DNA of 64,000 nucleotides from Chiloscyllium plagiosum (taxonomy: Eukaryota): the NCBI RefSeq assembly GCF_004010195.1, contig NC_057753.1, forward strand, positions 12,403,138 to 12,467,137. The letters are read 5' to 3'. The notes below the pieces were generated by a model. That model saw only the letters and a list, made by a program, of their open reading frames with translations. It did not search any database and had not been told where the DNA came from. The position numbers were made by a program, and so were the translations under genes. Positions 1 to 64,000 of the stretch are shown one piece after another (position 1 is the stretch's first letter; every line of letters starts with the position of its first letter).

Positions 1-143
1 CATGAGCAGGGGTAGTGTTCCCCTCGGGGTTCTGGGGGTGGGGATAGTGACAGTGGGGTCTGTGGGAGGCGTGTCAGCAGAATGCAGGTGACTGGCGCTG
101 GTGGGTTCGGAAGTGGTGGCAGACACGGCAGTAGGGGTGGCGG
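1..143 (-). mobile_element. Penelope-like element fragment (same family as 35190-38460)
   Basis: The reverse complement aligns by eye with 36380-36520 of the long Penelope-like element (e.g. gacacgcctcccacagaccccactgtcac vs gacacgctccctacggaccctattgtcac). It abuts the 12-bp spacer of the D segment at 163-182. Confidence 0.7.
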
Positions 144-155
144 ATATTTTAACTT

Positions 156-189
156 CACTGTGGGATTTGGTGAGGGCTCATCCACCGTG
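156..189 (-). other. NAR-TCR D segment candidate (20-nt core, 163-182) between two RSS heptamers
   Basis: The + strand reads CACTGTG (156-162), GGATTTGGTGAGGGCTCATC, CACCGTG (183-189). It lies about 380 bp downstream of the NTCRV RSS, similar to the V-D distance in the second cassette. Both nonamers are degenerate or lost. Confidence 0.65.
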
Positions 190-569
190 CAATCTCAATC
201 ATTGTACACAATGTTTCAAATCAACATTAAAACCTCAGGTATTGTTTCGATGTGGAGAAAACAAATAAAGAATGGATACAATTTGTTTTACCATGTGAAG
301 CTCTAAGTTTTGGATCACAATTTGTGCTCTGTCTCCACACTGCGTTCATCATACCCAACATTTATGCACAGACTCCAATGACAAGAAGAAAAACAACATC
401 TGTGTCAATTCGGAATGTTCCAAACTGCAGATTTTAACTCCTTACAAAAGTAACATTAGAAATTAGAATGCGGTCCAGATGTGCGAGCAGAATCACTTGT
501 TTTATTATCTAGTGAAGAATTGTACTTTTTTCATTTGTTTCTGTGAAGGAAAGTTTTCTTTTAAGGGAG

Positions 570-1068
570 AGTTTTTGTAATGCACAATTATTGGGGAAGC
601 ATTCTGTGCTGTTTTAATAATGTGCTCGACAGCAATGGTTGGCGGTGTCTTCAATTCGTGCATCCCGAATCTCCAGTGAAAATGTTTTTATACTTTATTC
701 ATCTGTACAACAAATCTCACTCCGCTCCAGATCCTCGCTTGGCCTTTCCCGAACTGGCTTTGCCTGAGAAAATATCTAACTTCGAAATAATAACCTGGCT
801 GTGAACATAATAAACGCAGGTGATGGTGAGACAGTGGCATTCCTTCCTCATAACTACTGCCGTGGTGTGTGTCACGGACTGACTGAAAGCGCCTCGAAAT
901 TAAACAGGGAGAGTTAAGTGGACTGGAGCAAAGAAAAAAAAAACATCAAACGGTGCAACTTCGCGAATATCTCAGAAAAAGACGAGGTGGTGAGGAAAGT
1001 TACATCGAATCAAAATAATGCCTGTTTGTTTCATCTGTACTCAGGTTGAAAGTAAGAAAGATTTCCAT
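570..1068 (-). pseudogene. NAR-TCR V (IgNAR-like V) pseudogene 1 with 23-RSS
   Basis: V exon 892-609 after an AG acceptor reads AFSQSVTHTTAVVMRKECHCLTITC.. /frameshift/ YYFEVRYFLRQ..SGVRFVVQMNKV /frameshift/ TFSLEIRDARIEDTANHCCRAHY. It has a VNAR-like short FR2/CDR2 and an extra FR1 Cys (KEC). RSS is CACAGAA(608-602)-23-ACAAAAACT(578-570). A leader remnant MEIFLTFNL starts at the ATG at 1068, with its donor deleted. Confidence 0.85.
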
Positions 1069-1629
1069 GACCTTGCCACTTCGAGATGGCAGCTAAATGG
1101 CAAGCAGGTGGAGCCTGCAGCCAACACCCGCACAGGGAGACTATACCTCGGAGCAGGACTGAATTACATGAAAGTTTCAAGATGCTCTTCTATTAAATTA
1201 TTGATGAGCCGTGCGATTCCTGATGTTTGGCAATGTGTACGTGAATACTTGTTAAGTATTAAGTATTTAGTACTTTGTTAAGATGGACTTGTTAAGTCAG
1301 TGAATGCCATCACTTTAATCTGCACGACATGGAGGAGACCAGAGATCAATCCTGATGTTTTTATTGGACAGGGGCCTGATCCAAAGAATGGTCCCTCGTC
1401 TCAGTGTTTCGTCAGTCTGTAGGCAGGAGGAAACAAAATGCATAAAGAATAAAGCCTCTCCATCATTTCTGCTGATGTTACCTGCATCCGTCTCCAATGC
1501 AGATAGCATTTGACACGCAGTTTCCATTGAGTAATTATTGGTAGTTGTCTGCCTATTGTCCAGTTTATATTTGTCTTGAAACTTAATAAAGTGGCAGCTG
1601 GAAGGACAAAGGATATTTCTGTTAATACT

Positions 1630-2797
1630 TCGTAACCATGCTAGGTAACATCTTCGGTGAGCCTCCAGGTGAAGCAATGCTGATGATTCCTGCTTTCGAT
1701 TTATATGTTTGGGTTTCTCTGGTTTTGTGATGTAATTTCCTGTGGTGATGTTCATTTCTTGTTCTTTTTCTCAGGGGGTGGTAAATCAGTTCCAAGTCAA
1801 TCTGTTTGTTGAGATATTTCCGCTTGGAATGCCATGATTATGGGAAATCTCGTGCGTGTCTCTGTTTGGCTTGTCCTAGTCGAAGTTGTGTTCTTCCTCA
1901 TCTGTGTGTAAAGATACTAGCGGGAGAGGGTCATGTCATTTTGTGGCTCGTAGATGTTCTTGTATCCTGCTGGCTAGTTTTCCACCTTATTGCCCAATAT
2001 AGTGTTTGTTACACTACTTGCACAGTATTTTGTAAATGACATTAGTTTTGCTTCTTGTCTGGATACGGACTTCCAAGTTTGGTAGCTGTTGTTTTAAAGT
2101 ATTGATGGGCTTGGTGGTGCCAAGGGGTCTGAGTAGCTTGGCAGTCATTTGATGTAGGGGAGAGTAGCTAGAGTTTCTGGATGCGTTTTGTCTGCTTGTT
2201 TGGATTTGTTGCTGAGAGATCTGCGCACCGTGTTCATTGGGTACCCGTTCTTTTTGAATACACTGTAAAGGTGATTTTCCTTTGCTCTGCGTAATTTCTC
2301 TGTGCTGCAGTGTGTGGTGACTCATTGGAATAACGTTCTGATGCAGCGTTGTTTGTGGATGTTGGGGGATTGCTTCTGTAGTTTAATATTTGGTCCATAT
2401 GTGTTGTTTTCCTCGAGACGCTAGTTTGATGTTCCGCATTGGCTGTTCGCTCTACTGTGACATCTAGAAATGGCAGTTTGTTGTTGCTTTCCTCCTCTTT
2501 AGTGAATTTTATGCCAGTAAGTGACAAATTTGGTCTTACGATGCAAATTGTCTATATTGATAGAAATGACATCACAACAGGAAATGTCGTGACCGTAGGA
2601 AATGACATTACCAACCGAAAGAAACCCAAACATATATATAGAAAGCAGGAATCATCACCAGTGGTGCGTCCAGAGGCTCACTGAAGATGTTAACTGGTGT
2701 GTTGATGAAACGTCCAAAAATGAACCGTCCAGCTCAGTGAGCAAACCTACATCCAGAACTTCAGCCTGAGCTACAAATGTTCTCAAACCTCGCTGAG
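1630..2797 (-). mobile_element. Penelope-like element (RT C-terminus plus GIY-YIG endonuclease) with an inverted terminal segment
   Basis: Minus-strand ORFs read IKFTKEEESNNKLPFLDVTVER and KTNVIYKILCK..KHYIGQ. Segment 2565-2797 is the element's terminal repeat in the opposite (+) orientation. Confidence 0.8.
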
Positions 2798-2799
2798 GT

Positions 2800-3900
2800 G
2801 AACTGTTGGAAAATTGCTTCACACGGAAAGAAATCTCACGGAGTTTGTCATTCAAATATGCTCAAAAGGTATTTTGATAGGGAAGGAAAGCTTAAGGAGA
2901 ATGTGTTATTAGTTACACGGAGAGTGAAGGACCAGGTTCCGAGGACACCGAATTAGACATTCTTGAAATTAAATTCAACAATGAGGAAGTTGTAAAAAGT
3001 AGTGATAAACTATTGAGTTACTTTTCCAGTTGTTTGGATTCTTGCAAAGTCAATGCAGTTAAAACGACTGATACAGATCCGATTCCACATTTGAAAGGCT
3101 CTGCTGAAAAGGTGGGCAAAGCAACTTATATTTCTAAGTTGGACTTGCTCAAAGGACCGTGGAAGGCAAACTTGTCCGAACGAGTGAAGACAATTTCGAC
3201 TTTCATAGCAACGAATGGACTGTGTCACTTTAAAGTCATGCCATTTGGCATGAAAGCTGCGCCTGGTGCATTTCAGAGAATAACCAATGAGGTGATTTCC
3301 GGTTTCCGAATTGTGTTGTATGTCAGATGACCTGGTGATTTTTCATCATACACGGAAGGAACGTTTGCAAACTTTATTAGATTGTACGATCAACTTTGGA
3401 ATGTAGGCTTGGTGACAAACCTGGCTCAAAATGAATTTGCCAACGCCCACGTCACCTTCCTGGGCCACATTTTTGGACATGGACATATAGCCGCACGGAA
3501 TGCAAAATAAAAGTAACTGGACCTTTCCCATACTATCGACAAAAAGGGCAGTACTCTGATTCATGGGATTGAGTAGATTTTATTGGCAATTCGTTGCAAA
3601 TTTTGCCAGTGTAGCTGTTCCACTTACTGAATTGTTAAAGAAATGCAAAAGGTATCAGTACAGCACACTGTCAGAAGGCATTTGACAGTGTGAAAGCTGT
3701 GTAAATCACTTCCCCATTGTTAACCAATCCTAATTACATACAGTCATTGAAGGTGCCTGTTATTGCAAATGATGTGAGTGTCGGGGTGCTGTGCACTTAC
3801 AGGAAGATGACAGGAGAATCGAAAGACCAATCGTGTTATTCTCCAGGAAATCAGCAGAAATATTCAAGAGTTGAGAAGGAGACTTTGAGCGTAGTGTTGT
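2800..3900 (+). mobile_element. Gypsy/Ty3 LTR retrotransposon pol remnant (RT and RNase H)
   Basis: RT-like ISKLDLLKG..FKVMPFGMKAAPGAFQR and RNase H-like ANDVSVGV..QQKYSRVEKETLSVV, with frameshifts and stops. Confidence 0.85.
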
Positions 3901-3989
3901 TTTTTTTTCAGAGTTGTCGTGAACGCATAGATTTGAAATGTCTGAGTCTATCTCAGCGAAGCTTTTAATTTTTTAAATAAACACTTGTA

Positions 3990-4470
3990 CTGTGAAAGAG
4001 GAGCGACCTGTTCTCGCTGTTCAGCTTTTGTCTGCATTAGCTTGGCTTGGTTTGAGCAAGCAGACAATGTTTTCAGGCTCCTGATCAAATAAACAGCTAC
4101 TTGGAAGCTGTTCTATGCTGAATCTATCTGTCATCTCTCTCTATTCTGTAAGACTTTGTGTTTGTTCTTACCTCTTTGCCAATGGGTGATTATAAGGATT
4201 GTTTCAAGAATTTAGAACAATGTAGTTAAGTTGGGATAGCCCACTGGCTTTTCAGATACCTTAATTTATCCCATATTCTGTTATTGTTTGTTCGTGTTTC
4301 ATTGTAAATAAATACTGCTTGATTGAAAACTGAATGGTTGGGCCAGCTGCAGCCCTCCTGGAATATCCACTGTACGTACGTGTATTTCCTAGGCTTAAAA
4401 TGACAATCATAGAAGTGGCCAGGGGTACTTTGTTGAAGTGTTGTGAGGGGCTCTGACCTGGCCAGTAACA
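3990..4470 (+). mobile_element. Probable 3' LTR of the Gypsy element
   Basis: Follows the pol remnant, contains AATAAA and ends in ..TAACA at 4470, after which sequence homologous to the tandem V-unit tail resumes. The 5' boundary is approximate. Confidence 0.5.
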
Positions 4471-5382
4471 GACTGCAGACGTTTAAGAAGGCAGCTCGCC
4501 ACCACCATCTCAAAGGCAACTATGGAAGGGCAACATATGCTGGCCAGCCAGCTGGGCCCAATGTCACAAATGAATTAAATAAAAACATCAGTAGTTACGC
4601 AATATAAATATAGAATCCATACAGGGTGGAAGCAGGCTATTCAGCTCATTTAGTCCACTCCGTGACTCTGAAGAGCATCACACACAGGTCTGTTCTGTGG
4701 CCGCATTTCCAATCGATAATTTAACTATCGAGGCCAGATTAGGACTGTGCGAGGTAACCAAATCACACACGGGAAATACACCGAGGCAAAGGGAAAATGT
4801 CCAAACGACATACAGGCATTTGAGGCTGAAATCGAACCTGGGTCTCTGATACATTGAGGTAACATAGGTTCGCATTGACTGAACATGTCATGAACGCGTC
4901 CAGAGTATTTGGGATTTGGAATTGCAACACTGATAATGTAATAATTTACTGGCACTGCAAATTTCCCAGCGATCTCACCAGACATGCGATAGTCTCACTA
5001 ACTGAAACAGTCTGTAACCTGGTATTCAGTAGACTTTTTGGATCAACATCATCAGTTGCCTTCATATTTATTCTTATGCCATTTGTAAACTTCGCAATGG
5101 TACATTCACTTTACTCAGGATTTGGATGGTACCGTTATGAGGGACGAGGGAGACTTTAGCATAAACTGCATTGTTTCCCTTAATACATCTTTTACCCTTT
5201 TATTGGAGCAACTGACAATGCTGGCAAATCCACATATAGTCCCTGACAATGTGACAGTGAGTCACCAATTTTATAAATTGCACTGAATCTGATATACATA
5301 CAGACAGTTTATGTACAATGAAACAAAGTAAAGTTTTCAATGGATATTCTCAGCAAACACAGGAAAAGCAACATTTATTTCT

Positions 5383-6033
5383 GGATGTAGGTTTGCTCAC
5401 TGAGCTGAAAGGTTCATTTCCTGACGTTTTATTACCATTCACACTAAAACAGCAACTAATGAACGTGAAAGACTCTACACAGACAATGAGCAAAACTAAC
5501 GTCATTTACAAAATACCGTGCAAGGACTGTGAACAAACAATACATTGAACAAACAGGCAGAAATCTAGCCACCAGGATACATGAACAACAACCAGCCACA
5601 AAAAGACATGACCCTCTCTCACTCATATCCTCACACAGGGATGAAGAAGGACACCACTTCGATTGGGACAATACATCCATCCTCAGACAAGCCAAACAAA
5701 GACATGCACGAGAATTCTGAGAAGCATGGCATTCCAACCAGAACTCTATCAACAAACACATCGAGTTAGACCCCATCTACCACCACCTGAGAAAAGGAAC
5801 CGTAAGTGACTTCACCACAGGAAACAACAACACCAAAGGAAATGACATCGCCAACCCAAAGAAATCCAAACGTATAAATAGAAAGCAAGAAGTTTCAGCA
5901 TTGCTTCGCCTGAGTTCCACTGAAGATGTTATCTAGTAAGGTAATGAAACGTCTGGAATTGAACCTTTCAGCTCAGGGAGCAAACCTACATCCAAAACCT
6001 AAATCTGAGGCACAGATCTTCTCAAAGCTCGCT
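5383..6033 (+). mobile_element. 5'-truncated Penelope-like element with 13-bp target-site duplication
   Basis: GIY-YIG remnant KTNVIYKIPCKDC..YIEQTGRNLATRIHEQ. Short inverted 5' piece at 5383-5440. TSD AACATTTATTTCT at 5370-5382 and 6034-6046. Confidence 0.85.
5915..5958 (+). ncRNA. Minimal type I hammerhead ribozyme in the Penelope terminal repeat
   Basis: TTCCA-CTGAAGA-T-GTTATCT agta AGGTAAT-GAAA-CGTC-TGGAA: stem I TTCCA/TGGAA, CUGANGA and GAAA cores, palindromic ACGT stem III and a GUC cleavage triplet. Confidence 0.7.
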
Positions 6034-6563
6034 AACATTTATTTCTATTGCTTTATTCATTAAACATTTCCCTGTGGAATAAAGTTTTCGTTGCAATGCA
6101 GGTGGAACGTAGTATGAAATCGTTGCATGCCTCAAATGAAGTTGAAATGCCGAATCTCAACCGTTCAATGTATTCTACCTGGAAGGGGGGGGGGGGGGTG
6201 GGGCATATCTGTTTTCCTTAAGCAGTATTCAGTGAACTGTATTCAGCGTGGGAATTTCAATGAAGGAATTCCCAATACATAGATGGTAATGCGAATCTGA
6301 GATCAATATCGAAGATGAGAATTGGAGAAGGAGGAGGAGTGACCTTGCAGGCAATGTGAGCAACTTTCAGTGTGAGAGGCTTATTACAGAAACAAACGCC
6401 AAGACCCTCCTTCTTCTGCAATTTCAACAGGAAGGCAGCTCTGAGTTAGACATAAAGTGTGCATTATTCTGATTATTTACTCTTATAATTATAATACTTA
6501 CCTTCAGATCCACAACAGATCTCTGCAAACAATTTCTTTCACCACTTTTCTTATAATCTGAAA

Positions 6564-6934
6564 AAGTTGTGAACCTACAGAATCCTGCTGCTGTTTTCCG
6601 TTCTGCCCTCCACGGATCTGAATGGATAAGGTGACGTGCTGCATCTTCCTCCGTGGTGGTTGTTAGTGAATTGGAAATTGTGTCCATGAATTTCTCAATT
6701 TCCATCACATTTAAGATAGTGATTTGTTATAGACAGCTCCTGAATCATCCACCCCTGCATCTCGTGATGGTCAAATTTGAAGATGATCATACCACGAGGA
6801 TCACCACTCAATCAACAGAGATTACAAAGTTACTACCCTGACTGTGTAAGATGCCATATATACTGACACTGAACCTACCTCTCTGCAAATGAGAGCACAT
6901 CGTCACAAATAGGTGGTGAGTCCATACCAAATCC
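6564..6934 (+). pseudogene. Intronless leader-V TCR (alpha-type) pseudogene, copy 1
   Basis: Colinear with 13715-14048. ATG changed to AAG, with stops and frameshifts. RSS is CACATCG(6896-6902)-23-ACCAAATCC(6926-6934). Confidence 0.85.
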
Positions 6935-7990
6935 TGCACTGAGTGGGAGATCTGCTATGCTGATTTTGAATTATCAGTGTTACGAATTCTGTGCTCCAAA
7001 TTTCGAAATAAGTGAAATGAGAGAAAAATACACCAGAAAGTATGGAACAGCAAAGATTAAAGATCGTGAGAATGAAGACAATTAGATATGTCGATGGAGG
7101 TAAAGGAAGGGTATCTTTGCAAGCCAGATCATTGATGGGGAGAAAACAGAACTTAGGGAGATACAGTAATAACAGCTGCAGAGGACAGGATTGTGAGAAA
7201 TTGTTGATGAAAAAATGGAAGCAAGTGAAATATAACGAGCATGATGCAAAGGGACTAAAGATCAGGTGAAATGACAATTGGTGGAAAGTTGACAGAAATA
7301 TGGTGACCTTACTTTTAGCATGATCTTACCATCACTGAATTCCCCCATTGCCCACATTCTAGGTGTTTCCTTGATCAGAACCTCAATTAGACATACCACA
7401 TAAGTACAATGGCTACAAGAGCAGGTAAAAGGCGAGGAATACTTCCGTTTTAACGTTGCTTCTGACTAGCCGAAGCCTGCCCAACTTCTCCATAGCACAT
7501 GTCAGAAGTTTGATGGAGTGCTCCCTGCTTGTCTGGATTATTGCAGCCCCAACTCAAGGAACGAGCTTGACAACATCCAGAACGATGCAGACTGCTTGAT
7601 TGACACTACATCTACAAGTTTCCGCTGCCTTCACCTATGTGTACCATCTACAAGATACACAGTAGAAAGTTTCCAAAAATCCTCAGACAGCACCTTTGAA
7701 ACACATGGCCACTTCTGTCTAGACAACAGGGATAGCAGATATATTAGAACAACACTACCTTCGAGTTCCCCTCCAAGCTACTAACCAACCTGACTTGGAA
7801 ATATACCTCTTTTTCTTCACTGTCGCTGGATCAAAACACTGGAATTCCATCCCTCATGGCATTGTGTGTCAACCACCAACAGGTGCGATGCGCGGGTTCA
7901 AGAAGGCAGATAATTACCACCTTCCAAAATGCAAATGCGGATGGCAATAAATACTGAACAACCAGTGTAGCCACATCTCACAAATCAATA

Positions 7991-8649
7991 TGTTATGACA
8001 CGGGTAAACACCCCCCCTCAACCCTGTTAATTTTAAACTAGCAACACAGAGAAGATTTAGTCCGGAAAAAGTAACACATTTATTTATTGAAGTATAACAG
8101 AGAATAATAAACTAATAACTATTTGCAAGTCATATATTTACTTTCCCTTCTATAATAGTCCGATAAAACCCCTGAAAAAGGTTTACCAAAACTTAAATTT
8201 CAAAATCACGCAACTGTCGAATGCTCCCTATGTACCTTCCTATGTAGACTTTGTTCTTCTTCGAATTTGTATTTCACAGGTTGATAGATAAATGTAATTT
8301 TCAAATATCTAATTTTCCAGGCAGTCTGTTGACCTTGGTGGCTTGACAGTACTCTCTCAACTGTTCACATTTTCCCGATCTTGTACTCCCAAAGCTTCGG
8401 ATTGTGTCATTGGTTTTTAATATTGTCAATATACGAATTTCAGACATCATTGGAGTTTGGTTATTTGGGGGTATAATTTAAACTTATTTGCCTAATTCAA
8501 ATTATTTATTTGTCTCCAGGCAATCGGCGACACTAACTGCTGGGCCAAAAGGTTACATTGTATCTTGTTCAGGACATTTGATGCTGTCAGGTCGTTCTAC
8601 TAGCTGTCAATTTCGTAAGGGTATAGTATTCTTCTACATCTTCTTAACA
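7991..8649 (-). mobile_element. Solo LTR
   Basis: TGTT..AACA termini with a 4-bp TSD AATA (7987-7990 and 8650-8653). Absent at the equivalent site in the other duplicated units. Strand inferred from TTTATT on +. Confidence 0.75.
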
Positions 8650-10002
8650 AATAAAATTTAAACTATCAATGGTGCACAATATAAACAATGTATCCATATT
8701 GTGTGGTAGTAGGCCATTCGGCCCATAGAGACTCTGAAGAGCATCATACTCGAACGTACCCTCTCCCTGCATCTCCTCTGGCTAATTCACCAATCTGCCT
8801 AACTTTTAAATGTGGGTAGGTTCAAGAGCACCCGCTGGAAACCCATGCAGACATATGAAGACTGAGCAAACTCCACACAGAATGCCACCTGAAGTTGAAA
8901 TCGATCATGCATCTGTGGTGCTGCGAAGCAGCAGTACTAACCACTGAGCCTCAGTGCCATCTTCATACGAATTATTTCTGAAAATCCATGATTTGTTAAT
9001 GCGTCCCTCAAACATTGCTCATTTATGGGCGCCAGAGATTTTGTAGTGGTCTCGCCAACATTCTGTATCATCACAGACACTGAAAGTGTCTATAACGTGG
9101 TCTTCTTGTAGTCTCATAAAAACATTATCGCCACATGCGTTCCCATGTATTTTTGTGTCATCGAAAAACCTGGCAGTGGTACTTTCACTTCAATCAGGAT
9201 TTGGATGATGCATGGACGTTTCTGCTCTTACATTATTCCCATTCAGATGAGGGAGACTTGACTGCAATGTGTTCTTTTTCTTTCAAATATTCTGTAACCA
9301 TGTATGTGCGTGGCTGTCAATGCCAGCATCTACATCGCAGAGTCTGTGACAATGCCACTGTCAGCCATCGATTTGAAACGATGCAGTGCATCTGCTTTTC
9401 ATACAGGAGTTACATTTACAATGAGACTTAGCAAAGTTAAACAAATCCAGTTGCAATGGATATTCCCAGTAAATTCATCAAAAGCAACATTCGATCCTAC
9501 TGCTTCAATCATTAAAAAATTCCTTGTGGAATAACATGTTTGGATACAATGTGGGAGTAAAGTAGTCTGAAATCTTTGGATGCTGCAAAGGAAATTGAAA
9601 TGCAGACCCTGAACTAATTACAGTGTTCCACACGGATGTGGGACACATGTGTTTTCATTTATCATTATCCAGTGAAGTGGAACGATGTGAGATTTTGAAC
9701 ATTGCAATTAGTTGTATATGCCACTAGATGGTAGTGTGTTTCTGTGATCAAACTTGAAGATGAGGGCTGGAGGAGGAGTGACCTTCCCGACAGTGTGAGC
9801 AACTGTCAGTGTGAGAGGCTTGTTACAGAAACAATCGCCAAGACTTAGATTCTTCAGCAACTTCAACAGGAAAGTGGTTCTGAGTAAGATGAGAAGCGTG
9901 CATTATTCTCGTTATTTGCTCTTATAAAGACGATATTTATGTTCAGTTCCTCAACTGAGTTCTGTGGACAATCGTTTTCCTCACTGTTCTTGCAAGCTTT
10001 TG

Positions 10003-10374
10003 ATGTTCTGAATTTGCAGATCCTCCTGCTATTTTCCACTCTGACCTCCACAGAGGTGACTGGAGAAGGTTAAGTGATGCAACTTCCGTGGTGGGTGGTT
10101 GTTGGTGAAATGGGAATCGTGTCCATGAGTTGTTCCTTCGCTCCTGCATTTAGCACAGTGCATTGATACAGATAGTTCCCAAAATAGCGATCACTGCATC
10201 TGGTGATGGCCAAACGACAAGATGATCAGCCCGAAATGATCGCCGTTTCAATCAGTGGAAATAACAAACTTAGTGCTCTGACTGCAAAGGACGCCATACT
10301 TAATGACACCACCACCTGCCTCACTGCATCGACGGCACGGTGTCATAAACAGATAGCGAATCCATGCCAAAACA
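10003..10374 (+). pseudogene. Intronless leader-V TCR pseudogene, copy 2
   Basis: Starts ATG TTC TGA (stop at codon 3), and YLC has become CLT. RSS is CACGGTG(10336-10342)-23-GCCAAAACA(10366-10374). Confidence 0.85.
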
Positions 10375-10445
10375 AGCTAAGTATGAAGTTCTGATATGTT
10401 GTTATTCATTCTGTGGTCCAAAGTCCGAGTTAAAGGAAAGCAGAG

Positions 10446-10642
10446 TGGGTTTCCTCCGGGTGTTCCGGTTTCCTCCCACAGTCCAAAGATGTGCAGGTTA
10501 GGTGAATTGGCCATGCTAAATTGCCCGTAGTGTTAGGTGTAGGGGAATGGGTCTGGGTGGGTTACGCTTCGGCGGGTCGCGGCCTGTTGGGCCGAAGGGC
10601 CTGTTTCCACACTGTAAGTAATCTAATCTAATCTAATCTAAT
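10446..10642 (+). mobile_element. HE1-like (V-SINE) element, 5'-truncated, recent
   Basis: V-SINE core gggtttcctccgggtgttccggtttcctcccacagtccaaagatgtgcaggttagg, (TAATC)n tail, and TSD CAGAG (10441-10445 and 10643-10647). Confidence 0.8.
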
Positions 10643-12995
10643 CAGAGCAAGATACAACAGACAGTATGGAACAGAAAACCTTAAAAGTGATCTGAAGTAA
10701 AGTCAATTGGATATGTGTTTGGAGGTGAACTAAGTCCATCTTTGCAAGCCAGAAGCATTAATGTAGAAAAGGAAGCTTGGAGAGATACTATAATAATACT
10801 TGCAGAGGACAGAATTGTGAAAAACTGTTGAAGAACAAATTGAAGTAAGTGAAAAAAGTGCATGATGTACAGATGTTATAGATCAGGTTAAATCACAATT
10901 GAAGGAAACAGCAAGAAAATATACTAGTTTTTCCTTTAACATGGCTTTACCACCTGGGAGTTTCCTTATCCAGAACCTCCGCATAAATACGGTGGCTCGA
11001 ATAGCAGGTCAGATGCTTGGAATGCTGCTGTCTGTAACATACTCCTGACGCCACAAAGCCTGCCCGGCATCGACAAAGCACAAGGCAGGAGTGTGATGGA
11101 ATGCTCCCAACTTGTCTGGCTCAGTGCAACCCTCAAAGTACGCAACACTATTGACACAACTCCGGACAAAGCAGCCCAATTGATTGATAGGCTAGATTAG
11201 AATGGTGCTGGAAAAGCACAGCACGCCAGGCAGCATCCGAGGAGCAGGAAAATGGAAATTTCGGGATAAAACCCTTAATCAGGGATTGATCGTGCATCCA
11301 CAAGCATCCAGTGCGTTGATGAATGACGCTCAGAGTGTATCATCTGCAAGATGCAGAGCAGAAATTCCACAAACATCTTCAGACAACATCTCCCAAACGT
11401 ATGACCTCTACGATCTCGAAGGATAAGGGATAACAGATTATATGGGAGCAGCACTGCCTTCGAGCCCCCCTTCCAGCCACTCAATATTCTGATTTGAAAA
11501 TATATTGACGTTCCTTCGGAGTCGCTGGATCAGAATATTGGAATTCCCTCCCCAGTGGCATTGTCGATCAACCCATGGAAGATGGCCTGCAGCGGTTCAA
11601 GAAGGCAATTCACCAACACTTTCGCAAAGGCGACTAGAGATGAGCAACAAATGCTGAATAGCCAACGACGCCCATATCCCATAAATTAATAAAGAATGAC
11701 ATCAGTTGTAACAGAATCTAAGTATACAACCCCTACACTGTGAAAGCCAGCCATTTGGCTCATCGAGTTCACACTGAGCCTCTGAAGAACATCGCAGTCA
11801 GACCCATCCAGTCCCTGCATCTCTTGCAGCTAATTCAACAAACCTGCCTATCTTTGGACTATGCGAGGAAACCAGAGCTCCCACAGGAAATTCACAGAAA
11901 CACCCGAGAATGTGCAGTCTCCACACAAACGGTCACCTGAGGTGGAAATTGAACCTGCAGCTCTGGTTCAGTGAAGCAGTAATTGTAACCATTGAACCAC
12001 CGTGCCATCATCACAAGAATGTTCCTGAAAATGTATGATTTAATATTGTCCTACTTATAAATTGTTCATTTCATGATGCTGCAAATTTCCAAGAGATCTC
12101 GTAAGACTACCCTATAGTCGCACACACTAAAACAGCCAGAGAACTTGGTATTCTTGCAGGCTGTTTGAACCATCATCACTGATTGGCCTTCTCATTTATT
12201 TTTGAGACATCTGAAAATCTGGTAGTGTTATATTCGGTTCGGTGAGGATTTGTACTGATGTGTATCCATGCTCCTTGATCATTTCCTTTCAGGGGAGGGA
12301 GACATTAACACAATGTGTTTTTTGTCTTCAAAACATGCATTAATCTTGTATGGGTGTGGCTGGCAATGCTGGCTCCTACCTCTATTAGTCGTGACAATGC
12401 GATGGTGAGCCACCGAATCGACACACTGCAGTGCATGTGATATAGGCAGAGCAGTTACATTTACAACGACACAAAGTTAAAGAAATCTGGATGCATTTGT
12501 CCAGCATATGCAACAAAAGTCACATTCGATTGTACTACTTCATTCATTGAAATTTTCTTGTGGAATATAGTTTTGATAACAATATGAGGAACATATTCTG
12601 AAATAATTGGATACTGCAAATGAAGTTCAAATGTTGTGTTCGACAGGGAAATGGGTGATACCTGCTTTCATTGAGCAGTTTCCAGTGAACTGTAATTAAT
12701 GCCAGAATTTGAACATCGCCATTACTTGTGCACGCCACGAGAGATGGCAGAGCCTTTCTGTGCTAAATATTGAAAATGAGGGTTGGAGAGAGAGTTACTT
12801 TCCAGACAGTGTGAGAGTCATATTACAGAAACAAATGCCAAGACTTAGCTTCGTGGCAACTTCCACACGACGGTCGTTCTTATTTAGACGTGAAGTGTGT
12901 ACATTTCCAGTTATTTACTCTTATAATTATAGTATTTACCATCTGTTCCTCAACAGAACTCCGTGGACAACTGATTTCTCTACTGTTCATGCAAT

Positions 12996-13212
12996 ATGAT
13001 GATGATGCGAATTTGCAGAATCCTGCTGCTGATTTTCACACTTATCTCCGTGGAAGTGACTGCAGAAGATGATGTGATGCAACTTCCTCCGTGGATGGTT
13101 GTTAGGCAAGTGGGAATCGTGTCCGTGAATTCGTCCTTTGCCACTGAATGTAGAACAGTGCTTTGGTACACACTGCTCCTGAATTAACCATCCCAGTTTT
13201 GGCTGATGGCTA
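12996..13212 (+). pseudogene. Intronless leader-V TCR pseudogene, copy 3 (3'-truncated)
   Basis: Reads MRICRILLLIFTLISVEVTAEDDVMQLPPWMVVRQVGIVSVNSSF..VLWY. It breaks in FR2 and is fused to the upstream region of copy 4, so FR3 and the RSS are missing. Confidence 0.8.
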
Positions 13213-13438
13213 TCATTGGATTCTATTGCTTCACTCATTAAACATTTCCTTGTGGAACAAGACTTTGGTTACTTTGTTAGAGGAGAGCGGTGTGAAAGAT
13301 TGAGAGGCAGCAAATGAAGTTGAAATGCAGAGTCTCACCTATCTTCCACCACGAAGGATGACATAAGTGTTTCCATTGAACAGTAATCAGTGAACTGTAA
13401 TTACTGTCAGAATGTGAACAGCGCAACAAATTGTACAC

Positions 13439-13647
13439 GTCACAAGATGGCAGCGCGATTCTGTTATAAACCTTGAAGATGAGGGTTTGAGGAGGAGTGA
13501 CCTTCCAGACAGTGCGAACAACTGTCAGTGTGAATGGCTTGCGACGGAAACAAACGCCAAGACTTCGCATTTTGTGCAACTTCAACAGCATGGCATTTCA
13601 GAGTTAGATGTGACGTGTGCATATTCTATTAGTTTAATCTTATAAAT
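13439..13647 (+). promoter_or_regulatory. Promoter of the intronless V: CTCF-like motif, CRE half-site and TATA box
   Basis: GTCACAAGATGGCAGCG (13439-13455), TGACG (13611-13615) and TATAAAT (13641-13647), about 70 nt before the ATG at 13715. The block is recognisable in all four units. Confidence 0.5.
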
Positions 13648-13714
13648 ATCATACTTACCTTCCTCAAAGAGCACCGCGGATAACTGCTTTCACCACTGTT
13701 CATGTAGTCTGATA

Positions 13715-14048
13715 ATGTTCCAAAACTGCAGAGTCCTCCTGTTGTTTTCCACTCTGATCTCCACGGTGGTGATTGGAGAAGGTGAAGTGCTGCAACAACC
13801 TCTGTGGATGGTTGTTAGTGAAGTGGGAATTGTGTCCATGAATTGCTCCGTTGCCACTAAATTTAGCACAGTGCATTGGTACAGACAGCTGCCAAATCAG
13901 CCACCCCAGCATGTGATGATGGCCAAAAGAGAAGATGATCAGCCAGAGAGAATCGTCGCTTCAATCAGTGAAGATTACAAACTCAGTACCTTGACTGTGA
14001 AAGATGCCAGACTTAATGACACCGCCAACTACCTCTGTGCAGTGAAGG
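13715..14048 (+). CDS. TCR V segment (alpha-type), intact, leader and V in a single exon
   Basis: One ORF MFQNCRVLLLFSTLISTVVIG-EGEVLQQP..MNC..HWYRQLPNQPPQH..LTVKDARLNDTANYLCAVK with C23, W41 and C104. It is followed by RSS CACAGTG(14049-14055)-23-ACGAAAACG(14079-14087). Confidence 0.9.
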
Positions 14049-16386
14049 CACAGTGTCACAAACAGATGGAGCGCCCGTACGAAAACGTGCACAGAATGGG
14101 AGTTCTGCTATGCTGATTTTGAAGTATGTGTGTTAGTAACTGTGGGCATGAAAATCCAAAATAAGGAAAATGAAGGCAAAATATCAGGGTAAAAAATGAA
14201 CAGTAATTTTTAAACATTGTCATAAGTGATGACAATTGGATATGTGGAGGGAGGTAAAGGAAGGATGCACTTGCAACCGAGAAACATTAATGGAGAAAAG
14301 GGAAAGTGGAGATGTATATTAATAATACTTACAGAGGACAGAATGGTGATAACCTGTTGAAGAATAAATGGAAGAAATAGAAATATAACGATCATGATGC
14401 ACATTGATTAAAGATCAGGCTAAATTACTTTTGAAGGATACATGAAAATAACAGGGTGGTCTTTCTTTTAAGATGTTATCATCAACACTGAATCCTCAAC
14501 TCTCAACATGCCGGAAAATTCGTTGAGCAGAAATCCAACCGGGATTCACCAGAAAACACGTCAGAGGATAAAATATAGCTGTCTGTAAAGTTTCTCCGGA
14601 CTCCCCAAAGCCTGCCAATCTTCTAAAAGGCGCAAACTGGAGTGTTTTGGAATACACCCTACTTTTATCGTTGGGTGCAGCCCCCAAAATACTCAAGAAT
14701 CTTAATATCTTTCAGGATAAAGCAGCCCGCTTGATTGGTACTGCATCCACAAGCATATGCTGCCTCTACGATGACTTTCAGTTTGTGTTATCGATAAAAT
14801 TCACTGCAAAATATTACCAAAGAACTTCAGACAGCAACTTCAAAATGCAGGGCTACTTCCATCTCGAAGGATAAGGGACAGCTGCTTTTTGGGAGTACAC
14901 TCAACTTCCAGGGCACCTCAAAGCCATTCACCATGCTGACTTAGAAATATATTGGCGTTCCTTGACTGTCGCTTGTTCAAAACCTGGAAATTTCCTTCCT
15001 AATAATATTGTGGACGCAGGAGGTGGACTGGAGTGGTTCAAGAAGGTAACTTGACATCACTTTCTCAAGAGGAACGAGGGGCGGTGAATAAACACTAGCC
15101 GCCCAGCGACTCCCAGATTCCACAAAATGAATAAATAAAGACAACAATCAATCGTATGCAAACTTGAAAGCAGTTTGGAAGCAAACCATTCAGCCCACCA
15201 AGTCCATTCCGAACCTCTAAAGAACATCCCAGCCAATTCTAGTAACCCTGCACCTCCTATTGCTAATTCACGTATCCTACTCATCTTTCCACTGTGGGTG
15301 GAAACCCGAGCGCCCATAGGAAACCCACGCAGTGGCAGAGAGCATATGCAAACTCCACTCAGAGAATCACCTTAAGCTGAAATTGAGCATAGCTGTCTGG
15401 CAGTGTACCTCTGCTCTCTCACTATTCTCATCCAGATGAAGGAGACCATGCCACAATGTAATTTATTCCCGTTAACAACCCATTAGCCTTGTATGGGAGC
15501 CGCTGGTGTCCATCTCTAATAGTCTGAGACAAAGTGGCAGTAGACCATGTGTTTGATACGCTGCAGGGCATCTGATATCGATGCAGAAGCTACGCTGCCG
15601 ACGACACAAAGTAAAATTAAGCAAATTCAGTTGCAATGGATCATGTCAATAATGGCAACATTTGATGGTTATGTTGCGTTGATGGTAAATGTCGTTGCTT
15701 ATTTATTTTTTAAACGTCATTATTGCATCAAAATCCCTTAGATCCACCAGTCCTCTGCATCAGATGAAGCGGCTGCCAAAATCTGAAAGCAGCTTTGTTA
15801 ACTGGGGAGGTCCTTTTCTGATACTCGAACAGCATGAACTAATTTCCTTCTTTGGCTTTGCTTAGAGAAATAATAACCGTTTAGGGATAACATTTGGTTT
15901 AACCTCTGTCTAAAACCTAGTGTGTACTTGAACAAACCTACTTTGTAAACACAGACAAGAAACACGCACAGGCACAGATATGCCGTCACGAAATCACCAT
16001 CCATTTACATGTGCAGAGAATTCTGGCTCTGGCCAGCCATCTCGGAGTCAGTCCATGAAATGAGGAGACTCAAATTCTGCTTTTTATGTCTGGTGCCCAA
16101 GGTTGCCTCACTGGCCCAAGTTAACAACCCCAATGCAGGACCTCATAGGAAATGAGAGCCACCTCATTCTAAACCCGACAGATCATTAAACGAAAATAAG
16201 GAAGAACTGAGTTTGCTCGAAATCTTAAACAGAAACAGAAATAACTGGAAAAACTCAGCAGGTCTGGCAGCAACTGGGCAGAGAAACATTAGTTAACTTT
16301 TCGGCTCCAGTAACCCTTCATCAGAATGTTGATCTTTTCTCACATTATCCATGATATGAAGTGGAGTACAAAGGAACTTGAAGCTG

Positions 16387-16461
16387 ATTGGTTCAATAGA
16401 AGAACAAAGGAGCTTCAAGCTCATTGGCTGTATCTAATGCGGTTGTCAATAATGAACCAAT
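16387..16461 (+). promoter_or_regulatory. Triple CCAAT-box (NF-Y-type) promoter module
   Basis: ATTGG at 16387, ATTGG at 16423 and CCAAT at 16457. The paralog has the same 36/34 spacing at 38571, 38607 and 38641. Confidence 0.6.
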
Positions 16462-16568
16462 GAGCAGAGATCCGGAAATAACTCAACCTCTTCCGAACTC
16501 TTGACAAAAACCATTTTGGCTTCAGCCAATTCTGCTCACATTCACCCTGAGCATGTGAATGTGCAAAC

Positions 16569-17318
16569 ATGTCGCCTGGAACTCTGTGTTTACTGCTCAC
16601 AGCTGCAGCACTTCTCACTAGTAAGTTGAAAACTTGTCTATGCATGTGCTTCAGCCCTTTTTTGGGATTACATTTACTCAAATAGTTTTGGCAAAATAGA
16701 AGAAACAATCCTGTCTCCCAAGTATTTTGGGAGAAGTTAAAGAAAGTACACGAGTGAATGACAATTGAAGATTTAGGCTGGAAATCCAGACAGGACTGAA
16801 ATCATTGCGATGATTCAATAGAAGAGAGAGTTTTATATCCACCAATAGTTTTCAGTTTGCCCGTCAAGTTTCGGGAGATGAAGTGGAAAATGATGTCATC
16901 GCATGAAATGGATTCTAATTAAGCTTCCCTGATTTATTTCTCGGGTTATTGATTCAGGTGGATAAGAATATAATAGTGCCTTATTTAATTTTCTATAACT
17001 TCTGGCTCTTACAGGACTTTGTCGTGGCGATTCTGTCTCACAAACACCGGCTGCATTCACAGTGAATGAGGGGGATGATGTCCAGTTGTTCTGTAATTAC
17101 ACTACAATAGACAGCGATCCTAGCCTATTCTGGTACCGTCAACCTTCCAATGGGTTCATGGAGTTTCTGCTCCTGAAAAGCAAATATAGGGAAAAAACGG
17201 CGAATTTTCTCCGGGACCGGCTTTCCTCGGATTTTGATCATGGAAACCATACTATCCAGCTGAAAATCTTGAAAACAGAACTAACAGACTCCGCAATGTA
17301 TTACTGTGCACTGAGACC
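16569..17318 (+). CDS. TCR V segment (alpha/delta), intact; leader 16569-16620, V exon 17015-17318
   Basis: Leader MSPGTLCLLLTAAALLT with phase-1 GTAAGT donor. V exon RLCRGDSVSQTP..LFCNY..LFWYRQ..TDSAMYYCALR. RSS is CACGGAG(17319-17325)-22-ACAAAAACT(17348-17356). Confidence 0.92.
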
Positions 17319-19849
17319 CACGGAGACTCAGAGGTGGCTGACCCTGTACAAAAACTCTTAGAGCGTCACTGAACATAGGAGTGTATTAGGCAAACAGTAA
17401 GATCAGGAGTGTAACTGAACTGGTTTCCGATTTTACGGTGATATGTCATACTTATCATTTGGACACAAAGCGTTAATCATTGTAAACCTATCACTGAAAT
17501 AAACTAATGCAGTTAGTTTCGTGAATGTAAAACAAATAATTTATTTTGAATCTATCATGATGATCCAAAATGCTTCATTGTTCCAGCGATGAGGTTCTAT
17601 GGAAAGTTAAGCAATTAGTTCTGATTCCGCAAAATCCTCCAGTAATATTGAATTGCAGCATTCGTTTTCACAGACAATGACTTGTCACAGGTTTCCAACA
17701 CAAAAACACTGGAACAACCTGTACAACTTCAAACACATTTTGTGATATTGAGTACTGCCTCTGACCCTTCACGTTTACAAACCCAAAATGCGAAGTTATA
17801 GATTCACAGATCTTTTAAAATATCAAGAAGGAGTTCGGATGCAACTGGCATCTGAACAACACAAACCAATTGAAAACATTTCGTCGTGGCTGATTATTGA
17901 GTCAAAGCCATCAGTAAAGCAAATCAGTCGCTTCAGCCTTCTGCTGTTAAGCTGGACTGAAATGAACATTTTTCATCCTCTCTGTAAGTGTGTTGATTCT
18001 TTGTCAGCAATTCACATCTGGACATTTAAGTTGTCAAGACTAGCGGGTTCCTCTTCTCCCTCTGGCGGTAATTAAGAGAAAGAAAATCCTATTTTCATAG
18101 TCAGTCACAAAAGAGACATTCCTGACTCTGGGTGCTCGAATAAAGTGAAGTCTGTTTCTGCAGAAAATAGGATGCACGTGGTGCTCAGCATCTCTTAGGA
18201 GTTAGTTTATTCTGCACAGTCGGAATGAAACATTTGTTATCGAAATGGTGAAACCGATTGATCGGATCACACGTTAGATGGCATATTGCGAAGTGGGCAG
18301 CCATGTGGGTTTCATAGAGGCAGTTGCACAGATAGTTTCTGGGAGTGTTCAGTCTTTGTGTAAGTATTCCATTGCACAATGATACACTTCAGTGTCTTTC
18401 ATCTCAGTACTACCAACAGCAATAATGCTATGAACAAAAACAGAAGTTGCTGGAAAAGCTAAACAGGTCTCAGTGCGTCTCTGAAGAAAAATCAGTTACT
18501 GTTTCGGATCCTGCGATCCTTCCACAGAACTGGAAGAGGCACCAGACCAGAAACATTAACTCTGACATTTCTTCAAAGATTTTGCCAGACCTGCTGATCT
18601 TTTCCAGCAACATTGGCTTCTGTTCCTGATTTACAGCATCTGCAGTTCTTTCGGTTTTTATTTACCAACAATGTTATAACTTCTTGATAATTTAGTCAAG
18701 AGGTGAACTAGCAGTCATAATCAATCATAGAACCATATAGCACAAACACAGACCATTTGGCCCATCATGTCTGCGCTGACCAAGTGATGATGAAAATGTT
18801 CTTCGTAAATGCATAATGCTAAATCCTACTGCAGGTTCTCTCTCAAGTTCGTGCATTAAACTTTATTCATTGAAGTCATTTGGAATGCCAAACAAATATG
18901 AAGGCCATTACAAAACAAATATTTATAAAATACATGTTCATATACTTAATGACTGCAGTAGGTTTGTCTGCATTAAAGCAGAACATATTGGCAAAAGATT
19001 TACAAGGGCGTTGCTCAGTGAGAACCTGGAAAGCCGGGCCACAGAGTTTAAGGTAAACAATATTTAGATTTCATGTGCGTTTGAACGACTGCTTAAAGAG
19101 ACAACAGGATCTCATTAACCTGATTGTCCCAAATGCTGATTGTAGGAATATGCAGTATCAGATTTCCCAGTGACAATCACCTTCCAATCGGGTGCACAGC
19201 GTGAAACATTGAAACAGTTCATATTGTCGCCTTGGATGTCATTCTGAAGAAAGTGAAGTTATGATCATTTGATGTTGTCCAGCAGGCAAACTGAACGAAA
19301 GTACAAAGCAGTAGATACTGACAGAGGCCTGTTTTGAAGCATTGAGCTGCAGCGAATGTGCAGCACCAATAAAACGTGTTGTTCAACTCGTCTGATTCCA
19401 GAACCCTTGCTAGAAATTACCAGAAGATTCTCATTGAATTTATTCGAGGTCTTGACTTCAATAGACCTCGCACTAAGCATGAAAGAACATTTCACGAGAT
19501 TGGATGACAAAATGGAGGAAAGACTGTGACTGAAATAAGAGAAAGCTCCAGCAGGAAAAGAGGTGATCGTGAACCAAAGACATGAAGACAAATATGGTTT
19601 GTTTTACAGAAAAGGCTCAATCGAAGCATTGGCAGTTATTATCGTTGCTTTTCATTCGGGTGTTGCGAAGGTTACTGTTCCCACTTGTGATTCTGTTAAC
19701 ATCTCAACTCTGCAGTGAATATGTCAAAACTATGTCCTGAGTGAGCGATGCAACGGATAGCGCACCTGACTGCTAACCAGCACGACATTGGTGCCACTCC
19801 AGCTTGTCTCAGTGCATTTTACAATATGTCTAAACTGGTCTATATTTAA

Positions 19850-20670
19850 ATCTCAACAATTTGAAATAATGGTTTACCAGTAATGGATGATGTCTGAGGC
19901 GGAGGCCAGCACTTGCAAAGCCTTTGGCAAGTGAGAACAGAAAACCTCTTGTAATAAGGGTTGATAAATCCCTGGATCAAATGGGGTCCTTTCCAAATTC
20001 TTGAATGAGGTGTGAGGAGAGACAATGAAAGCACTATTGATTATCGTTGGAAATTCAAGAATTTCTGGCAAGGTTCCTGACGTTTAGAAAGAAGGGAAAA
20101 TGGCCGAACTATTTAAGAAGGGCGGGATAACAAAATAGGAACCAAAGACCTGTTGAATGCCAGTTACAGGGAAAATGACAGGTCATATAATGAAGGAGAT
20201 CATCAATAGACATTTCGAAATAATGATGCGTTTGAGATGATTCAATATGACGTTATAAAGGAAAGGAATATTTGACAAACCCACTTGAAATTCGTTTTGT
20301 GGATTTTAATTGTAGCAACAAGAAGGGACAACCAGCGGATGTGACGTATTTTCAGATATTTGAAAGTTTTTGATAACATACCACACAGGAAATTGGTAGA
20401 CAGATTTGAGAATACTAGATTACGTTAAGTTGCTGTGATGAATTAATGAGGAGAAATCAAAGAGTGGAAAGGGAAAGAGTATTCAAAGATGGTGGACTAA
20501 TCATAGTTGACGCGCCTCAAGAATCAGGGATACATTACGTGACAATCTATAAAACGATTGTATGATTCATCATTATCCCAAACTCCTTGATGTCATTAAG
20601 CTATGTGGTAGCTTAATTCGTGTAAGCTACTGGGATGCTGCAGTCGAGCATAGACAGGACAATTATATTG
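19850..20670 (+). mobile_element. Decayed CR1-type LINE ORF2 fragment
   Basis: Degenerate match to the CR1 at 53470-55370 (gttgataaatcccct..gg, atttaagaaggg.., ttttgataa..ccacacagga). Confidence 0.6.
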
Positions 20671-20679
20671 GAATGTTAA

Positions 20680-22770
20680 AAATCGCACAACAGCAGCTTG
20701 TGAGCTGCTTCTTCGTCAGGTAGCCAGTGTGGCGGGATCATAGAACACAGCACTTCTGATGAAGGTTAAAGTGTCATGCCAATCATGCAATGCATTTAAC
20801 AAAACTCGATTGCTGTTCAGTCTTTAATCACTTACTATGAGGATACAGTGTTCGATTGATTAATATGCAAATTCCAGAACAGCGCTCAAGTCAGTCCAAT
20901 GATAACTTAAGGTTTTATTAAAAAAAAGTGACACTCAGTTCAGACATTAATGATATGTGGTTAGTGTATCCCAACCTTTAGTGTTTTGGAGTATATGCCA
21001 GTGAGAGTGTGTGCGCATGGGTTTGAGTATGAGTGTGTGCGTGTGAGTGTGTCTGAGAGACAGTATATATATGATGAAGGGTCTGAGAGTGATCGTATGC
21101 CCAAGAGCATATGTACGTGTATGGTTATGTGCTGTGTGTGAGGGTGTGTGTCGGGGTGTATAGTATAGTGGAGAACCCTGGAGTATGACATGAACCACAT
21201 CCTTTAGAAGCCGTCCTCATTAATACCGAAACTGGCTATCAGCCTCTGCTCGGCAACTCTGCATTGTTGTGGATCCCAAAGTTCTTCTTGGTGGATGGTC
21301 ACCTGGAGATCCGAGGCCGATCCTTCTTGACTCATGAAGTGTTCCCTGTCTGGGAGGGAGCATCCCCTTCTACAGATTGTTGCATGGTGTCCATTCATCC
21401 ATTGTTGTAGCTTCTTCTTGGTCTCGCCAATATACCATGCCTCAGGGCAACCTTGCTTGCAACATTTGAGGTCGACAATTTTGGCTGAGTCACATGAATA
21501 TCTGCCACGCACCAGGTGGATGGCGTCCCCAGTTGTTATGATATTCTGTCACGTCTTGCAGCGGATGTCATGACAGAGTTGCATTAACAGACCATTGTTC
21601 GCAGCAAAACTCCCAGCCTTCAAGACGACATTGAACACAAGACCAAACATCCCAACGACTGCAAGACATGTCAGAGCATCGACATGGATAGTACAATTAA
21701 ACGTTGGGCCACTACCCTCAACGCGTGTGTCGAGCAGAGGTTGATCATCAAGTTCAGTATCCATGAGTGTGATCTGAACCGAGATTTTGGGTTCATGTCA
21801 CACTACAGGCTACTGCACTGTACACCTTCACATACACACTCACATGCACACACTCTCTCCCTTACAAACATGTTTTCTCTCAGACACATGTTGTCTCTCA
21901 GACACACACATACACATGCATCTACACACACATATTCACACGCACATCCACTCACAGGCAAACACTCCATCAAACTCACCCACACACTCTATCAAGCACG
22001 CATGCAGACACCATCTCAGGTACTCACACACTCTCTGCCTCTCACCCCACCCCTCCCCCACACTCTCTCTCTCTCGCTCACCGGCACAAACAATATGCAA
22101 GCACACACGCGTTTAAGTATATGGCGTGAATTTGCATTTGCAGACCTACATTTGAAGACACGTTCTATTTTTTCAAAAAGCACGCAATATGCAGCCGTTT
22201 AATATTTTATAAATTCCTACTTTGGAAATAGAACCATACTGACTCATTGTTGGCATACAGGCAGACTCTAACCTCACACTTTTAATGCATTGTCAAAGTG
22301 AAATATTACTTTTAAAAAAAAACTTGAATTATCTCGGGACTGCGACTTGAAAGTAGTTCTGGGATTTACATATTCCAAAATCGACAAGGAGAAAGTGAAG
22401 ACTGCAGATGTTGGAAAGCAGATTCAAAACGTTTGATGCTTGAAAAGCACAGCAGGTCAAGCAGCATCCGATGGGTAGTAGAATCGACGTATTGGGCATC
22501 ATCCCTTCATCAGGAAAGTGTTTTTTCAAGGACACTTGTCGATATTAACCAACTGACATCCCTATCCTAAGTGATTAAAGACTTAAAAAACAAACTATGT
22601 TTGTTCAATGAATCACATTCGTTGGATGACACTTTGACCTTTTACAATTAATTCTGTGTTCTATGATCTTGCACCATTGGCGACCAGACGAAGGAGAGTA
22701 TTTATACTTTCAAATAAATTTGTTGGACTATAACCTGGAGTTGTGTGATTTTGAACTTTGTCCACCCAGT
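20680..22770. mobile_element. Penelope-like (GIY-YIG) element pieces in inverted arrangement with CA-rich internal tracts
   Basis: Minus-strand ORF 21204-21512 reads CCKQGCPEAWYIGETKKKLQQWMNGH. The plus-strand segment from about 21590 repeats the same family in reverse orientation. Confidence 0.7.
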
Positions 22771-23290
22771 CCAGCACAATCACTTCCTCTCTATATCGGA
22801 ATGAGCATTGCAGATGATATATCATACGATTAATTGTGATGTTATCCACATTGGTCAGAAACACAAACGTCAGAATATTTTTCAAAATATGAAGTAACAG
22901 AAGTGCTATGAATAAAGCCATGTGAGACTTCTGCTTTAGGCCTCACTATAAACCAACGTGCTGGTGAAGGATGCAAGTGGGTCAGTAGATGGAAATTCAT
23001 TACATGATGGATTGAATGCAACAGCAAAGGAATCTTGCTGGATTTGCATAAAACCTTGGTGTAATGCTGGGATTTCGGAGATGGCCAAGATGATTGTCTA
23101 TTCATAATTTCCGGGTAAGGATGAAGGCAATCAGTTCGCACTTGCCTTAAGCATCGATTTTATGCGCTCTTAAATGTTTCATCATTGCGACCATTCCTCC
23201 ACTTTCGTAATATGCACCAGATTAAGCGTTGTTAAGCATTGCTATATGCTTGTATGAAAAAAGACTGCACATGTTACATGTTGGACAACT

Positions 23291-23573
23291 TAGAGGCGTG
23301 GCACTCATCCACAGATTCAATCAATAAGCGCATCGACCTGGACCCAGTATACCTACCACTGCAACGGACAGCTGGAACTGACAACCGGAAGTTGCAGATT
23401 CAAACCACTATAAATGCCGGAGGATACAGCACAGAAGAGATTCACATGAGGCTCCCAAGCACTGAGGATGTCACCTAGACAGGGGACGAAACGTCTGCAA
23501 CACAAATTCCCAGCTCGGCGAACAGAACCACAACAACGAGCACCCGAGCTACAAATCTTCTCACAAACTTTGA
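23291..23573 (+). mobile_element. Short Penelope-like 3' fragment
   Basis: LEAWHSSTDSINKRIDLDPVY followed by a terminal repeat. ACAACT flanks both sides. Confidence 0.7.
23459..23498 (+). ncRNA. Minimal type I hammerhead ribozyme
   Basis: GCA-CTGAGGA-T-GTC ACCT agac AGGG GAC-GAAA-CGTC-TGC: intact catalytic core, stem II, palindromic stem III and GUC cleavage site. Confidence 0.7.
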
Positions 23574-25876
23574 ACAACTGGTCTCCATCTGGCATATGCA
23601 GAGTTGCATGTGGAATATACTGAAAAATGATGCCCTTTGACTCGGATTTTCTGCGAACTTAGTGTGAGGTAAGTTGTCAATGAAATGTGCATCCTCATTA
23701 TTAGTGAGACAGGCCTGATTTAATTGCATGGATTCTCTGGACTCTGCCTGCATTAGTTTTCACCAGGCCCTGACTATTATTGTGCAATCGCTCGTCTCCA
23801 ACAGTTACAGAGGGTGTTCTGTCTTTGCTTGTATTTTAACTGCCCGTGGTGATATTGGCCCCATAATAATTTCAGGAAGTATTAACTGTATCAGAGTCTT
23901 ACAGGTTCCAATCAGTATTGAACCTATGCTTGCCTCCATGATTTGTCGGCATGAGTTTGCCCTTGCCAGTCAGGCCCTGATAAGTGTTTAACAATTCTCT
24001 ATCTCCTTAACTTTCAATTTAGCTTCGTTCTGTGTTGATGTTTCAACAAACCCTGCTTTTTGTTTAAATCAGAATAATCCATGCACCCACACCTTTGTGC
24101 ATTACAGACAGATGTCCTTGCATCGTATTGTATTCTTCAAGTAACAGATTCTATTTTCAATTGTCTGTATCTCTTTAATCGCCAGATTAACCTTATATGG
24201 TGCAAATATTGCGATGGCTCTTCATGTTCTGTATCTCGTCAGCATAATTCTATTCGTTTGGCCTCAATGATGATCACACAAGGTTCCATCTCACTTTCTG
24301 TTCATAGGATCACTGAGTCATAAAGTTATTGCAATATGGGATCACATAATTGCTTCCATTACATTATGTAAACTTACTGGTAATGTTAATACTATACCAG
24401 CCAGCGTCAATATTTATATATGACTTGACTTTGACACTCATTATATTACGTTAGATCTTCTCGATTTGACTTACTTTGGATCATTTCTCTGCCTGCATTC
24501 AACCATATGCTAATAAGTTTGTCTTGATGAAGTTAGATATGTTTTTGGAATAAATTGTCAACACTGTTTCGTGTTCATTCTGCACGTCTTTAGGTCACGC
24601 CCAGAAATTAAATTACCTATCAGTGTCACCCTAAAGAGTCGTGGTAGCCTGGGTATATTGAAAATAATTCACTTTATTGGCCAATTACGTCTGTCTATAA
24701 AATGATTGACACATGCTTATGACATCTCGGGGAGCGAATGCTGATGAAGATGTTGTTAATTCTTTTTTCACAGCACCCTGTCTATTTGGACACACATGCA
24801 TTTATTCAAAAAAGTTCCTTTCTTCGATACCCTCTCATGTCCTACACACGAACATGTTATGCAAAGTTCCTGCACCAAACTAAAGCATCGTACAAAGTGA
24901 AGGATGGCATAAATGTATTTCCTGTAATGCCCAGGTGTCAGCTGGGGCACGGATAAACTGACAGTTCTGTAAAATATGGTCACAGCAAATCTACTGCACT
25001 GTCATTCAGTGGATTTCTGATATTTTGGCATTGATTCTATTTTTTTCTCAAATATTGCTTAATGGCTTCGATGGGTTATTTTTTCATCAAATCATTCATA
25101 TTGCCATTGCAACGATGACTTATGTAATCGACGTGATTTATTCCTTTCATATGTTTTGTTTATGTAATTTGCATTTAATTCTGCGATGACTTGTCTGAAT
25201 TCCCTGAATTGCTGAATTCGATCATAAACACTGCTCTTTTAAGTGAAACAGATTAGCTTCAGACCAATAATGTGCCCTGCACAGTCAAGCTTGAACTTTG
25301 TCAAGTTCTAATTTTGAGGACCGCAATCAAAAGTAAACAATTCCATGATTCAAGGTGGTGGATATTTCAGTTTGTATATTGGTAATCCTCATAAGTATAA
25401 TTTGTATAATTTTGAAAATCAACAAAGCTGGAACGTATCAAGCAACAACAAGTTAGGTTTGGAACTGAGAAAATCTCCATCTGCACTGTCCTATCAGAAA
25501 CTGTTATGTACAATAGAGAATGAATCAAAATAAATCTCCCTTCTGAATTGTTCTTTTCCACAGTCAACATGGATTGATAAAGAACAAAATACATCTTTCA
25601 ATGTGCCGTCCCAAATAAAAGAGTTTGGGAACATGGAATAGGAAACAGCTACAGGAGACTGACTTCTGCAGCAAAGATGTCCAAAGAAGCTCCGATAAAA
25701 TACAGAGATATTTTATTCTGGTCTGGTCTGATTATGTATAAAATAATGAAAACAAAAACTAAACTCTCTATTGTAGCGAATTAGAATTCTTTAAATTAAT
25801 TTGAAAAGTTTTCCTTGCTTTGCTTTTAATTCAGCAGTCTGCTCTCTTATGATCACCTCAATCCTCAGGCCGGATA

Positions 25877-26279
25877 AGTTCTTGTACAGCCTCATACTCT
25901 TTTTGTTTCACTGTGTCTGACTGCACTGTAATAGACCGCGGTGTCTGACAGCTCAACTGTGTTAACAGCCAGAGTGGTGGAGCCTTTCTTACTGTCCACA
26001 GATACTTTAAACCTTCCTTCAATTCTTTCATCCCTGAAAGTTGAGACGAGGTACTCGGGAGCTTGTTTGGCGAGCTGTCTGTACCAGAACACAAAGTCAT
26101 TCGGGGAAATAGTAACGGTGTGTTGGAGTGAAATGTTTTGTCCGACTATTCCCTGATAAATAGATATCAGGACTGCTTCCGACTGGCAAGAAATAGCTGC
26201 AAAACATGATCAGAAGTGAACAAAATCAACTTAACGTTTCTTTAACGAGAACTAAATAAAGTGTCAGTGAAATAAGCAT
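25877..26279 (-). pseudogene. TCR V segment with open V exon (26196-25916) lacking both canonical Cys; leader splice apparently defective
   Basis: Reads ISCQSEAVLISIYQGIVGQNISLQ[H]TVTISPNDFVFWYRQLAKQAPEYLV..ELSDTAVYY[S]AVR. RSS is CACAGTG(25915-25909)-23-ACAAGAACT(25885-25877). Leader MLISLTLYLVLVKE starts at 26279 and has no phase-1 GT donor. Confidence 0.85.
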
Positions 26280-26575
26280 ATCTCTCTGTCGTGGTATATT
26301 AAAGGCAACGCTGTTTTTCTGTCTGTCATTTAACTTTAAATATAACACAACAGAAGAGAGAACATCGATTGATGGCCCTTCCCACACTTGTCTAGAGTAA
26401 TCGTTAATAAGAGTTTGTAGCTTCACCCCAATGGTTATTTCAGTAACAGGAAGCAAGGTTCTGAAATAGCTTTATCATGTGTAATACTCAACACATGTAT
26501 AAAGTTAAACATGGCAGCAGAGACATGGCACCGCCAAGATATTGTGCAATGGGATTCACACATTGTCTCACTGTG

Positions 26576-27003
26576 CTTACATCGCACAGTAATATATTCC
26601 GGCGTCCTCGACCACGATATAATCAATTGAGATGATGTTGAACGTCTTCGCTCGGTCTAAGGACAGCATGTACCGACCTTTAGTCTCATTGCCCTGGTAT
26701 ATGGACCCGATAAATGTCGGAGCCCCTATCAGTGTTTGTCTGTACCAGGCTACCGTTTCTGTTGAACTAACGGCCAGCTGACAGTCCAGTTTAACCTGCT
26801 CCCCTTCCTTTGAGACCACCTGATATACCTGTGAGATCTGATCCTCACACTGGGATGCTGTAATGGAAGAAATGTCAATCAAAAATCAAGAGGTATTATG
26901 GTATTGGTAAAACACGGTATCTGATTAGAAAAACAAACTCACAAAATATCAAGAACATCAGAGCACCAACTGGAAAAAGATCATTGCAGGTCTTTATGTT
27001 CAT
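26576..27003 (-). CDS. TCR V segment, near-intact; leader 27003-26943, V exon 26857-26576; terminal TAA just before the RSS
   Basis: Leader MNIKTCNDLFPVGALMFLIF with GTGAGT donor and an 85-nt intron. V exon SQCEDQISQ..KLDC..AWYRQ..EDAGIYYCAM*. RSS is CACAGTG(26575-26569)-23-ACAATATCT(26545-26537). Confidence 0.88.
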
Positions 27004-28091
27004 TATGATGAAAACAGACAGGAGGCGACACAATGAAGCGTTGGTTTCCAGACCAAAACGGACTCCTCGGACCAAGAATGTCAATGGTAGCTATGTGGGC
27101 GAGAGGGGAGAACTTTCAAATCTCCTGGTCGCGAGATAGTCTGACTGACGACCTGCTGCAGAACAGATTATTGTGTGTCATCGTCACTAGACGTAATTGT
27201 ACGTCAGACTCTGTGATTGGTTTGCTTCAAATAATGTCCCTTTGAAACTACAAGGGAAAATGTTCTCTCTCTCTCTTCTGTGTCTCCATCCCCTTTCTCT
27301 TGGTTTCTCTCCCTCCTTCTCTCACAGTCACTTCCCATTTACTACATCGCAACTGATTCAATTCTACATAAAGAAGCAATTTCCGTCACACTTCCACATG
27401 AAGTAGTCATTGCAGTTTTGAAATTATTGAATCTGACATAATTTCTTGCTTTTTCCCTCACGTGCTGACAGAGCATCACTGAACACCTTCGCTGCTTCAC
27501 TTTTAATTGTGGGTCTCTGAATATTCCTGTTTCTTACTTCTCTAGTCAATATTTGGTTTACTTTCCTTCTGGTCTTTGATTATTATTCTTTCACTGGATT
27601 TAAGGAAGGGGAAAGAACATTTATTGATGCAGTTTGAGCTCCGAATCGAAGTGTAAACACCACAACGTAATTTTCGCCATCTGCTGGTGTCGTTGGTCAA
27701 ATCTCTCTCGCTCTTTGTTCTCTCCAAGTATCGCATATATTGCCAAACATTTTACAGCAGATATGATGCATATTTCAGTAGGACATTCACCTAACAGAGA
27801 AACAGAGATCGAGCAAAAAGATGGCGACAAAGATGCGCTGAGAAATTCAAACAACTAATCAGAGGATGTTAAAGTTTTCAGCTTTTGTTGATTGAGGCTT
27901 TTGTTCTTACAGAGAAACGAATTCTGTCGAAGGGAGATGCTCGTGGTAAACCAGGCATGACAGGGCTGCATATATTATTTACTGATAGAAATGATGTTGT
28001 TAATTGTTAAATCTGCTTTAAGTAGCTGGCGTGTCTTCTAGGGATTATTTTTACAGTGTGACTGCGGAGGTACTTTGCATGCACCTCTCAG

Positions 28092-28403
28092 GAACGAGTG
28101 GTAACGACTCAATGTTGCAGTCTGAATTAACGTCCAGGAGGGAGAGAACATAAAACTGGACAGTGCTTACCGACGTTTACGTTGTCAAATTATATGCTGA
28201 TGCATTCAGCATCACCTGGGAACTCTGAGATATTTCCTGAAGATACGTAGTGTGCAGGATGAATTACAAGACTTTTTCCACAAAGAAAATAAACCTGTCC
28301 CTTTATGCATGTCTGGGAATTTTCCTTACGAAAGTGTTGTTTATTTATCTGTTTTGAAACCCTTACTCTGCTACAGAGTTACAGCTTATTCTGTATAAAA
28401 GCG
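28092..28403 (+). pseudogene. Decayed TCR V pseudogene, probable paralog of 33379-33811
   Basis: After an AG acceptor: GTSGNDSMLQSEL/VQEGENIKLDSAY..*CIQHHLGTLRYFLKI..ESVVYLSVLKP. RSS relic TACTCTG..ATAAAAGCG. Confidence 0.65.
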
Positions 28404-29344
28404 CACCCTCTGAATTCCAATTAGTGTCTACTAAAGGGATCCCTCACGCTGGTAAGCTGCTCAATTATTTAACCTCTTCAGTGAGTATCAGGGAATTGTC
28501 TGAAAAATCATAGTAAAGAACAAGCCACAACAAGAATAGGCGAGGATCATTTGCAAATGTATACTCCCTTACGTAATTTATTACTTACTATTCAAAGATT
28601 TTCATAAATTTATTGGATCACTTTCAATGACATTTAATTTTTTGTTCATTTTCTTTGCCTCCCTATTATATTATGCAGCATCGCTCATCTCCCCCGACAG
28701 TTTTGCGGCCAATTTGACACCATCATTTTCATAGGGTTTAGTTGATCAGAGATTGTTGCTGCATAAGAAGCAGTTTATATGCAACGAGAAGATTTTGTCA
28801 AGGAGTGACGTTGTTGTCGAAAACAAAATCCAAATGCAAATTATCTTGAGTGATCATTGATCTTCAGTAATCTTCTCACATTACTGGATCGTTCTATTTC
28901 ATAGTTAACAATCTAATCATGATTAACAAATAAGGATTTCCATACCAATAATCTTCACCCGGTTCTCTGGTATCAGGACACCTAATTATCATGTTGCCAT
29001 TCAAGCGCAGTCAGCTCGCCACTGAAAGCTTTCACAGATCCGGAGAGGCATACTTGTTGAAAGGAGAACATCCAGAGGCATGACACCAAATTATTCACTG
29101 TGGAATCGAGAGCCTCTTCCCAAAAATCCAATTCTGTATTGGGTCATTCTGTCTGAATGAACTTGCAGGCCATTTTCACACTTGCTCTGGGAAACAGCCG
29201 TGTGATTGTTTGAAATTGTGTTAGCTTGGATATGGCATTGAGTGTCCTTGACCAACTGAGAGGGCATCACATATTATCGCGACATCTGTCCACGATTCTA
29301 CAATGCACACCTATAACAGGAGCTCTCCCCACCTTGACCAGATT

Positions 29345-29580
29345 TTATCGACTGATAGGGCTCTTTTTGTTGTTTCAGAAATTTGTAACAGACAACAGTT
29401 GCCGTTGAGAAATAGATAAACTGATTATTCCAGTCAAGGTTTGGAGCTTTATCTGTTTTGCCTTCGTCACTGTTGTGTTCACGTATACTGACTCTGGCTG
29501 TTGCCAACATTAGCATAAAATATAGCCAATCATTATAGTTACAGTTTTGAGACAACGCTTCTCCTTCAAAATCAACATCT
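29345..29580 (-). pseudogene. Highly decayed V-like relic
   Basis: After an AG acceptor: DVDFEGEALSQNCNY.., then WQQPES and GKTDKAP fragments. No recognisable YYC or RSS. Confidence 0.3.
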
Positions 29581-30559
29581 GAGGAGAACAATAAATTACG
29601 ATTTATACGAATTTGGAAATTATGTATTTTAAACTATTATCTATCAAGAATGCATCGCACTTAAAACAAATGCTGAGTTACAAAACTATCATTGCCTGCT
29701 ATGTAAATGAGGAGGGTGGTATATGAAGAATTCCCTTCGAAACTTCACAATGAATAATGTGCTGTTATTTCTTTGGATGCTTTCCACTAATTATCGTGTG
29801 TCTTTCGTTCTCCTGTAAGACCAATGAGTGGGAATTTGTTTATTAGGGAATACCAATACCACTAAATGGGCACCTTTCATAATGAATACTTCCATGTCAG
29901 ATCTCCATCCTCTTTGGTTTGCTAGTCCAAAAAAATTTCATTAATTTGAGAAATGTCAAAAAGTTCGGTAATTTCACATACGGATGTGACTGGCACATTA
30001 CTACTCTTCACATAAAACTTCCAGAGGCAAGGCATCTACAGGACAATGCTAACAAATTGCTCATCTCAGCCACAACACAGTCTGACTGTTTCACTCCTGG
30101 AGACATTCGTCGTCTCTTGGCTGACGATAGTCATCAGAGCTATTTATTCCACTGACCAATTGACAAGGCAAATTATTCAATTCCAATTCAGTGGGAGAAT
30201 TTCTCCCATCTTTTAAATTAAATGGGGCATTCTGCAAATTATCATTCTGTCTCATTCCAGAGCGGTGGAGGAACTGTAATAAAAATAAAATAATGAAAGT
30301 GCTGTAAATCAGAAATAAGAACATCAAAATGTTTTGGATATTCAGTCGGTCTGATGGCATCCACGGAGAGAGAAACATATTTAACGTTTTGAGTCCAAAA
30401 TTTTTTTTGAGAACTGTTCACTTCAAACTCTGCTTTGCTGTTGCATCGGATTGGTAGCAGATTGCTGCATAATATCATTTTAATCACTAGATGGAGTGTC
30501 ATTGATACTTTTTCATTCATGCAGCCTCTGAGATGAAGTTCATCAACTATTGTACGCAA

Positions 30560-30830
30560 TTGTGCATGCACAGATACACACGAAAGGACACACTTCTTTG
30601 GCAAATAGTTATAAACACTCACAAAAATTGCAACACACTGAAGCGCGCACACACACACATATACAGAAAAATGCACATAGATTCACAGACATTATATAAA
30701 CGTAGAGATGTCCACACAGATAAAGCCATTGGCAGAACAACACACAGTCATACGTATGGAAACACGTAGAGCTTGACAAACATTAGAAAGACACGCAGAG
30801 ACACGCAATTGCACAGACCCAGACGCAACG
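30560..30830 (+). repeat. Degenerate (CA)-rich simple repeat (a similar tract lies at 42370-42620)
   Basis: Low-complexity cacac/acacag tract. Confidence 0.7.
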
Positions 30831-33378
30831 TCTATGCAGTTTACTTGTTATGTTTATGTTCGAAACTTCACTGTCAAACAAATATACATATTTCAGATTT
30901 TAATGTGCATCAATTCTTTAAATTAACACAATTTTCCTTCGTTGTTCCGATTATAGAACGTTCATCTCCTGGAAACAATTAAGCATCTTCTGTTACATAA
31001 CATACTTATCATTTGAAATATCTCAATTCCTTTAGCCTCCTTGTTGCAGTAAAAATCAACTCAGGAAAAAGTGAGGACTGCCGTTGTTGGGACATTAGAA
31101 TCGAGAATGTGGTGCTGCAAAAGCACAACAGGTCAGGCATCATCCGAGAAGCAGGAGAATCGACGTTTCAGGTATAAGCTCTTCATCAGGAGCTCTAAAA
31201 ACAAACTCAGCGTCTTTGTTCAGTTCCTACTACAAGCTAATACGTAGTATAGGTCCATTTTACGAACTCCAATGCCTTGTTATTCTTTCGAAAATGCAGT
31301 TACCTGAATTTTGAAAAGTGATGCAGTAAGGCTCAAAAATAATTACCATTAACACCAACAACATAAGTTTGAGTCAGATAAGTTCCAATCAAGGTTTTGG
31401 GGAAGGTACAATATTCTTGTTTTTGCTTGTAAAGGATTAAATCCCAACTCGATTAATGTCACCATTCTGAAGCAGATTGAATAGAACCCTCCAGTAGATC
31501 ACGCTCAACCAAAACAGGTGAATCATGAGTGAGACTGATATCCATTTTAAATAGTTGCTCTGAAACATGCTGGCGAACAACTCTTCAAAGTACGCTTTCT
31601 GTACTCCAACAAGATGTCTGACTACCTGAACACTGTTGTTTTTGTCGATCACTGCTCCAAGTACCTGCAGACACAAGTAACATCAGCTCTGTGAGCATCG
31701 CTTGACTGGAATCATTCCCTCATAGAAGATATAAAGGCCGTCCATGTAATGTCATCAGCGAAGCTAAAAGCAATCAGTCCTCCTCCTGTGTTAACATTTG
31801 AAGACATCTTTAGTTGAGGCAGAGAACAGATTTCAAACAGATATGAAAGAGAATTAACATAAGACCATTGTTTGCAATTCAGACGAAGATCACCATTTGG
31901 AAACGAGATGAAATCATTTATTTTTCCGAATCAGCTGTAAGGAATTGCACTGTGCACATCCCCTTCCAACCCCTCATCATCTTTTCGCGCTAAGTAATGG
32001 AAATATTCGAGGACTGCAGTGACTGTTGTTCAGTAAGAGATATGAGGTTGGAAGAAACACATTTTAAATCTATCCTGAAGAACGTTCTGTCGTACTACAG
32101 GATGCTGAAGGCTCACATTATTGTGTACAAGGTAATGGTTTGAAGCTTGTCTGTCAGGGACTAGCTCTCAATGAACAAGACCAACCCCAATCGCCATTAA
32201 TGCCTGCATAATGCTTATATTATCGAGATGGGCTTGTAGCAATTGTGCGGTCAATTTAGAGGTGAATATTATTTCATGATTATCATCAGAAAGCACTGAA
32301 CAGACATCGGAGAAAGCAATCAGAATTGCGGGGAGTCTGCTCTCGAGAGTGAAAATTTCAAATTTCTAACTTGTGAAATGTGCTCATTTTATGTAAATAT
32401 TCCTGAAGCAGATAATATGATCAAATAATCTCTGGATAGCAACTGCTTTCAACGGGATTGATAAACAGATAGTAGACAAGGCGAAAGAGATGCAAATAAA
32501 GTATACAGGTAAATAAATTTGAAAGAAGTCTAAATATAGATGAATCTTTTTCTGGACCAGACCATACCCCCGCAAATCATTTCAAAAATGCAGCCCAGAT
32601 CCTAACTTTTCTCGTTGTTTTCAGCAGCTGTAAGTGAATAATTCAGGTGTGAAGCAACTGGTCCAACCACTCATTTTTAAACAACATAGAATTTATTTGC
32701 AGACTACAGAATGAAACGCAAACAAAAGAGAACAGAATTGAGAGTATCTTAAACTATCTGAAAACCCAATGGACACTATTGTAACTTAATGATGCTATTT
32801 CAAATACTTGGAACATCCCCATAAATTTCCTCTTGGCAAAAAGAAAGTAAAATAAAACGGAAGTTCGTACAGAAGAGATGTCAAGACAAAGAGAAAAGAT
32901 CAGCATGAAGCTGTTTAGTTGACCAGCAGCCTCAAATTGATTGCTTGCTCAAACCAAACCAAACCAAACCAAAACCTGAAGTGGGAGAACTGGCCTACCG
33001 ACTTTTATTGCGCAAGTTTTTTTGTTGAAACAAAGTTTAAATGCCTTTTCAATGCGATGCTTTCAGAACAGTTCGAATCTCTGCCTTTACAACACGTCCA
33101 GCAAGAAATAAAAATAGGTCAACATAACCTCATCAACGAACAACATCTTCAGTGTACAACATCACAATTTATAAACTTCATTTTTGGGCGATTGCAAGCT
33201 AAATTTAAAAAGAAGTGTTGTGCTTTGTTTTCATATTTCGTGAATGATCCTGTGTCTAATGTTCTTGAGGCTGGATTATCGTTTTGGTTTATCGTTGTGA
33301 GAGCACCCTCAGCTGGACATAAATTGGAACTCTCAGGGTGGGTTTTTGTTCAGGGACGACGATATCTGCAGCAGTGTG

Positions 33379-33811
33379 GGCTCCATGGCACAGAAATACA
33401 CGACGCTATCGGTGAGAAGAACTGGAGAGACTTGTAAAGAAAACGTCTTGCTTTGCCTGTTCAAAACAGCAGAGAATCTGTCTTGAAAATCTTTAGACAT
33501 TTCTACCTTCCCCGTGCTGTATATTTTCACGAAATATCTCGGTTCATCCCCAGGATACTGAATGTACCAGAAGGCAGCTTTGAAAGAAGATGTCGAGTAG
33601 CTGCAGTTCAATGTTATATTCTCTTGCTCCAGGACCATTAATTCGTGTGGATCTTGGAAAACCTCATCTTCGCCATTAGTCCCTGCAAAAAAGGAAAATA
33701 TATCAAATGTCTCGGAGGGAACATCACTCGTGTTGGAGATACTGAACACTTAAACATAGACTTACCACGCAGCACCACCAATATTATTAGTAAGGTGTAC
33801 GGGAGGAACAT
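33379..33811 (-). CDS. TCR V segment (alpha-type), intact; leader 33811-33766, V exon 33682-33379
   Basis: Leader MFLPYTLLIILVVLR with GTAAGT donor and an 83-nt intron. V exon GTNGEDEVFQDP..ITLNCSY..AFWYIQYPG..TDSVVYFCAME. RSS is CACACTG(33378-33372)-22-ACAAAAACC(33349-33341). Confidence 0.93.
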
Positions 33812-35189
33812 TTTGCTTCCTCCACATTTGCACAGTAGTAACGGAGTCTATGAAATAAGATGAGAACTCCAATCCGATGTGGAACAATGAAGTCAGATCA
33901 GGCGCACACTTCGTCCTAGGATTAAAAAAAAGGTGTGTTTCGTACGAAACAGGATTGCTTGATCGCTCAGAGCTGACGAAAGTAGAACACCAATCACTGT
34001 TGTTCAGAGAGAATTACGTTTTCCGGTTGTTTTCCTGTCTCCATATTCTGCCTTGGTCTGCATCTATGGATTTGTAGCCACCCAGAACCTGTCTGACTCT
34101 CCCAATCGTCAGAGCTCTCGACATCACAATTGTATACTGTGTCTGAACACAAATGCCCTTTTGTCGTGTCTCTCTAAGTAAAATGTGTAGGAAATCCAAT
34201 TCAGTCAATTGTCCCATTTCAGCAGTAACAGGAGTAACTGCTCTATGAATTGCATAAGTTACAATGGACAAAATGCAATTCTCTCTCTGATGCAAAATGA
34301 AAATGAAAACCTTTGCACCAAAATTCCTAGTATGCAGAAAGAGTGTGAATCAGGTTCTTATCTGTATTTTCTTTTCAGTCAATGAAGATCGGATTCTCAT
34401 CGCTTCTTCGGTGATTTAACGTGCTTTAAACCAACATAAATTGACAAGCGTGTCTCAAAGTTTAAATTAAAAGAATGGGAAAAAGGCTTCAATTTGAACT
34501 CGATATAAATTCCGCTTTTATGCATATGTGGAGTGAAGTATTTCATGACAGGAATAATAACAAGAATAATGAGGCACAATTATGGAACAAAATATTGTGG
34601 CAACTTGTGAATTTAGAGATTTTGCAGGCAAGACTATTGCACCAATATTTTGAGAAAAGGAAGCTCCAAACTCGTCTTTGCCGTAAGTCCAGCTTCGTTC
34701 ACATCAATGTTGTGTACCAGGTCACAAACTCTCTCGTTCTGGAATAACAATGTGATTCCATGATCTAAATAGTGCTCATGCAACGTGGTAACTTGAATTT
34801 AGTTAATCAAATAAACATCTGGAATTCGTGCTAGTACTTGAAGGGAGTACTGGTTTGGATTAAAATCCATTTGTTTCAAAAATCGTGTTGGAAGCAAAAT
34901 CTGTCGTTCTCTCGAATTTTTTGTGGACTTCAACTCATCAGGTACAAGTTTAACTGTAATTTTCCCTCTAAAGTCGCCATTTAATATATGCAGCAACGAA
35001 GAGCTGTAACGGAAACAGAACACATCAGTTCAAAGTTGTTTGACACTTCCAGAAATCTCCATATTTCGAAAGATTATGCAAATTATTCCTTTGCATGATG
35101 GGAATGTTTACGTTGACTATTTAACTTTCAATAATTAATCTCTTACTATACAGTAACAACACTGATTAAAAATGAAACACTTTGTAGTT

Positions 35190-38100
35190 GACAGAAGACG
35201 CCTCATCATCCGGCTTTGAACACTTCAACCCCAGAGCATCAATGTGGACTTTACCAGTTTCCTCATTTCCCCTCTCCCCACCTTACCCGAGTTCCAACCT
35301 GCCAGCTCAGCATCATCCTCATGACCTGTCCTACCTGATAATCGTCCTTCCCACCTATCTGCTACACCCTCCTCTGCGACCTATCACCTTCATCCTCACC
35401 TCCATCCACGTATTGGACTCTTAGGTACCTTCTCCTCAACCCCAACCCCCTCACATCTATCTCTCCACACTGAAGGCTTCCAGCCTCATTCCTGATGAAG
35501 AGCTTTTGCCCAAAACGGCGATTTTCCTGGTCCTCGGATGCTGCCTGACCGGCTGTGCTTTTCCAGCACCAATCTAATCTTGACTCTGATCTCCAGCATC
35601 TGCAGTCCTCACTTTCGCCTGGTTGATTTTAATCTTACTGCGAATCCTCTTGCAAGGATGCCGTCCTTGAAGAAGTTCTCCTCTCTCTTCAAAGATCTCA
35701 ATGAGTCTCTCTGTTACTTCAATCCCCAGGTCATTTCCTCTGCCCTGAAGCTCTTCAACCATGTCCTGAAACAGACTCGCTACCACAGCCACATCTGCCT
35801 CCTCATTGCTTGCCTCCAGAACCAACTGATCCCACATGGAAACCGGACTATATTCAAACCAGCACAGATTAGATCCGAACAGGACAACCAGTGCAGACTG
35901 AAACTATCAACAGGATATTTCTCCTTCAGGATTCTCCGCTCCACACTCGCAACCATGTGTCACCACCTAACCTCTCTACAGTCAGCTGTGCCTCAACTGA
36001 GGGCCACTCAGTCAGAACTGCAAAGGACCCCTTCTGGACGATATCCTAAGAAGATGGCATACTCTCAACAACCTCTTTTCTACAACATCTCAAATATCAA
36101 AAAAACTGTAAGTACAACAAACCTTTATATACCCACCTGCATAAACAGCATTCCACAAACATTCGAGCAGCTTCACTCGGCCTCTTGACATGGTTGCCCG
36201 CCATTAGCCACGAGGCAGGCACAGCCACCCCACCCACGGCGATCGATGACGTCACTTCCGCCCCAAACGCGGCCGATTCTATAGACACTTCCGCTCCCAA
36301 ACATTCCAAATACACCACGCGTGACATCACTTCCGCCCCTCACGTCTTCGCTGACATCACACGTTCCGCGGCTTCCGCCCCCAACTCCCGTCGTTGCTCA
36401 CACTTGTGCCCTTACCAACGCCATTCACTTGCATACTACCGACACGCTCCCTACGGACCCTATTGTCACCATGCCCGCACCCCAGAAACATGAGGGAAAG
36501 ATCACCTCTGCTATAGATCCCACCCCCATCTCCCCACCACCTCTCCCACTCCAATTACAGTCTCTGATCCCACTCCCTGCTCCACACCTATACCAGGTCC
36601 TAGCTCCGAGCCCTGCCGACTTTTCACTATCCATCCAGACCTCCCCCTCACTGAGGATGAACGATCAGTACAGAACAAAGGCCTTACCTTCATCCCCCTC
36701 TGTCCATGCATCAATGAATTCAATACTCGTTGGGACGTCAAACACTTTTTCCACCGCCTCCGCCTCCGTGCTTACGTTTTCAATCTGGATGCCTGCCCAC
36801 TTTCCAACTACCCCTTCATTCACCTCCAACACAGTCCATCCACTGGACACATCATACTGGCCTATTACCTACCCTCGATCTCTTCATTTCAAACTGCCAG
36901 GGAAACATTTACCGTCTCAACCTGTCTACCCCCTCCCTCACTCGAACCTCACGCCCTCACAACGCACAGTCCTCGACTCCGTCTGCTCCAATCCCAACCT
37001 CACCATCAAACCAGCTGATAATGTGTGGTTTGGTGCACTGACAACTACACAGCTGAATCCAGGCCCCAACTCAAAGACACCTCCTCCTACTGCTCCCTCG
37101 ATCAAGACCTCACCTCCCATCTTCAAACCATCATCTCCCAGATCATACACAACCTCATCACCTCAGGAGGTCCCCCACCCACAGCTTCCAAACTCATATT
37201 TCAGGAACCTCGCAGTGAGCGATCCTAATTCCTTCCCAAGATCCACAAGCCTGACCATCCCAGCCGACCCATCGTCTCAGCCTACTCCTTCCCCACCGAA
37301 CTCATCTCCACCTACCTCGACACTGTCCTATCCCCCTAGTCCAGGAACTTCCCACATATGTTCGAGACACCATCCTCCACTCGCCATGACTAGCAATCCA
37401 AGCCCTTCGTTTCTTCCTTTCCCAACGTTCCCACCTCTTCCCTTCCACTGACACTCTCATTCGTTTGGCTGAATTGGCCCTCCCCCTTAACAATTTCTCA
37501 ATCGAATACTCCCACTTCCTCTAGATGAAAGAGGTAGCCATGGACACCCGCCTGGACTCCAGCTATGCTTGTCTCTTTGTTGGTTATGTAGAAAAGTCCA
37601 TCATCAGTAATTACCATGGCACCACTCCCCACCTCTTCCTCCGCTACGTTGATGTCTGCATCAGTGCCACCTCGTGCTCCCGCGAGAAGGTTCAGCAGTT
37701 CATAAATTTCACCATCACATTCCACCCCGACCGTAAATTCACCTGGACCATCTCTGACACCTCCCTCACCTCCATCCAAGGCCCCAAAGGAGCCTTCCAC
37801 TTCCATCAATGTTTCACATGTACATCCACCAATGTCATTTCTTGTGACCATTGCTCCTGGTGTGGTCTCCTTTACATTGGAGAGACTGGATGCCTTCTTG
37901 CAGAGCACTGAAGGTAACATCTCCAGAACACTCGCACCAATCAGCCTCACTGCCCCATGGCCGAACGTTTCAACTCCCTTCCACGACTCCACCGAGGACA
38001 TGCAGATACTGGGCCTCTTCCACCGCCACTCCATCACTGCTTGACGCCTGGAGGAAGAACGCCTCATCTTCCACCTCGGAACACTTCGACCCCAGGGCGT

Positions 38101-38460
38101 CATTGTGGACTTCACCAGTTTCCTCATTTCCCCTCCCCCCAACTTACCCAGTTCCAACCTGCCAGCTCTTCACCATCCTTATGACCTGCCCGACCTGCCA
38201 AACTTCCTTCACACTTATCTGCTCCACCCTCCTCTCCGACATATCACCTTCATCCACACTCCATCCAACTATTGTATTCTTAGGTGCCTTCTCCTCAGCC
38301 CCAACCCGTCCCATTTATCTCTCCACTCCGGAGGCTCCCAGCCTCTTTCATAAAGAAGGGCTTATGCCCGAAATGTTGATTTGCTGCATGACATGCAGTG
38401 CTTTTCAGCACCACTCTAATCTTGACTTTGATCTCCAGCATCTGCAGTCCTCATTTCACC
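35190..38460 (+). mobile_element. Long Penelope-like element with direct terminal repeats (pLTR), decayed
   Basis: RT motifs EVAMDTRLDSSYACLFVGYVE..FLRYVD and GIY-YIG NVISCDHCSWCGLLYIGETG. 35190-35620 is repeated directly at 38055-38460. Confidence 0.85.
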
Positions 38461-38748
38461 GAGAAGATGCATATCTCGGGTTTTCTCTGTACAGGAGGCA
38501 ATGCCCTACTGCTGCACCACGTGATACAATTTCGCACAAAGAGAAAGGCAGCAGTGAAACAGAAGAGCTCATTGGGTTTTTTGCAAAACAATGGATTTCC
38601 AACCTGATCGGATGTTGCCTTCTGTCTCTGGCATAAGAAACCAATCAGCAGAGAGACCAGTATCAATATGCCATCTCATCTCATGACGAATAATCATTTC
38701 AGAAAGAACTAATTTGTGTTCAAATTTCCCATCATTTCTCTCGAAGCA

Positions 38749-39595
38749 TATTAGGAGTTTATTTTTACTTTACTGTTTCTGCTACAGCTGTCTTAGATGG
38801 TAAATTGAAAATTTGTTCATAACTTCATTTCACAAATGTCGCACTTATGACAATTAATCAGAGCACAGAAATGTCCAGACATTGATCTGAAAAGAAAAGA
38901 GTTGGAACCTTCCTCAATTTGTTTCTAAAATAAATTGCATACGTCAGCTGAAAGTTTTTGCTGAATCGTTCATGATCAGGCCCATCACAGTGAACTAAAT
39001 GTTACATATGATAAACACCAGATGTATATTAATTTTGCTTTACAACACAGGTGGAGTAAAGGACATCAAAGATGGCACCAAAAGTGCATTAAAGCACATG
39101 AAATTATTCATTGCAGAACATCTCCTTCATATGTCTCTATATGTGCTTGTACATTATTTCTCAAGTAAGTGTCGCGTTTGTTAGATTGTTTCGGGGGAGA
39201 AATCACAGTGATATATAATTCTTTAACTTCATATGTCTCTTTTCTTTAACAGGGCATTGTCGAGCTGACTCAGTTTAACAGACACCGGCGGAAACCTCAG
39301 TAAATGAAGGACATGATGTTCAATTATTCTGTAATTGCACAGTTACAAGCAGCAATTGCCTTTATTGTTCTGGGATCTTCAATATTCAAGTGGATCCATT
39401 GAGTGTTTGGTACATGAGAATAGCTTTAGTGACAATGCAGAAAATCTCCACAGAATCGTTTTTCAGTGACAGTCAATAATCTAATAGGACTGTGATCCTA
39501 CAGCTCATTAAACCACAGCTGACAGACTCCGCCATGTATTATTGCACACTGAGATCAACAGAGACTCAGAATTGGAGTGAACCTGTACAAGAACT
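38749..39595 (+). pseudogene. TCR V pseudogene, paralog of 16569-17318 (V exon 39253-39556)
   Basis: Reads GHCRADSV*QTPAETSVNEGHDVQLFCNC /frameshift/ ..LTDSAMYYCTLR. RSS is AACAGAG(39557-39563)-23-ACAAGAACT. The leader relic near 38750-38800 has no ATG. Confidence 0.88.
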
Positions 39596-40479
39596 ATCAG
39601 ACTACCGAGCAACTTGTCAGCGAATGAGCGAGCTGAGGCATTGACAAGCGGTTCATCAATGGCGCGTCCTGATTCTGCCCCTGATTCGTGATGATCTCAT
39701 CCATTCATAATTCTAATAATTGTATTGCGTTAAAGTGAATTCAGATGCATTTTTGCATTCCTACTTTTTGAAGTAGCAAAATACGCAGCAGAGTCATCAC
39801 TGTGAACAACGAAGAAATGAAATCAAGCTATTATATGTGTAAGAAAACACGGGAGGGAAGCATATAGACAGTATGAGGGGTCAGCAAATGGACCACTGCG
39901 GCCAATTAAACAGCAATGAAATCAAAATAAATGATTGTGAACGAAATTTGTGTTTTGTTGTTATCTACTGGGCAGATCAGGATGGCGGAACAAAATCTAC
40001 ACGAGGGCTCAGTGCTTAAAGCTGCTGCCTTAGAAGTCCACCCTTGGACGACTGTCTGTGTGGAGTTTGCATATTTTCACCCCCTATACCCGCCTTTGTA
40101 CCTGCGTGAATTTCCTCAGGTTCCCCGGTTTCTTCCCATAATCCAGGGCATGCAAGTTAGGTGGCTTGGTCCTGAGGAAATGCAGAGTTAGAGGGATATT
40201 CTTCGGTGGTTCTGGGTGGGATCCTGTCACCAGCGAAACAACTGCATATGCTTGTTGTAAACTCTTTGTTATTTTTTGGATTAGTTCTTTTTAAATATTA
40301 AGTCGATGTTCTCGTTCCCCGGAACAAGATGTAAGGTACATTGTTCAGCTTTTGTGACAATATTGCTACATTATGTTCAGAAAGATTTCGATAAAAAAGG
40401 TGCACATAAAACCTTTCCAGTCTGTCACATTTCTATTTTAAATCATTTTGACTGGCCTTGTACTCGCAGGAATTTAAAT

Positions 40480-40875
40480 GAACGTTTGAGGAGGGATCTC
40501 ATTGAAACATCTAAAATCTTGAAGGGACTGGACAGCTTAGATGCTGAGAAAATATTACTGATGTTGGGGAAGTTCAGAAGTAGGGGTCAAAGTCGAAAAA
40601 TAAGTGTAAGCCATTCAGGACTGAGAGAGGAATAATTTCTTCCCTGAGAGTGTTATGAACCTGTGGGGATTTCTGGACCATAGACAGCTGTTGGGGTCTG
40701 TTAATTATCAAGTTTCATTGTGGTGCTGGACAAGGCCTTGCTGTTACAGGGTTCAAGGAGCATGGAGAGAAAATGAGAGCAGTGTACTAAAATTGCATGA
40801 TCAGCCATGACCATACTGAATTTGCTTTAGTTCCGAAGGGCCAAATAGCCTACTCATACACCAGTTTTCTATTCT
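40480..40875 (+). mobile_element. CR1 LINE 3' fragment
   Basis: RLRRDLIETSKILKGLDSLD followed by a CR1-type 3' end. Confidence 0.7.
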
Positions 40876-40963
40876 AGAGCAGCACGAATTGCTGACAGGT
40901 TTAGTAAATGCAGACTTCTTTTCAATCTGCCCCCAGTACATTCAACATTCCTCATTACAACAA

Positions 40964-41382
40964 ATGTTTTGCAGGAGGTTCATTCTGTCTCCTGTCATTG
41001 TGTCGCACAGCCTGCAGAAATACACCGACCTGTTGGTGAAATTCCCCTCACTTTTCAAAATATACAGAAATGCAGAAACTCGATCGCCAACGCCATCTGT
41101 TTTGAAACGGTTACCATCCGATAGGATGGAGGTGACTCTCCACGGCCCTGACAGTACAGTTGCAAAAGGTAGTAGGTAGCAGAAATCGAATAACTGACGT
41201 GAACTCATACTGAGTTTTCTTAAATCTGAGTCTCTGCACTTGGCTCGTGTGAGACCCAGTACACACGACCAAAACCTGCAGAAATTTAGATTTGAAAAAT
41301 ATTTTTTAGCGTTACATTTTAGAATCAATGTAACGGAACACATTGGAAGTGAAGGGAGAGCACAATAAAATAGCAAGTCGTC
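40964..41382 (-). pseudogene. TCR V pseudogene (V exon 41275-41003)
   Basis: Reads GFGRVYWVSHEPSAETQI*..YSISATYYLLQLYCQGRGESP /frameshift/ SILSDGNRFKTDGVGDRVSAFL..SVYFCRLC. RSS is CACAATG(41002-40996)-23-GCAAAACAT. The leader relic starts with ACG. Confidence 0.8.
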
Positions 41383-42799
41383 AGTGTCGCAGACAAGTGA
41401 GAATTATTACAGAGTGGAGAATGTACCTGTTAAGAGAGTCGCAGCAGATGAGGAAATAATAATATTCGAAATGTTTTCAGAGCGAATGGTGGTTTTGAAC
41501 AGAGAGAACTGAAGGTGGATTGTTTTAGTGCAGAGCTGACGGCGCATTTGAATAGAGGGCGCTGACGATGAAATGTTGCACCTGAGAGGTGAGATGGGAT
41601 CCAATTTTGGTTCACGGCTGCCAGCGTCAGTTGATGGCGTCCAATCAGATTTCAGCTCCTTTTCCCACAATTCATGACGTCTGAACAAGGAGCGGGAACA
41701 ACCTGTAATTTTTCTCATTCCAGTGAACTGCAGATAATAATGTTTCTCAGAACTGTCCCAATTGATTTTATTTTCTAATCATTTAACACAATTTGTCTCG
41801 CATAAATTCGGGGACCAAGAAATGACCAAAACAAACGCGAAGAACAGTGTGCTGCAAAGCCCTCAAGCACCGACATCGAGGACATTAAATTGAGCTTGGT
41901 TCAATAAGTTAGTGGAATCTTTTTGGGCAACTCAGAAATTATTCCATTTGTGATATGAGCCAACGTTCTACTCAATGTCCCTGTTCCTCACTGTGATCAC
42001 CTGCACGCACTGTACCTACTTGTGATTGATACAATATGAACCACATCAATAGCACCTCCTACAAAATGACCCAGCAGATGAATTGATGCTGTTGTCAGTT
42101 TAAATGGTGCTACGTGTCGCTGTCCTCCTGGTGAGCTTCAATGTGCTTTAATGTGGTAGCGATTATACTCCAGCCGACGGTGGCACTGTGCCATGAAAAA
42201 TAAAAAGACGAAGAAACCAGGAAAGAAACCGTAACATTGTTAATGAATTATTATTCCACCGCACAATTTTTCTCCCACCACTGCTGCCAACACCTTCTGA
42301 GTAAGATTTCAGACAAATCCGTAGACGCTTCAGATGAACATTTGCAATGTTTTGAACTTCTACCAATGCGGACACAGAGACAGACAGACCAACAATGCAC
42401 AGCGAAATACACACATATGAAAGTATACTCAAAGAGACACAAAAACGAATATGGACACAAAACCACGGTTACAACCCCACGCACATACACGTGAACACAG
42501 GTGCGTGTGCACATATGGACACACACACACACGCGCACACTCGCCCACACACAGATACACAAACGGACTGAAACACAGAAGCGTGCATAAACAGACATTC
42601 AGACATAGACACATGAACATTTATCCATCCTGTTGGAGAGTGAAATATTTTTATGGCAGAGGAAAATGTCATTTGGAGCATCAACAAGTAGAATTTAATT
42701 AATCTAATCTCATCTTTCATCTCTTCATCAATTGCCTTCTGTGACTTGGCATCGCAATTCCACACCTGAGCAAGTCTAAAATATCGTCAGTTATTTTTG

Positions 42800-44100
42800 T
42801 ACCTCCACCAAACTCAAGACAGTGAATTGCAGATTCCCAAACCCTCTGGCTGACCTAAAAATACTCAGATCTCCTCTGAACTTCCTGCTCCTTATCTCCA
42901 TTTGTGTAGCAGCCACTGAGCCCTCCACTATTTTGAAACTTTCATTTCTGTCTATTCTATCTACGCCTCTCAAAAGTTTTAAATTCTCAATTACTCCTTC
43001 CCTAAAGTCTCCTTTGCTGAAAGGAAAACAAGCTTCGACTTTCCATGCTCTTTTCATGACTAAAATACTTGAACTCAATTCACATATGCAGGTCTCCTCT
43101 CAATCTTCTGTAGTGCAAGACAATCTCTCTTAAAACTTGGATTACAGACACGGACACAATAATATAGTTGCAATCGAACACAATCTTACACATTTCCACC
43201 ATTACGTCCACGCTGTAAACTCGATGATTCATCTACTAAAGTCAAGATTCTCAGTTGCCATTGTACCCTGTCCTACTACCTTGAGGGACCATTGGATATT
43301 CATTCTTAAATCCTTGTGGTAGGCAGAGCTTCTGAATGTTCTATAGTTCGTCATGTGTTCCTTTGCTTGTTTGTCCTGTTACATCAATAATTTCATATTT
43401 GTTGGACCGAATTCAATTTGCCTCTGATCAGCTAACCTGATGTACCCGTCGATCTCCTCCTGGAATCGAAGATGAACTTCTTCACTATTCATCAAAATTT
43501 AGATCTTCATACCATCCACGAACTTACTGAACAACACGCTCAACGTTAATGTCTGAATTTTTAAAATCTCAACCAAAAGAAAAAGGTCTACAACACTGTG
43601 GAACACAACTGAACACAGGTTTCTGGTCAGGCAAAAAAACAAATCACTCCAAACCATTAGCGTATTCTTCTTGTTTTTCTCTGGACTTGGAAAACAAATA
43701 GTCCAATTTATCTATATTCCATGGGCTTTTAACCTTGCATCCCCTGGGGTCTTTTTCTTGCTATCAATCTCTCATGAGGGAACTTGTTAAAAGTCTTGCT
43801 AAGGTGTAAGTAGTGTCTGTCAAATGCATTGTCCTCATCTGCACTCCTGGTCACCTATTCGAAAACCTCAATCAAGTTGGTCAGTCACGTGTTTCCCTTC
43901 AGAGCACAATGCTGTCTGTTCTTAAATAATCCCTACCTCTGCAAGTGCGCATTACTCGTATCTCTCAGAATTGCGTAATAGATTTTATCCATCAGTGAGG
44001 TTAGCTGGTCTGCATTTTCCGAATCAATGCCTTCTTTATGCATATTGAATTCTCGCAAAATACTAAAGAAAATGTCCTACTTAGGCCATAACGTGGTGCC
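42800..44100 (-). mobile_element. Decayed CR1 LINE
   Basis: KLLRGVDRIDRNESFKIVEG.. plus degenerate RT-region similarity to 53470-55370. Confidence 0.6.
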
Positions 44101-44974
44101 CTGTTGTCTGTGTGCGTCTCTAGCTTTGTGTGACTTCCTCTCCTGGCATTTAGCTGGAATAGTGACTACCATTTCACATTTATCACTCTTCTGTTACATT
44201 CTCTGTGTACTACTCAGTTCTTATTACACTCTGATATATCTTTATTGGTGCTTCACTTTCATTCCATTTTTCCAATGCATTCTCTCTATGTCCGTGTAAT
44301 CAGCATCACTTTGATTTGAGAGATCATAATTAAATAAACATCACCTGCAGACGACGGCCTTTAACCTCAATTTCCCTCGTGTTCTGATCAATTGCAAGGT
44401 GCTGAGAAGAACTTCCACAACAAGACAGATATATTGAGTGATTTCAGTGAAGTAGAATAAGTTTGGCTGTAAATTATGCTTTCGTTGGCATAACATTAAG
44501 TGTGAATGACATTGCTGTGGAAGTGGCGTATATCTCAGCTCAGCCAGACCAGGTGAGGATAAAAGCTTCCTTTCCTGAAGGACTTTAGTGAACCAAAAGG
44601 CTGTTTTTTTCACAAGTATTTGTTGGACATCATTACTTCTTGGTCTTCGTATTTTGGAAAGTGTAATTTCCAACATGGTACCTGGTCCTCATGTGGGGAA
44701 TGTGGTTTGAGGGTCTGTATTTTGAATAGAACAGGTTGTTGGGCCACAAGGCTTTGCTATTGGCTACAATAATCGGGGTTGGTGTACGTGGGTATTATGG
44801 GGGCACACGTTGACATAGAATACGATAAACTATCACAAAATGAAGGAGTGAAGCATTTCAAAAATATTCTTGAGAGTAAGAAAATTGGTAATTTGTGAAA
44901 ATGCGTATCATGGATGGGAGTTTAGTGACAGTAACTACCTCAGTGTGTATCAAGTCTTTGAGATTCTGCATGTA

Positions 44975-45620
44975 AATTTGCACACTGAGCTGGAAGATTC
45001 GTTTTCAGACGTTTCGTCACTATGCTAGGTAAAATAATCAGTGTGCGTCACCTGGGGCACTGGTGTTTGGGATCCGCTTTCTATTTGTGTGTTTAGTTTT
45101 CTGTGGGTTGATGATGTAATTTCCGGCAGTGATGCCATTTGCTGTGTTGATGTCATTTCCTGTTCTTTCTTCTCAGAATGTGGTAAATGGGGTCCAAGTC
45201 AATGTGAATGTTGACAGCTTTCCAGTTGGAATGTTATGCTTCTTGGCATTCTCTTGCATGTCTCTTTTGGCTTGTCCTAGGATGGATATATTGCTCCCCC
45301 CGAAGTGGTGTTCTTCCCGATCTGTATGAAAGGATACTCGTGAGAGTGGGTCATATCTTTTTGTGGCTAGTTGATGCTCATGTGTCCTGATGGCTAATTT
45401 TCTGCCTGTTTGTCCATTGCAGTGTTTGTTACAGTTCTTGCCAGGTATTTTGTAAATGACATTAGTTTTGCTTGTTGTCCGTGTTGAGTCGTCCAAGTTC
45501 ATTAGCTGCTGTTTTAGTATGTTGTGTGTCTGTGGGCTACCATGACGCCCACATGTCTGAATAGTCTGGCAGTCACTTCTGAGGTGTCTTTGATGTAGGG
45601 GAGTGTAACTCGCTAAGTCT
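44975..45620 (-). mobile_element. Penelope-like element fragment (GIY-YIG)
   Basis: KTNVIYKIPGKNCNKHCNGQTGRKLAIRTHEHQLATKR; same family as 1630-2797 and 5383-6033. Confidence 0.8.
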
Positions 45621-46985
45621 ATGAGAGCCAATTCTTCTCCTTGCACTCGCAGGAAATTACTAATGGTACATAACAGTGAGATGGAAGAACCAGAGATAAG
45701 ATGTGAGCTGAGGGAAGGAACGATTTTGGAATAGGTGTCTTCAAATGTCTGGAATCCTCTGCTTCACAGTGGACTTCAACCATGTCCCAACTTGAGATCT
45801 GGTTTGTTTGGGGAGTACTTTGAACAGACAACAATGGAGGAAATATATTTCACATTTTTTTCAAGTTGTATTATAAACTAGCTCCTGTCAGAAATGGTGA
45901 GTTCCTCCCTTGAGTTATTTCCTCACCCAGCTGAAATAAGTTGAAGTACTACAATATTTCTCGTACTGAAAACCGTGTTTGTCAATATCGATAATAATAA
46001 TACGCCCCAATACGCCATTAGGTGGAGCACTTGCACCATTAGGTCATTCACTCATAAAAAGAGCGAAATGCCATCTAGAGACCGTGAATGTACAAATGAA
46101 GTGAACAACAAAACTTTGGCCAAATGCATAGTTCCTGCCTTCCTCAAAAAGAAAATTAATAAAATACCACAAGCTTATAACACTAACAGATAATAGAAAT
46201 AAATGAGTGTTTAATGTAATATTCTGCAGAGTAGTCACTGGACTGTAAATGCCAAAATAGCTTTTACTTCAAAATGCTAACAGACGTGTTTAGTTTCTCC
46301 AAACATTTGCATCTTTGAGAATTTATTCTTGATTATTTGAATAAGGTTGCAGAAAGAGATAATTCTGATGCAGAAACTGCAGAAGAAGCTGATGATGTTG
46401 TTACTGTGTTAAAGAATCCGAGGTTTATCAACAGGAGAGTAAACGTAAAAGATGCAGACTAAACAATAATAACACACACCATTCCTAAGGACACAGTTCA
46501 AACAGATGTACTGGGTTATGTGTCTTCTTGAAGATCACATTACTCTGCAGGCTGTCGTGATGTGAAGAATGGGATGGACAGATAAGATATCTCCTAGAAA
46601 GGAAAGAAAGGCAAGTAGGGAGACAATGATGATGGAAGGCTGGAAGGACGTCTGTGACTAAGGAATGATGAGATGGAAAAATGAAAGACTGAAGAAAACA
46701 GTATAAACAAATATTGCCTTGGAGTAGACCAATGAAGATTGGGAGAAGTGAGAGTGGATCTAAATCAGAAGTTCGCTTCTTGCCCAGAAGTAAATCATTT
46801 CCAATAGTTGTGCATTCTTTCAGGCTTTGTCTTTGATGTCTGTTAAGCAGGGGAATGGGCTTTATATAACGTTACGAATCTTGTTTCTGTCCATTAAATT
46901 GCTGCTTCAGGATGTATAAGGGAGTAGTGCAGACTGGGCAACTTTGATGGGAAAGAATCAAATGAAGTGATTTCCAAACCCCTCA

Positions 46986-49237
46986 TCATTTAAAGAGTCT
47001 GGCGAGGGTAACAAAGGGGTATATCAGAATTTTCTTCATCTGTTTTCGAAACAAGTTCTGAGAGACCATATAGATGAAGACGTTGTTGCAAGAACTAAGT
47101 AACTCGAGTGTATTGGTCGTCTCTTAAAAGATGTATAACGGGTCACTGAAATCCAGCCCATTAAAGTAACTCTCACCTTTAATCCGCACATATATAAAAT
47201 GTACGAGAAGAGGAGACCACATGAGGAGGAAGCTTAAAGAGATGGCAAAAAGTAGGGCAATGGACCTTCGGCGATTAGCCATCTCTGGACCTTGTCCCTT
47301 AGCAGCACCCCAGAGCCTCCTGCGGGCTCTGTTGGCCGCTAGGATGTGTCTTATTGTAAGGACGTTGAGCAACAGAATGAGGAAGAATGGGAGAAAAGGG
47401 GTCAAGATCCGAAACAACCAATCATAAAACTGCCAGACTGGCCAGGTATAGAAGTTTGCTTTGACGATGCAAAACCAGGGTACCCCGTCCAGAACGAACA
47501 AGGGCTGGAATGCAAGGTAGAAAGGAAAGTTCTTGATGCAACTCAGGACACAGATCATTCCAATGACGAGCGATGCAGTTTTCTCGGTGCAGTATCTTGT
47601 CTTCAGTCTCTGATAGCAGATGGCCACAAAACGGTCGATGGTAAAGGCGACTGTCAGTCAGACCGAACAATCCAAGGTAGCATAGACCAATACGACACTG
47701 AGAGTGCACACAGGAGTGGTGGACAAGACACTTTGTCGAAAATAGATGCGGCTGATTCGGTTGAGGATAAGTGCGGTGGTGATGACAAGGAAATCACTCA
47801 CTGCGATTGCCACCAGGTAGTAGGTGATGCATCGGGAGAGACCACACCTTCCTTGAGATAGAATTATGATCGCCAGCAAGTTTGCTGTGATAAATCAAAA
47901 GACAGCGACAGTAATGAATTACTCAAAGCACCAGCTGTTGACGCATGCAATTTTTTATGAAACAGTCTTTGAACATAACCTTGCCATCCCGAGTCTCTTC
48001 CTGTTTTGAAATAATTGTCAAGTGTTGTTCAACACATGCAGCATCAAATTTCTGTCAATGCACCTGACGAAGGAATAGCACTTCAAATTCTTGTCATTTC
48101 AAGTAAACCCGTTGGTCTATAACCTGGGGTCATGTCAGTTTTGTCTTTCTCCACTCCAACACAACACCGCATCTCCACATCAACTGTCAGTGTGATCAGC
48201 CCAGGAATAAACATCCCTCTCTGGTCACTGAGTTAAGGCCAGTAGCTACTAGTTCAGGTCGGGATAAACAGCATAATGTGGTTGCCATGAAATCATTCAT
48301 ATCAAGCACAGGCCAACCTTTAATCCATAAACATTGTCCGAAGTTGGCTGCTCACCAGTGATGTCTCACCCTTTACAATCACATGCTTCAATTTTTCTGA
48401 AGCACCAGCATTTGGCCACATCCATTCCCTTACCATCATATAACTGTCTGAAATCTCACGTTAACTTATTCTATCTTCTGTTCCTTCCTCAAATTAATAT
48501 TGCGAATTGTGTTGGTTATAGATGTAGTGAGTAAAACCCAAATTGATGGAATTTTCACCTGAGCAGCTCAGCTTCTGCTCTTTTCTTACGACGTTCATTT
48601 GAACAACACAATGGTGTCGTCCATTGGGAACTCAATACCCTATTACATCATCCCACAGCACATAGTGTAAATTCTGTTAATCACTGAATGTTGATTTTTA
48701 TTACAAAACATCTCCTTAAATACTACCACAAACTACTTCATATTCAGATACTGCAATGAAAGCCATACGCACTGTGATAAATAATTCATCCTACAATCAA
48801 CTGGATTGCATTTTACCGAATTGGACTGGACCCGAATCTGTGGCAATATTACACTTTAATGTTCATGCATTGTCATTCACCACAAATTTCAGTTCAGCGT
48901 CTCATAGTTAATTTTTCTATAAGTACACAGCATGCAAAATGGAAGAACACAATGCCCTTCGTTATAATTACATTGGAAATAATTTACGATGATTTTTCAG
49001 AGTACAGATGTTATTTCCTAATTTATTATATAGATTAGAGACCCATTGAAGGTCCTTAAAATAAAACAGTTGCATATTGGAAAAATTCTACCGAATCCTG
49101 GAAGGAAAAGGAATAAACTGGAAATACGCGATTAGCTAATCGATTTTTTCGAGAATCAGTGACTTACCAGGGCCACCAACAGCAGCGAGAATTGAATAGC
49201 AAATGACAAAGAATGGGGCAATGACTGCCTCATGCAT
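46986..49237 (-). pseudogene. GPR139-like class A GPCR pseudogene, two exons (49237-49168 and 47884-46986)
   Basis: Exon 1 MHEAVIAPFFVICYSILAAVGGP with GTAAGT donor. Exon 2 NLLAIIILSQGRCGLSRCITYYLVAIAVSD..CSV*LTVAFTIDRFVAIC..NRRRSIALLFAIS..PLYIF*ETTN..SSCNNVFIY..FK*. The full 7TM frame has two in-frame stops (47658-47660, 47124-47126) and no frameshift that I could see. Confidence 0.85.
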
Positions 49238-49999
49238 CTTCGTTCAGAAACTGCAGGAGTTGTCGCTGTGGAGGGTTGCTCTGCGACATATTCAAATGGT
49301 CCCTCATTTATTCAGAGTGATTGTCGCAAGAGGGGGAATTAAGGTGCAGCATGCAGCTGACTTACATTTCTTTGAACAAAGAGATTACGTCACTGCTCAT
49401 GCCTTCCAACAAGGCGAATAACTGTATTTCCCTTAGGGGATAGGCTCACAACTTCACAACATATAACGTTGAGTTTTGCAGTAGTGATTCCGCTGATGGT
49501 AAACACTTAATTGAGCCTCTTTCTTCTTCCCAATTCTGCCATTTTCCAGATTAATCTTCATTTTAAGCGTCCATTTACTTCATCATTGCGTTCACTTATA
49601 TGTGTTTTAGTGCCTAATACTTTAACACTTCTTCAACATTTCCATAAATTTACCGTTGAACGTTTGGAAAACACATTTAACAAACAAACGACCTCAACAT
49701 TGTAACGACCATCAAATGCAAATTTAAGTAACGCTGAATCTGAAAAATTCTTCATTTGATCAGATGAATCACAAGTGCAAGAAGGCGTTCAAATGCTGAA
49801 GGTTCTGCCGAGTGTTTCTGCTACGAAAATAGTTGACCATTTTCAATATTTAATATAACGAGAGAAACATCAGGTTAAAGAGTGATTGGAAGTTTGCTTC
49901 AAAATATAGTGCCAAGTTCATCGACTACACAGACATGGTTAATATATTGCAGAAAGCGTCGTATCGTTGTGCATTAGCAAATGAGATGAAATCATTTAC

Positions 50000-50790
50000 A
50001 ATTTTCAGAGGGACAGAGGTCTTGAAACATTACAAGAATCGCGTATCATTTTATCCAGAGTTACAAACGTCAAGGTTCCAAACGATTTCACACACGATCG
50101 AAACCAATAAATAGCATGTGAATATATAGTGCCATCAACACGCTGCAGAGAAACAACAACTAAGATAGGGCCTGGTTTAATAGAAGCAGCGATGTGGTGT
50201 AGCTTATTACAAACAGAGACAGGTTGCAACATAATGTCAGAAAAAATGATAGAAATTATGCAGTGAAACTAAGCATAAATAATAACACATAGTATTAGTT
50301 CATGCACCATCTAGTCTCATGGAAATAAATAGATGAACAGTTTGAAAAATAACTGTAGAATGACAGAAAGTACAAAACAAACAGAGACAGAAACTGATTC
50401 CGTAAACATTGCAATTGCACAACCAATGGTAGGATCTTGTGCATTTAACAATCGTGTTCTCAGTCTGTTCATCAAGGAGGCACGTACTAGATACATTACA
50501 ACCAGAGTCTTCTGAAACAGTGAGCATATCAGAGCGTGCTTAGATGTAAAATATGCCAGATATAACATTGTGAATGTGTGAATTCTATAAGGGTGTAACA
50601 CTGGCATAAACATTACTTCCAATTAAAAAAATAGATGAAGGAGATAGAGCGAGTAAGGTAATATTTAGCACCTGGGGAAGTAATAATGGAGCCATAGCCA
50701 GAATGGCATTTAAGTTGACAGGCATCAGCAAGATAATAATGAGGTCTGGTAACTCACGAACAAAGATGGAGTCGCATCTATAATTCAAAT
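50000..50790 (-). pseudogene. Heavily decayed 7TM gene, possibly odorant-receptor-like
   Basis: Hydrophobic segments in shifting frames, KTLVVMYLVR (TM3 end-like) and SHAIYWFRS (TM7 PxIYxFR-like). Many stops and frameshifts. Confidence 0.3.
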
Positions 50791-52493
50791 AATTTAAGAT
50801 TTTCCTGTCATGTTCAAAATCTGTTCATAGTGTCCAAGAAGCTCATTCATGTTCCAACATTCTATGTTTCTGCAGTGCATTGTGTAGATTCTGTTACTGA
50901 GTATGTATGACACAGGGAGAGAAGTTTTGTGGAGGCATTGCTCATCCAGTTGACTCCATTTTACTGAATGACATCGAATTTCTCAGTTATTTTTTCAGAA
51001 GATCAGCCACCATCATATGAAATGGCACAGCAGGCTCGAGGATGCAACACACTTCTGTGTTTCTAACTTTTACGTTCGCGCATGACCAACGATGAGATAC
51101 TGTGAGGCTGAAAAAAAAATAGTTTGAACAGGTTGGATCACTTTTCTCCAGAAGACTTGGAACCAGGAGGTGACTAAACAGGAATGCTTTCAATGATGCC
51201 CTGGTTAAGTGAAATGAATTCAGAAAAGCGTTCTTATTCCGTGACAAAGAGCTATCAATAAATGTTTCACTAACAGACTGAACGGAGATATTAAGACAAA
51301 TGCATTCATGCAACGGCAAAATAGAAATACAAGCCCTCATACAAGCAGTAGATGGAACAGGGAACCTAAAGAATGTAGAACGAAATATACGGTTGCATGC
51401 TTCCAACTGTTAGTATATCATTCTGTGTAAAGAGGAGAGAGGTTGATTTGATGTACATACACTGGCGAGGTCAAATAAGGCAAATGCCCTGCGCCTACTC
51501 TGAAGGTTGTGTATAATATAAACTTCAGAGCCAAGGTAGGCCCGGAGAAGGCGGGAGAGAATCAAACAATTAATTGGAGGGAAATTGAGATGGTCATATA
51601 TGCTGAAGAGGAATCTCCCACGAAGTAACAATACAACTGCAGGTGAACCTACAAAAACTTAAACCAACTGACAACTAAGAGACATTCAAACGAAGCTCCC
51701 ACAATGTCACAAGCCACAAACAGAACAAAATAATTGTGAAAATAAAAATAAGAATACTGTGAAAATTCGAAGTAATTTGAAATTGATAATATCGAGATTC
51801 CTTATGGCCAACAATAGATAAGAAAATGGACCAGTAGAACATTACATAACGTATTGATATGTCAAAACTTTTGATCTTTGACAGTCAGTGTTCAATTTAA
51901 ATGAATTTATACTTTTGGTTAGATGTTCATGTGAGCATTGATAGACCCCAAGTGCGTGCATCTCACAAACATTCTTTTTTCAAATTACGTGGACCACTCA
52001 TATCTGAATGCGTATTTGGAATCATGTTTCTTAAGAAAAGTTTATTAAAAAAAGTAATATCATGAAATCAGACAACACAGAAGAATGTTACTCGATATGC
52101 ATGCCAATCCCGACCCATAAAGATGGAAACCAATTAGTGCACAAACATTTGCTGTTTCCCAATAGTCCACCACATACTTCCTGTCCCAGTAATAACCCAA
52201 TTAGAATAGACGAGTTTTTGACGAATCTGATCATGTTATTCACCTCTTGTGAAAATAACACGCCATCTTCTTTACTGATTGATTTTCGATTAACAGTCTG
52301 TCAAGATGTAACAATTTATGTAAGACGCTGGTTTGCATAAATCTCGATTTATTCCCGTGGATATGATGTTTCCTCTGGTGCATTACCAAACAATAAATAT
52401 GATTTAATCTATCAGGTTCTGGATAGAAACAATCCTGCTCAACCCCACCCCAACCCCGAGTGCAGCGTCCAGCTCCTCAAGCCTCTGTCAACA

Positions 52494-52761
52494 TGATTTT
52501 GTGCAGCTCTCTTTGTGCTCTGTGATGCTGGGTATATGTAACCGCAACATATTCAGGTCCTTGTGCAGGTCTCTCCGTGCTCTTTTTCACTGTGTCGCTA
52601 ATTTCCAAGATGAGAAACATTTTTTTCAAAGCTTTCACCGTGCTGTGTATCACTCCATGTTGTTATCTGAGAGCTCTCAGTGATCTGTAAACTCGATGTG
52701 TAATTCCCAGCGTGTTCAGGTTTTTGTGCAGCTCTCTCCGTACTGCATATAACTGTCTGTG
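52494..52761 (-). repeat. Tandem array of four homologous 23-RSS copies downstream of the supporting V-delta
   Basis: + strand nonamer-spacer-heptamer: TGATTTTGT gcagctctctttgtgctctgtga TGCTGGG (52494-52532); GGTCCTTGT gcaggtctctccgtgctcttttt CACTGTG (52556-52594); ATTTTTTTC aaagctttcaccgtgctgtgtat CACTCCA (52619-52657); GGTTTTTGT gcagctctctccgtactgcatat AACTGTC+TGTG (52719-52761). Confidence 0.75.
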
Positions 52762-53086
52762 CTGAGCGCCGACTCAGTATATAATAATACACAGAGGAGT
52801 CATTTGCTTGTTTTTGTGAGATCATTGAGATTTTCACTGCAGGATCAATGGAAGCAGAAATTCATATGCCTGCACGATTTTCATTCGTCTGCTCTCCTGA
52901 CGTGAGTCTTTGAATTACGTGTTTGGGGGCTGACAGTACAAGTAAACTGTGTACGGACAGATCCCTGAATAATTACAGCTTAAAGTAACGGTGTAACCGG
53001 CAGGAGATATTTGTAGGGGTGGACCCCGAGAAACCAGGGAACAGGAACATTTAGGATGACATTCAGCATCATCACTCATTCATCCT
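52762..53086 (-). pseudogene. Leaderless NAR-TCR supporting V-delta (STCRDV) pseudogene
   Basis: AG acceptor at 53088-53087 with no leader exon nearby and a short N-terminal linker. Reads SPAGYTVTLSCNYSGICPYTVYLYCQ (extra CDR1 Cys) ..ISASIDPAVKIS..NDSSVYYYILSRRS. It has stops, frameshifts and C104Y. Confidence 0.85.
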
Positions 53087-53269
53087 CTGTTGAAAGGAGC
53101 AAATGCAAAATACAGGATTTTTTTCTGTTCATTTTGTTGATGTTATATTTTAATATGTTCTGTCTTGTTTAAATATAAACTAACGAGGTTATGAGGTGAC
53201 GTTTTGTTTTACGTATCTTCCTCTTGTGATGTGCAATACATTGTCAAAACAGGTCTTGAAAACTGATTC

Positions 53270-53470
53270 AACAGTAATGTTTAAATGTGTTATCGACATG
53301 TCAAAACCCTTTGATGAGAATGATGTTGAAGCGTTCATTATTCCATTGGAATAACTGGCTAGGCAGATGGAATGGTCCCAGAGTTTATGGGTAATGCTCT
53401 TTCAGACCAAACTGGCAGGCAGAGCTCGTGAGACAACTGCAGCGCTGTCAGATGAGGGGTCAAGAGTCTA
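53270..53470 (+). mobile_element. Gypsy-type gag fragment
   Basis: KPFDENDVEAFII..LARQMEWSQSLWVMLFQTKLAGRARE. Confidence 0.65.
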
Positions 53471-55365
53471 TGAAGACAAAGAATCCAAGGACAAAGAAAA
53501 TTTACAGCCTAGGAACAGGCCTTTCCACCCTCCAAGCCAAGCCGATCCAAATGTACTGTCTAAACCTGAAGGTGAATTCCTAAAAATTTGTATCCCTCTG
53601 TTCCCCACCTACTCATGCATCTGTCCAGTCGCATCTTAAATGAATCTACCGTGCCTGCCTCTACCACTTCTGCTGGCAACGTGTTCCAAACACCCACCAC
53701 CCTTTCTGTGAAGTACTTGCCGCGTGTATCCCCCTTAAACTTTCCACCTCTCACCTTGAACGCGTGACCTCTCGTTATTGAATCCTTCACCCTGGGAAAA
53801 CGCTTGTCCATCCTGTCGATACCCTTCATGATTTTGTAATCTTCAATCAGGTCCCTCCTCAATCTAATTTTTTTCTAATGAAAATAAACCTAACCTCTCT
53901 TCATAGCTAGCACTTTCCATACCAGGGCAACATCCTCGTCAACCTTCTCTGCACCCTCTCCAAAGCGTCCACATTCGTTCGTAATGTGGAGACCAGAACT
54001 ATACACAATATTCTAAATGCGGCCGAATCAATATATTATACAATTCTAACATGACTTACCAGCCCTTTTACTCAACATCCCGTCCAATGAAGGCAAGCAT
54101 ACTATATGCCTTCTTGACCACTCTATCCACCTGTGCAGCAACCTTCAGGGTACAATGGACCTGCACTCCCAGATCTCTCTGCCCATCAACTTTTCCCAAG
54201 GCTCTTCCATTCATTGCATAATTCGCTCTAGAATTAGTCTTGCCTAAATTCATCACATTTGTCTGGATTGAACGCCATCTGCAACTTTTCTGCCCAACTC
54301 TCCAGCCTATCTGTCTCCTCCTGTATTCTCTGACAGTCCCTTATGCTTTCTGCTACTTCTGAAATCTTCGTGTCATCTGCAAACTTGCTGATCATACCAA
54401 GAGTGCCCTCTTCCAGATCATTTATGTATATTACAAACAACAGTGGCCCCAACACTGACCCCTGTGGAACACCACTGGTCACTTTTCTACATTTCGAGAA
54501 ACTCCCTTCAATTACTACTCTCTGCCTCCTGTTGCTCAACCAGTTCTTTATCCACCTAGCTAGAACACCCTGCACACCATGTGACTTAACTTTCTCCATT
54601 AGTCTACCACGGGGAACCTTATCAAACGCCTTAATAAAGTCCATGTATATGACATTAACGGCCGTTCGTTCATCCATCAACTTGGTCACTTCCTCGAAGA
54701 ACTCTATTAATTTGGTAATGCACGATGTACCCACACAAAACCTTGTTGCCTGTCACTGATTAGCCCATTCTTTTCTAAATATAAATAGATCCTATCCCTC
54801 ACTATCCTCTCCAGTAACTTTCCCACCACCGACGTCAGGCTCATTGGTCTAGTTACCCGGAATATGCCAACTCTCATTCTTGTACAAGGAGATAGCATGA
54901 TCAACCTTCCAGTCCTCCAGCACCTCACCTGTATTTCAGGATGCCGCAAAGATATCTGTCAGGGCCCCAGCTACTTCCTCTCTCGCCTCCCTCAGCAACC
55001 TGCGATAGATCCCTTCCGGTTCTGGGGATTTGTCTACTTTGATAACCTCTAGCCGACCCAACACATCTTCCGTGCTTATGTCAACGTGATCCAGACTAAT
55101 AAAACCTTTATCTCTAATCTCAAGACTCATTATGTTCCTCTTCTCAGTGAACACTGATGCAAAGTAACCATTCCGAATCTCACCCATTCTCTCAGGTTCG
55201 GCACACAGCCTTCCTTCATTATCCTTTAGTGGACTAATCCTTTCTCTCGTTACCCGCTTGCTTCTTATATAATAATAAAATGCTTTGGAATTCTCCTTAA
55301 TTATGATTGCTAAAGCTATTTCATAACCCTTTGAGCCCGCTTGATTCCTTGTTTAAGACTTCGTT
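53471..55365 (-). mobile_element. CR1 LINE (5'-truncated, ORF2 RT) inside the NAR-TCR J to V-delta intron
   Basis: YMDFIKAFDKVP..SGVPQGSVLGPLLFVIYINDL..KFADDTK and RRDLIEDYKIMKGIDR. Confidence 0.92.
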
Positions 55366-56039
55366 TACACCAAACCGATGTCTTACAAAACTAAATTAAA
55401 TAAGCAAACATTCGTTCTCGTTTAACATGCATTCCTGAGGCTGGAAAAATGGGAACTTGATTGGTTAGATGAATGCAGATATGAAACGACCTGAAAATAA
55501 ATAGCAAGTCGATCATTCCTGACAACTATACTTCAAATATACTTCTCCATCTTGACTTACACATAGATCTCTTATACCTGAGATTCGCTGAGTAATCTTT
55601 CTGATTTTCTGGTGGGACAAGTGTTTTTTGTTGAACCTTTAGAATTTGGGCTTGAATTTATGCCTGGTACAAAGCCTTCTCTTGTGACCTAAGCAACAGA
55701 AGGAGCAACGTCGGTCACAGATAACTCCGAAAATGGAGTCCAGACGGTCGGCACTCTTCATTCATTTAAGCACCTGTTCGCCATATTGATGGTCACCCTC
55801 TATTGATCTGTTAGACCAGAGATTCTCGCGGTGCAGTGAAACCACCGACCTAGGGCCAGGTGTCATTCATTCTTTTTCCTGTGGAAACCAGGACCTGACT
55901 CGAATATTCTGTTCTCAACTCGGACATTGGAACAGAATCCGTTCCTTCTAAAATATTTGATTTAGTTACTTTGATAATAACAATAAATCGATTGTTCAGC
56001 AACATAAACCGGTGCAAGATGGAATGCAGAGTTACTTAC

Positions 56040-56128
56040 CAGTTTCGACAGTCACGGCCGTTCCTGATCCATCTACTTAATCATAATGACACAATCATGC
56101 TCCTCTCAACCTCCAATGTACAAGAACC
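56040..56128 (-). other. NAR-TCR J segment (56089-56040) with 23-RSS
   Basis: Minus strand: GGTTCTTGT(56128-56120)-23-GATTGTG(56096-56090), then HYD*VDGSGTAVTVET and a phase-1 GTAAGT donor. DGxGT is IgNAR-J-like rather than the TCR FGxG. Confidence 0.85.
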
Positions 56129-56434
56129 AGTGGTACCTCAAACGATCGAAAAATCATTAACACGGTGCTTGAGCAAGCTAATTTTCACGAGATTTAGATA
56201 AATAGCCAATATTCTCTGTGGCCAAGTTTCCTTTGCCTCAGGTCACCTGATCTTCTGTCAAATGGCGCTGGAATACAGAAGGTGGATGTTCACATCATAT
56301 CAGATGAGAAGAATCGAAAAAAGAAATAGGTGCTTGCGAGGGAGTGTAAAGGTATCGGCCGACATTACAGCGAAGTGAACTTCAAGCTGACAATTGATAT
56401 TGGTGCTGGAGAATTTATATTTTAATTGTGCAGA

Positions 56435-56506
56435 GGTATTTGTTCGGGCTCCTTTCACTGTGCTTTCTTCCAAAATGGCACAGTGCTATAATTCTGTGTA
56501 AAACTT
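56435..56506 (-). other. NAR-TCR D segment (16 nt, 56463-56478) with 12-RSS on both sides
   Basis: + strand GGTATTTGT-12-CACTGTG, CTTTCTTCCAAAATGG, CACAGTG-12-GTAAAACTT. Both heptamers are perfect. Confidence 0.85.
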
Positions 56507-56822
56507 CCCAAGACTAGTTGAGATTTGGGACATTACAGCTGAACTGAAATTCCCCAATTCCAGTTGTTAGAACATGATACCCACTCACGTCAGTATCTTT
56601 TAACTGTGATCAGCATTCCTAACTTCCATTCACCCACACCAGTCTTGACAGAGGTATCACCAAACGAACACACTTGTCATCTGTGAAACACATAATGTTT
56701 TTTACAGTGATCCAGCCTAATAGTAATTTGGACTTTGGGGCAGAAGCTACGAGGCAGCAATGTGGGAATTTCTGGATAGATTGCCTCCGTTATCAATTTC
56801 TTTCTGCAATAATCTCCAGTGA

Positions 56823-57350
56823 GAGTCTTGGAGCGATGGGAAGCCGAGGCCCATCAGTGTGTATGCCGGACCAGTATCGAGCTTTACCGCAATTGGTGGC
56901 GGTGTCTTCAGCTCTGATATCCCAAGTGTACAACGAAAATGTATTTTTTACTTTATTCATGGACACAACACATCTCCCACCGCTTGTGATCCGCTCCCAT
57001 TCTGTTGCTGCCCGTGTTTGACGAAAGAATTGTTCACTCTCAAAATAATGATAAGAATTACGACTTTTAAAACATAGTTGATGGTGAGAGACTGGCACTC
57101 CTTTCTATTCACCACTACTCTGCTCTGCGTCACGGACTGACTGAAATAAGCTGGAATTTAAACAGAGAGAAGTGAGTGGATATTAGACCTGATATACACA
57201 ACATGGTTAAAACTGCAGACTCTGCTGGAATGCGGGCGAAATCGATAGCAGTGAAGTTTTAATTTCACGCAAAGTTGGTTTCTGTGATCGATACTCACAG
57301 GGTAAACAGACACACAGGATCAAACGAAGAAGTATGCCCGCGTTCCCGTG
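56823..57350 (-). pseudogene. NAR-TCR V pseudogene 2 (V exon 57150-56862; leader about 57350-57299)
   Basis: Reads YFSQSVTQS /frameshift/ VVVNRKECQSLTINY /frameshift/ SYHYFESEQFFRQTRAATEWERITSGGRCVVSMNKVKNTFSLYTWDIRAEDTATNCGKARYWSGI. RSS is CACACTG(56861-56855)-23-CCAAGACTC. Leader GILLRLILCVCLP has a GTGAGT donor but no ATG. Confidence 0.88.
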
Positions 57351-58341
57351 TTTGGATCTGGTAGTTTGATGATGGGAAAGGGCAGATTACTCCTGAAGTC
57401 TGTATCGTGACCTGGACTGAAGTTCTTCAGATGGATGGAGTCTAGTTGCTAGCTGCGGTGTCCATGAGATGTTTGAGAGCCCGAGCTAATTCAAGATCTC
57501 TGTATTTGAGACAGGTTTGAAGAGGTAGCCTACAGTTTTACGCCACTTCACCAGCTCTGTAAGCGACATAGTAATCACCTCCCATGTTCGCTCAAAGCCC
57601 AAGGGGTGGTGTGGCGCTGATGGTGGGGACATTTTCTGTCAGTGATCACTGCAGCCCTTCCTGTCCGCGCGCTAATTAGCTGGGTACTCAGTCTGTGTTT
57701 TTATTTAGTCTTGTGTGCTGAGCAAAGAATGTGGAGCGATGATGCTGGGAGAAACCAAAAACAATATTCACTACTCGATCGTTCACAGAATCACTTTCTT
57801 ATAACTTCCTGCCTCGCCCCGACCTCATGTTAATTCAACATTTCTGCTGAGGATTTAATACTGAACAACTCAATGGGACCCAGGTGAAACATCTGATCAG
57901 GAAAACTAAACCTTAAACCTGGTGGCTTCACTCGGTCTTGCAATTAAGGCTCGGATTACAAAATGATATCATCCAGTGAGAAAGTTATGTTGAACATAGG
58001 TAATTTACACGACGAACACACATTCTCAGAAATTTAAAAAGTCAGTTTCTGCAACAGTCCTTTCTGACTGCTGTTCAAATTTAACCCTGAAAGATGTCCT
58101 AAGTTTTAACAAGCTTACCATGCATTCTTCTGAACTGTGGAGAATGCAGTCTGAGCTTCATGTCGGGACAATCCGACTGTTCCAATAATTAATCTGACGA
58201 GGTCTCATTGCTCTCCCTCTCTGGACTAGGGTTTAGTGCTAGTGGTGGGAGGTGCCATTCTAAAGGAATTTCATCTCAGACTTCACCAAAAACTAATGAT
58301 GTGTGATCTGTTGTGACTGTCATCATTTCTGTTCTTTTCAG

Positions 58342-58640
58342 GTTTAAATGTTGATGCTTTTTTGTTTGTTTTTCCCTTAAACCTTTACTAAAACCTGTTC
58401 TGAGTGTAAAATTGAGATGCAGAGGATTTTAAGTCTGTTAAAGTGAATACCTACTCACTACACAGGCTGGCGCTCAGTTTATAACATGTCAATGAACAGG
58501 AATATTATAAGAACGTAATTAAAAGAGGAAGTGTTTGAGAAACTCATTAGCGTTGGCAGCATTCACAGAGACAGTAATAGTTTATGTTGCGATTCCAAAG
58601 ATTGACCTTTGCAACGTGATTTACAGTTGTTGCCAGATCT
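58342..58640 (+). pseudogene. Possible highly decayed V relic
   Basis: Polypyrimidine-AG then GLNVDA; fragments VKLRCRGF, AQFI, GSIHRDSNS and FMLRFQRL in shifting frames. No RSS seen. Confidence 0.3.
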
Positions 58641-61279
58641 GCTGAATTTCTCTAAAACTTGAATGTCGTTAGTTCAGATCGCCAGTATCCGCATATTTTG
58701 GGCCATGGGCCCACGTGCATAGAAACACCGTTTCCGGATACTCCGTCACTGATTTTGACTATCCTACTGTTGCTGACCATGCCTTGAACTGTTTGGACCA
58801 TTAAATGTGGAATTCTCTCTCGAAATATTTGAAAACTTTTTCTTTCAATTTCCTCCTTGCAAACACTCATTACAACTGATCACTTTGGCCAAGATTTTCG
58901 TCATGTCATTTAATATGGCCTGAAGTACCTGTGAAACTCCGAGACACTTTGCTACGTGAAAACACCAGTCTTCAAGTTATTATTGATTGCGACCAGATCA
59001 CTGATTGAACGCAATAAGCTGTACCAATGTAACTCCAAAGATACAGATTGTTACAATAGAGCTGGAACTAAGGGATTGTATTATCCGTTTTCTGGATCAG
59101 GTCACTGTACTTTGTCGGAGCTTTTATTACAGAGCTAAGAGGCTCTGGTTTAATTGTATTATCCCTCTTGTTAAAATTCTGTAACAATATGTTTGTTGAA
59201 GAACGAGGTGAGGCAGTATAAACTGAAGAGTGAAGTGTAAACAATGGGAGTGTAACACGGACAGATGAGTGGTTGAAGGCTACCTTTCTTTGCTGGAACC
59301 AGGCTGTAGTTTTGTACTAATACCCACTGCACTTTGTTTGAATCCTGCAAACACGACCAAGTTACGAAGGTGCTACGTCTCACAAAGAGGCTTCAGATCC
59401 AGTTCTGGAGAAGAGGCACTCAACCTGATGCATTAATTCTGGGCCGAAGACATTCTTTCAGTGCTGGAAAGAACTATTTGATATGACTGGTAATCGATAC
59501 CTCCAGTACAGGATTCGACACAAGACAGGACATTGGGTGAGTTGAAGCGGAATGTGTGAGATCTTCTGCCCTGGTTCTTCCGGTTGATGGAGGTGGATGG
59601 TTCGAGAGATTATATCAACATTCCAGTAGGAACATAGTAGCCCACTTCTTGTTCTTCTACCTCCCCTGCCGATGTCTGCTTCGATAGAGGCCAAATTATT
59701 GTGAAGAGTATTAGATAAGAAATCATGAATCAATGACAATCCGACGGGTGTTTTTACTCACATTTTCCGAGTAATTTCCCAAGAATTTATCAGGTTCGTT
59801 CAAATCAATTTCACAACCTCCCTTTGTGCTTTTGAATGTTCTCTCTCTGACGATTTTCCATTTAGTATCAATTTCACAGGCAATGGAAAGGACAGGAAAA
59901 TTGACGGATGGATGGAAAATTGAACAAACCATTTTATCAGAACCGGGTGAAGTCGTTGAATTGATAATTAATTGAATATTATCTGTTTTGGAAGATTTAA
60001 GGAAAATGCCTTATTTGCAGTGCAGAGAAACTGTAATTGTGTTGCTTGAATGGACAAAACTGAAGCCAAACATCTGATCCAGCGGAACAGACAAGAATGA
60101 ATGTTCTATTGTGAATGGCATTCCTAACGTGGAGGATATGTTGCAGTATGTAACGAGCGATTCAATTGCCATTCTGTGCAGAAAACACATTGGTGGTAGC
60201 AAACAGAGAATACGCATTTCACTTGTTGGAACTGTGGAAGTGATTCTCTCAGTCATCCACCCTGTTGAAACATCATCAAGTTCACACTGAGAAAAAAACT
60301 GATTGCACACCCTTTTCTACAGTCTAAACTCCAGCAATTTTACACGTCTTGTCCATTCTGGAGAACAGTAATTTTGAATCGAAATGTTTCTCTTTCACAG
60401 ATACTGCCAGACAAGCTGAGCTTCTCCAGCACTTTCTGTTTTTGTTTCAGATATCCAGCTCCACAATGTTTTTTTTGACTAAGTAGCATTAGAACATGTG
60501 ACAGATAGATTGATCACGAAGGAGTTGGTTCAGTCGTGTATTTACGGAGTAAAGGGATTTATAGAGTAGGAACAATTTAAGGTGGAAATTTTAGAGCTTC
60601 TGTCATGTGCAACTGAAAAAGATGGCCCACAGTCATGAAGCAAGTGAAATCAAGAATGCACAACAGACATGACTGAGATGAGTGAAGACATTTTAAAACG
60701 TTTTGCTTCTGCAGGAGATTACATTGACAGGAGTAGTTATAACCCTGGAGCAAAACGACGATGTGAATCTTAAACTGTTGTGTGGCATCCAACCCCAAAA
60801 CGTTTATAATTTCAGGAAGACATGAATACATTATGTAAAGTAAGCTAAAACAAATGCAATTATTTTCAGAATCAGTGACATCGTCGACATTTGTGGACAT
60901 TGTAAGTGAACTTCTCTATTTTTCCTAAATAATTTTTGATTTTCTACTCTGCCACCCTTTGAGGCACTGAATTAAAAGTCATAGGTCGCTGGTTAATGAT
61001 TTGCCCCTCAAGTCCACCAAAACCACCTACCATTGAACCAGCAAGTCATCGATGCCTCCAGTACAAAAACAAATCAAACCAAATCAAATCAGATAAGTGG
61101 AAAGCACTTCTCTCGTGACGCCCTTGGGAATCGTAGTCTCCACGACTAGAAACTGCATGGTTTTTCTAACAGTTTGGACGTCTGTATGGTCACTTTCTCA
61201 ATGACTAATCGAAAATGTTTTGATTCATTATCTACCCCAAGACCTGCAACAATGTGTTCTGAACTATGAATGAGATTGC

Positions 61280-62318
61280 ATTTGTGATTTTGTTGCTGTA
61301 TGACCTGATTGGATTACAATGACTTTGTTTCCCCATATTCAGGGATGATGAACAGCGTCGTTCTGTGTGAAGTCGCTGGTGTATCAGCAGCTCAGATGAA
61401 TTAGTAAATCCCTTCCCCCACTCAAAAGAGGAGCGTGTTGTACTTACAAGACGAATCATTGTTGCGCTAAATGTAAGGATGATGTGGTAAATATTTTCCC
61501 ACTCATGGCGGGAGAATGGCGTCGCGTTGCGTGAATTCACGGATGTACAGTGAGTTGTGGCGATCTCTTGAACCTACTACTATCGTGAGATGAGAAGAGC
61601 TGTGTGTCATCATTATGAACACATTGATGAAGAATAAGTTCACCAGAGCGACTTTCGAATTTCTGGCAGTTTGGACATTTAAAAGGTCTCTTTTCTATCA
61701 GTGTGAACGCAGTGATGTGAGAGCATATGTGATGGCCCGATGAATCCCTTTCCATACTTCGAACAAATCAACGGCTTCGACTCTGTAACTTTGTCGATGG
61801 ATTTCTAACTCATATGGGTATCCGAACCCTTTCCCACAATCCATAGCGTGGGTGAAATTGGATCTCTCGAGTCTGGATGATCTTTTGAAGCCTTCTCCAC
61901 ACTCAATACGTGTTCGTTTAATTGCACATTTATTGGTGACATGACTATTGAAGAGACTTAGCTTCAAATCTATGTTAGCCTCGGCCATCTTTTCAAAGTT
62001 TGGTCAGACTTCTGACATTTATTTATTCACTTATTCCTGGTTGTCATTGAACTATCAACCTCATATTTGTCACAAGTGCTTTTTCCCTGAGAATCTTAAT
62101 TTTGTTTATGCATTTTGTCTTCAAAATAGCATTGGCTTTGCGACCACTGTCTGCACCGTTGATGGGAATATATCTTAATCGTGTCGGAAGTATTTCTGCT
62201 TGAAAGCAGTTCAATGTTCACCCGTGATTTTGATTGCAATTTATCTGGCTCCGATCGATTTGTACCGATTGAAATTTGGTTTTCACCAACGACTCTGATT
62301 CTTTGCTGCATTCTTTGC
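61280..62318 (-). pseudogene. C2H2 zinc-finger gene pseudogene
   Basis: ECGEGFKRSSRLE, DCGKGFGYPYELEIHRQ, EKRPFKCPNCQK..LILHQCVH and GKGFTNSSELLIHQRLHTE, across frameshifts. Confidence 0.75.
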
Positions 62319-63199
62319 CTACAGGTGAAAGGAACGAACGTTGGTGTTCCAACTTCAAAACAAATGATGTTCAGGACTTGATGACTTTAACGACTCTGTC
62401 AGATTTTGATGTGACAGATGAGCTCAGTTTCACAGCTGCCAAGTATCTGCTTCAAATGCACTGCAGAAACAAAACGTAATTAAAGCCTTCAATACCAGTT
62501 CAGAATGGAAGTGCAGAAGTGAATATTCTCTTGAATAAATGTACAGTAATGCAAAGGCTGGAGATCTGAAACGAAGGAGTAACTTAACAGGTCCAGCAGC
62601 ATCTTAGTAGAGTAACTTACAATTAACATTTCAAGTTCAGCGACTCTTATGTATTATTGGAAACGAAACGCTGATTTCCCTCCAAAGATGCTGCCAGACA
62701 TGAGTTATTTCGCAATTCCAGCCTTACTTCACTTTTCCTCTTGGTTTAAATTGCCCGTGGGTAAATCCCCTGCAAAATGATTTTACCAACTCCATCCCTG
62801 TACATTTTGCAGAGACACTCACAGCTTTCCTTTCCGGTTTCAGGATTCGCGCGCATGCACGCTGTTGACCATTTAACTCCACCAGCAAAGACGTTAACCG
62901 TTAGTCAGGGCTTGTCATTGAGACATGCGGTATCACAACTTCAAGCTGTTCACTATCAGTGCAGGACCATGAGTGTCATATTCGAGGTTTGAGGTCTGCA
63001 CTGGGTGTTTATGACGTTCTATCAAGGAACCATCAGTGATGAGTTCGTTCTGCAGATGCAGTCCTAGAATAATTTAGGCAGAACGAATGAGAATAGATTG
63101 TTTTTTTATTAATTAGTTGAAACTGAGGAATCTTAAGAACCGATGCATGGGTAAGGGACGATTGCGAGTTGTAGAGTGAGGGAATACAAATAAGGTTAG

Positions 63200-64000
63200 A
63201 TTTGGAGTCTGATGAGGAATCACAACGTAGCAATTTTAATACGGGCAAGAAGCTCCAACAGAACATGCTGCTGCCGTTGCTTATAAAAGGAGGGAGACAG
63301 CTGCAATACATTCCTTGGGGAACCCAGGATCTGGAAAGGCTGAGAAATGTGCTGCCCAATTTACATGATGGAGCAGGAAAGTAGATTAGAGCCTTTGAAG
63401 AAGACATCGCATGACAGTTGTTGGCTATGGGGGATTTGAAGGTCCTGCCAATATGGCTAGTGGGACACCCGACTTTAAGAAAGATAATTGACTGAGCCCA
63501 CTTGAAGAATGCTGTGGACAATCCGATGATTGATGGTGCTGCGTTTGATCGAGTAAGACAAAGGGTATATGGCAGGCCCTTGGACTCGCTTAAGATCGAT
63601 CCCAACGCTTTGAGAAAGGATCCATTGGGAGACACTGAATAGCATGCAGTCTATTTGGAAAACCAGTTGAAAAGTTGGAAGTTTGATACAGAACACGCTA
63701 TGGAAGGTAGTCAGCTGTTGATCACTATGTTTCAGACTGCTATTTTTGAGGCAATGCCCCCTCAAGTCAACTCTAAGCTAGAGGAGGTAGTGTATCTAAC
63801 GTCCATGGCCCTCCAGGAATTCAGAGATCATGTCATCCGTGCGGTCGAAAGATACCACAAAGACAAAAAGAAGCTGCCTGAAAGCAGGAGGAGATGCTAA
63901 GAAATTTGACGCAAATGCAGCTCGTGGAACTTGAAAAGACACTGAGAGAAAAGTAAGAGTATGTTGCCAGTGACAACTGGGATGTTCAGCGCCAATGAAA
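63200..64000 (+). mobile_element. Endogenous retrovirus gag (capsid-like) remnant, running off the window
   Basis: LLPLLIKGGRQLQYIPWGTQDLERLRNVLPNLHDGAGK*IRAFEE..LAMGDLKVL resembles fish ERV gag (YxPW..DL..LP.L..GA.KWI..FE). Confidence 0.6.

What the first reader, a model, noticed from the sequence alone, without database searches (positions are those of the whole stretch)
13715..14087. Intact TCR V gene with leader and V domain in one intronless exon and a functional-looking RSS
Seen: signal peptide and V domain form one uninterrupted ORF, followed by CACAGTG-23-ACGAAAACG and preceded by a TATA box. The other V genes here with a readable leader (16569, 27003, 33811) have the usual phase-1 leader intron. 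Established: the split leader is near-universal in Ig/TCR V genes; from memory, exceptions include an avian V-alpha family and retro-processed marsupial TCR-mu Vj. Inference: because the RSS and promoter are retained, this looks like precise intron loss, for example by gene conversion from a spliced transcript, or an ancient intronless V lineage. It does not look like a retrocopy of a rearranged mRNA.
Basis: partly seen in the sequence, partly recalled or inferred. Interest (0 to 1): 0.7.

Follow-up and report, generated by a model that had tools for sequence, protein, structure and literature searches.

The report
Shark TCR V family, unsplit leader
This shark T-cell-receptor variable gene, like 14 intact sister genes in the same genome, has its predicted signal peptide and its variable domain in one unbroken exon ahead of a normal recombination signal; chickens already show this rare layout, and here it likely arose once, long ago, likely when the end of the old intron was read through as a new signal peptide.

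Summary
Observation confirmed. The ORF at 13715-14048 carries a predicted 21-aa leader fused to a V domain, followed by a 23-RSS. It lies in a shark TRA/TRD locus about 2.1 Mb upstream of TRDJ-TRDC-TRAJ. It is one of 15 intact genes of one clade (100/99) with this layout; 70 of 72 other intact V genes scored keep a phase-1 acceptor. Contigs from four RNA-like runs cross the leader/V boundary unspliced and stop or diverge at the V end, while a neighbouring V is spliced. The cited TATA box lies inside those contigs. A spliced V is among its nearest relatives, so the state is likely derived, and probably separate from avian TRAV1 (AU p=0.10). The route is unresolved: I put intron read-through at 0.5 (long 5' region, leader-like ghost frame upstream, not significant against nulls) and precise intron removal at 0.35. 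The layout is known from chicken TRAV1/TRGV1; I found no shark report in nine searches. This scan noted the same family earlier in other shark genomes.

The parts
13715..14048 (+). Single exon encoding leader plus TRAV domain (111 codons + 1 nt); Cys23 at 13844, Trp41 at 13877, Cys104 at 14036
   Evidence: best sequence matches mostly TCR alpha chains; beta-strand model, pLDDT 62, matches TCR alpha and light-chain V folds
13715..13777 (+). Predicted 21-aa signal peptide. The usual phase-1 intron position is 13766|13767, where the gene reads CGG|TG, with no AG
   Evidence: 8-residue hydropathy 2.6. Cleavage site is inferred from the -3/-1 rule (recalled) and from alignment with V 33811; no signal-peptide predictor was available
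14043..14044 (+). T8G9 dinucleotide, the V-alpha microhomology signature
   Evidence: 91 of 113 J segments start with TG; PMC10322711 section 7
14049..14087 (+). 23-RSS: CACAGTG, 23 nt, ACGAAAACG
   Evidence: contig depth is zero beyond 14047 in X2 and X5
13516..13714 (+). Long transcribed 5' region, reaching 130-199 nt before the ATG in four runs; contains TATAAA 13641-13646
   Evidence: contig 5' ends at 13516, 13541, 13585, 13535; lower bounds, not start sites
13610..13664 (+). Possible decayed older leader exon ('ghost' frame), frameshifted in this gene; end position approximate; unproven
   Evidence: suggestive, not significant against nulls
13444..13503 (+). Candidate promoter motifs: AAGATGGC at 13444, TATAAA at 13465, AGTGACCT at 13496. 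The CTCF-like and decamer-like labels are recalled
   Evidence: function untested
6564..6930 (+). Broken paralogue with the same unsplit layout (no start codon, stops, frameshifts)
10002..10373 (+). Broken paralogue with the same unsplit layout (1-nt deletion in leader, stops, no Cys104)
13002..13211 (+). Truncated paralogue: leader and FR1 open, homology ends in FR2
16569..17356 (+). Neighbouring split-leader V used as control (intron 16621-17014)
   Evidence: joint 16620 to 17015 GT..AG in X3 and X5

Best explanation
This is a germline T-cell-receptor alpha/delta V gene of a shark, one of 15 intact genes of one clade whose predicted signal peptide and V domain share one exon; it is likely rearranged by RAG to downstream J segments and likely expressed without leader splicing, and the layout likely arose once when the 3' end of the old leader intron was read through as a new signal peptide. 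Shown: the open frame, the RSS, the family, one clade, and contigs crossing the boundary unspliced and ending at the V end. Inferred: (1) RAG joins this 23-RSS by deletion to a 12-RSS J about 2.1 Mb downstream, probably a TRAJ, through TG microhomology. (2) The fused leader targets the chain to the ER and is cut after Gly21. (3) In an ancestor with a normal split leader the donor site was lost, an in-frame ATG in the intron plus the pyrimidine tract gave a hydrophobic leader, the old exon decayed into a long 5' UTR, and the gene then multiplied by tandem duplication. Steps 1-2 are likely (about 0.85); step 3 is only slightly favoured over precise intron removal.
For: Gene and family. Of 72 other intact V scored on this contig, 70 have a YAG phase-1 acceptor and 1 has an in-frame ATG with hydrophobic read-through. 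One clade at 100/99, in a 96/86 group with spliced V C44:14115429 and three elephant-shark proteins (names). Locus: 113 J-like segments and a C-delta-like exon on the same strand. RNA-like contigs: X3 13585-13847 and X5 13535-13847 with 1 difference each; X2 13541-14044 then 90 unlike letters; no joint in 13400-14200; zero depth past 14047; control V spliced GT..AG. For the read-through route: contigs of the gene and paralogues reach 130-213 nt before the ATG, against 64 nt for one control contig. An upstream frame reads like a leader across the family, with its first triplet ATG or one change from ATG in 16 of 22 copies. That frame is among the top 3 of 190 windows in 9 of 22 copies. The 30 nt before the junction score between true exon ends and true intron ends (-4 to +9, against means of +15.8 and -16.3). 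5 of 44 real intron ends in the locus are already open and hydrophobic in the V frame.
Against: The ghost frame does not beat the null: the column-majority string scores 3.5, and 53% of control regions score as high. Its start triplet is not significantly more variable than other UTR triplets (13 changes against a mean of 9.5; 16% as high). No consensus donor site follows it. True leader exons align better at the present ATG (mean z 2.6) than at the ghost (1.4), and real intron ends score poorly as leaders (mean -11.4). The 17 codons + 1 nt before the junction fall in the normal exon-1 range. The leader shows no purifying-selection signal (dN/dS 0.73-1.16 against 0.26-0.51 in FR3). The RNA nature of the four runs is guessed or inferred, the J partner was not identified, and contigs cannot give start sites. 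All 9 intact subgroup-2 genes carry a TAG one codon into the V part that could act as an acceptor; no upstream leader exon was found within 2.5 kb, but their RNA was not examined.
Confidence: 0.5

Rival explanations
1. Same functional family, but the leader intron was removed precisely once, by gene conversion from a reverse-transcribed spliced germline V transcript or by an exact genomic deletion, so the present leader is the original exon 1.
For: 17 codons + 1 nt before the junction match normal exon-1 geometry, and CAG is the commonest exon-1 end (12 of 44), one change from the family's CGG. True leader exons align best at the present ATG. Both routes were proposed for opossum TRMVj (PMC2275272, passages). 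The ghost tests were not significant.
Against: Does not explain the long transcribed 5' region or the leader-like frame in it. The junction-proximal 30 nt are not clearly exon-like. No nucleotide homology to the nearest spliced relative's exon 1 was found (z -0.5). It needs a T-cell-restricted transcript copied in germ cells (inference).
Confidence: 0.35
2. The unsplit layout is ancient and shared with avian TRAV1, or primitive for this V lineage.
For: The AU test does not reject joining a curlew TRAV1-like V with the shark clade (p=0.099). The clade sits near the base of the V tree.
Against: The free tree puts the bird V in a different starred group (97/97) that holds spliced shark V genes. 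The shark clade groups with a spliced V. The split leader is described as canonical for all antigen-receptor genes (PMC12227049, passage).
Confidence: 0.07
3. The apparent leader is an intron tail that happens to be open, and the true leader exon lies upstream and is spliced in.
For: Intron tails can mimic leaders: 27 of 72 spliced V are open for 43 codons upstream of Cys23. Subgroup 2 has a TAG in phase 1, and two pseudogenes have CAG at the canonical position.
Against: No YAG acceptor in this gene or the 5 other intact subgroup-1 genes. ATG at the aligned position in 20 of 22 copies. No indel in the leader of the intact genes. Contigs cross the position unspliced with no joint; 9 loose ends were not displayed.
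Confidence: 0.04

Closest known systems
Chicken TRAV1 (V-alpha-1) and TRGV1 single-exon leader V families (PMC10972964, PMC8456604; passages read)
   Same: Multi-gene TCR V family with leader and V in one exon, a germline RSS, and split-leader families beside it.
   Different: Different vertebrate class. A bird TRAV1-like V (curlew, recognised by its QVQQ motif) falls in another part of the tree, so the origin is likely independent (not formally shown).
Opossum TRMVj (PMC2275272; passages)
   Same: V segment lacking the leader intron.
   Different: TRMVj is pre-joined to D and J in the germline; this gene keeps its RSS and is unrearranged.
Conventional shark TRAV/TRDV genes of the same locus, nearest C44:14115429, and elephant-shark V proteins P0057, P0102, P0114
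   Same: Same locus, 23-RSS, Cys23/Trp41/Cys104, TG end signature.
   Different: The same-locus genes have a phase-1 leader intron (70 of 72 with an acceptor). The intron state of the elephant-shark genes was not seen at DNA level.
Chiloscyllium punctatum hypothetical protein chiPu_0025496 (GCC41311.1; P0002) and unnamed JGI protein P0003
   Same: Same family (73% and 62% identity), leader and V in one predicted ORF running into the RSS.
   Different: Annotated only as hypothetical or unnamed; their DNA could not be fetched.

Membership tests
TCR alpha/delta V gene (TRAV/TRDV) | V-set domain with Cys23, Trp41 and Cys104 | tested here: met
TCR alpha/delta V gene (TRAV/TRDV) | 3' 23-spacer RSS | tested here: met
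TCR alpha/delta V gene (TRAV/TRDV) | Located in the TRA/TRD locus with 12-RSS J segments and C-delta | tested here: met
   113 J-like segments (107 with a 12-nt spacer) at C44:14.55-14.69 Mb and a C-delta-like exon at 14569375. The C-delta label is recalled from sequence and position; C-alpha was not located
TCR alpha/delta V gene (TRAV/TRDV) | Rearranged and transcribed | tested here: inconclusive
   Contigs end or diverge at 14041-14049 with no cover of the RSS, which fits rearrangement, but the J sequence was not identified
TRAV as opposed to TRDV | Joined to TRAJ and spliced to C-alpha | tested here: inconclusive
   T8G9 signature present (PMC10322711); the joined partner was not seen
Canonical split-leader V gene | Phase-1 intron within the leader | tested here: not met
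Single-exon-leader V family (chicken TRAV1 type, as an architecture) | Leader and V in one exon with germline RSS, shared by a family | tested here: met
   15 intact genes
Single-exon-leader V family (chicken TRAV1 type, as an architecture) | Working signal peptide | not testable with these tools
   Only hydropathy (2.4-3.3 over 8 residues in 13 genes) and geometry; no predictor or assay
Avian TRAV1 lineage (orthology) | Forms one clade with avian TRAV1 | tested here: inconclusive
   Separate in the free tree, but AU p=0.099 with a single bird sequence
Retro-processed pre-joined V (TRMVj type) | Germline-joined V(D)J without RSS | tested here: not met
   RSS intact, no J sequence at the V end

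The most novel reading that the evidence does not exclude
An expressed shark TCR-alpha V family replaced its original signal-peptide exon with a new signal peptide born from the pyrimidine tract of its own retained intron, leaving the old exon as a fossil in a long 5' UTR, independently of the chicken case and without any RNA intermediate.
Probability: 0.45. Interest if true: 0.55.

Novelty: new member of a known kind. Interest (0 to 1): 0.35.

Why it matters
The split leader is treated as canonical for antigen-receptor genes (PMC12227049, passage). A second, likely independent exception that expanded to 15 intact genes shows the intron is dispensable for TCR-alpha V use. In practice, V-gene finders that require a splice acceptor would miss this family in sharks, about one in six of the intact V genes scored here (15 of 87), a problem already met in chicken (PMC10972964). 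If the read-through route holds, it is a clean natural case of a signal peptide arising from an intron's pyrimidine tract, and the same test could be applied to chicken TRAV1. The layout itself is not new.

Tried and rejected
Protein search for longer relatives found nothing. The metagenome contig scan gave 153 pattern hits and none confirmed. The Pfam PF09291 search and a motif search did not locate C-alpha. No holder on record as RNA was listed. Raw single-cell runs X8 and X9 (one sample; about 2% and 6% read) gave 0 reads laid, which is no test. The loose end beyond the V in X5 is a mixed consensus of 2 contigs and matched none of 113 J segments convincingly. dN/dS on the leader gave no purifying signal. 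Four tests of the origin were inconclusive: exon-versus-intron matrix and local alignments, ATG-anchored identity, a leader score against controls (five doubtful leader calls dropped and one short one excluded, leaving 39 of 44 for the model) and parsimony changes at the ghost start. One search was read one base off and was corrected. A promoter-like hit at C44:13890489 proved to be a degenerate remnant without a V part. Long open frames at C8:73.6-74.1 Mb, C44:2.4-2.5 Mb and C44:14238634 looked like further intronless genes but have acceptors. Literature searches for a shark report found none. The library lacks most subscription papers, and the 19 supplements of PMC10322711, which may list shark V-alpha sequences, were listed but not opened.

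Full report
1. Observation. The sequence shows an ATG at 13715 and an open frame of 111 codons to 14047, with Cys23, Trp41 and Cys104 in place. CACAGTG follows at 14049, then 23 nt and ACGAAAACG ending at 14087. A 23-RSS within two mismatches occurs 4 times in the window against 0.09 expected. Best sequence matches among solved structures are mostly TCR alpha chains. The predicted model (pLDDT 62; residues 1-25 low confidence) is an all-beta fold matching TCR alpha and light-chain V domains. At the usual intron position (13766|13767) the gene reads CGG|TG, with no AG. The three comparison genes have introns of 394, 85 and 83 nt.

2. Locus. The window is G000:C44:12403138-12467137. On the same strand, about 2.1 Mb downstream, lie 9 J segments, a C-delta-like exon at 14569375 (label recalled) and about 104 further J segments; 91 of the 113 begin with TG. 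This is a TRA/TRD locus of a shark: the closest named protein is from Chiloscyllium punctatum (73%). The V end carries T8G9, the microhomology signature described for fish V-alpha (PMC10322711, section 7 read).

3. It is a family. Three broken paralogues with the same layout lie in the window. I fetched about 1.38 Mb of the 2.62 Mb between C44:12.14 and 14.76 Mb (window included), choosing stretches by earlier hits, plus 80 kb elsewhere. A profile search gave 189 V-like hits: 94 intact, 6 with stops and 89 partial or atypical, the last group not scored. Fifteen intact genes have an in-frame ATG 42-44 codons before Cys23, a hydrophobic leader and a 23-RSS. Of 72 other intact V genes on this part of the contig, 70 have a YAG phase-1 acceptor and one has a leader-like read-through besides its normal exon. 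An upstream profile finds 22 family copies in all. The six intact subgroup-1 genes, which include this one, have no acceptor. The nine subgroup-2 genes have a TAG one codon further in, but no leader exon was found within 2.5 kb; their splicing was not tested on RNA. The leader has no indel among intact genes, but dN/dS is 0.73-1.16, so codon-level selection is not shown.

4. Expression. No run holding the gene is on record as RNA. Four contig sets behave as RNA: they skip the control V intron (16620 to 17015, GT..AG, in X3 and X5; nearly the same joint in X1 and X2) and leave several intergenic bins empty. X3 (13585-13847) and X5 (13535-13847) match this gene with one difference each across the leader/V boundary. 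X2, from a related organism label, runs 13541-14044 and continues with 90 unlike letters. No joint is listed in 13400-14200 and depth is zero past 14047. Contigs end or diverge at 14041-14049, as V-J joining would cause; 14044 is the G of the TG signature. The J was not identified. Loose ends upstream of two paralogue contigs match those paralogues' own genomic flanks, so they are unspliced too. The contigs pass through TATAAA 13641, so that site is inside the transcribed region; TATAAA 13465 is a better candidate (inference). Raw runs X8 and X9 gave no test.

5. Origin. In a tree of 80 V domains (non-family genes thinned at 72% identity; 97 columns) the 17 family rows form one clade (100/99). 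It lies in a 96/86 group with spliced V C44:14115429 and three elephant-shark proteins; in a second tree that wider group had 87/86. The unsplit state is therefore likely derived once. A curlew TRAV1-like V falls elsewhere, but the union is not rejected (p-AU 0.099).

6. Route. Precise removal predicts that the present leader is the old exon 1. Read-through predicts a long 5' UTR with a decayed exon. For read-through: transcribed 5' regions reach 130-213 nt before the ATG; a frame 62-119 nt upstream reads like a leader across the family, with ATG or a one-step variant in 16 of 22 copies; the junction-proximal 30 nt score midway between exon and intron ends; and 5 of 44 real intron ends are already open and hydrophobic. 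Against: the ghost frame scores no better than about half of the control regions, its start is not significantly hypervariable, no good donor follows it, and true leaders align better at the present ATG. The copies share ancestry, so counts across them are not independent. I commit to read-through at 0.5 against 0.35 for precise removal. Before consulting earlier findings I stood at about 35 against 60.

7. Comparison and novelty. Chicken TRAV1 and TRGV1 have single-exon leaders (PMC10972964, PMC8456604; passages). Opossum TRMVj lacks the intron but is pre-joined (PMC2275272; passages). The split leader is called canonical for all antigen-receptor genes (PMC12227049; passages). Passages of PMC5931798, PMC5278385 and PMC12698447 mention no shark single-exon family. 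PMC2193156 (germ-cell rearrangement in sharks) was seen only as a search listing. Nine searches found no shark report; subscription papers and unopened supplements may hold one. This scan noted the family before in at least four genomes. Verdict: real, likely functional, a new member of a known kind; interest 0.35.

Noticed in passing
G000:C44:12298992-, 12713961-, 12768297-, 12828785+, 13120286-, 13196606+, 13392558-, 13420275-, 13436526-, 13467732-, 13504427-: A family of about 11 apparently open V genes lacks Cys23 (Phe instead) and Trp41 (Leu instead) but keeps the second cysteine, so the canonical disulphide could not form as usual.
   Followed up: no
G000:C44:2417217+ and 2532076+ (L159, L160): V segments with a 23-RSS whose acceptor sits right at the mature N-terminus, far from the TRA/TRD locus; they resemble the leaderless supporting V-delta of NAR-TCR (recalled).
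   Followed up: partly
G000:C8:73.57-74.12 Mb (L161-L165): Cluster of V exons without RSS; the two read in full include a J-like FGxG/MGxG end followed by a GT donor, i.e. non-rearranging or pre-joined VJ-type genes.
   Followed up: partly
G000:C44:14.28-14.35 Mb: IgH-like V segments with 23-RSS among the TCR V genes, as expected for TAILV/IgHV-type segments (label recalled).
   Followed up: no
window 25877-26190 (-): V segment with a good 23-RSS but His for Cys23 and Ser for Cys104 (YYSAV); a Heterodontus protein, P0130, has the same YYSAV ending, so the lack may be conserved.
   Followed up: partly
G000:C44:13815711+: A normal split-leader V whose intron also holds an in-frame ATG with an open, hydrophobic read-through, i.e. 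raw material for a replacement leader.
   Followed up: partly
window 16569-17356 and paralogues: Unsplit-leader genes are often followed within about 2-4 kb by a V of the 16569 family, suggesting a duplicated two-gene unit.
   Followed up: no
window 570-900 (-), 18300-18450 (-), 39150-39600 (+), 52556-53050 (-): Further degenerate V remnants, some with RSS-like ends.
   Followed up: no

What the first reader, a model, noticed from the sequence alone, without database searches (positions are those of the whole stretch)
52494..52761. Four tandem 23-RSS copies behind one NAR-TCR supporting V-delta: a possible multi-cut-site coding end
Seen: the supporting V is followed by four homologous nonamer-23 spacer-heptamer units at intervals of 62, 63 and 100 bp, and the spacers share an agctctctccgtrct-like core. 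The V-proximal heptamer is broken by an apparent 4-nt ACAG duplication (CACAGACAGTT). The third copy from the V reads a perfect CACAGTG-23-ACAAGGACC. The V reading frame stays open for about 54 codons through the first two copies and stops 3 nt before that perfect heptamer (ORF 52598-52837). Established: V segments normally carry a single RSS. Inference: serial RSSs could act as backup cut sites, as decoys tuning usage of the doubly rearranging NAR-TCR, or add a long germline extension to CDR3. Caveats: this V is a pseudogene, and the long open frame depends on the 4-nt duplication.
Basis: partly seen in the sequence, partly recalled or inferred. Interest (0 to 1): 0.8.

Follow-up and report, generated by a model that had tools for sequence, protein, structure and literature searches.

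The report
Repeated recombination signals behind shark V
Behind a dead shark T-cell-receptor V gene lie four worn copies of its recombination signal, a repeat that intact relatives in other sharks also seem to carry, so it belongs to the gene family rather than being a one-off accident, though no use of the extra copies has been shown.

Summary
The repeat is real. Four homologous units (RSS plus a ~23-nt flank, period 62-63 nt, one interval 100) follow a minus-strand NAR-TCR supporting V-delta pseudogene. Contigs of another run of the same species confirm it, and 7 other V-type RSSs in the window lack anything like it.

The description is only partly right. Only unit 3 (52594-52556) is a canonical 23-RSS. 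The "ACAG duplication" in unit 1 is better read as substitutions (CACAGTG to GACAGTT), because the window keeps the frame of five related shark models across that site.

The array is not private to this pseudogene. Three gene models or ORFs with intact V domains read on into two to five RSS-like units: whale shark, epaulette shark and an unnamed ENA contig. This is inferred from peptides, because no DNA of other sharks could be fetched.

Six unchecked first-reader notes report similar arrays elsewhere in this genome, so the scan found this before on other DNA.

No use of distal signals is shown: 3 of 3 rearranged cDNA-like sequences join at the V-proximal site.

Verdict: an inert relic here of a family-wide tandem-RSS array whose role is open.

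The parts
52762..53058 (-). NAR-TCR supporting V-delta, a pseudogene. FR1-FR2 is in one frame (53046-52930) and FR2-FR3 in another (52930-52762). It has one in-frame stop (GI*IS), a 2-aa gap in FR3, the FR2 Trp replaced (YLYCQ) and the second Cys replaced (YYY).
   Evidence: tblastn of P0009, P0014, P0004, P0018, P0021, P0012, P0019 and P0002 against the window, E 1e-17 to 4e-27. Three-frame translation. The fragments alone do not reach Pfam V-set.
52719..52757 (-). Unit 1, the V's own RSS: GACAGTT - 23 - ACAAAAACC. The CACAG just upstream (52761-52757) belongs to the V coding end (...SRRSA-).
   Evidence: Sequence. Same frame as five related models across this site.
52658..52718 (-). 3' flank of unit 1 (TGAACACGCTGGGAATTACACAT) plus about 37 extra nt. 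These hold a 12-nt palindrome (within the 14-nt self-complementary hit 52667-52680) and stretch this interval to 100 nt.
   Evidence: The window has about 13 residues that whale-shark P0009 lacks here. Contigs of the related species stop matching at 52674.
52618..52657 (-). Unit 2, decayed. In register it reads TGGAGTG - 24 - AAAAAAATG.
   Evidence: 27/43 to unit 1.
52556..52594 (-). Unit 3: CACAGTG - 23 - ACAAGGACC. It is the only canonical-looking 23-RSS, and its nonamer has GG inside the A-tract.
   Evidence: 30/43 to unit 1. It aligns with the P0001 tail in two different frames.
52494..52532 (-). Unit 4, decayed. In register it reads CCCAGCA - 23 - ACAAAATCA. A second heptamer-like CACAGAG (52524-52518) leaves a 15-nt spacer. 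This is the same 'double heptamer' layout as unit 3 of P0001 and unit 2 of P0009.
52598..52837 (-). Mechanical ORF (79 aa) running from FR3 through units 1-2, with its stop TAG at 52600-52598.
   Evidence: Shuffle test P = 0.028. No homologue by word search.
54237..54734 (-). Context: reverse-transcriptase ORF of a retroelement inserted in the intron between the NAR J and the supporting V.
   Evidence: Pfam RVT_1, E 2.9e-20.
56874..57148 (-). Context: NAR-TCR V exon of the same cassette, also broken (stops, and the Cys motif altered to ...TATNCGKARY).
   Evidence: tblastn with P0018, P0021, P0019 and P0009.

Best explanation
The stretch is the worn remnant of a tandem repeat whose unit is the V gene's own 23-RSS plus about 23 nt of 3' flank (period about 62 nt).

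Such a repeat most simply arises by tandem duplication and then grows or shrinks by unequal crossing-over. It seems to be inherited by the whole NAR-TCR supporting V-delta family, because intact family members in other sharks appear to carry 2-5 units.

In this window the cassette is dead: NAR V and supporting V are both broken and a retroelement sits in the intron. The array is decaying along with it:
- Unit 1 lost heptamer position 1.
- Units 2 and 4 lost CAC.
- Only unit 3 still looks like a 23-RSS, with a weakened nonamer.
The array most likely does nothing here.

In intact cassettes each good unit would be a possible RAG cut site. This is inferred from the established sequence requirements of an RSS, which I recall and did not read here. 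Whether distal units are cut, and whether that is selected, is not shown.

Shown: the repeat, its specificity to this V within the window, the pseudogene state, and the frame conservation. Inferred: arrays in other species (from peptides), and the origin by duplication.
For: - Four-unit family.
- Homology covers the 3' flank as well as the RSS, as expected of a duplication unit.
- 7 of 7 other V-type RSSs in the window are single.
- Confirmed in contigs of another run.
- Pseudogene features and RVT_1 in the intron.
- Relatives: phmmer over 1.84 billion representatives gave 16 hits, and the word search gave 26.
- Of 21 germline-type supporting-V models or ORFs, only 3 stay colinear for 40 aa or more past YYC. 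All 3 show two or more RSS-like units: P0001 has 5, P0009 has 2 plus the start of a third, P0014 has 2.
- The strict codon-compatibility scan found 10 sites in 39 proteins (12,690 aa). Eight lie in such tails.
- The P0001 tail aligns with window unit 3 in two different frames, which only DNA-level homology explains.
- The V-set domains of P0001, P0009 and P0014 end before the tails.
Against: - Unit counts elsewhere rest on peptides and on a best-case codon choice.
- 12 of the 21 models stop at or just after the first heptamer, and 2 stop soon after RSS 1, so they say nothing about further units.
- 4 models (P0022, P0025, P0026, P0028) have long tails with no RSS-like unit. They may be spliced or interrupted by an insertion, but they could also mean no array.
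- Contigs of the related species match the V and unit 1 and then stop matching at 52674. The array is therefore not stably conserved even between close species.
- In intact genes 6 of 7 downstream units look compatible with CAC and a 22-23-nt spacer, against 1 of 3 in this pseudogene. That hints at maintenance, which a purely neutral repeat does not predict.
Confidence: 0.6

Rival explanations
1. The arrays are a selected, working part of intact NAR-TCR cassettes. RAG can cut at several nested 23-RSSs. A cut at a distal unit leaves proximal units in the coding end, so the same supporting V can rearrange again to a further D or J. This would be a retry device for a V tied to one already rearranged NAR V. 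Alternatively the extra signals raise or damp RAG capture. The window copy would be a dead example.
For: - Arrays appear behind intact V domains in at least two orectolobiform species, and in a contig whose V is closest to the Mustelus models.
- By the best-case codon reading, all five units of P0001 keep a 7/7 heptamer, an 8-9/9 nonamer and a 23-nt spacer.
- Heptamers are better kept in intact genes (6 of 7 downstream units) than in this pseudogene (1 of 3).
- The spacer core is shared from a sawfish model (P0002) to sharks.
Against: - 0 of 3 rearranged cDNA-like sequences show use of a distal unit.
- 10 of 21 germline models have TGA in the V frame right at the first heptamer, so an open frame is not general.
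- Flanks are about as conserved as the RSS itself, as slow neutral evolution or homogenisation would give.
- In P0001 a block of units is repeated (units 1-2 resemble units 4-5), which looks like recent repeat expansion.
- The numbers are far too small for a test of selection.
Confidence: 0.25
2. A private, neutral local duplication that arose in this pseudogene only.
For: - The units are degenerate (45-64% alike) and lie behind a dead gene.
- TRF sees nothing.
Against: - The same layout appears in other species behind intact V domains.
- The window's order (unit 1, double-heptamer unit, CACAGTGA unit) parallels whale-shark P0009.
- Six unchecked notes report arrays at other loci of this genome.
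Confidence: 0.07
3. Unit 3 (52594-52556) is the working RSS of this V and replaces the broken proximal one, so this locus still rearranges.
For: Perfect heptamer and a 23-nt spacer. Run X9 of the related species has a contig that joins V-end-like sequence directly to unit-3-like RSS sequence (joint 52595 to 52752). This is probably a paralogue.
Against: - The nonamer has GG inside the A-tract.
- The V has a stop, a frameshift and no second Cys.
- The retained coding end would carry TAG 3 nt from the cut.
- The RNA run gave 5 poor reads and no joint.
Confidence: 0.05
4. An assembly artefact, or an interspersed repeat (a transposon carrying RSS-like ends).
For: None specific. High-copy repeats do lie nearby, with depth in the thousands from about 53316.
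Against: - Contigs of another run span the array.
- No other copy lies in the 64 kb.
- Only one weak inverted-repeat pair was found.
- Unit 1 is the V's own RSS.
Confidence: 0.02

Closest known systems
Ordinary single 23-RSS of TCR alpha/delta V segments
   Same: Heptamer, 23-nt spacer and nonamer lie directly 3' of the V coding end. Unit 1 sits exactly where rearranged relatives join (P0012, P0017, P0019).
   Different: Here the signal and its flank are repeated head to tail, four times in the window and up to five in a relative. The 7 other V-type RSSs in the window are single.
NAR-TCR (doubly rearranging TCR delta of cartilaginous fish; Criscitiello et al. 2006)
   Same: The layout is the same: leader, NAR V, D/J signals, intron, then a leaderless supporting V-delta. 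The passages I read in PMC1845163 say the associated TcR-delta V lacks a leader and has a conserved Cys in CDR1. The window shows ...NYSGICPY.
   Different: This copy is a fossil. I found no mention of repeated RSSs in the papers I could search, but the primary papers were not held.
Extra or cryptic recombination signals used for secondary rearrangement (VH-replacement heptamer in FR3; intronic RS and kappa-deleting element). Recalled, not read here.
   Same: More than one RAG target is associated with one gene segment, which allows a second cut after a first join.
   Different: Those are single, often heptamer-only sites at other positions. They are not tandem full copies of the V's own RSS, and no use is shown here.
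Minisatellite-type tandem repeats evolving by unequal crossing-over
   Same: Head-to-tail units of about 62 nt. Unit number varies between loci and species, and P0001 shows block duplication (units 1-2 resemble units 4-5).
   Different: The unit is a functional signal of V(D)J recombination, and it stays attached to one V family across species.

Membership tests
Canonical 23-RSS | Heptamer beginning CAC (consensus CACAGTG) directly at the coding end | tested here: not met
   In the 23-nt register: unit 1 GACAGTT, unit 2 TGGAGTG, unit 4 CCCAGCA. Only unit 3 is CACAGTG, so 1 of 4 meets it. The requirement for CAC is recalled knowledge.
Canonical 23-RSS | Spacer of 23 +/- 1 nt | tested here: inconclusive
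   Units 1 and 3 have 23 nt. Units 2 and 4 have 24 and 23 nt only with decayed heptamers. With the CAC-bearing heptamers the spacers are 14 and 15 nt.
Canonical 23-RSS | A-rich nonamer (consensus ACAAAAACC) | tested here: met
   Unit 1: 9/9. Unit 2: 6/9. Unit 3: 7/9 (GG inside the A-tract). Unit 4: 7/9.
Canonical 23-RSS | Cut by RAG and joined under the 12/23 rule | not testable with these tools
   The one RNA run laid gave 5 poor reads. DNA runs are kept as contigs, which drop rare joints.
NAR-TCR supporting V-delta | V domain homologous to known supporting V-deltas | tested here: met
   tblastn E 1e-17 to 4e-27 against NAR-TCR models of Rhincodon, Hemiscyllium, Chiloscyllium, Stegostoma and Pristis. 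The best phmmer hits are two-V models.
NAR-TCR supporting V-delta | Leaderless V exon downstream of a NAR V-D-J unit on the same strand | tested here: met
   NAR V at 57148-56874, 12- and 23-type signals at 56462 and 56128-56090, J-like sequence with a GTAAGT donor near 56040, and the supporting V at 53058-52762, all on the minus strand.
NAR-TCR supporting V-delta | Intact reading frame, canonical Cys/Trp/Cys, CDR1 Cys | tested here: not met
   Frameshift near 52930, one stop, Trp and the second Cys replaced. The CDR1 Cys is present (SGICPY). It is a pseudogene member.
Tandem repeat | Head-to-tail units of constant period with homology across the whole unit | tested here: met
   Spacing 62/63/100. 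Homology covers the RSS and the 23-nt flank. The 100-nt interval is explained by about 37 extra nt. Identity of 45-64% is below TRF's reach.

The most novel reading that the evidence does not exclude
Tandem arrays of intact 23-RSSs are an old, maintained feature of the NAR-TCR supporting V-delta family across shark orders. They give RAG several nested cut sites on one V. A distal-first cut keeps proximal signals inside the coding end, so the same V can rearrange again. That would be a built-in retry, or a way to adjust length, for a V that cannot be swapped because it is spliced to one particular, already rearranged NAR V.
Probability: 0.15. Interest if true: 0.85.

Novelty: new variant of a known kind. 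Interest (0 to 1): 0.58.

Why it matters
V segments are taken to carry one recombination signal, and signal quality and number are known levers on segment usage. A V family that carries its signal as a tandem array in several shark lineages would be a natural experiment on three points: how RAG chooses among adjacent identical targets, whether secondary rearrangement of the same V is possible, and how the two rearrangements of the doubly rearranging NAR-TCR are coordinated.

The window copy itself is a dead relic. Its value is as a pointer to the family trait and as a neutral-decay reference against which intact arrays can be compared.

Tried and rejected
- TRF on 52000-53200 found no array.
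- Word search with the 79-aa ORF found nothing, and with the P0001 tail alone only itself.
- Self-BLAST found no paralogue of this V or array in the window.
- Two pattern scans of metagenome contigs for the spacer-nonamer core gave 0 and 3 stretches. The 3 (L001-L003) are unrelated chance matches with no heptamer or V context.
- The RNA run X15 gave 5 reads under 90% likeness and no information.
- The search of earlier findings by sequence was blank.
- Rejected: D segments, because there is no oppositely oriented signal between units.
- Rejected: a transposon, because there is no other copy and only one weak inverted-repeat pair.
- Rejected: a selected open reading frame. The shuffle P is 0.028 in one of three frames, and 10 of 21 relatives stop at the first heptamer.
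- Literature: searches turned up no accessible paper describing repeated RSSs behind the supporting V.
- I read passages only of PMC1845163, PMC12227049, PMC6795676 and PMC10322711. All other papers I saw only as search listings.
- Criscitiello 2006 (PMC1458790), Ott 2021 (PMC7909615) and Deiss 2019 (PMC7039070) are not held, and supplements are closed. A prior description there cannot be excluded.

Full report
WHAT IS THERE

The V lies on the minus strand. Reading that strand, the V end (...DSSVYYYILSRRSA) is followed by four units that share the spacer core AGyACGGAGAGAGCT, a nonamer-like A-run and about 23 nt of 3' flank (TGAAyAyGyTGsG..TTACAyAT).

The repeat finder gives a 4-copy family at 52505, 52567, 52630 and 52730 with spacing 62/63/100. 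MAFFT aligns the four units almost without gaps at 45-64% pairwise identity. That is too low for TRF, which reports nothing there. Self-BLAST finds the units only here in the 64 kb.

IS IT MORE THAN CHANCE, AND IS IT REAL DNA?

The unit-1 RSS has three further copies within 600 nt (30/43, 27/43, 27/43). At most 1 of 500 mononucleotide shuffles reaches each score. Seven other V-type RSSs in the window have no second copy (best 17-19 of 38-39, P 0.62-1.0). Five of those seven sit beside V segments verified by tblastn.

Logan contigs of another run of the same species span the array: a 710-nt contig over 52032-52742 with 9 other letters and 1 gap, and a 452-nt contig over 52713-53166. No 4-nt indel is listed.

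CORRECTIONS TO THE DESCRIPTION

(a) Only unit 3 (52594-52556, CACAGTG-23-ACAAGGACC) passes a simple RSS scan.

They give CACAGCA-14-AAAAAAATG and CACAGAG-15-ACAAAATCA. In register with units 1 and 3 the heptamers are TGGAGTG and CCCAGCA.

(c) The "ACAG duplication" does not hold up. tblastn aligns the window in one unbroken frame from FR3 across the V end. With whale-shark P0009 it runs on through RSS 1: SRRSAQTVICSTERAAQKPEHAGNY against SRRSAHTVIQSTERVTQKPEHGG. P0014 and P0004 also run through RSS 1; P0018 and P0021 end a few residues after the heptamer. A 4-nt insertion would shift the frame. The in-register heptamer is therefore GACAGTT (52757-52751) with a 23-nt spacer and a perfect nonamer, and the CACAG before it is the V coding end. 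The open frame does not depend on any duplication.

(d) The 100-nt interval reflects about 37 extra nt, including a 12-nt palindrome within 52667-52680, which P0009 lacks.

(e) The frame after YYY stays open for 60 codons, and 2.8% of shuffles do as well.

THE GENE

tblastn with NAR-TCR models shows a whole cassette on the minus strand. The NAR V lies at 57148-56874 and the supporting V at 53058-52762. D/J-type signals and a J with a splice donor lie between them.

Both V exons are broken. The supporting V has a frameshift near 52930, one stop, a 2-aa gap, and has lost the FR2 Trp and the second Cys. An RVT_1 reverse-transcriptase ORF sits in the intron. I built no spliced model of the window cassette and searched its pieces separately.

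RELATIVES

phmmer with the 54-aa FR1-FR2 piece against 1.84 billion representatives gave 16 hits with E up to 0.001. A word search with P0012 gave 26. The 39 proteins break down as follows:
- 21 germline-type supporting-V models or ORFs.
- 4 models spliced on to J or C.
- 3 rearranged cDNA-like NAR-TCR delta chains.
- 7 conventional V cDNA-like chains.
- 4 unrelated proteins.

Of the 21 germline-type models:
- 12 stop at or just after the first heptamer. In 10 of these the tail ends 8 residues after YYC, typically ...TAQ, as CACAGTGA would give.
- 2 end shortly after RSS 1.
- 4 have long tails with no RSS-like text (P0022, P0025, P0026, P0028). They may be spliced or carry an insertion.
- 3 stay colinear for 46-109 residues, and all 3 read into further RSS-like units.

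The three informative ones are:
- P0009: XP_048475041, Rhincodon typus.
- P0014: XP_060678048, Hemiscyllium ocellatum.
- P0001: an unnamed 1007-bp ENA contig whose V is closest to the Mustelus models.

A scan asked whether any synonymous codons could spell CACAGTG, then 22-24 nt, then at least 8/9 of ACAAAAACC. It found 10 sites in 12,690 residues, 8 of them in these tails: P0001 five, and P0009, P0014 and P0002 one each.

P0001's inferred unit spacings are 61, 69, 53 and 61 nt. Its third unit and P0009's second have two heptamers 8 nt apart, giving 23- and 15-nt spacers. That is the layout of window units 2 and 4.

The P0001 tail aligns with window unit 3 in two different reading frames: ISDTVTQNTERTVQKPE with ISDTVKKSTERPAQGPE, and LQTQWYRTRRELFKNLNMVR with LATQ*KRARRDLHKDLNMLR, E 8e-4. 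Only homology at the DNA level explains that. Pfam places the V-set domains before these tails.

All of this is read from peptides.

RELATED SPECIES AND READS

Contigs of a related species (runs X9 and X11) match 52674-53236 and 52674-52843. Both stop matching at 52674 although they continue for 200-1000 nt. The orthologue therefore has the V and unit 1 but differs beyond that point, so the array is structurally unstable between close species. The RNA run gave nothing usable.

Six first-reader notes report tandem RSS arrays behind supporting V-deltas elsewhere in this genome. I could not open those windows, so they remain untested leads.

USE OF THE UNITS

The three rearranged cDNA-like chains join at the V-proximal site with ordinary CDR3s:
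- P0012: CALSRRS-DIYE...
- P0017: CALGRRAAAIF...
- P0019: CARIWRSAH-PKKK...

So 0 of 3 contain unit peptide. This is a very small sample. Products of distal cuts may be out of frame and lost.

READING

Most likely (about 0.6) the window holds an inert, decaying copy of a family-wide tandem-RSS repeat that arose by duplication of RSS plus flank and is carried along with the cassette. Block repetition in P0001 (units 1-2 resemble units 4-5) suggests continuing unequal exchange.

A working role in intact cassettes is open (about 0.25), as several nested RAG cut sites serving as retries, tuning or decoys. Intact genes seem to keep CAC and a 22-23-nt spacer in 6 of 7 downstream units, against 1 of 3 in this pseudogene. 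The counts are tiny and codon-optimistic, and flanks are about as conserved as the signals.

A private duplication (0.07), an active unit 3 in this locus (0.05) and an artefact (0.02) are unlikely.

LITERATURE

Eight searches found no accessible paper on repeated RSSs behind the supporting V. The three most relevant primary papers are not held and supplements are closed, so novelty is provisional. Statements about which RSS positions matter and about the 12/23 rule are recalled textbook knowledge and were not read here.

VERDICT

I rate it a new variant of a known kind, with interest 0.58.

Noticed in passing
window 53500-55300 (minus strand); RT ORF 54237-54734: A retroelement with an RVT_1 reverse-transcriptase ORF (E 2.9e-20) is inserted in the intron between the NAR J and the supporting V. 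It is one more sign that the cassette is dead.
   Followed up: partly
window 53316-53400: Summed contig depth jumps to 3,400-9,000 in all three DNA runs, with many loose ends at 53310, 53356 and 53398. This marks a very high-copy interspersed repeat shared by both species.
   Followed up: no
window 52667-52680: A 12-nt palindrome (TGAGAGCTCTCA) sits inside the roughly 37 extra nt between units 1 and 2. Contigs of the related species stop matching exactly here (52674).
   Followed up: partly
P0022 and P0028 (NCBI models, Heterodontus and Cetorhinus): These models continue right after ...TAQ into unrelated sequence, as if spliced from a GT inside the V's heptamer. They may reflect germline transcripts that use the heptamer as a splice donor.
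   Followed up: no
P0002, P0003, P0006-P0008, P0011, P0014, P0022, P0023, P0025, P0026, P0028 (FR2 of the supporting V, ...CQYTVHWYRQSPGQAP...): The conserved FR2 text YTV(H)WY..QAP is codon-compatible with a heptamer - 23 - nonamer-like site (7/7 and 7-8/9) inside the V body. It may be only an effect of codon freedom.
   Followed up: no
window 13733-14050 (+), 17011-17337 (+), 25874-26167 (-), 26580-26882 (-), 33366-33707 (-): Five conventional TCR V segments, each with a single 22-23-nt-spacer RSS. Two more RSS-like sites (6896, 10336) share the spacer type of the V at 14049 and may mark V pseudogenes.
   Followed up: partly
window 52441-52460: A short C-rich run (CCAACCCCACCCCAACCCC on the + strand) lies just past the last unit. 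It was not examined.
   Followed up: no
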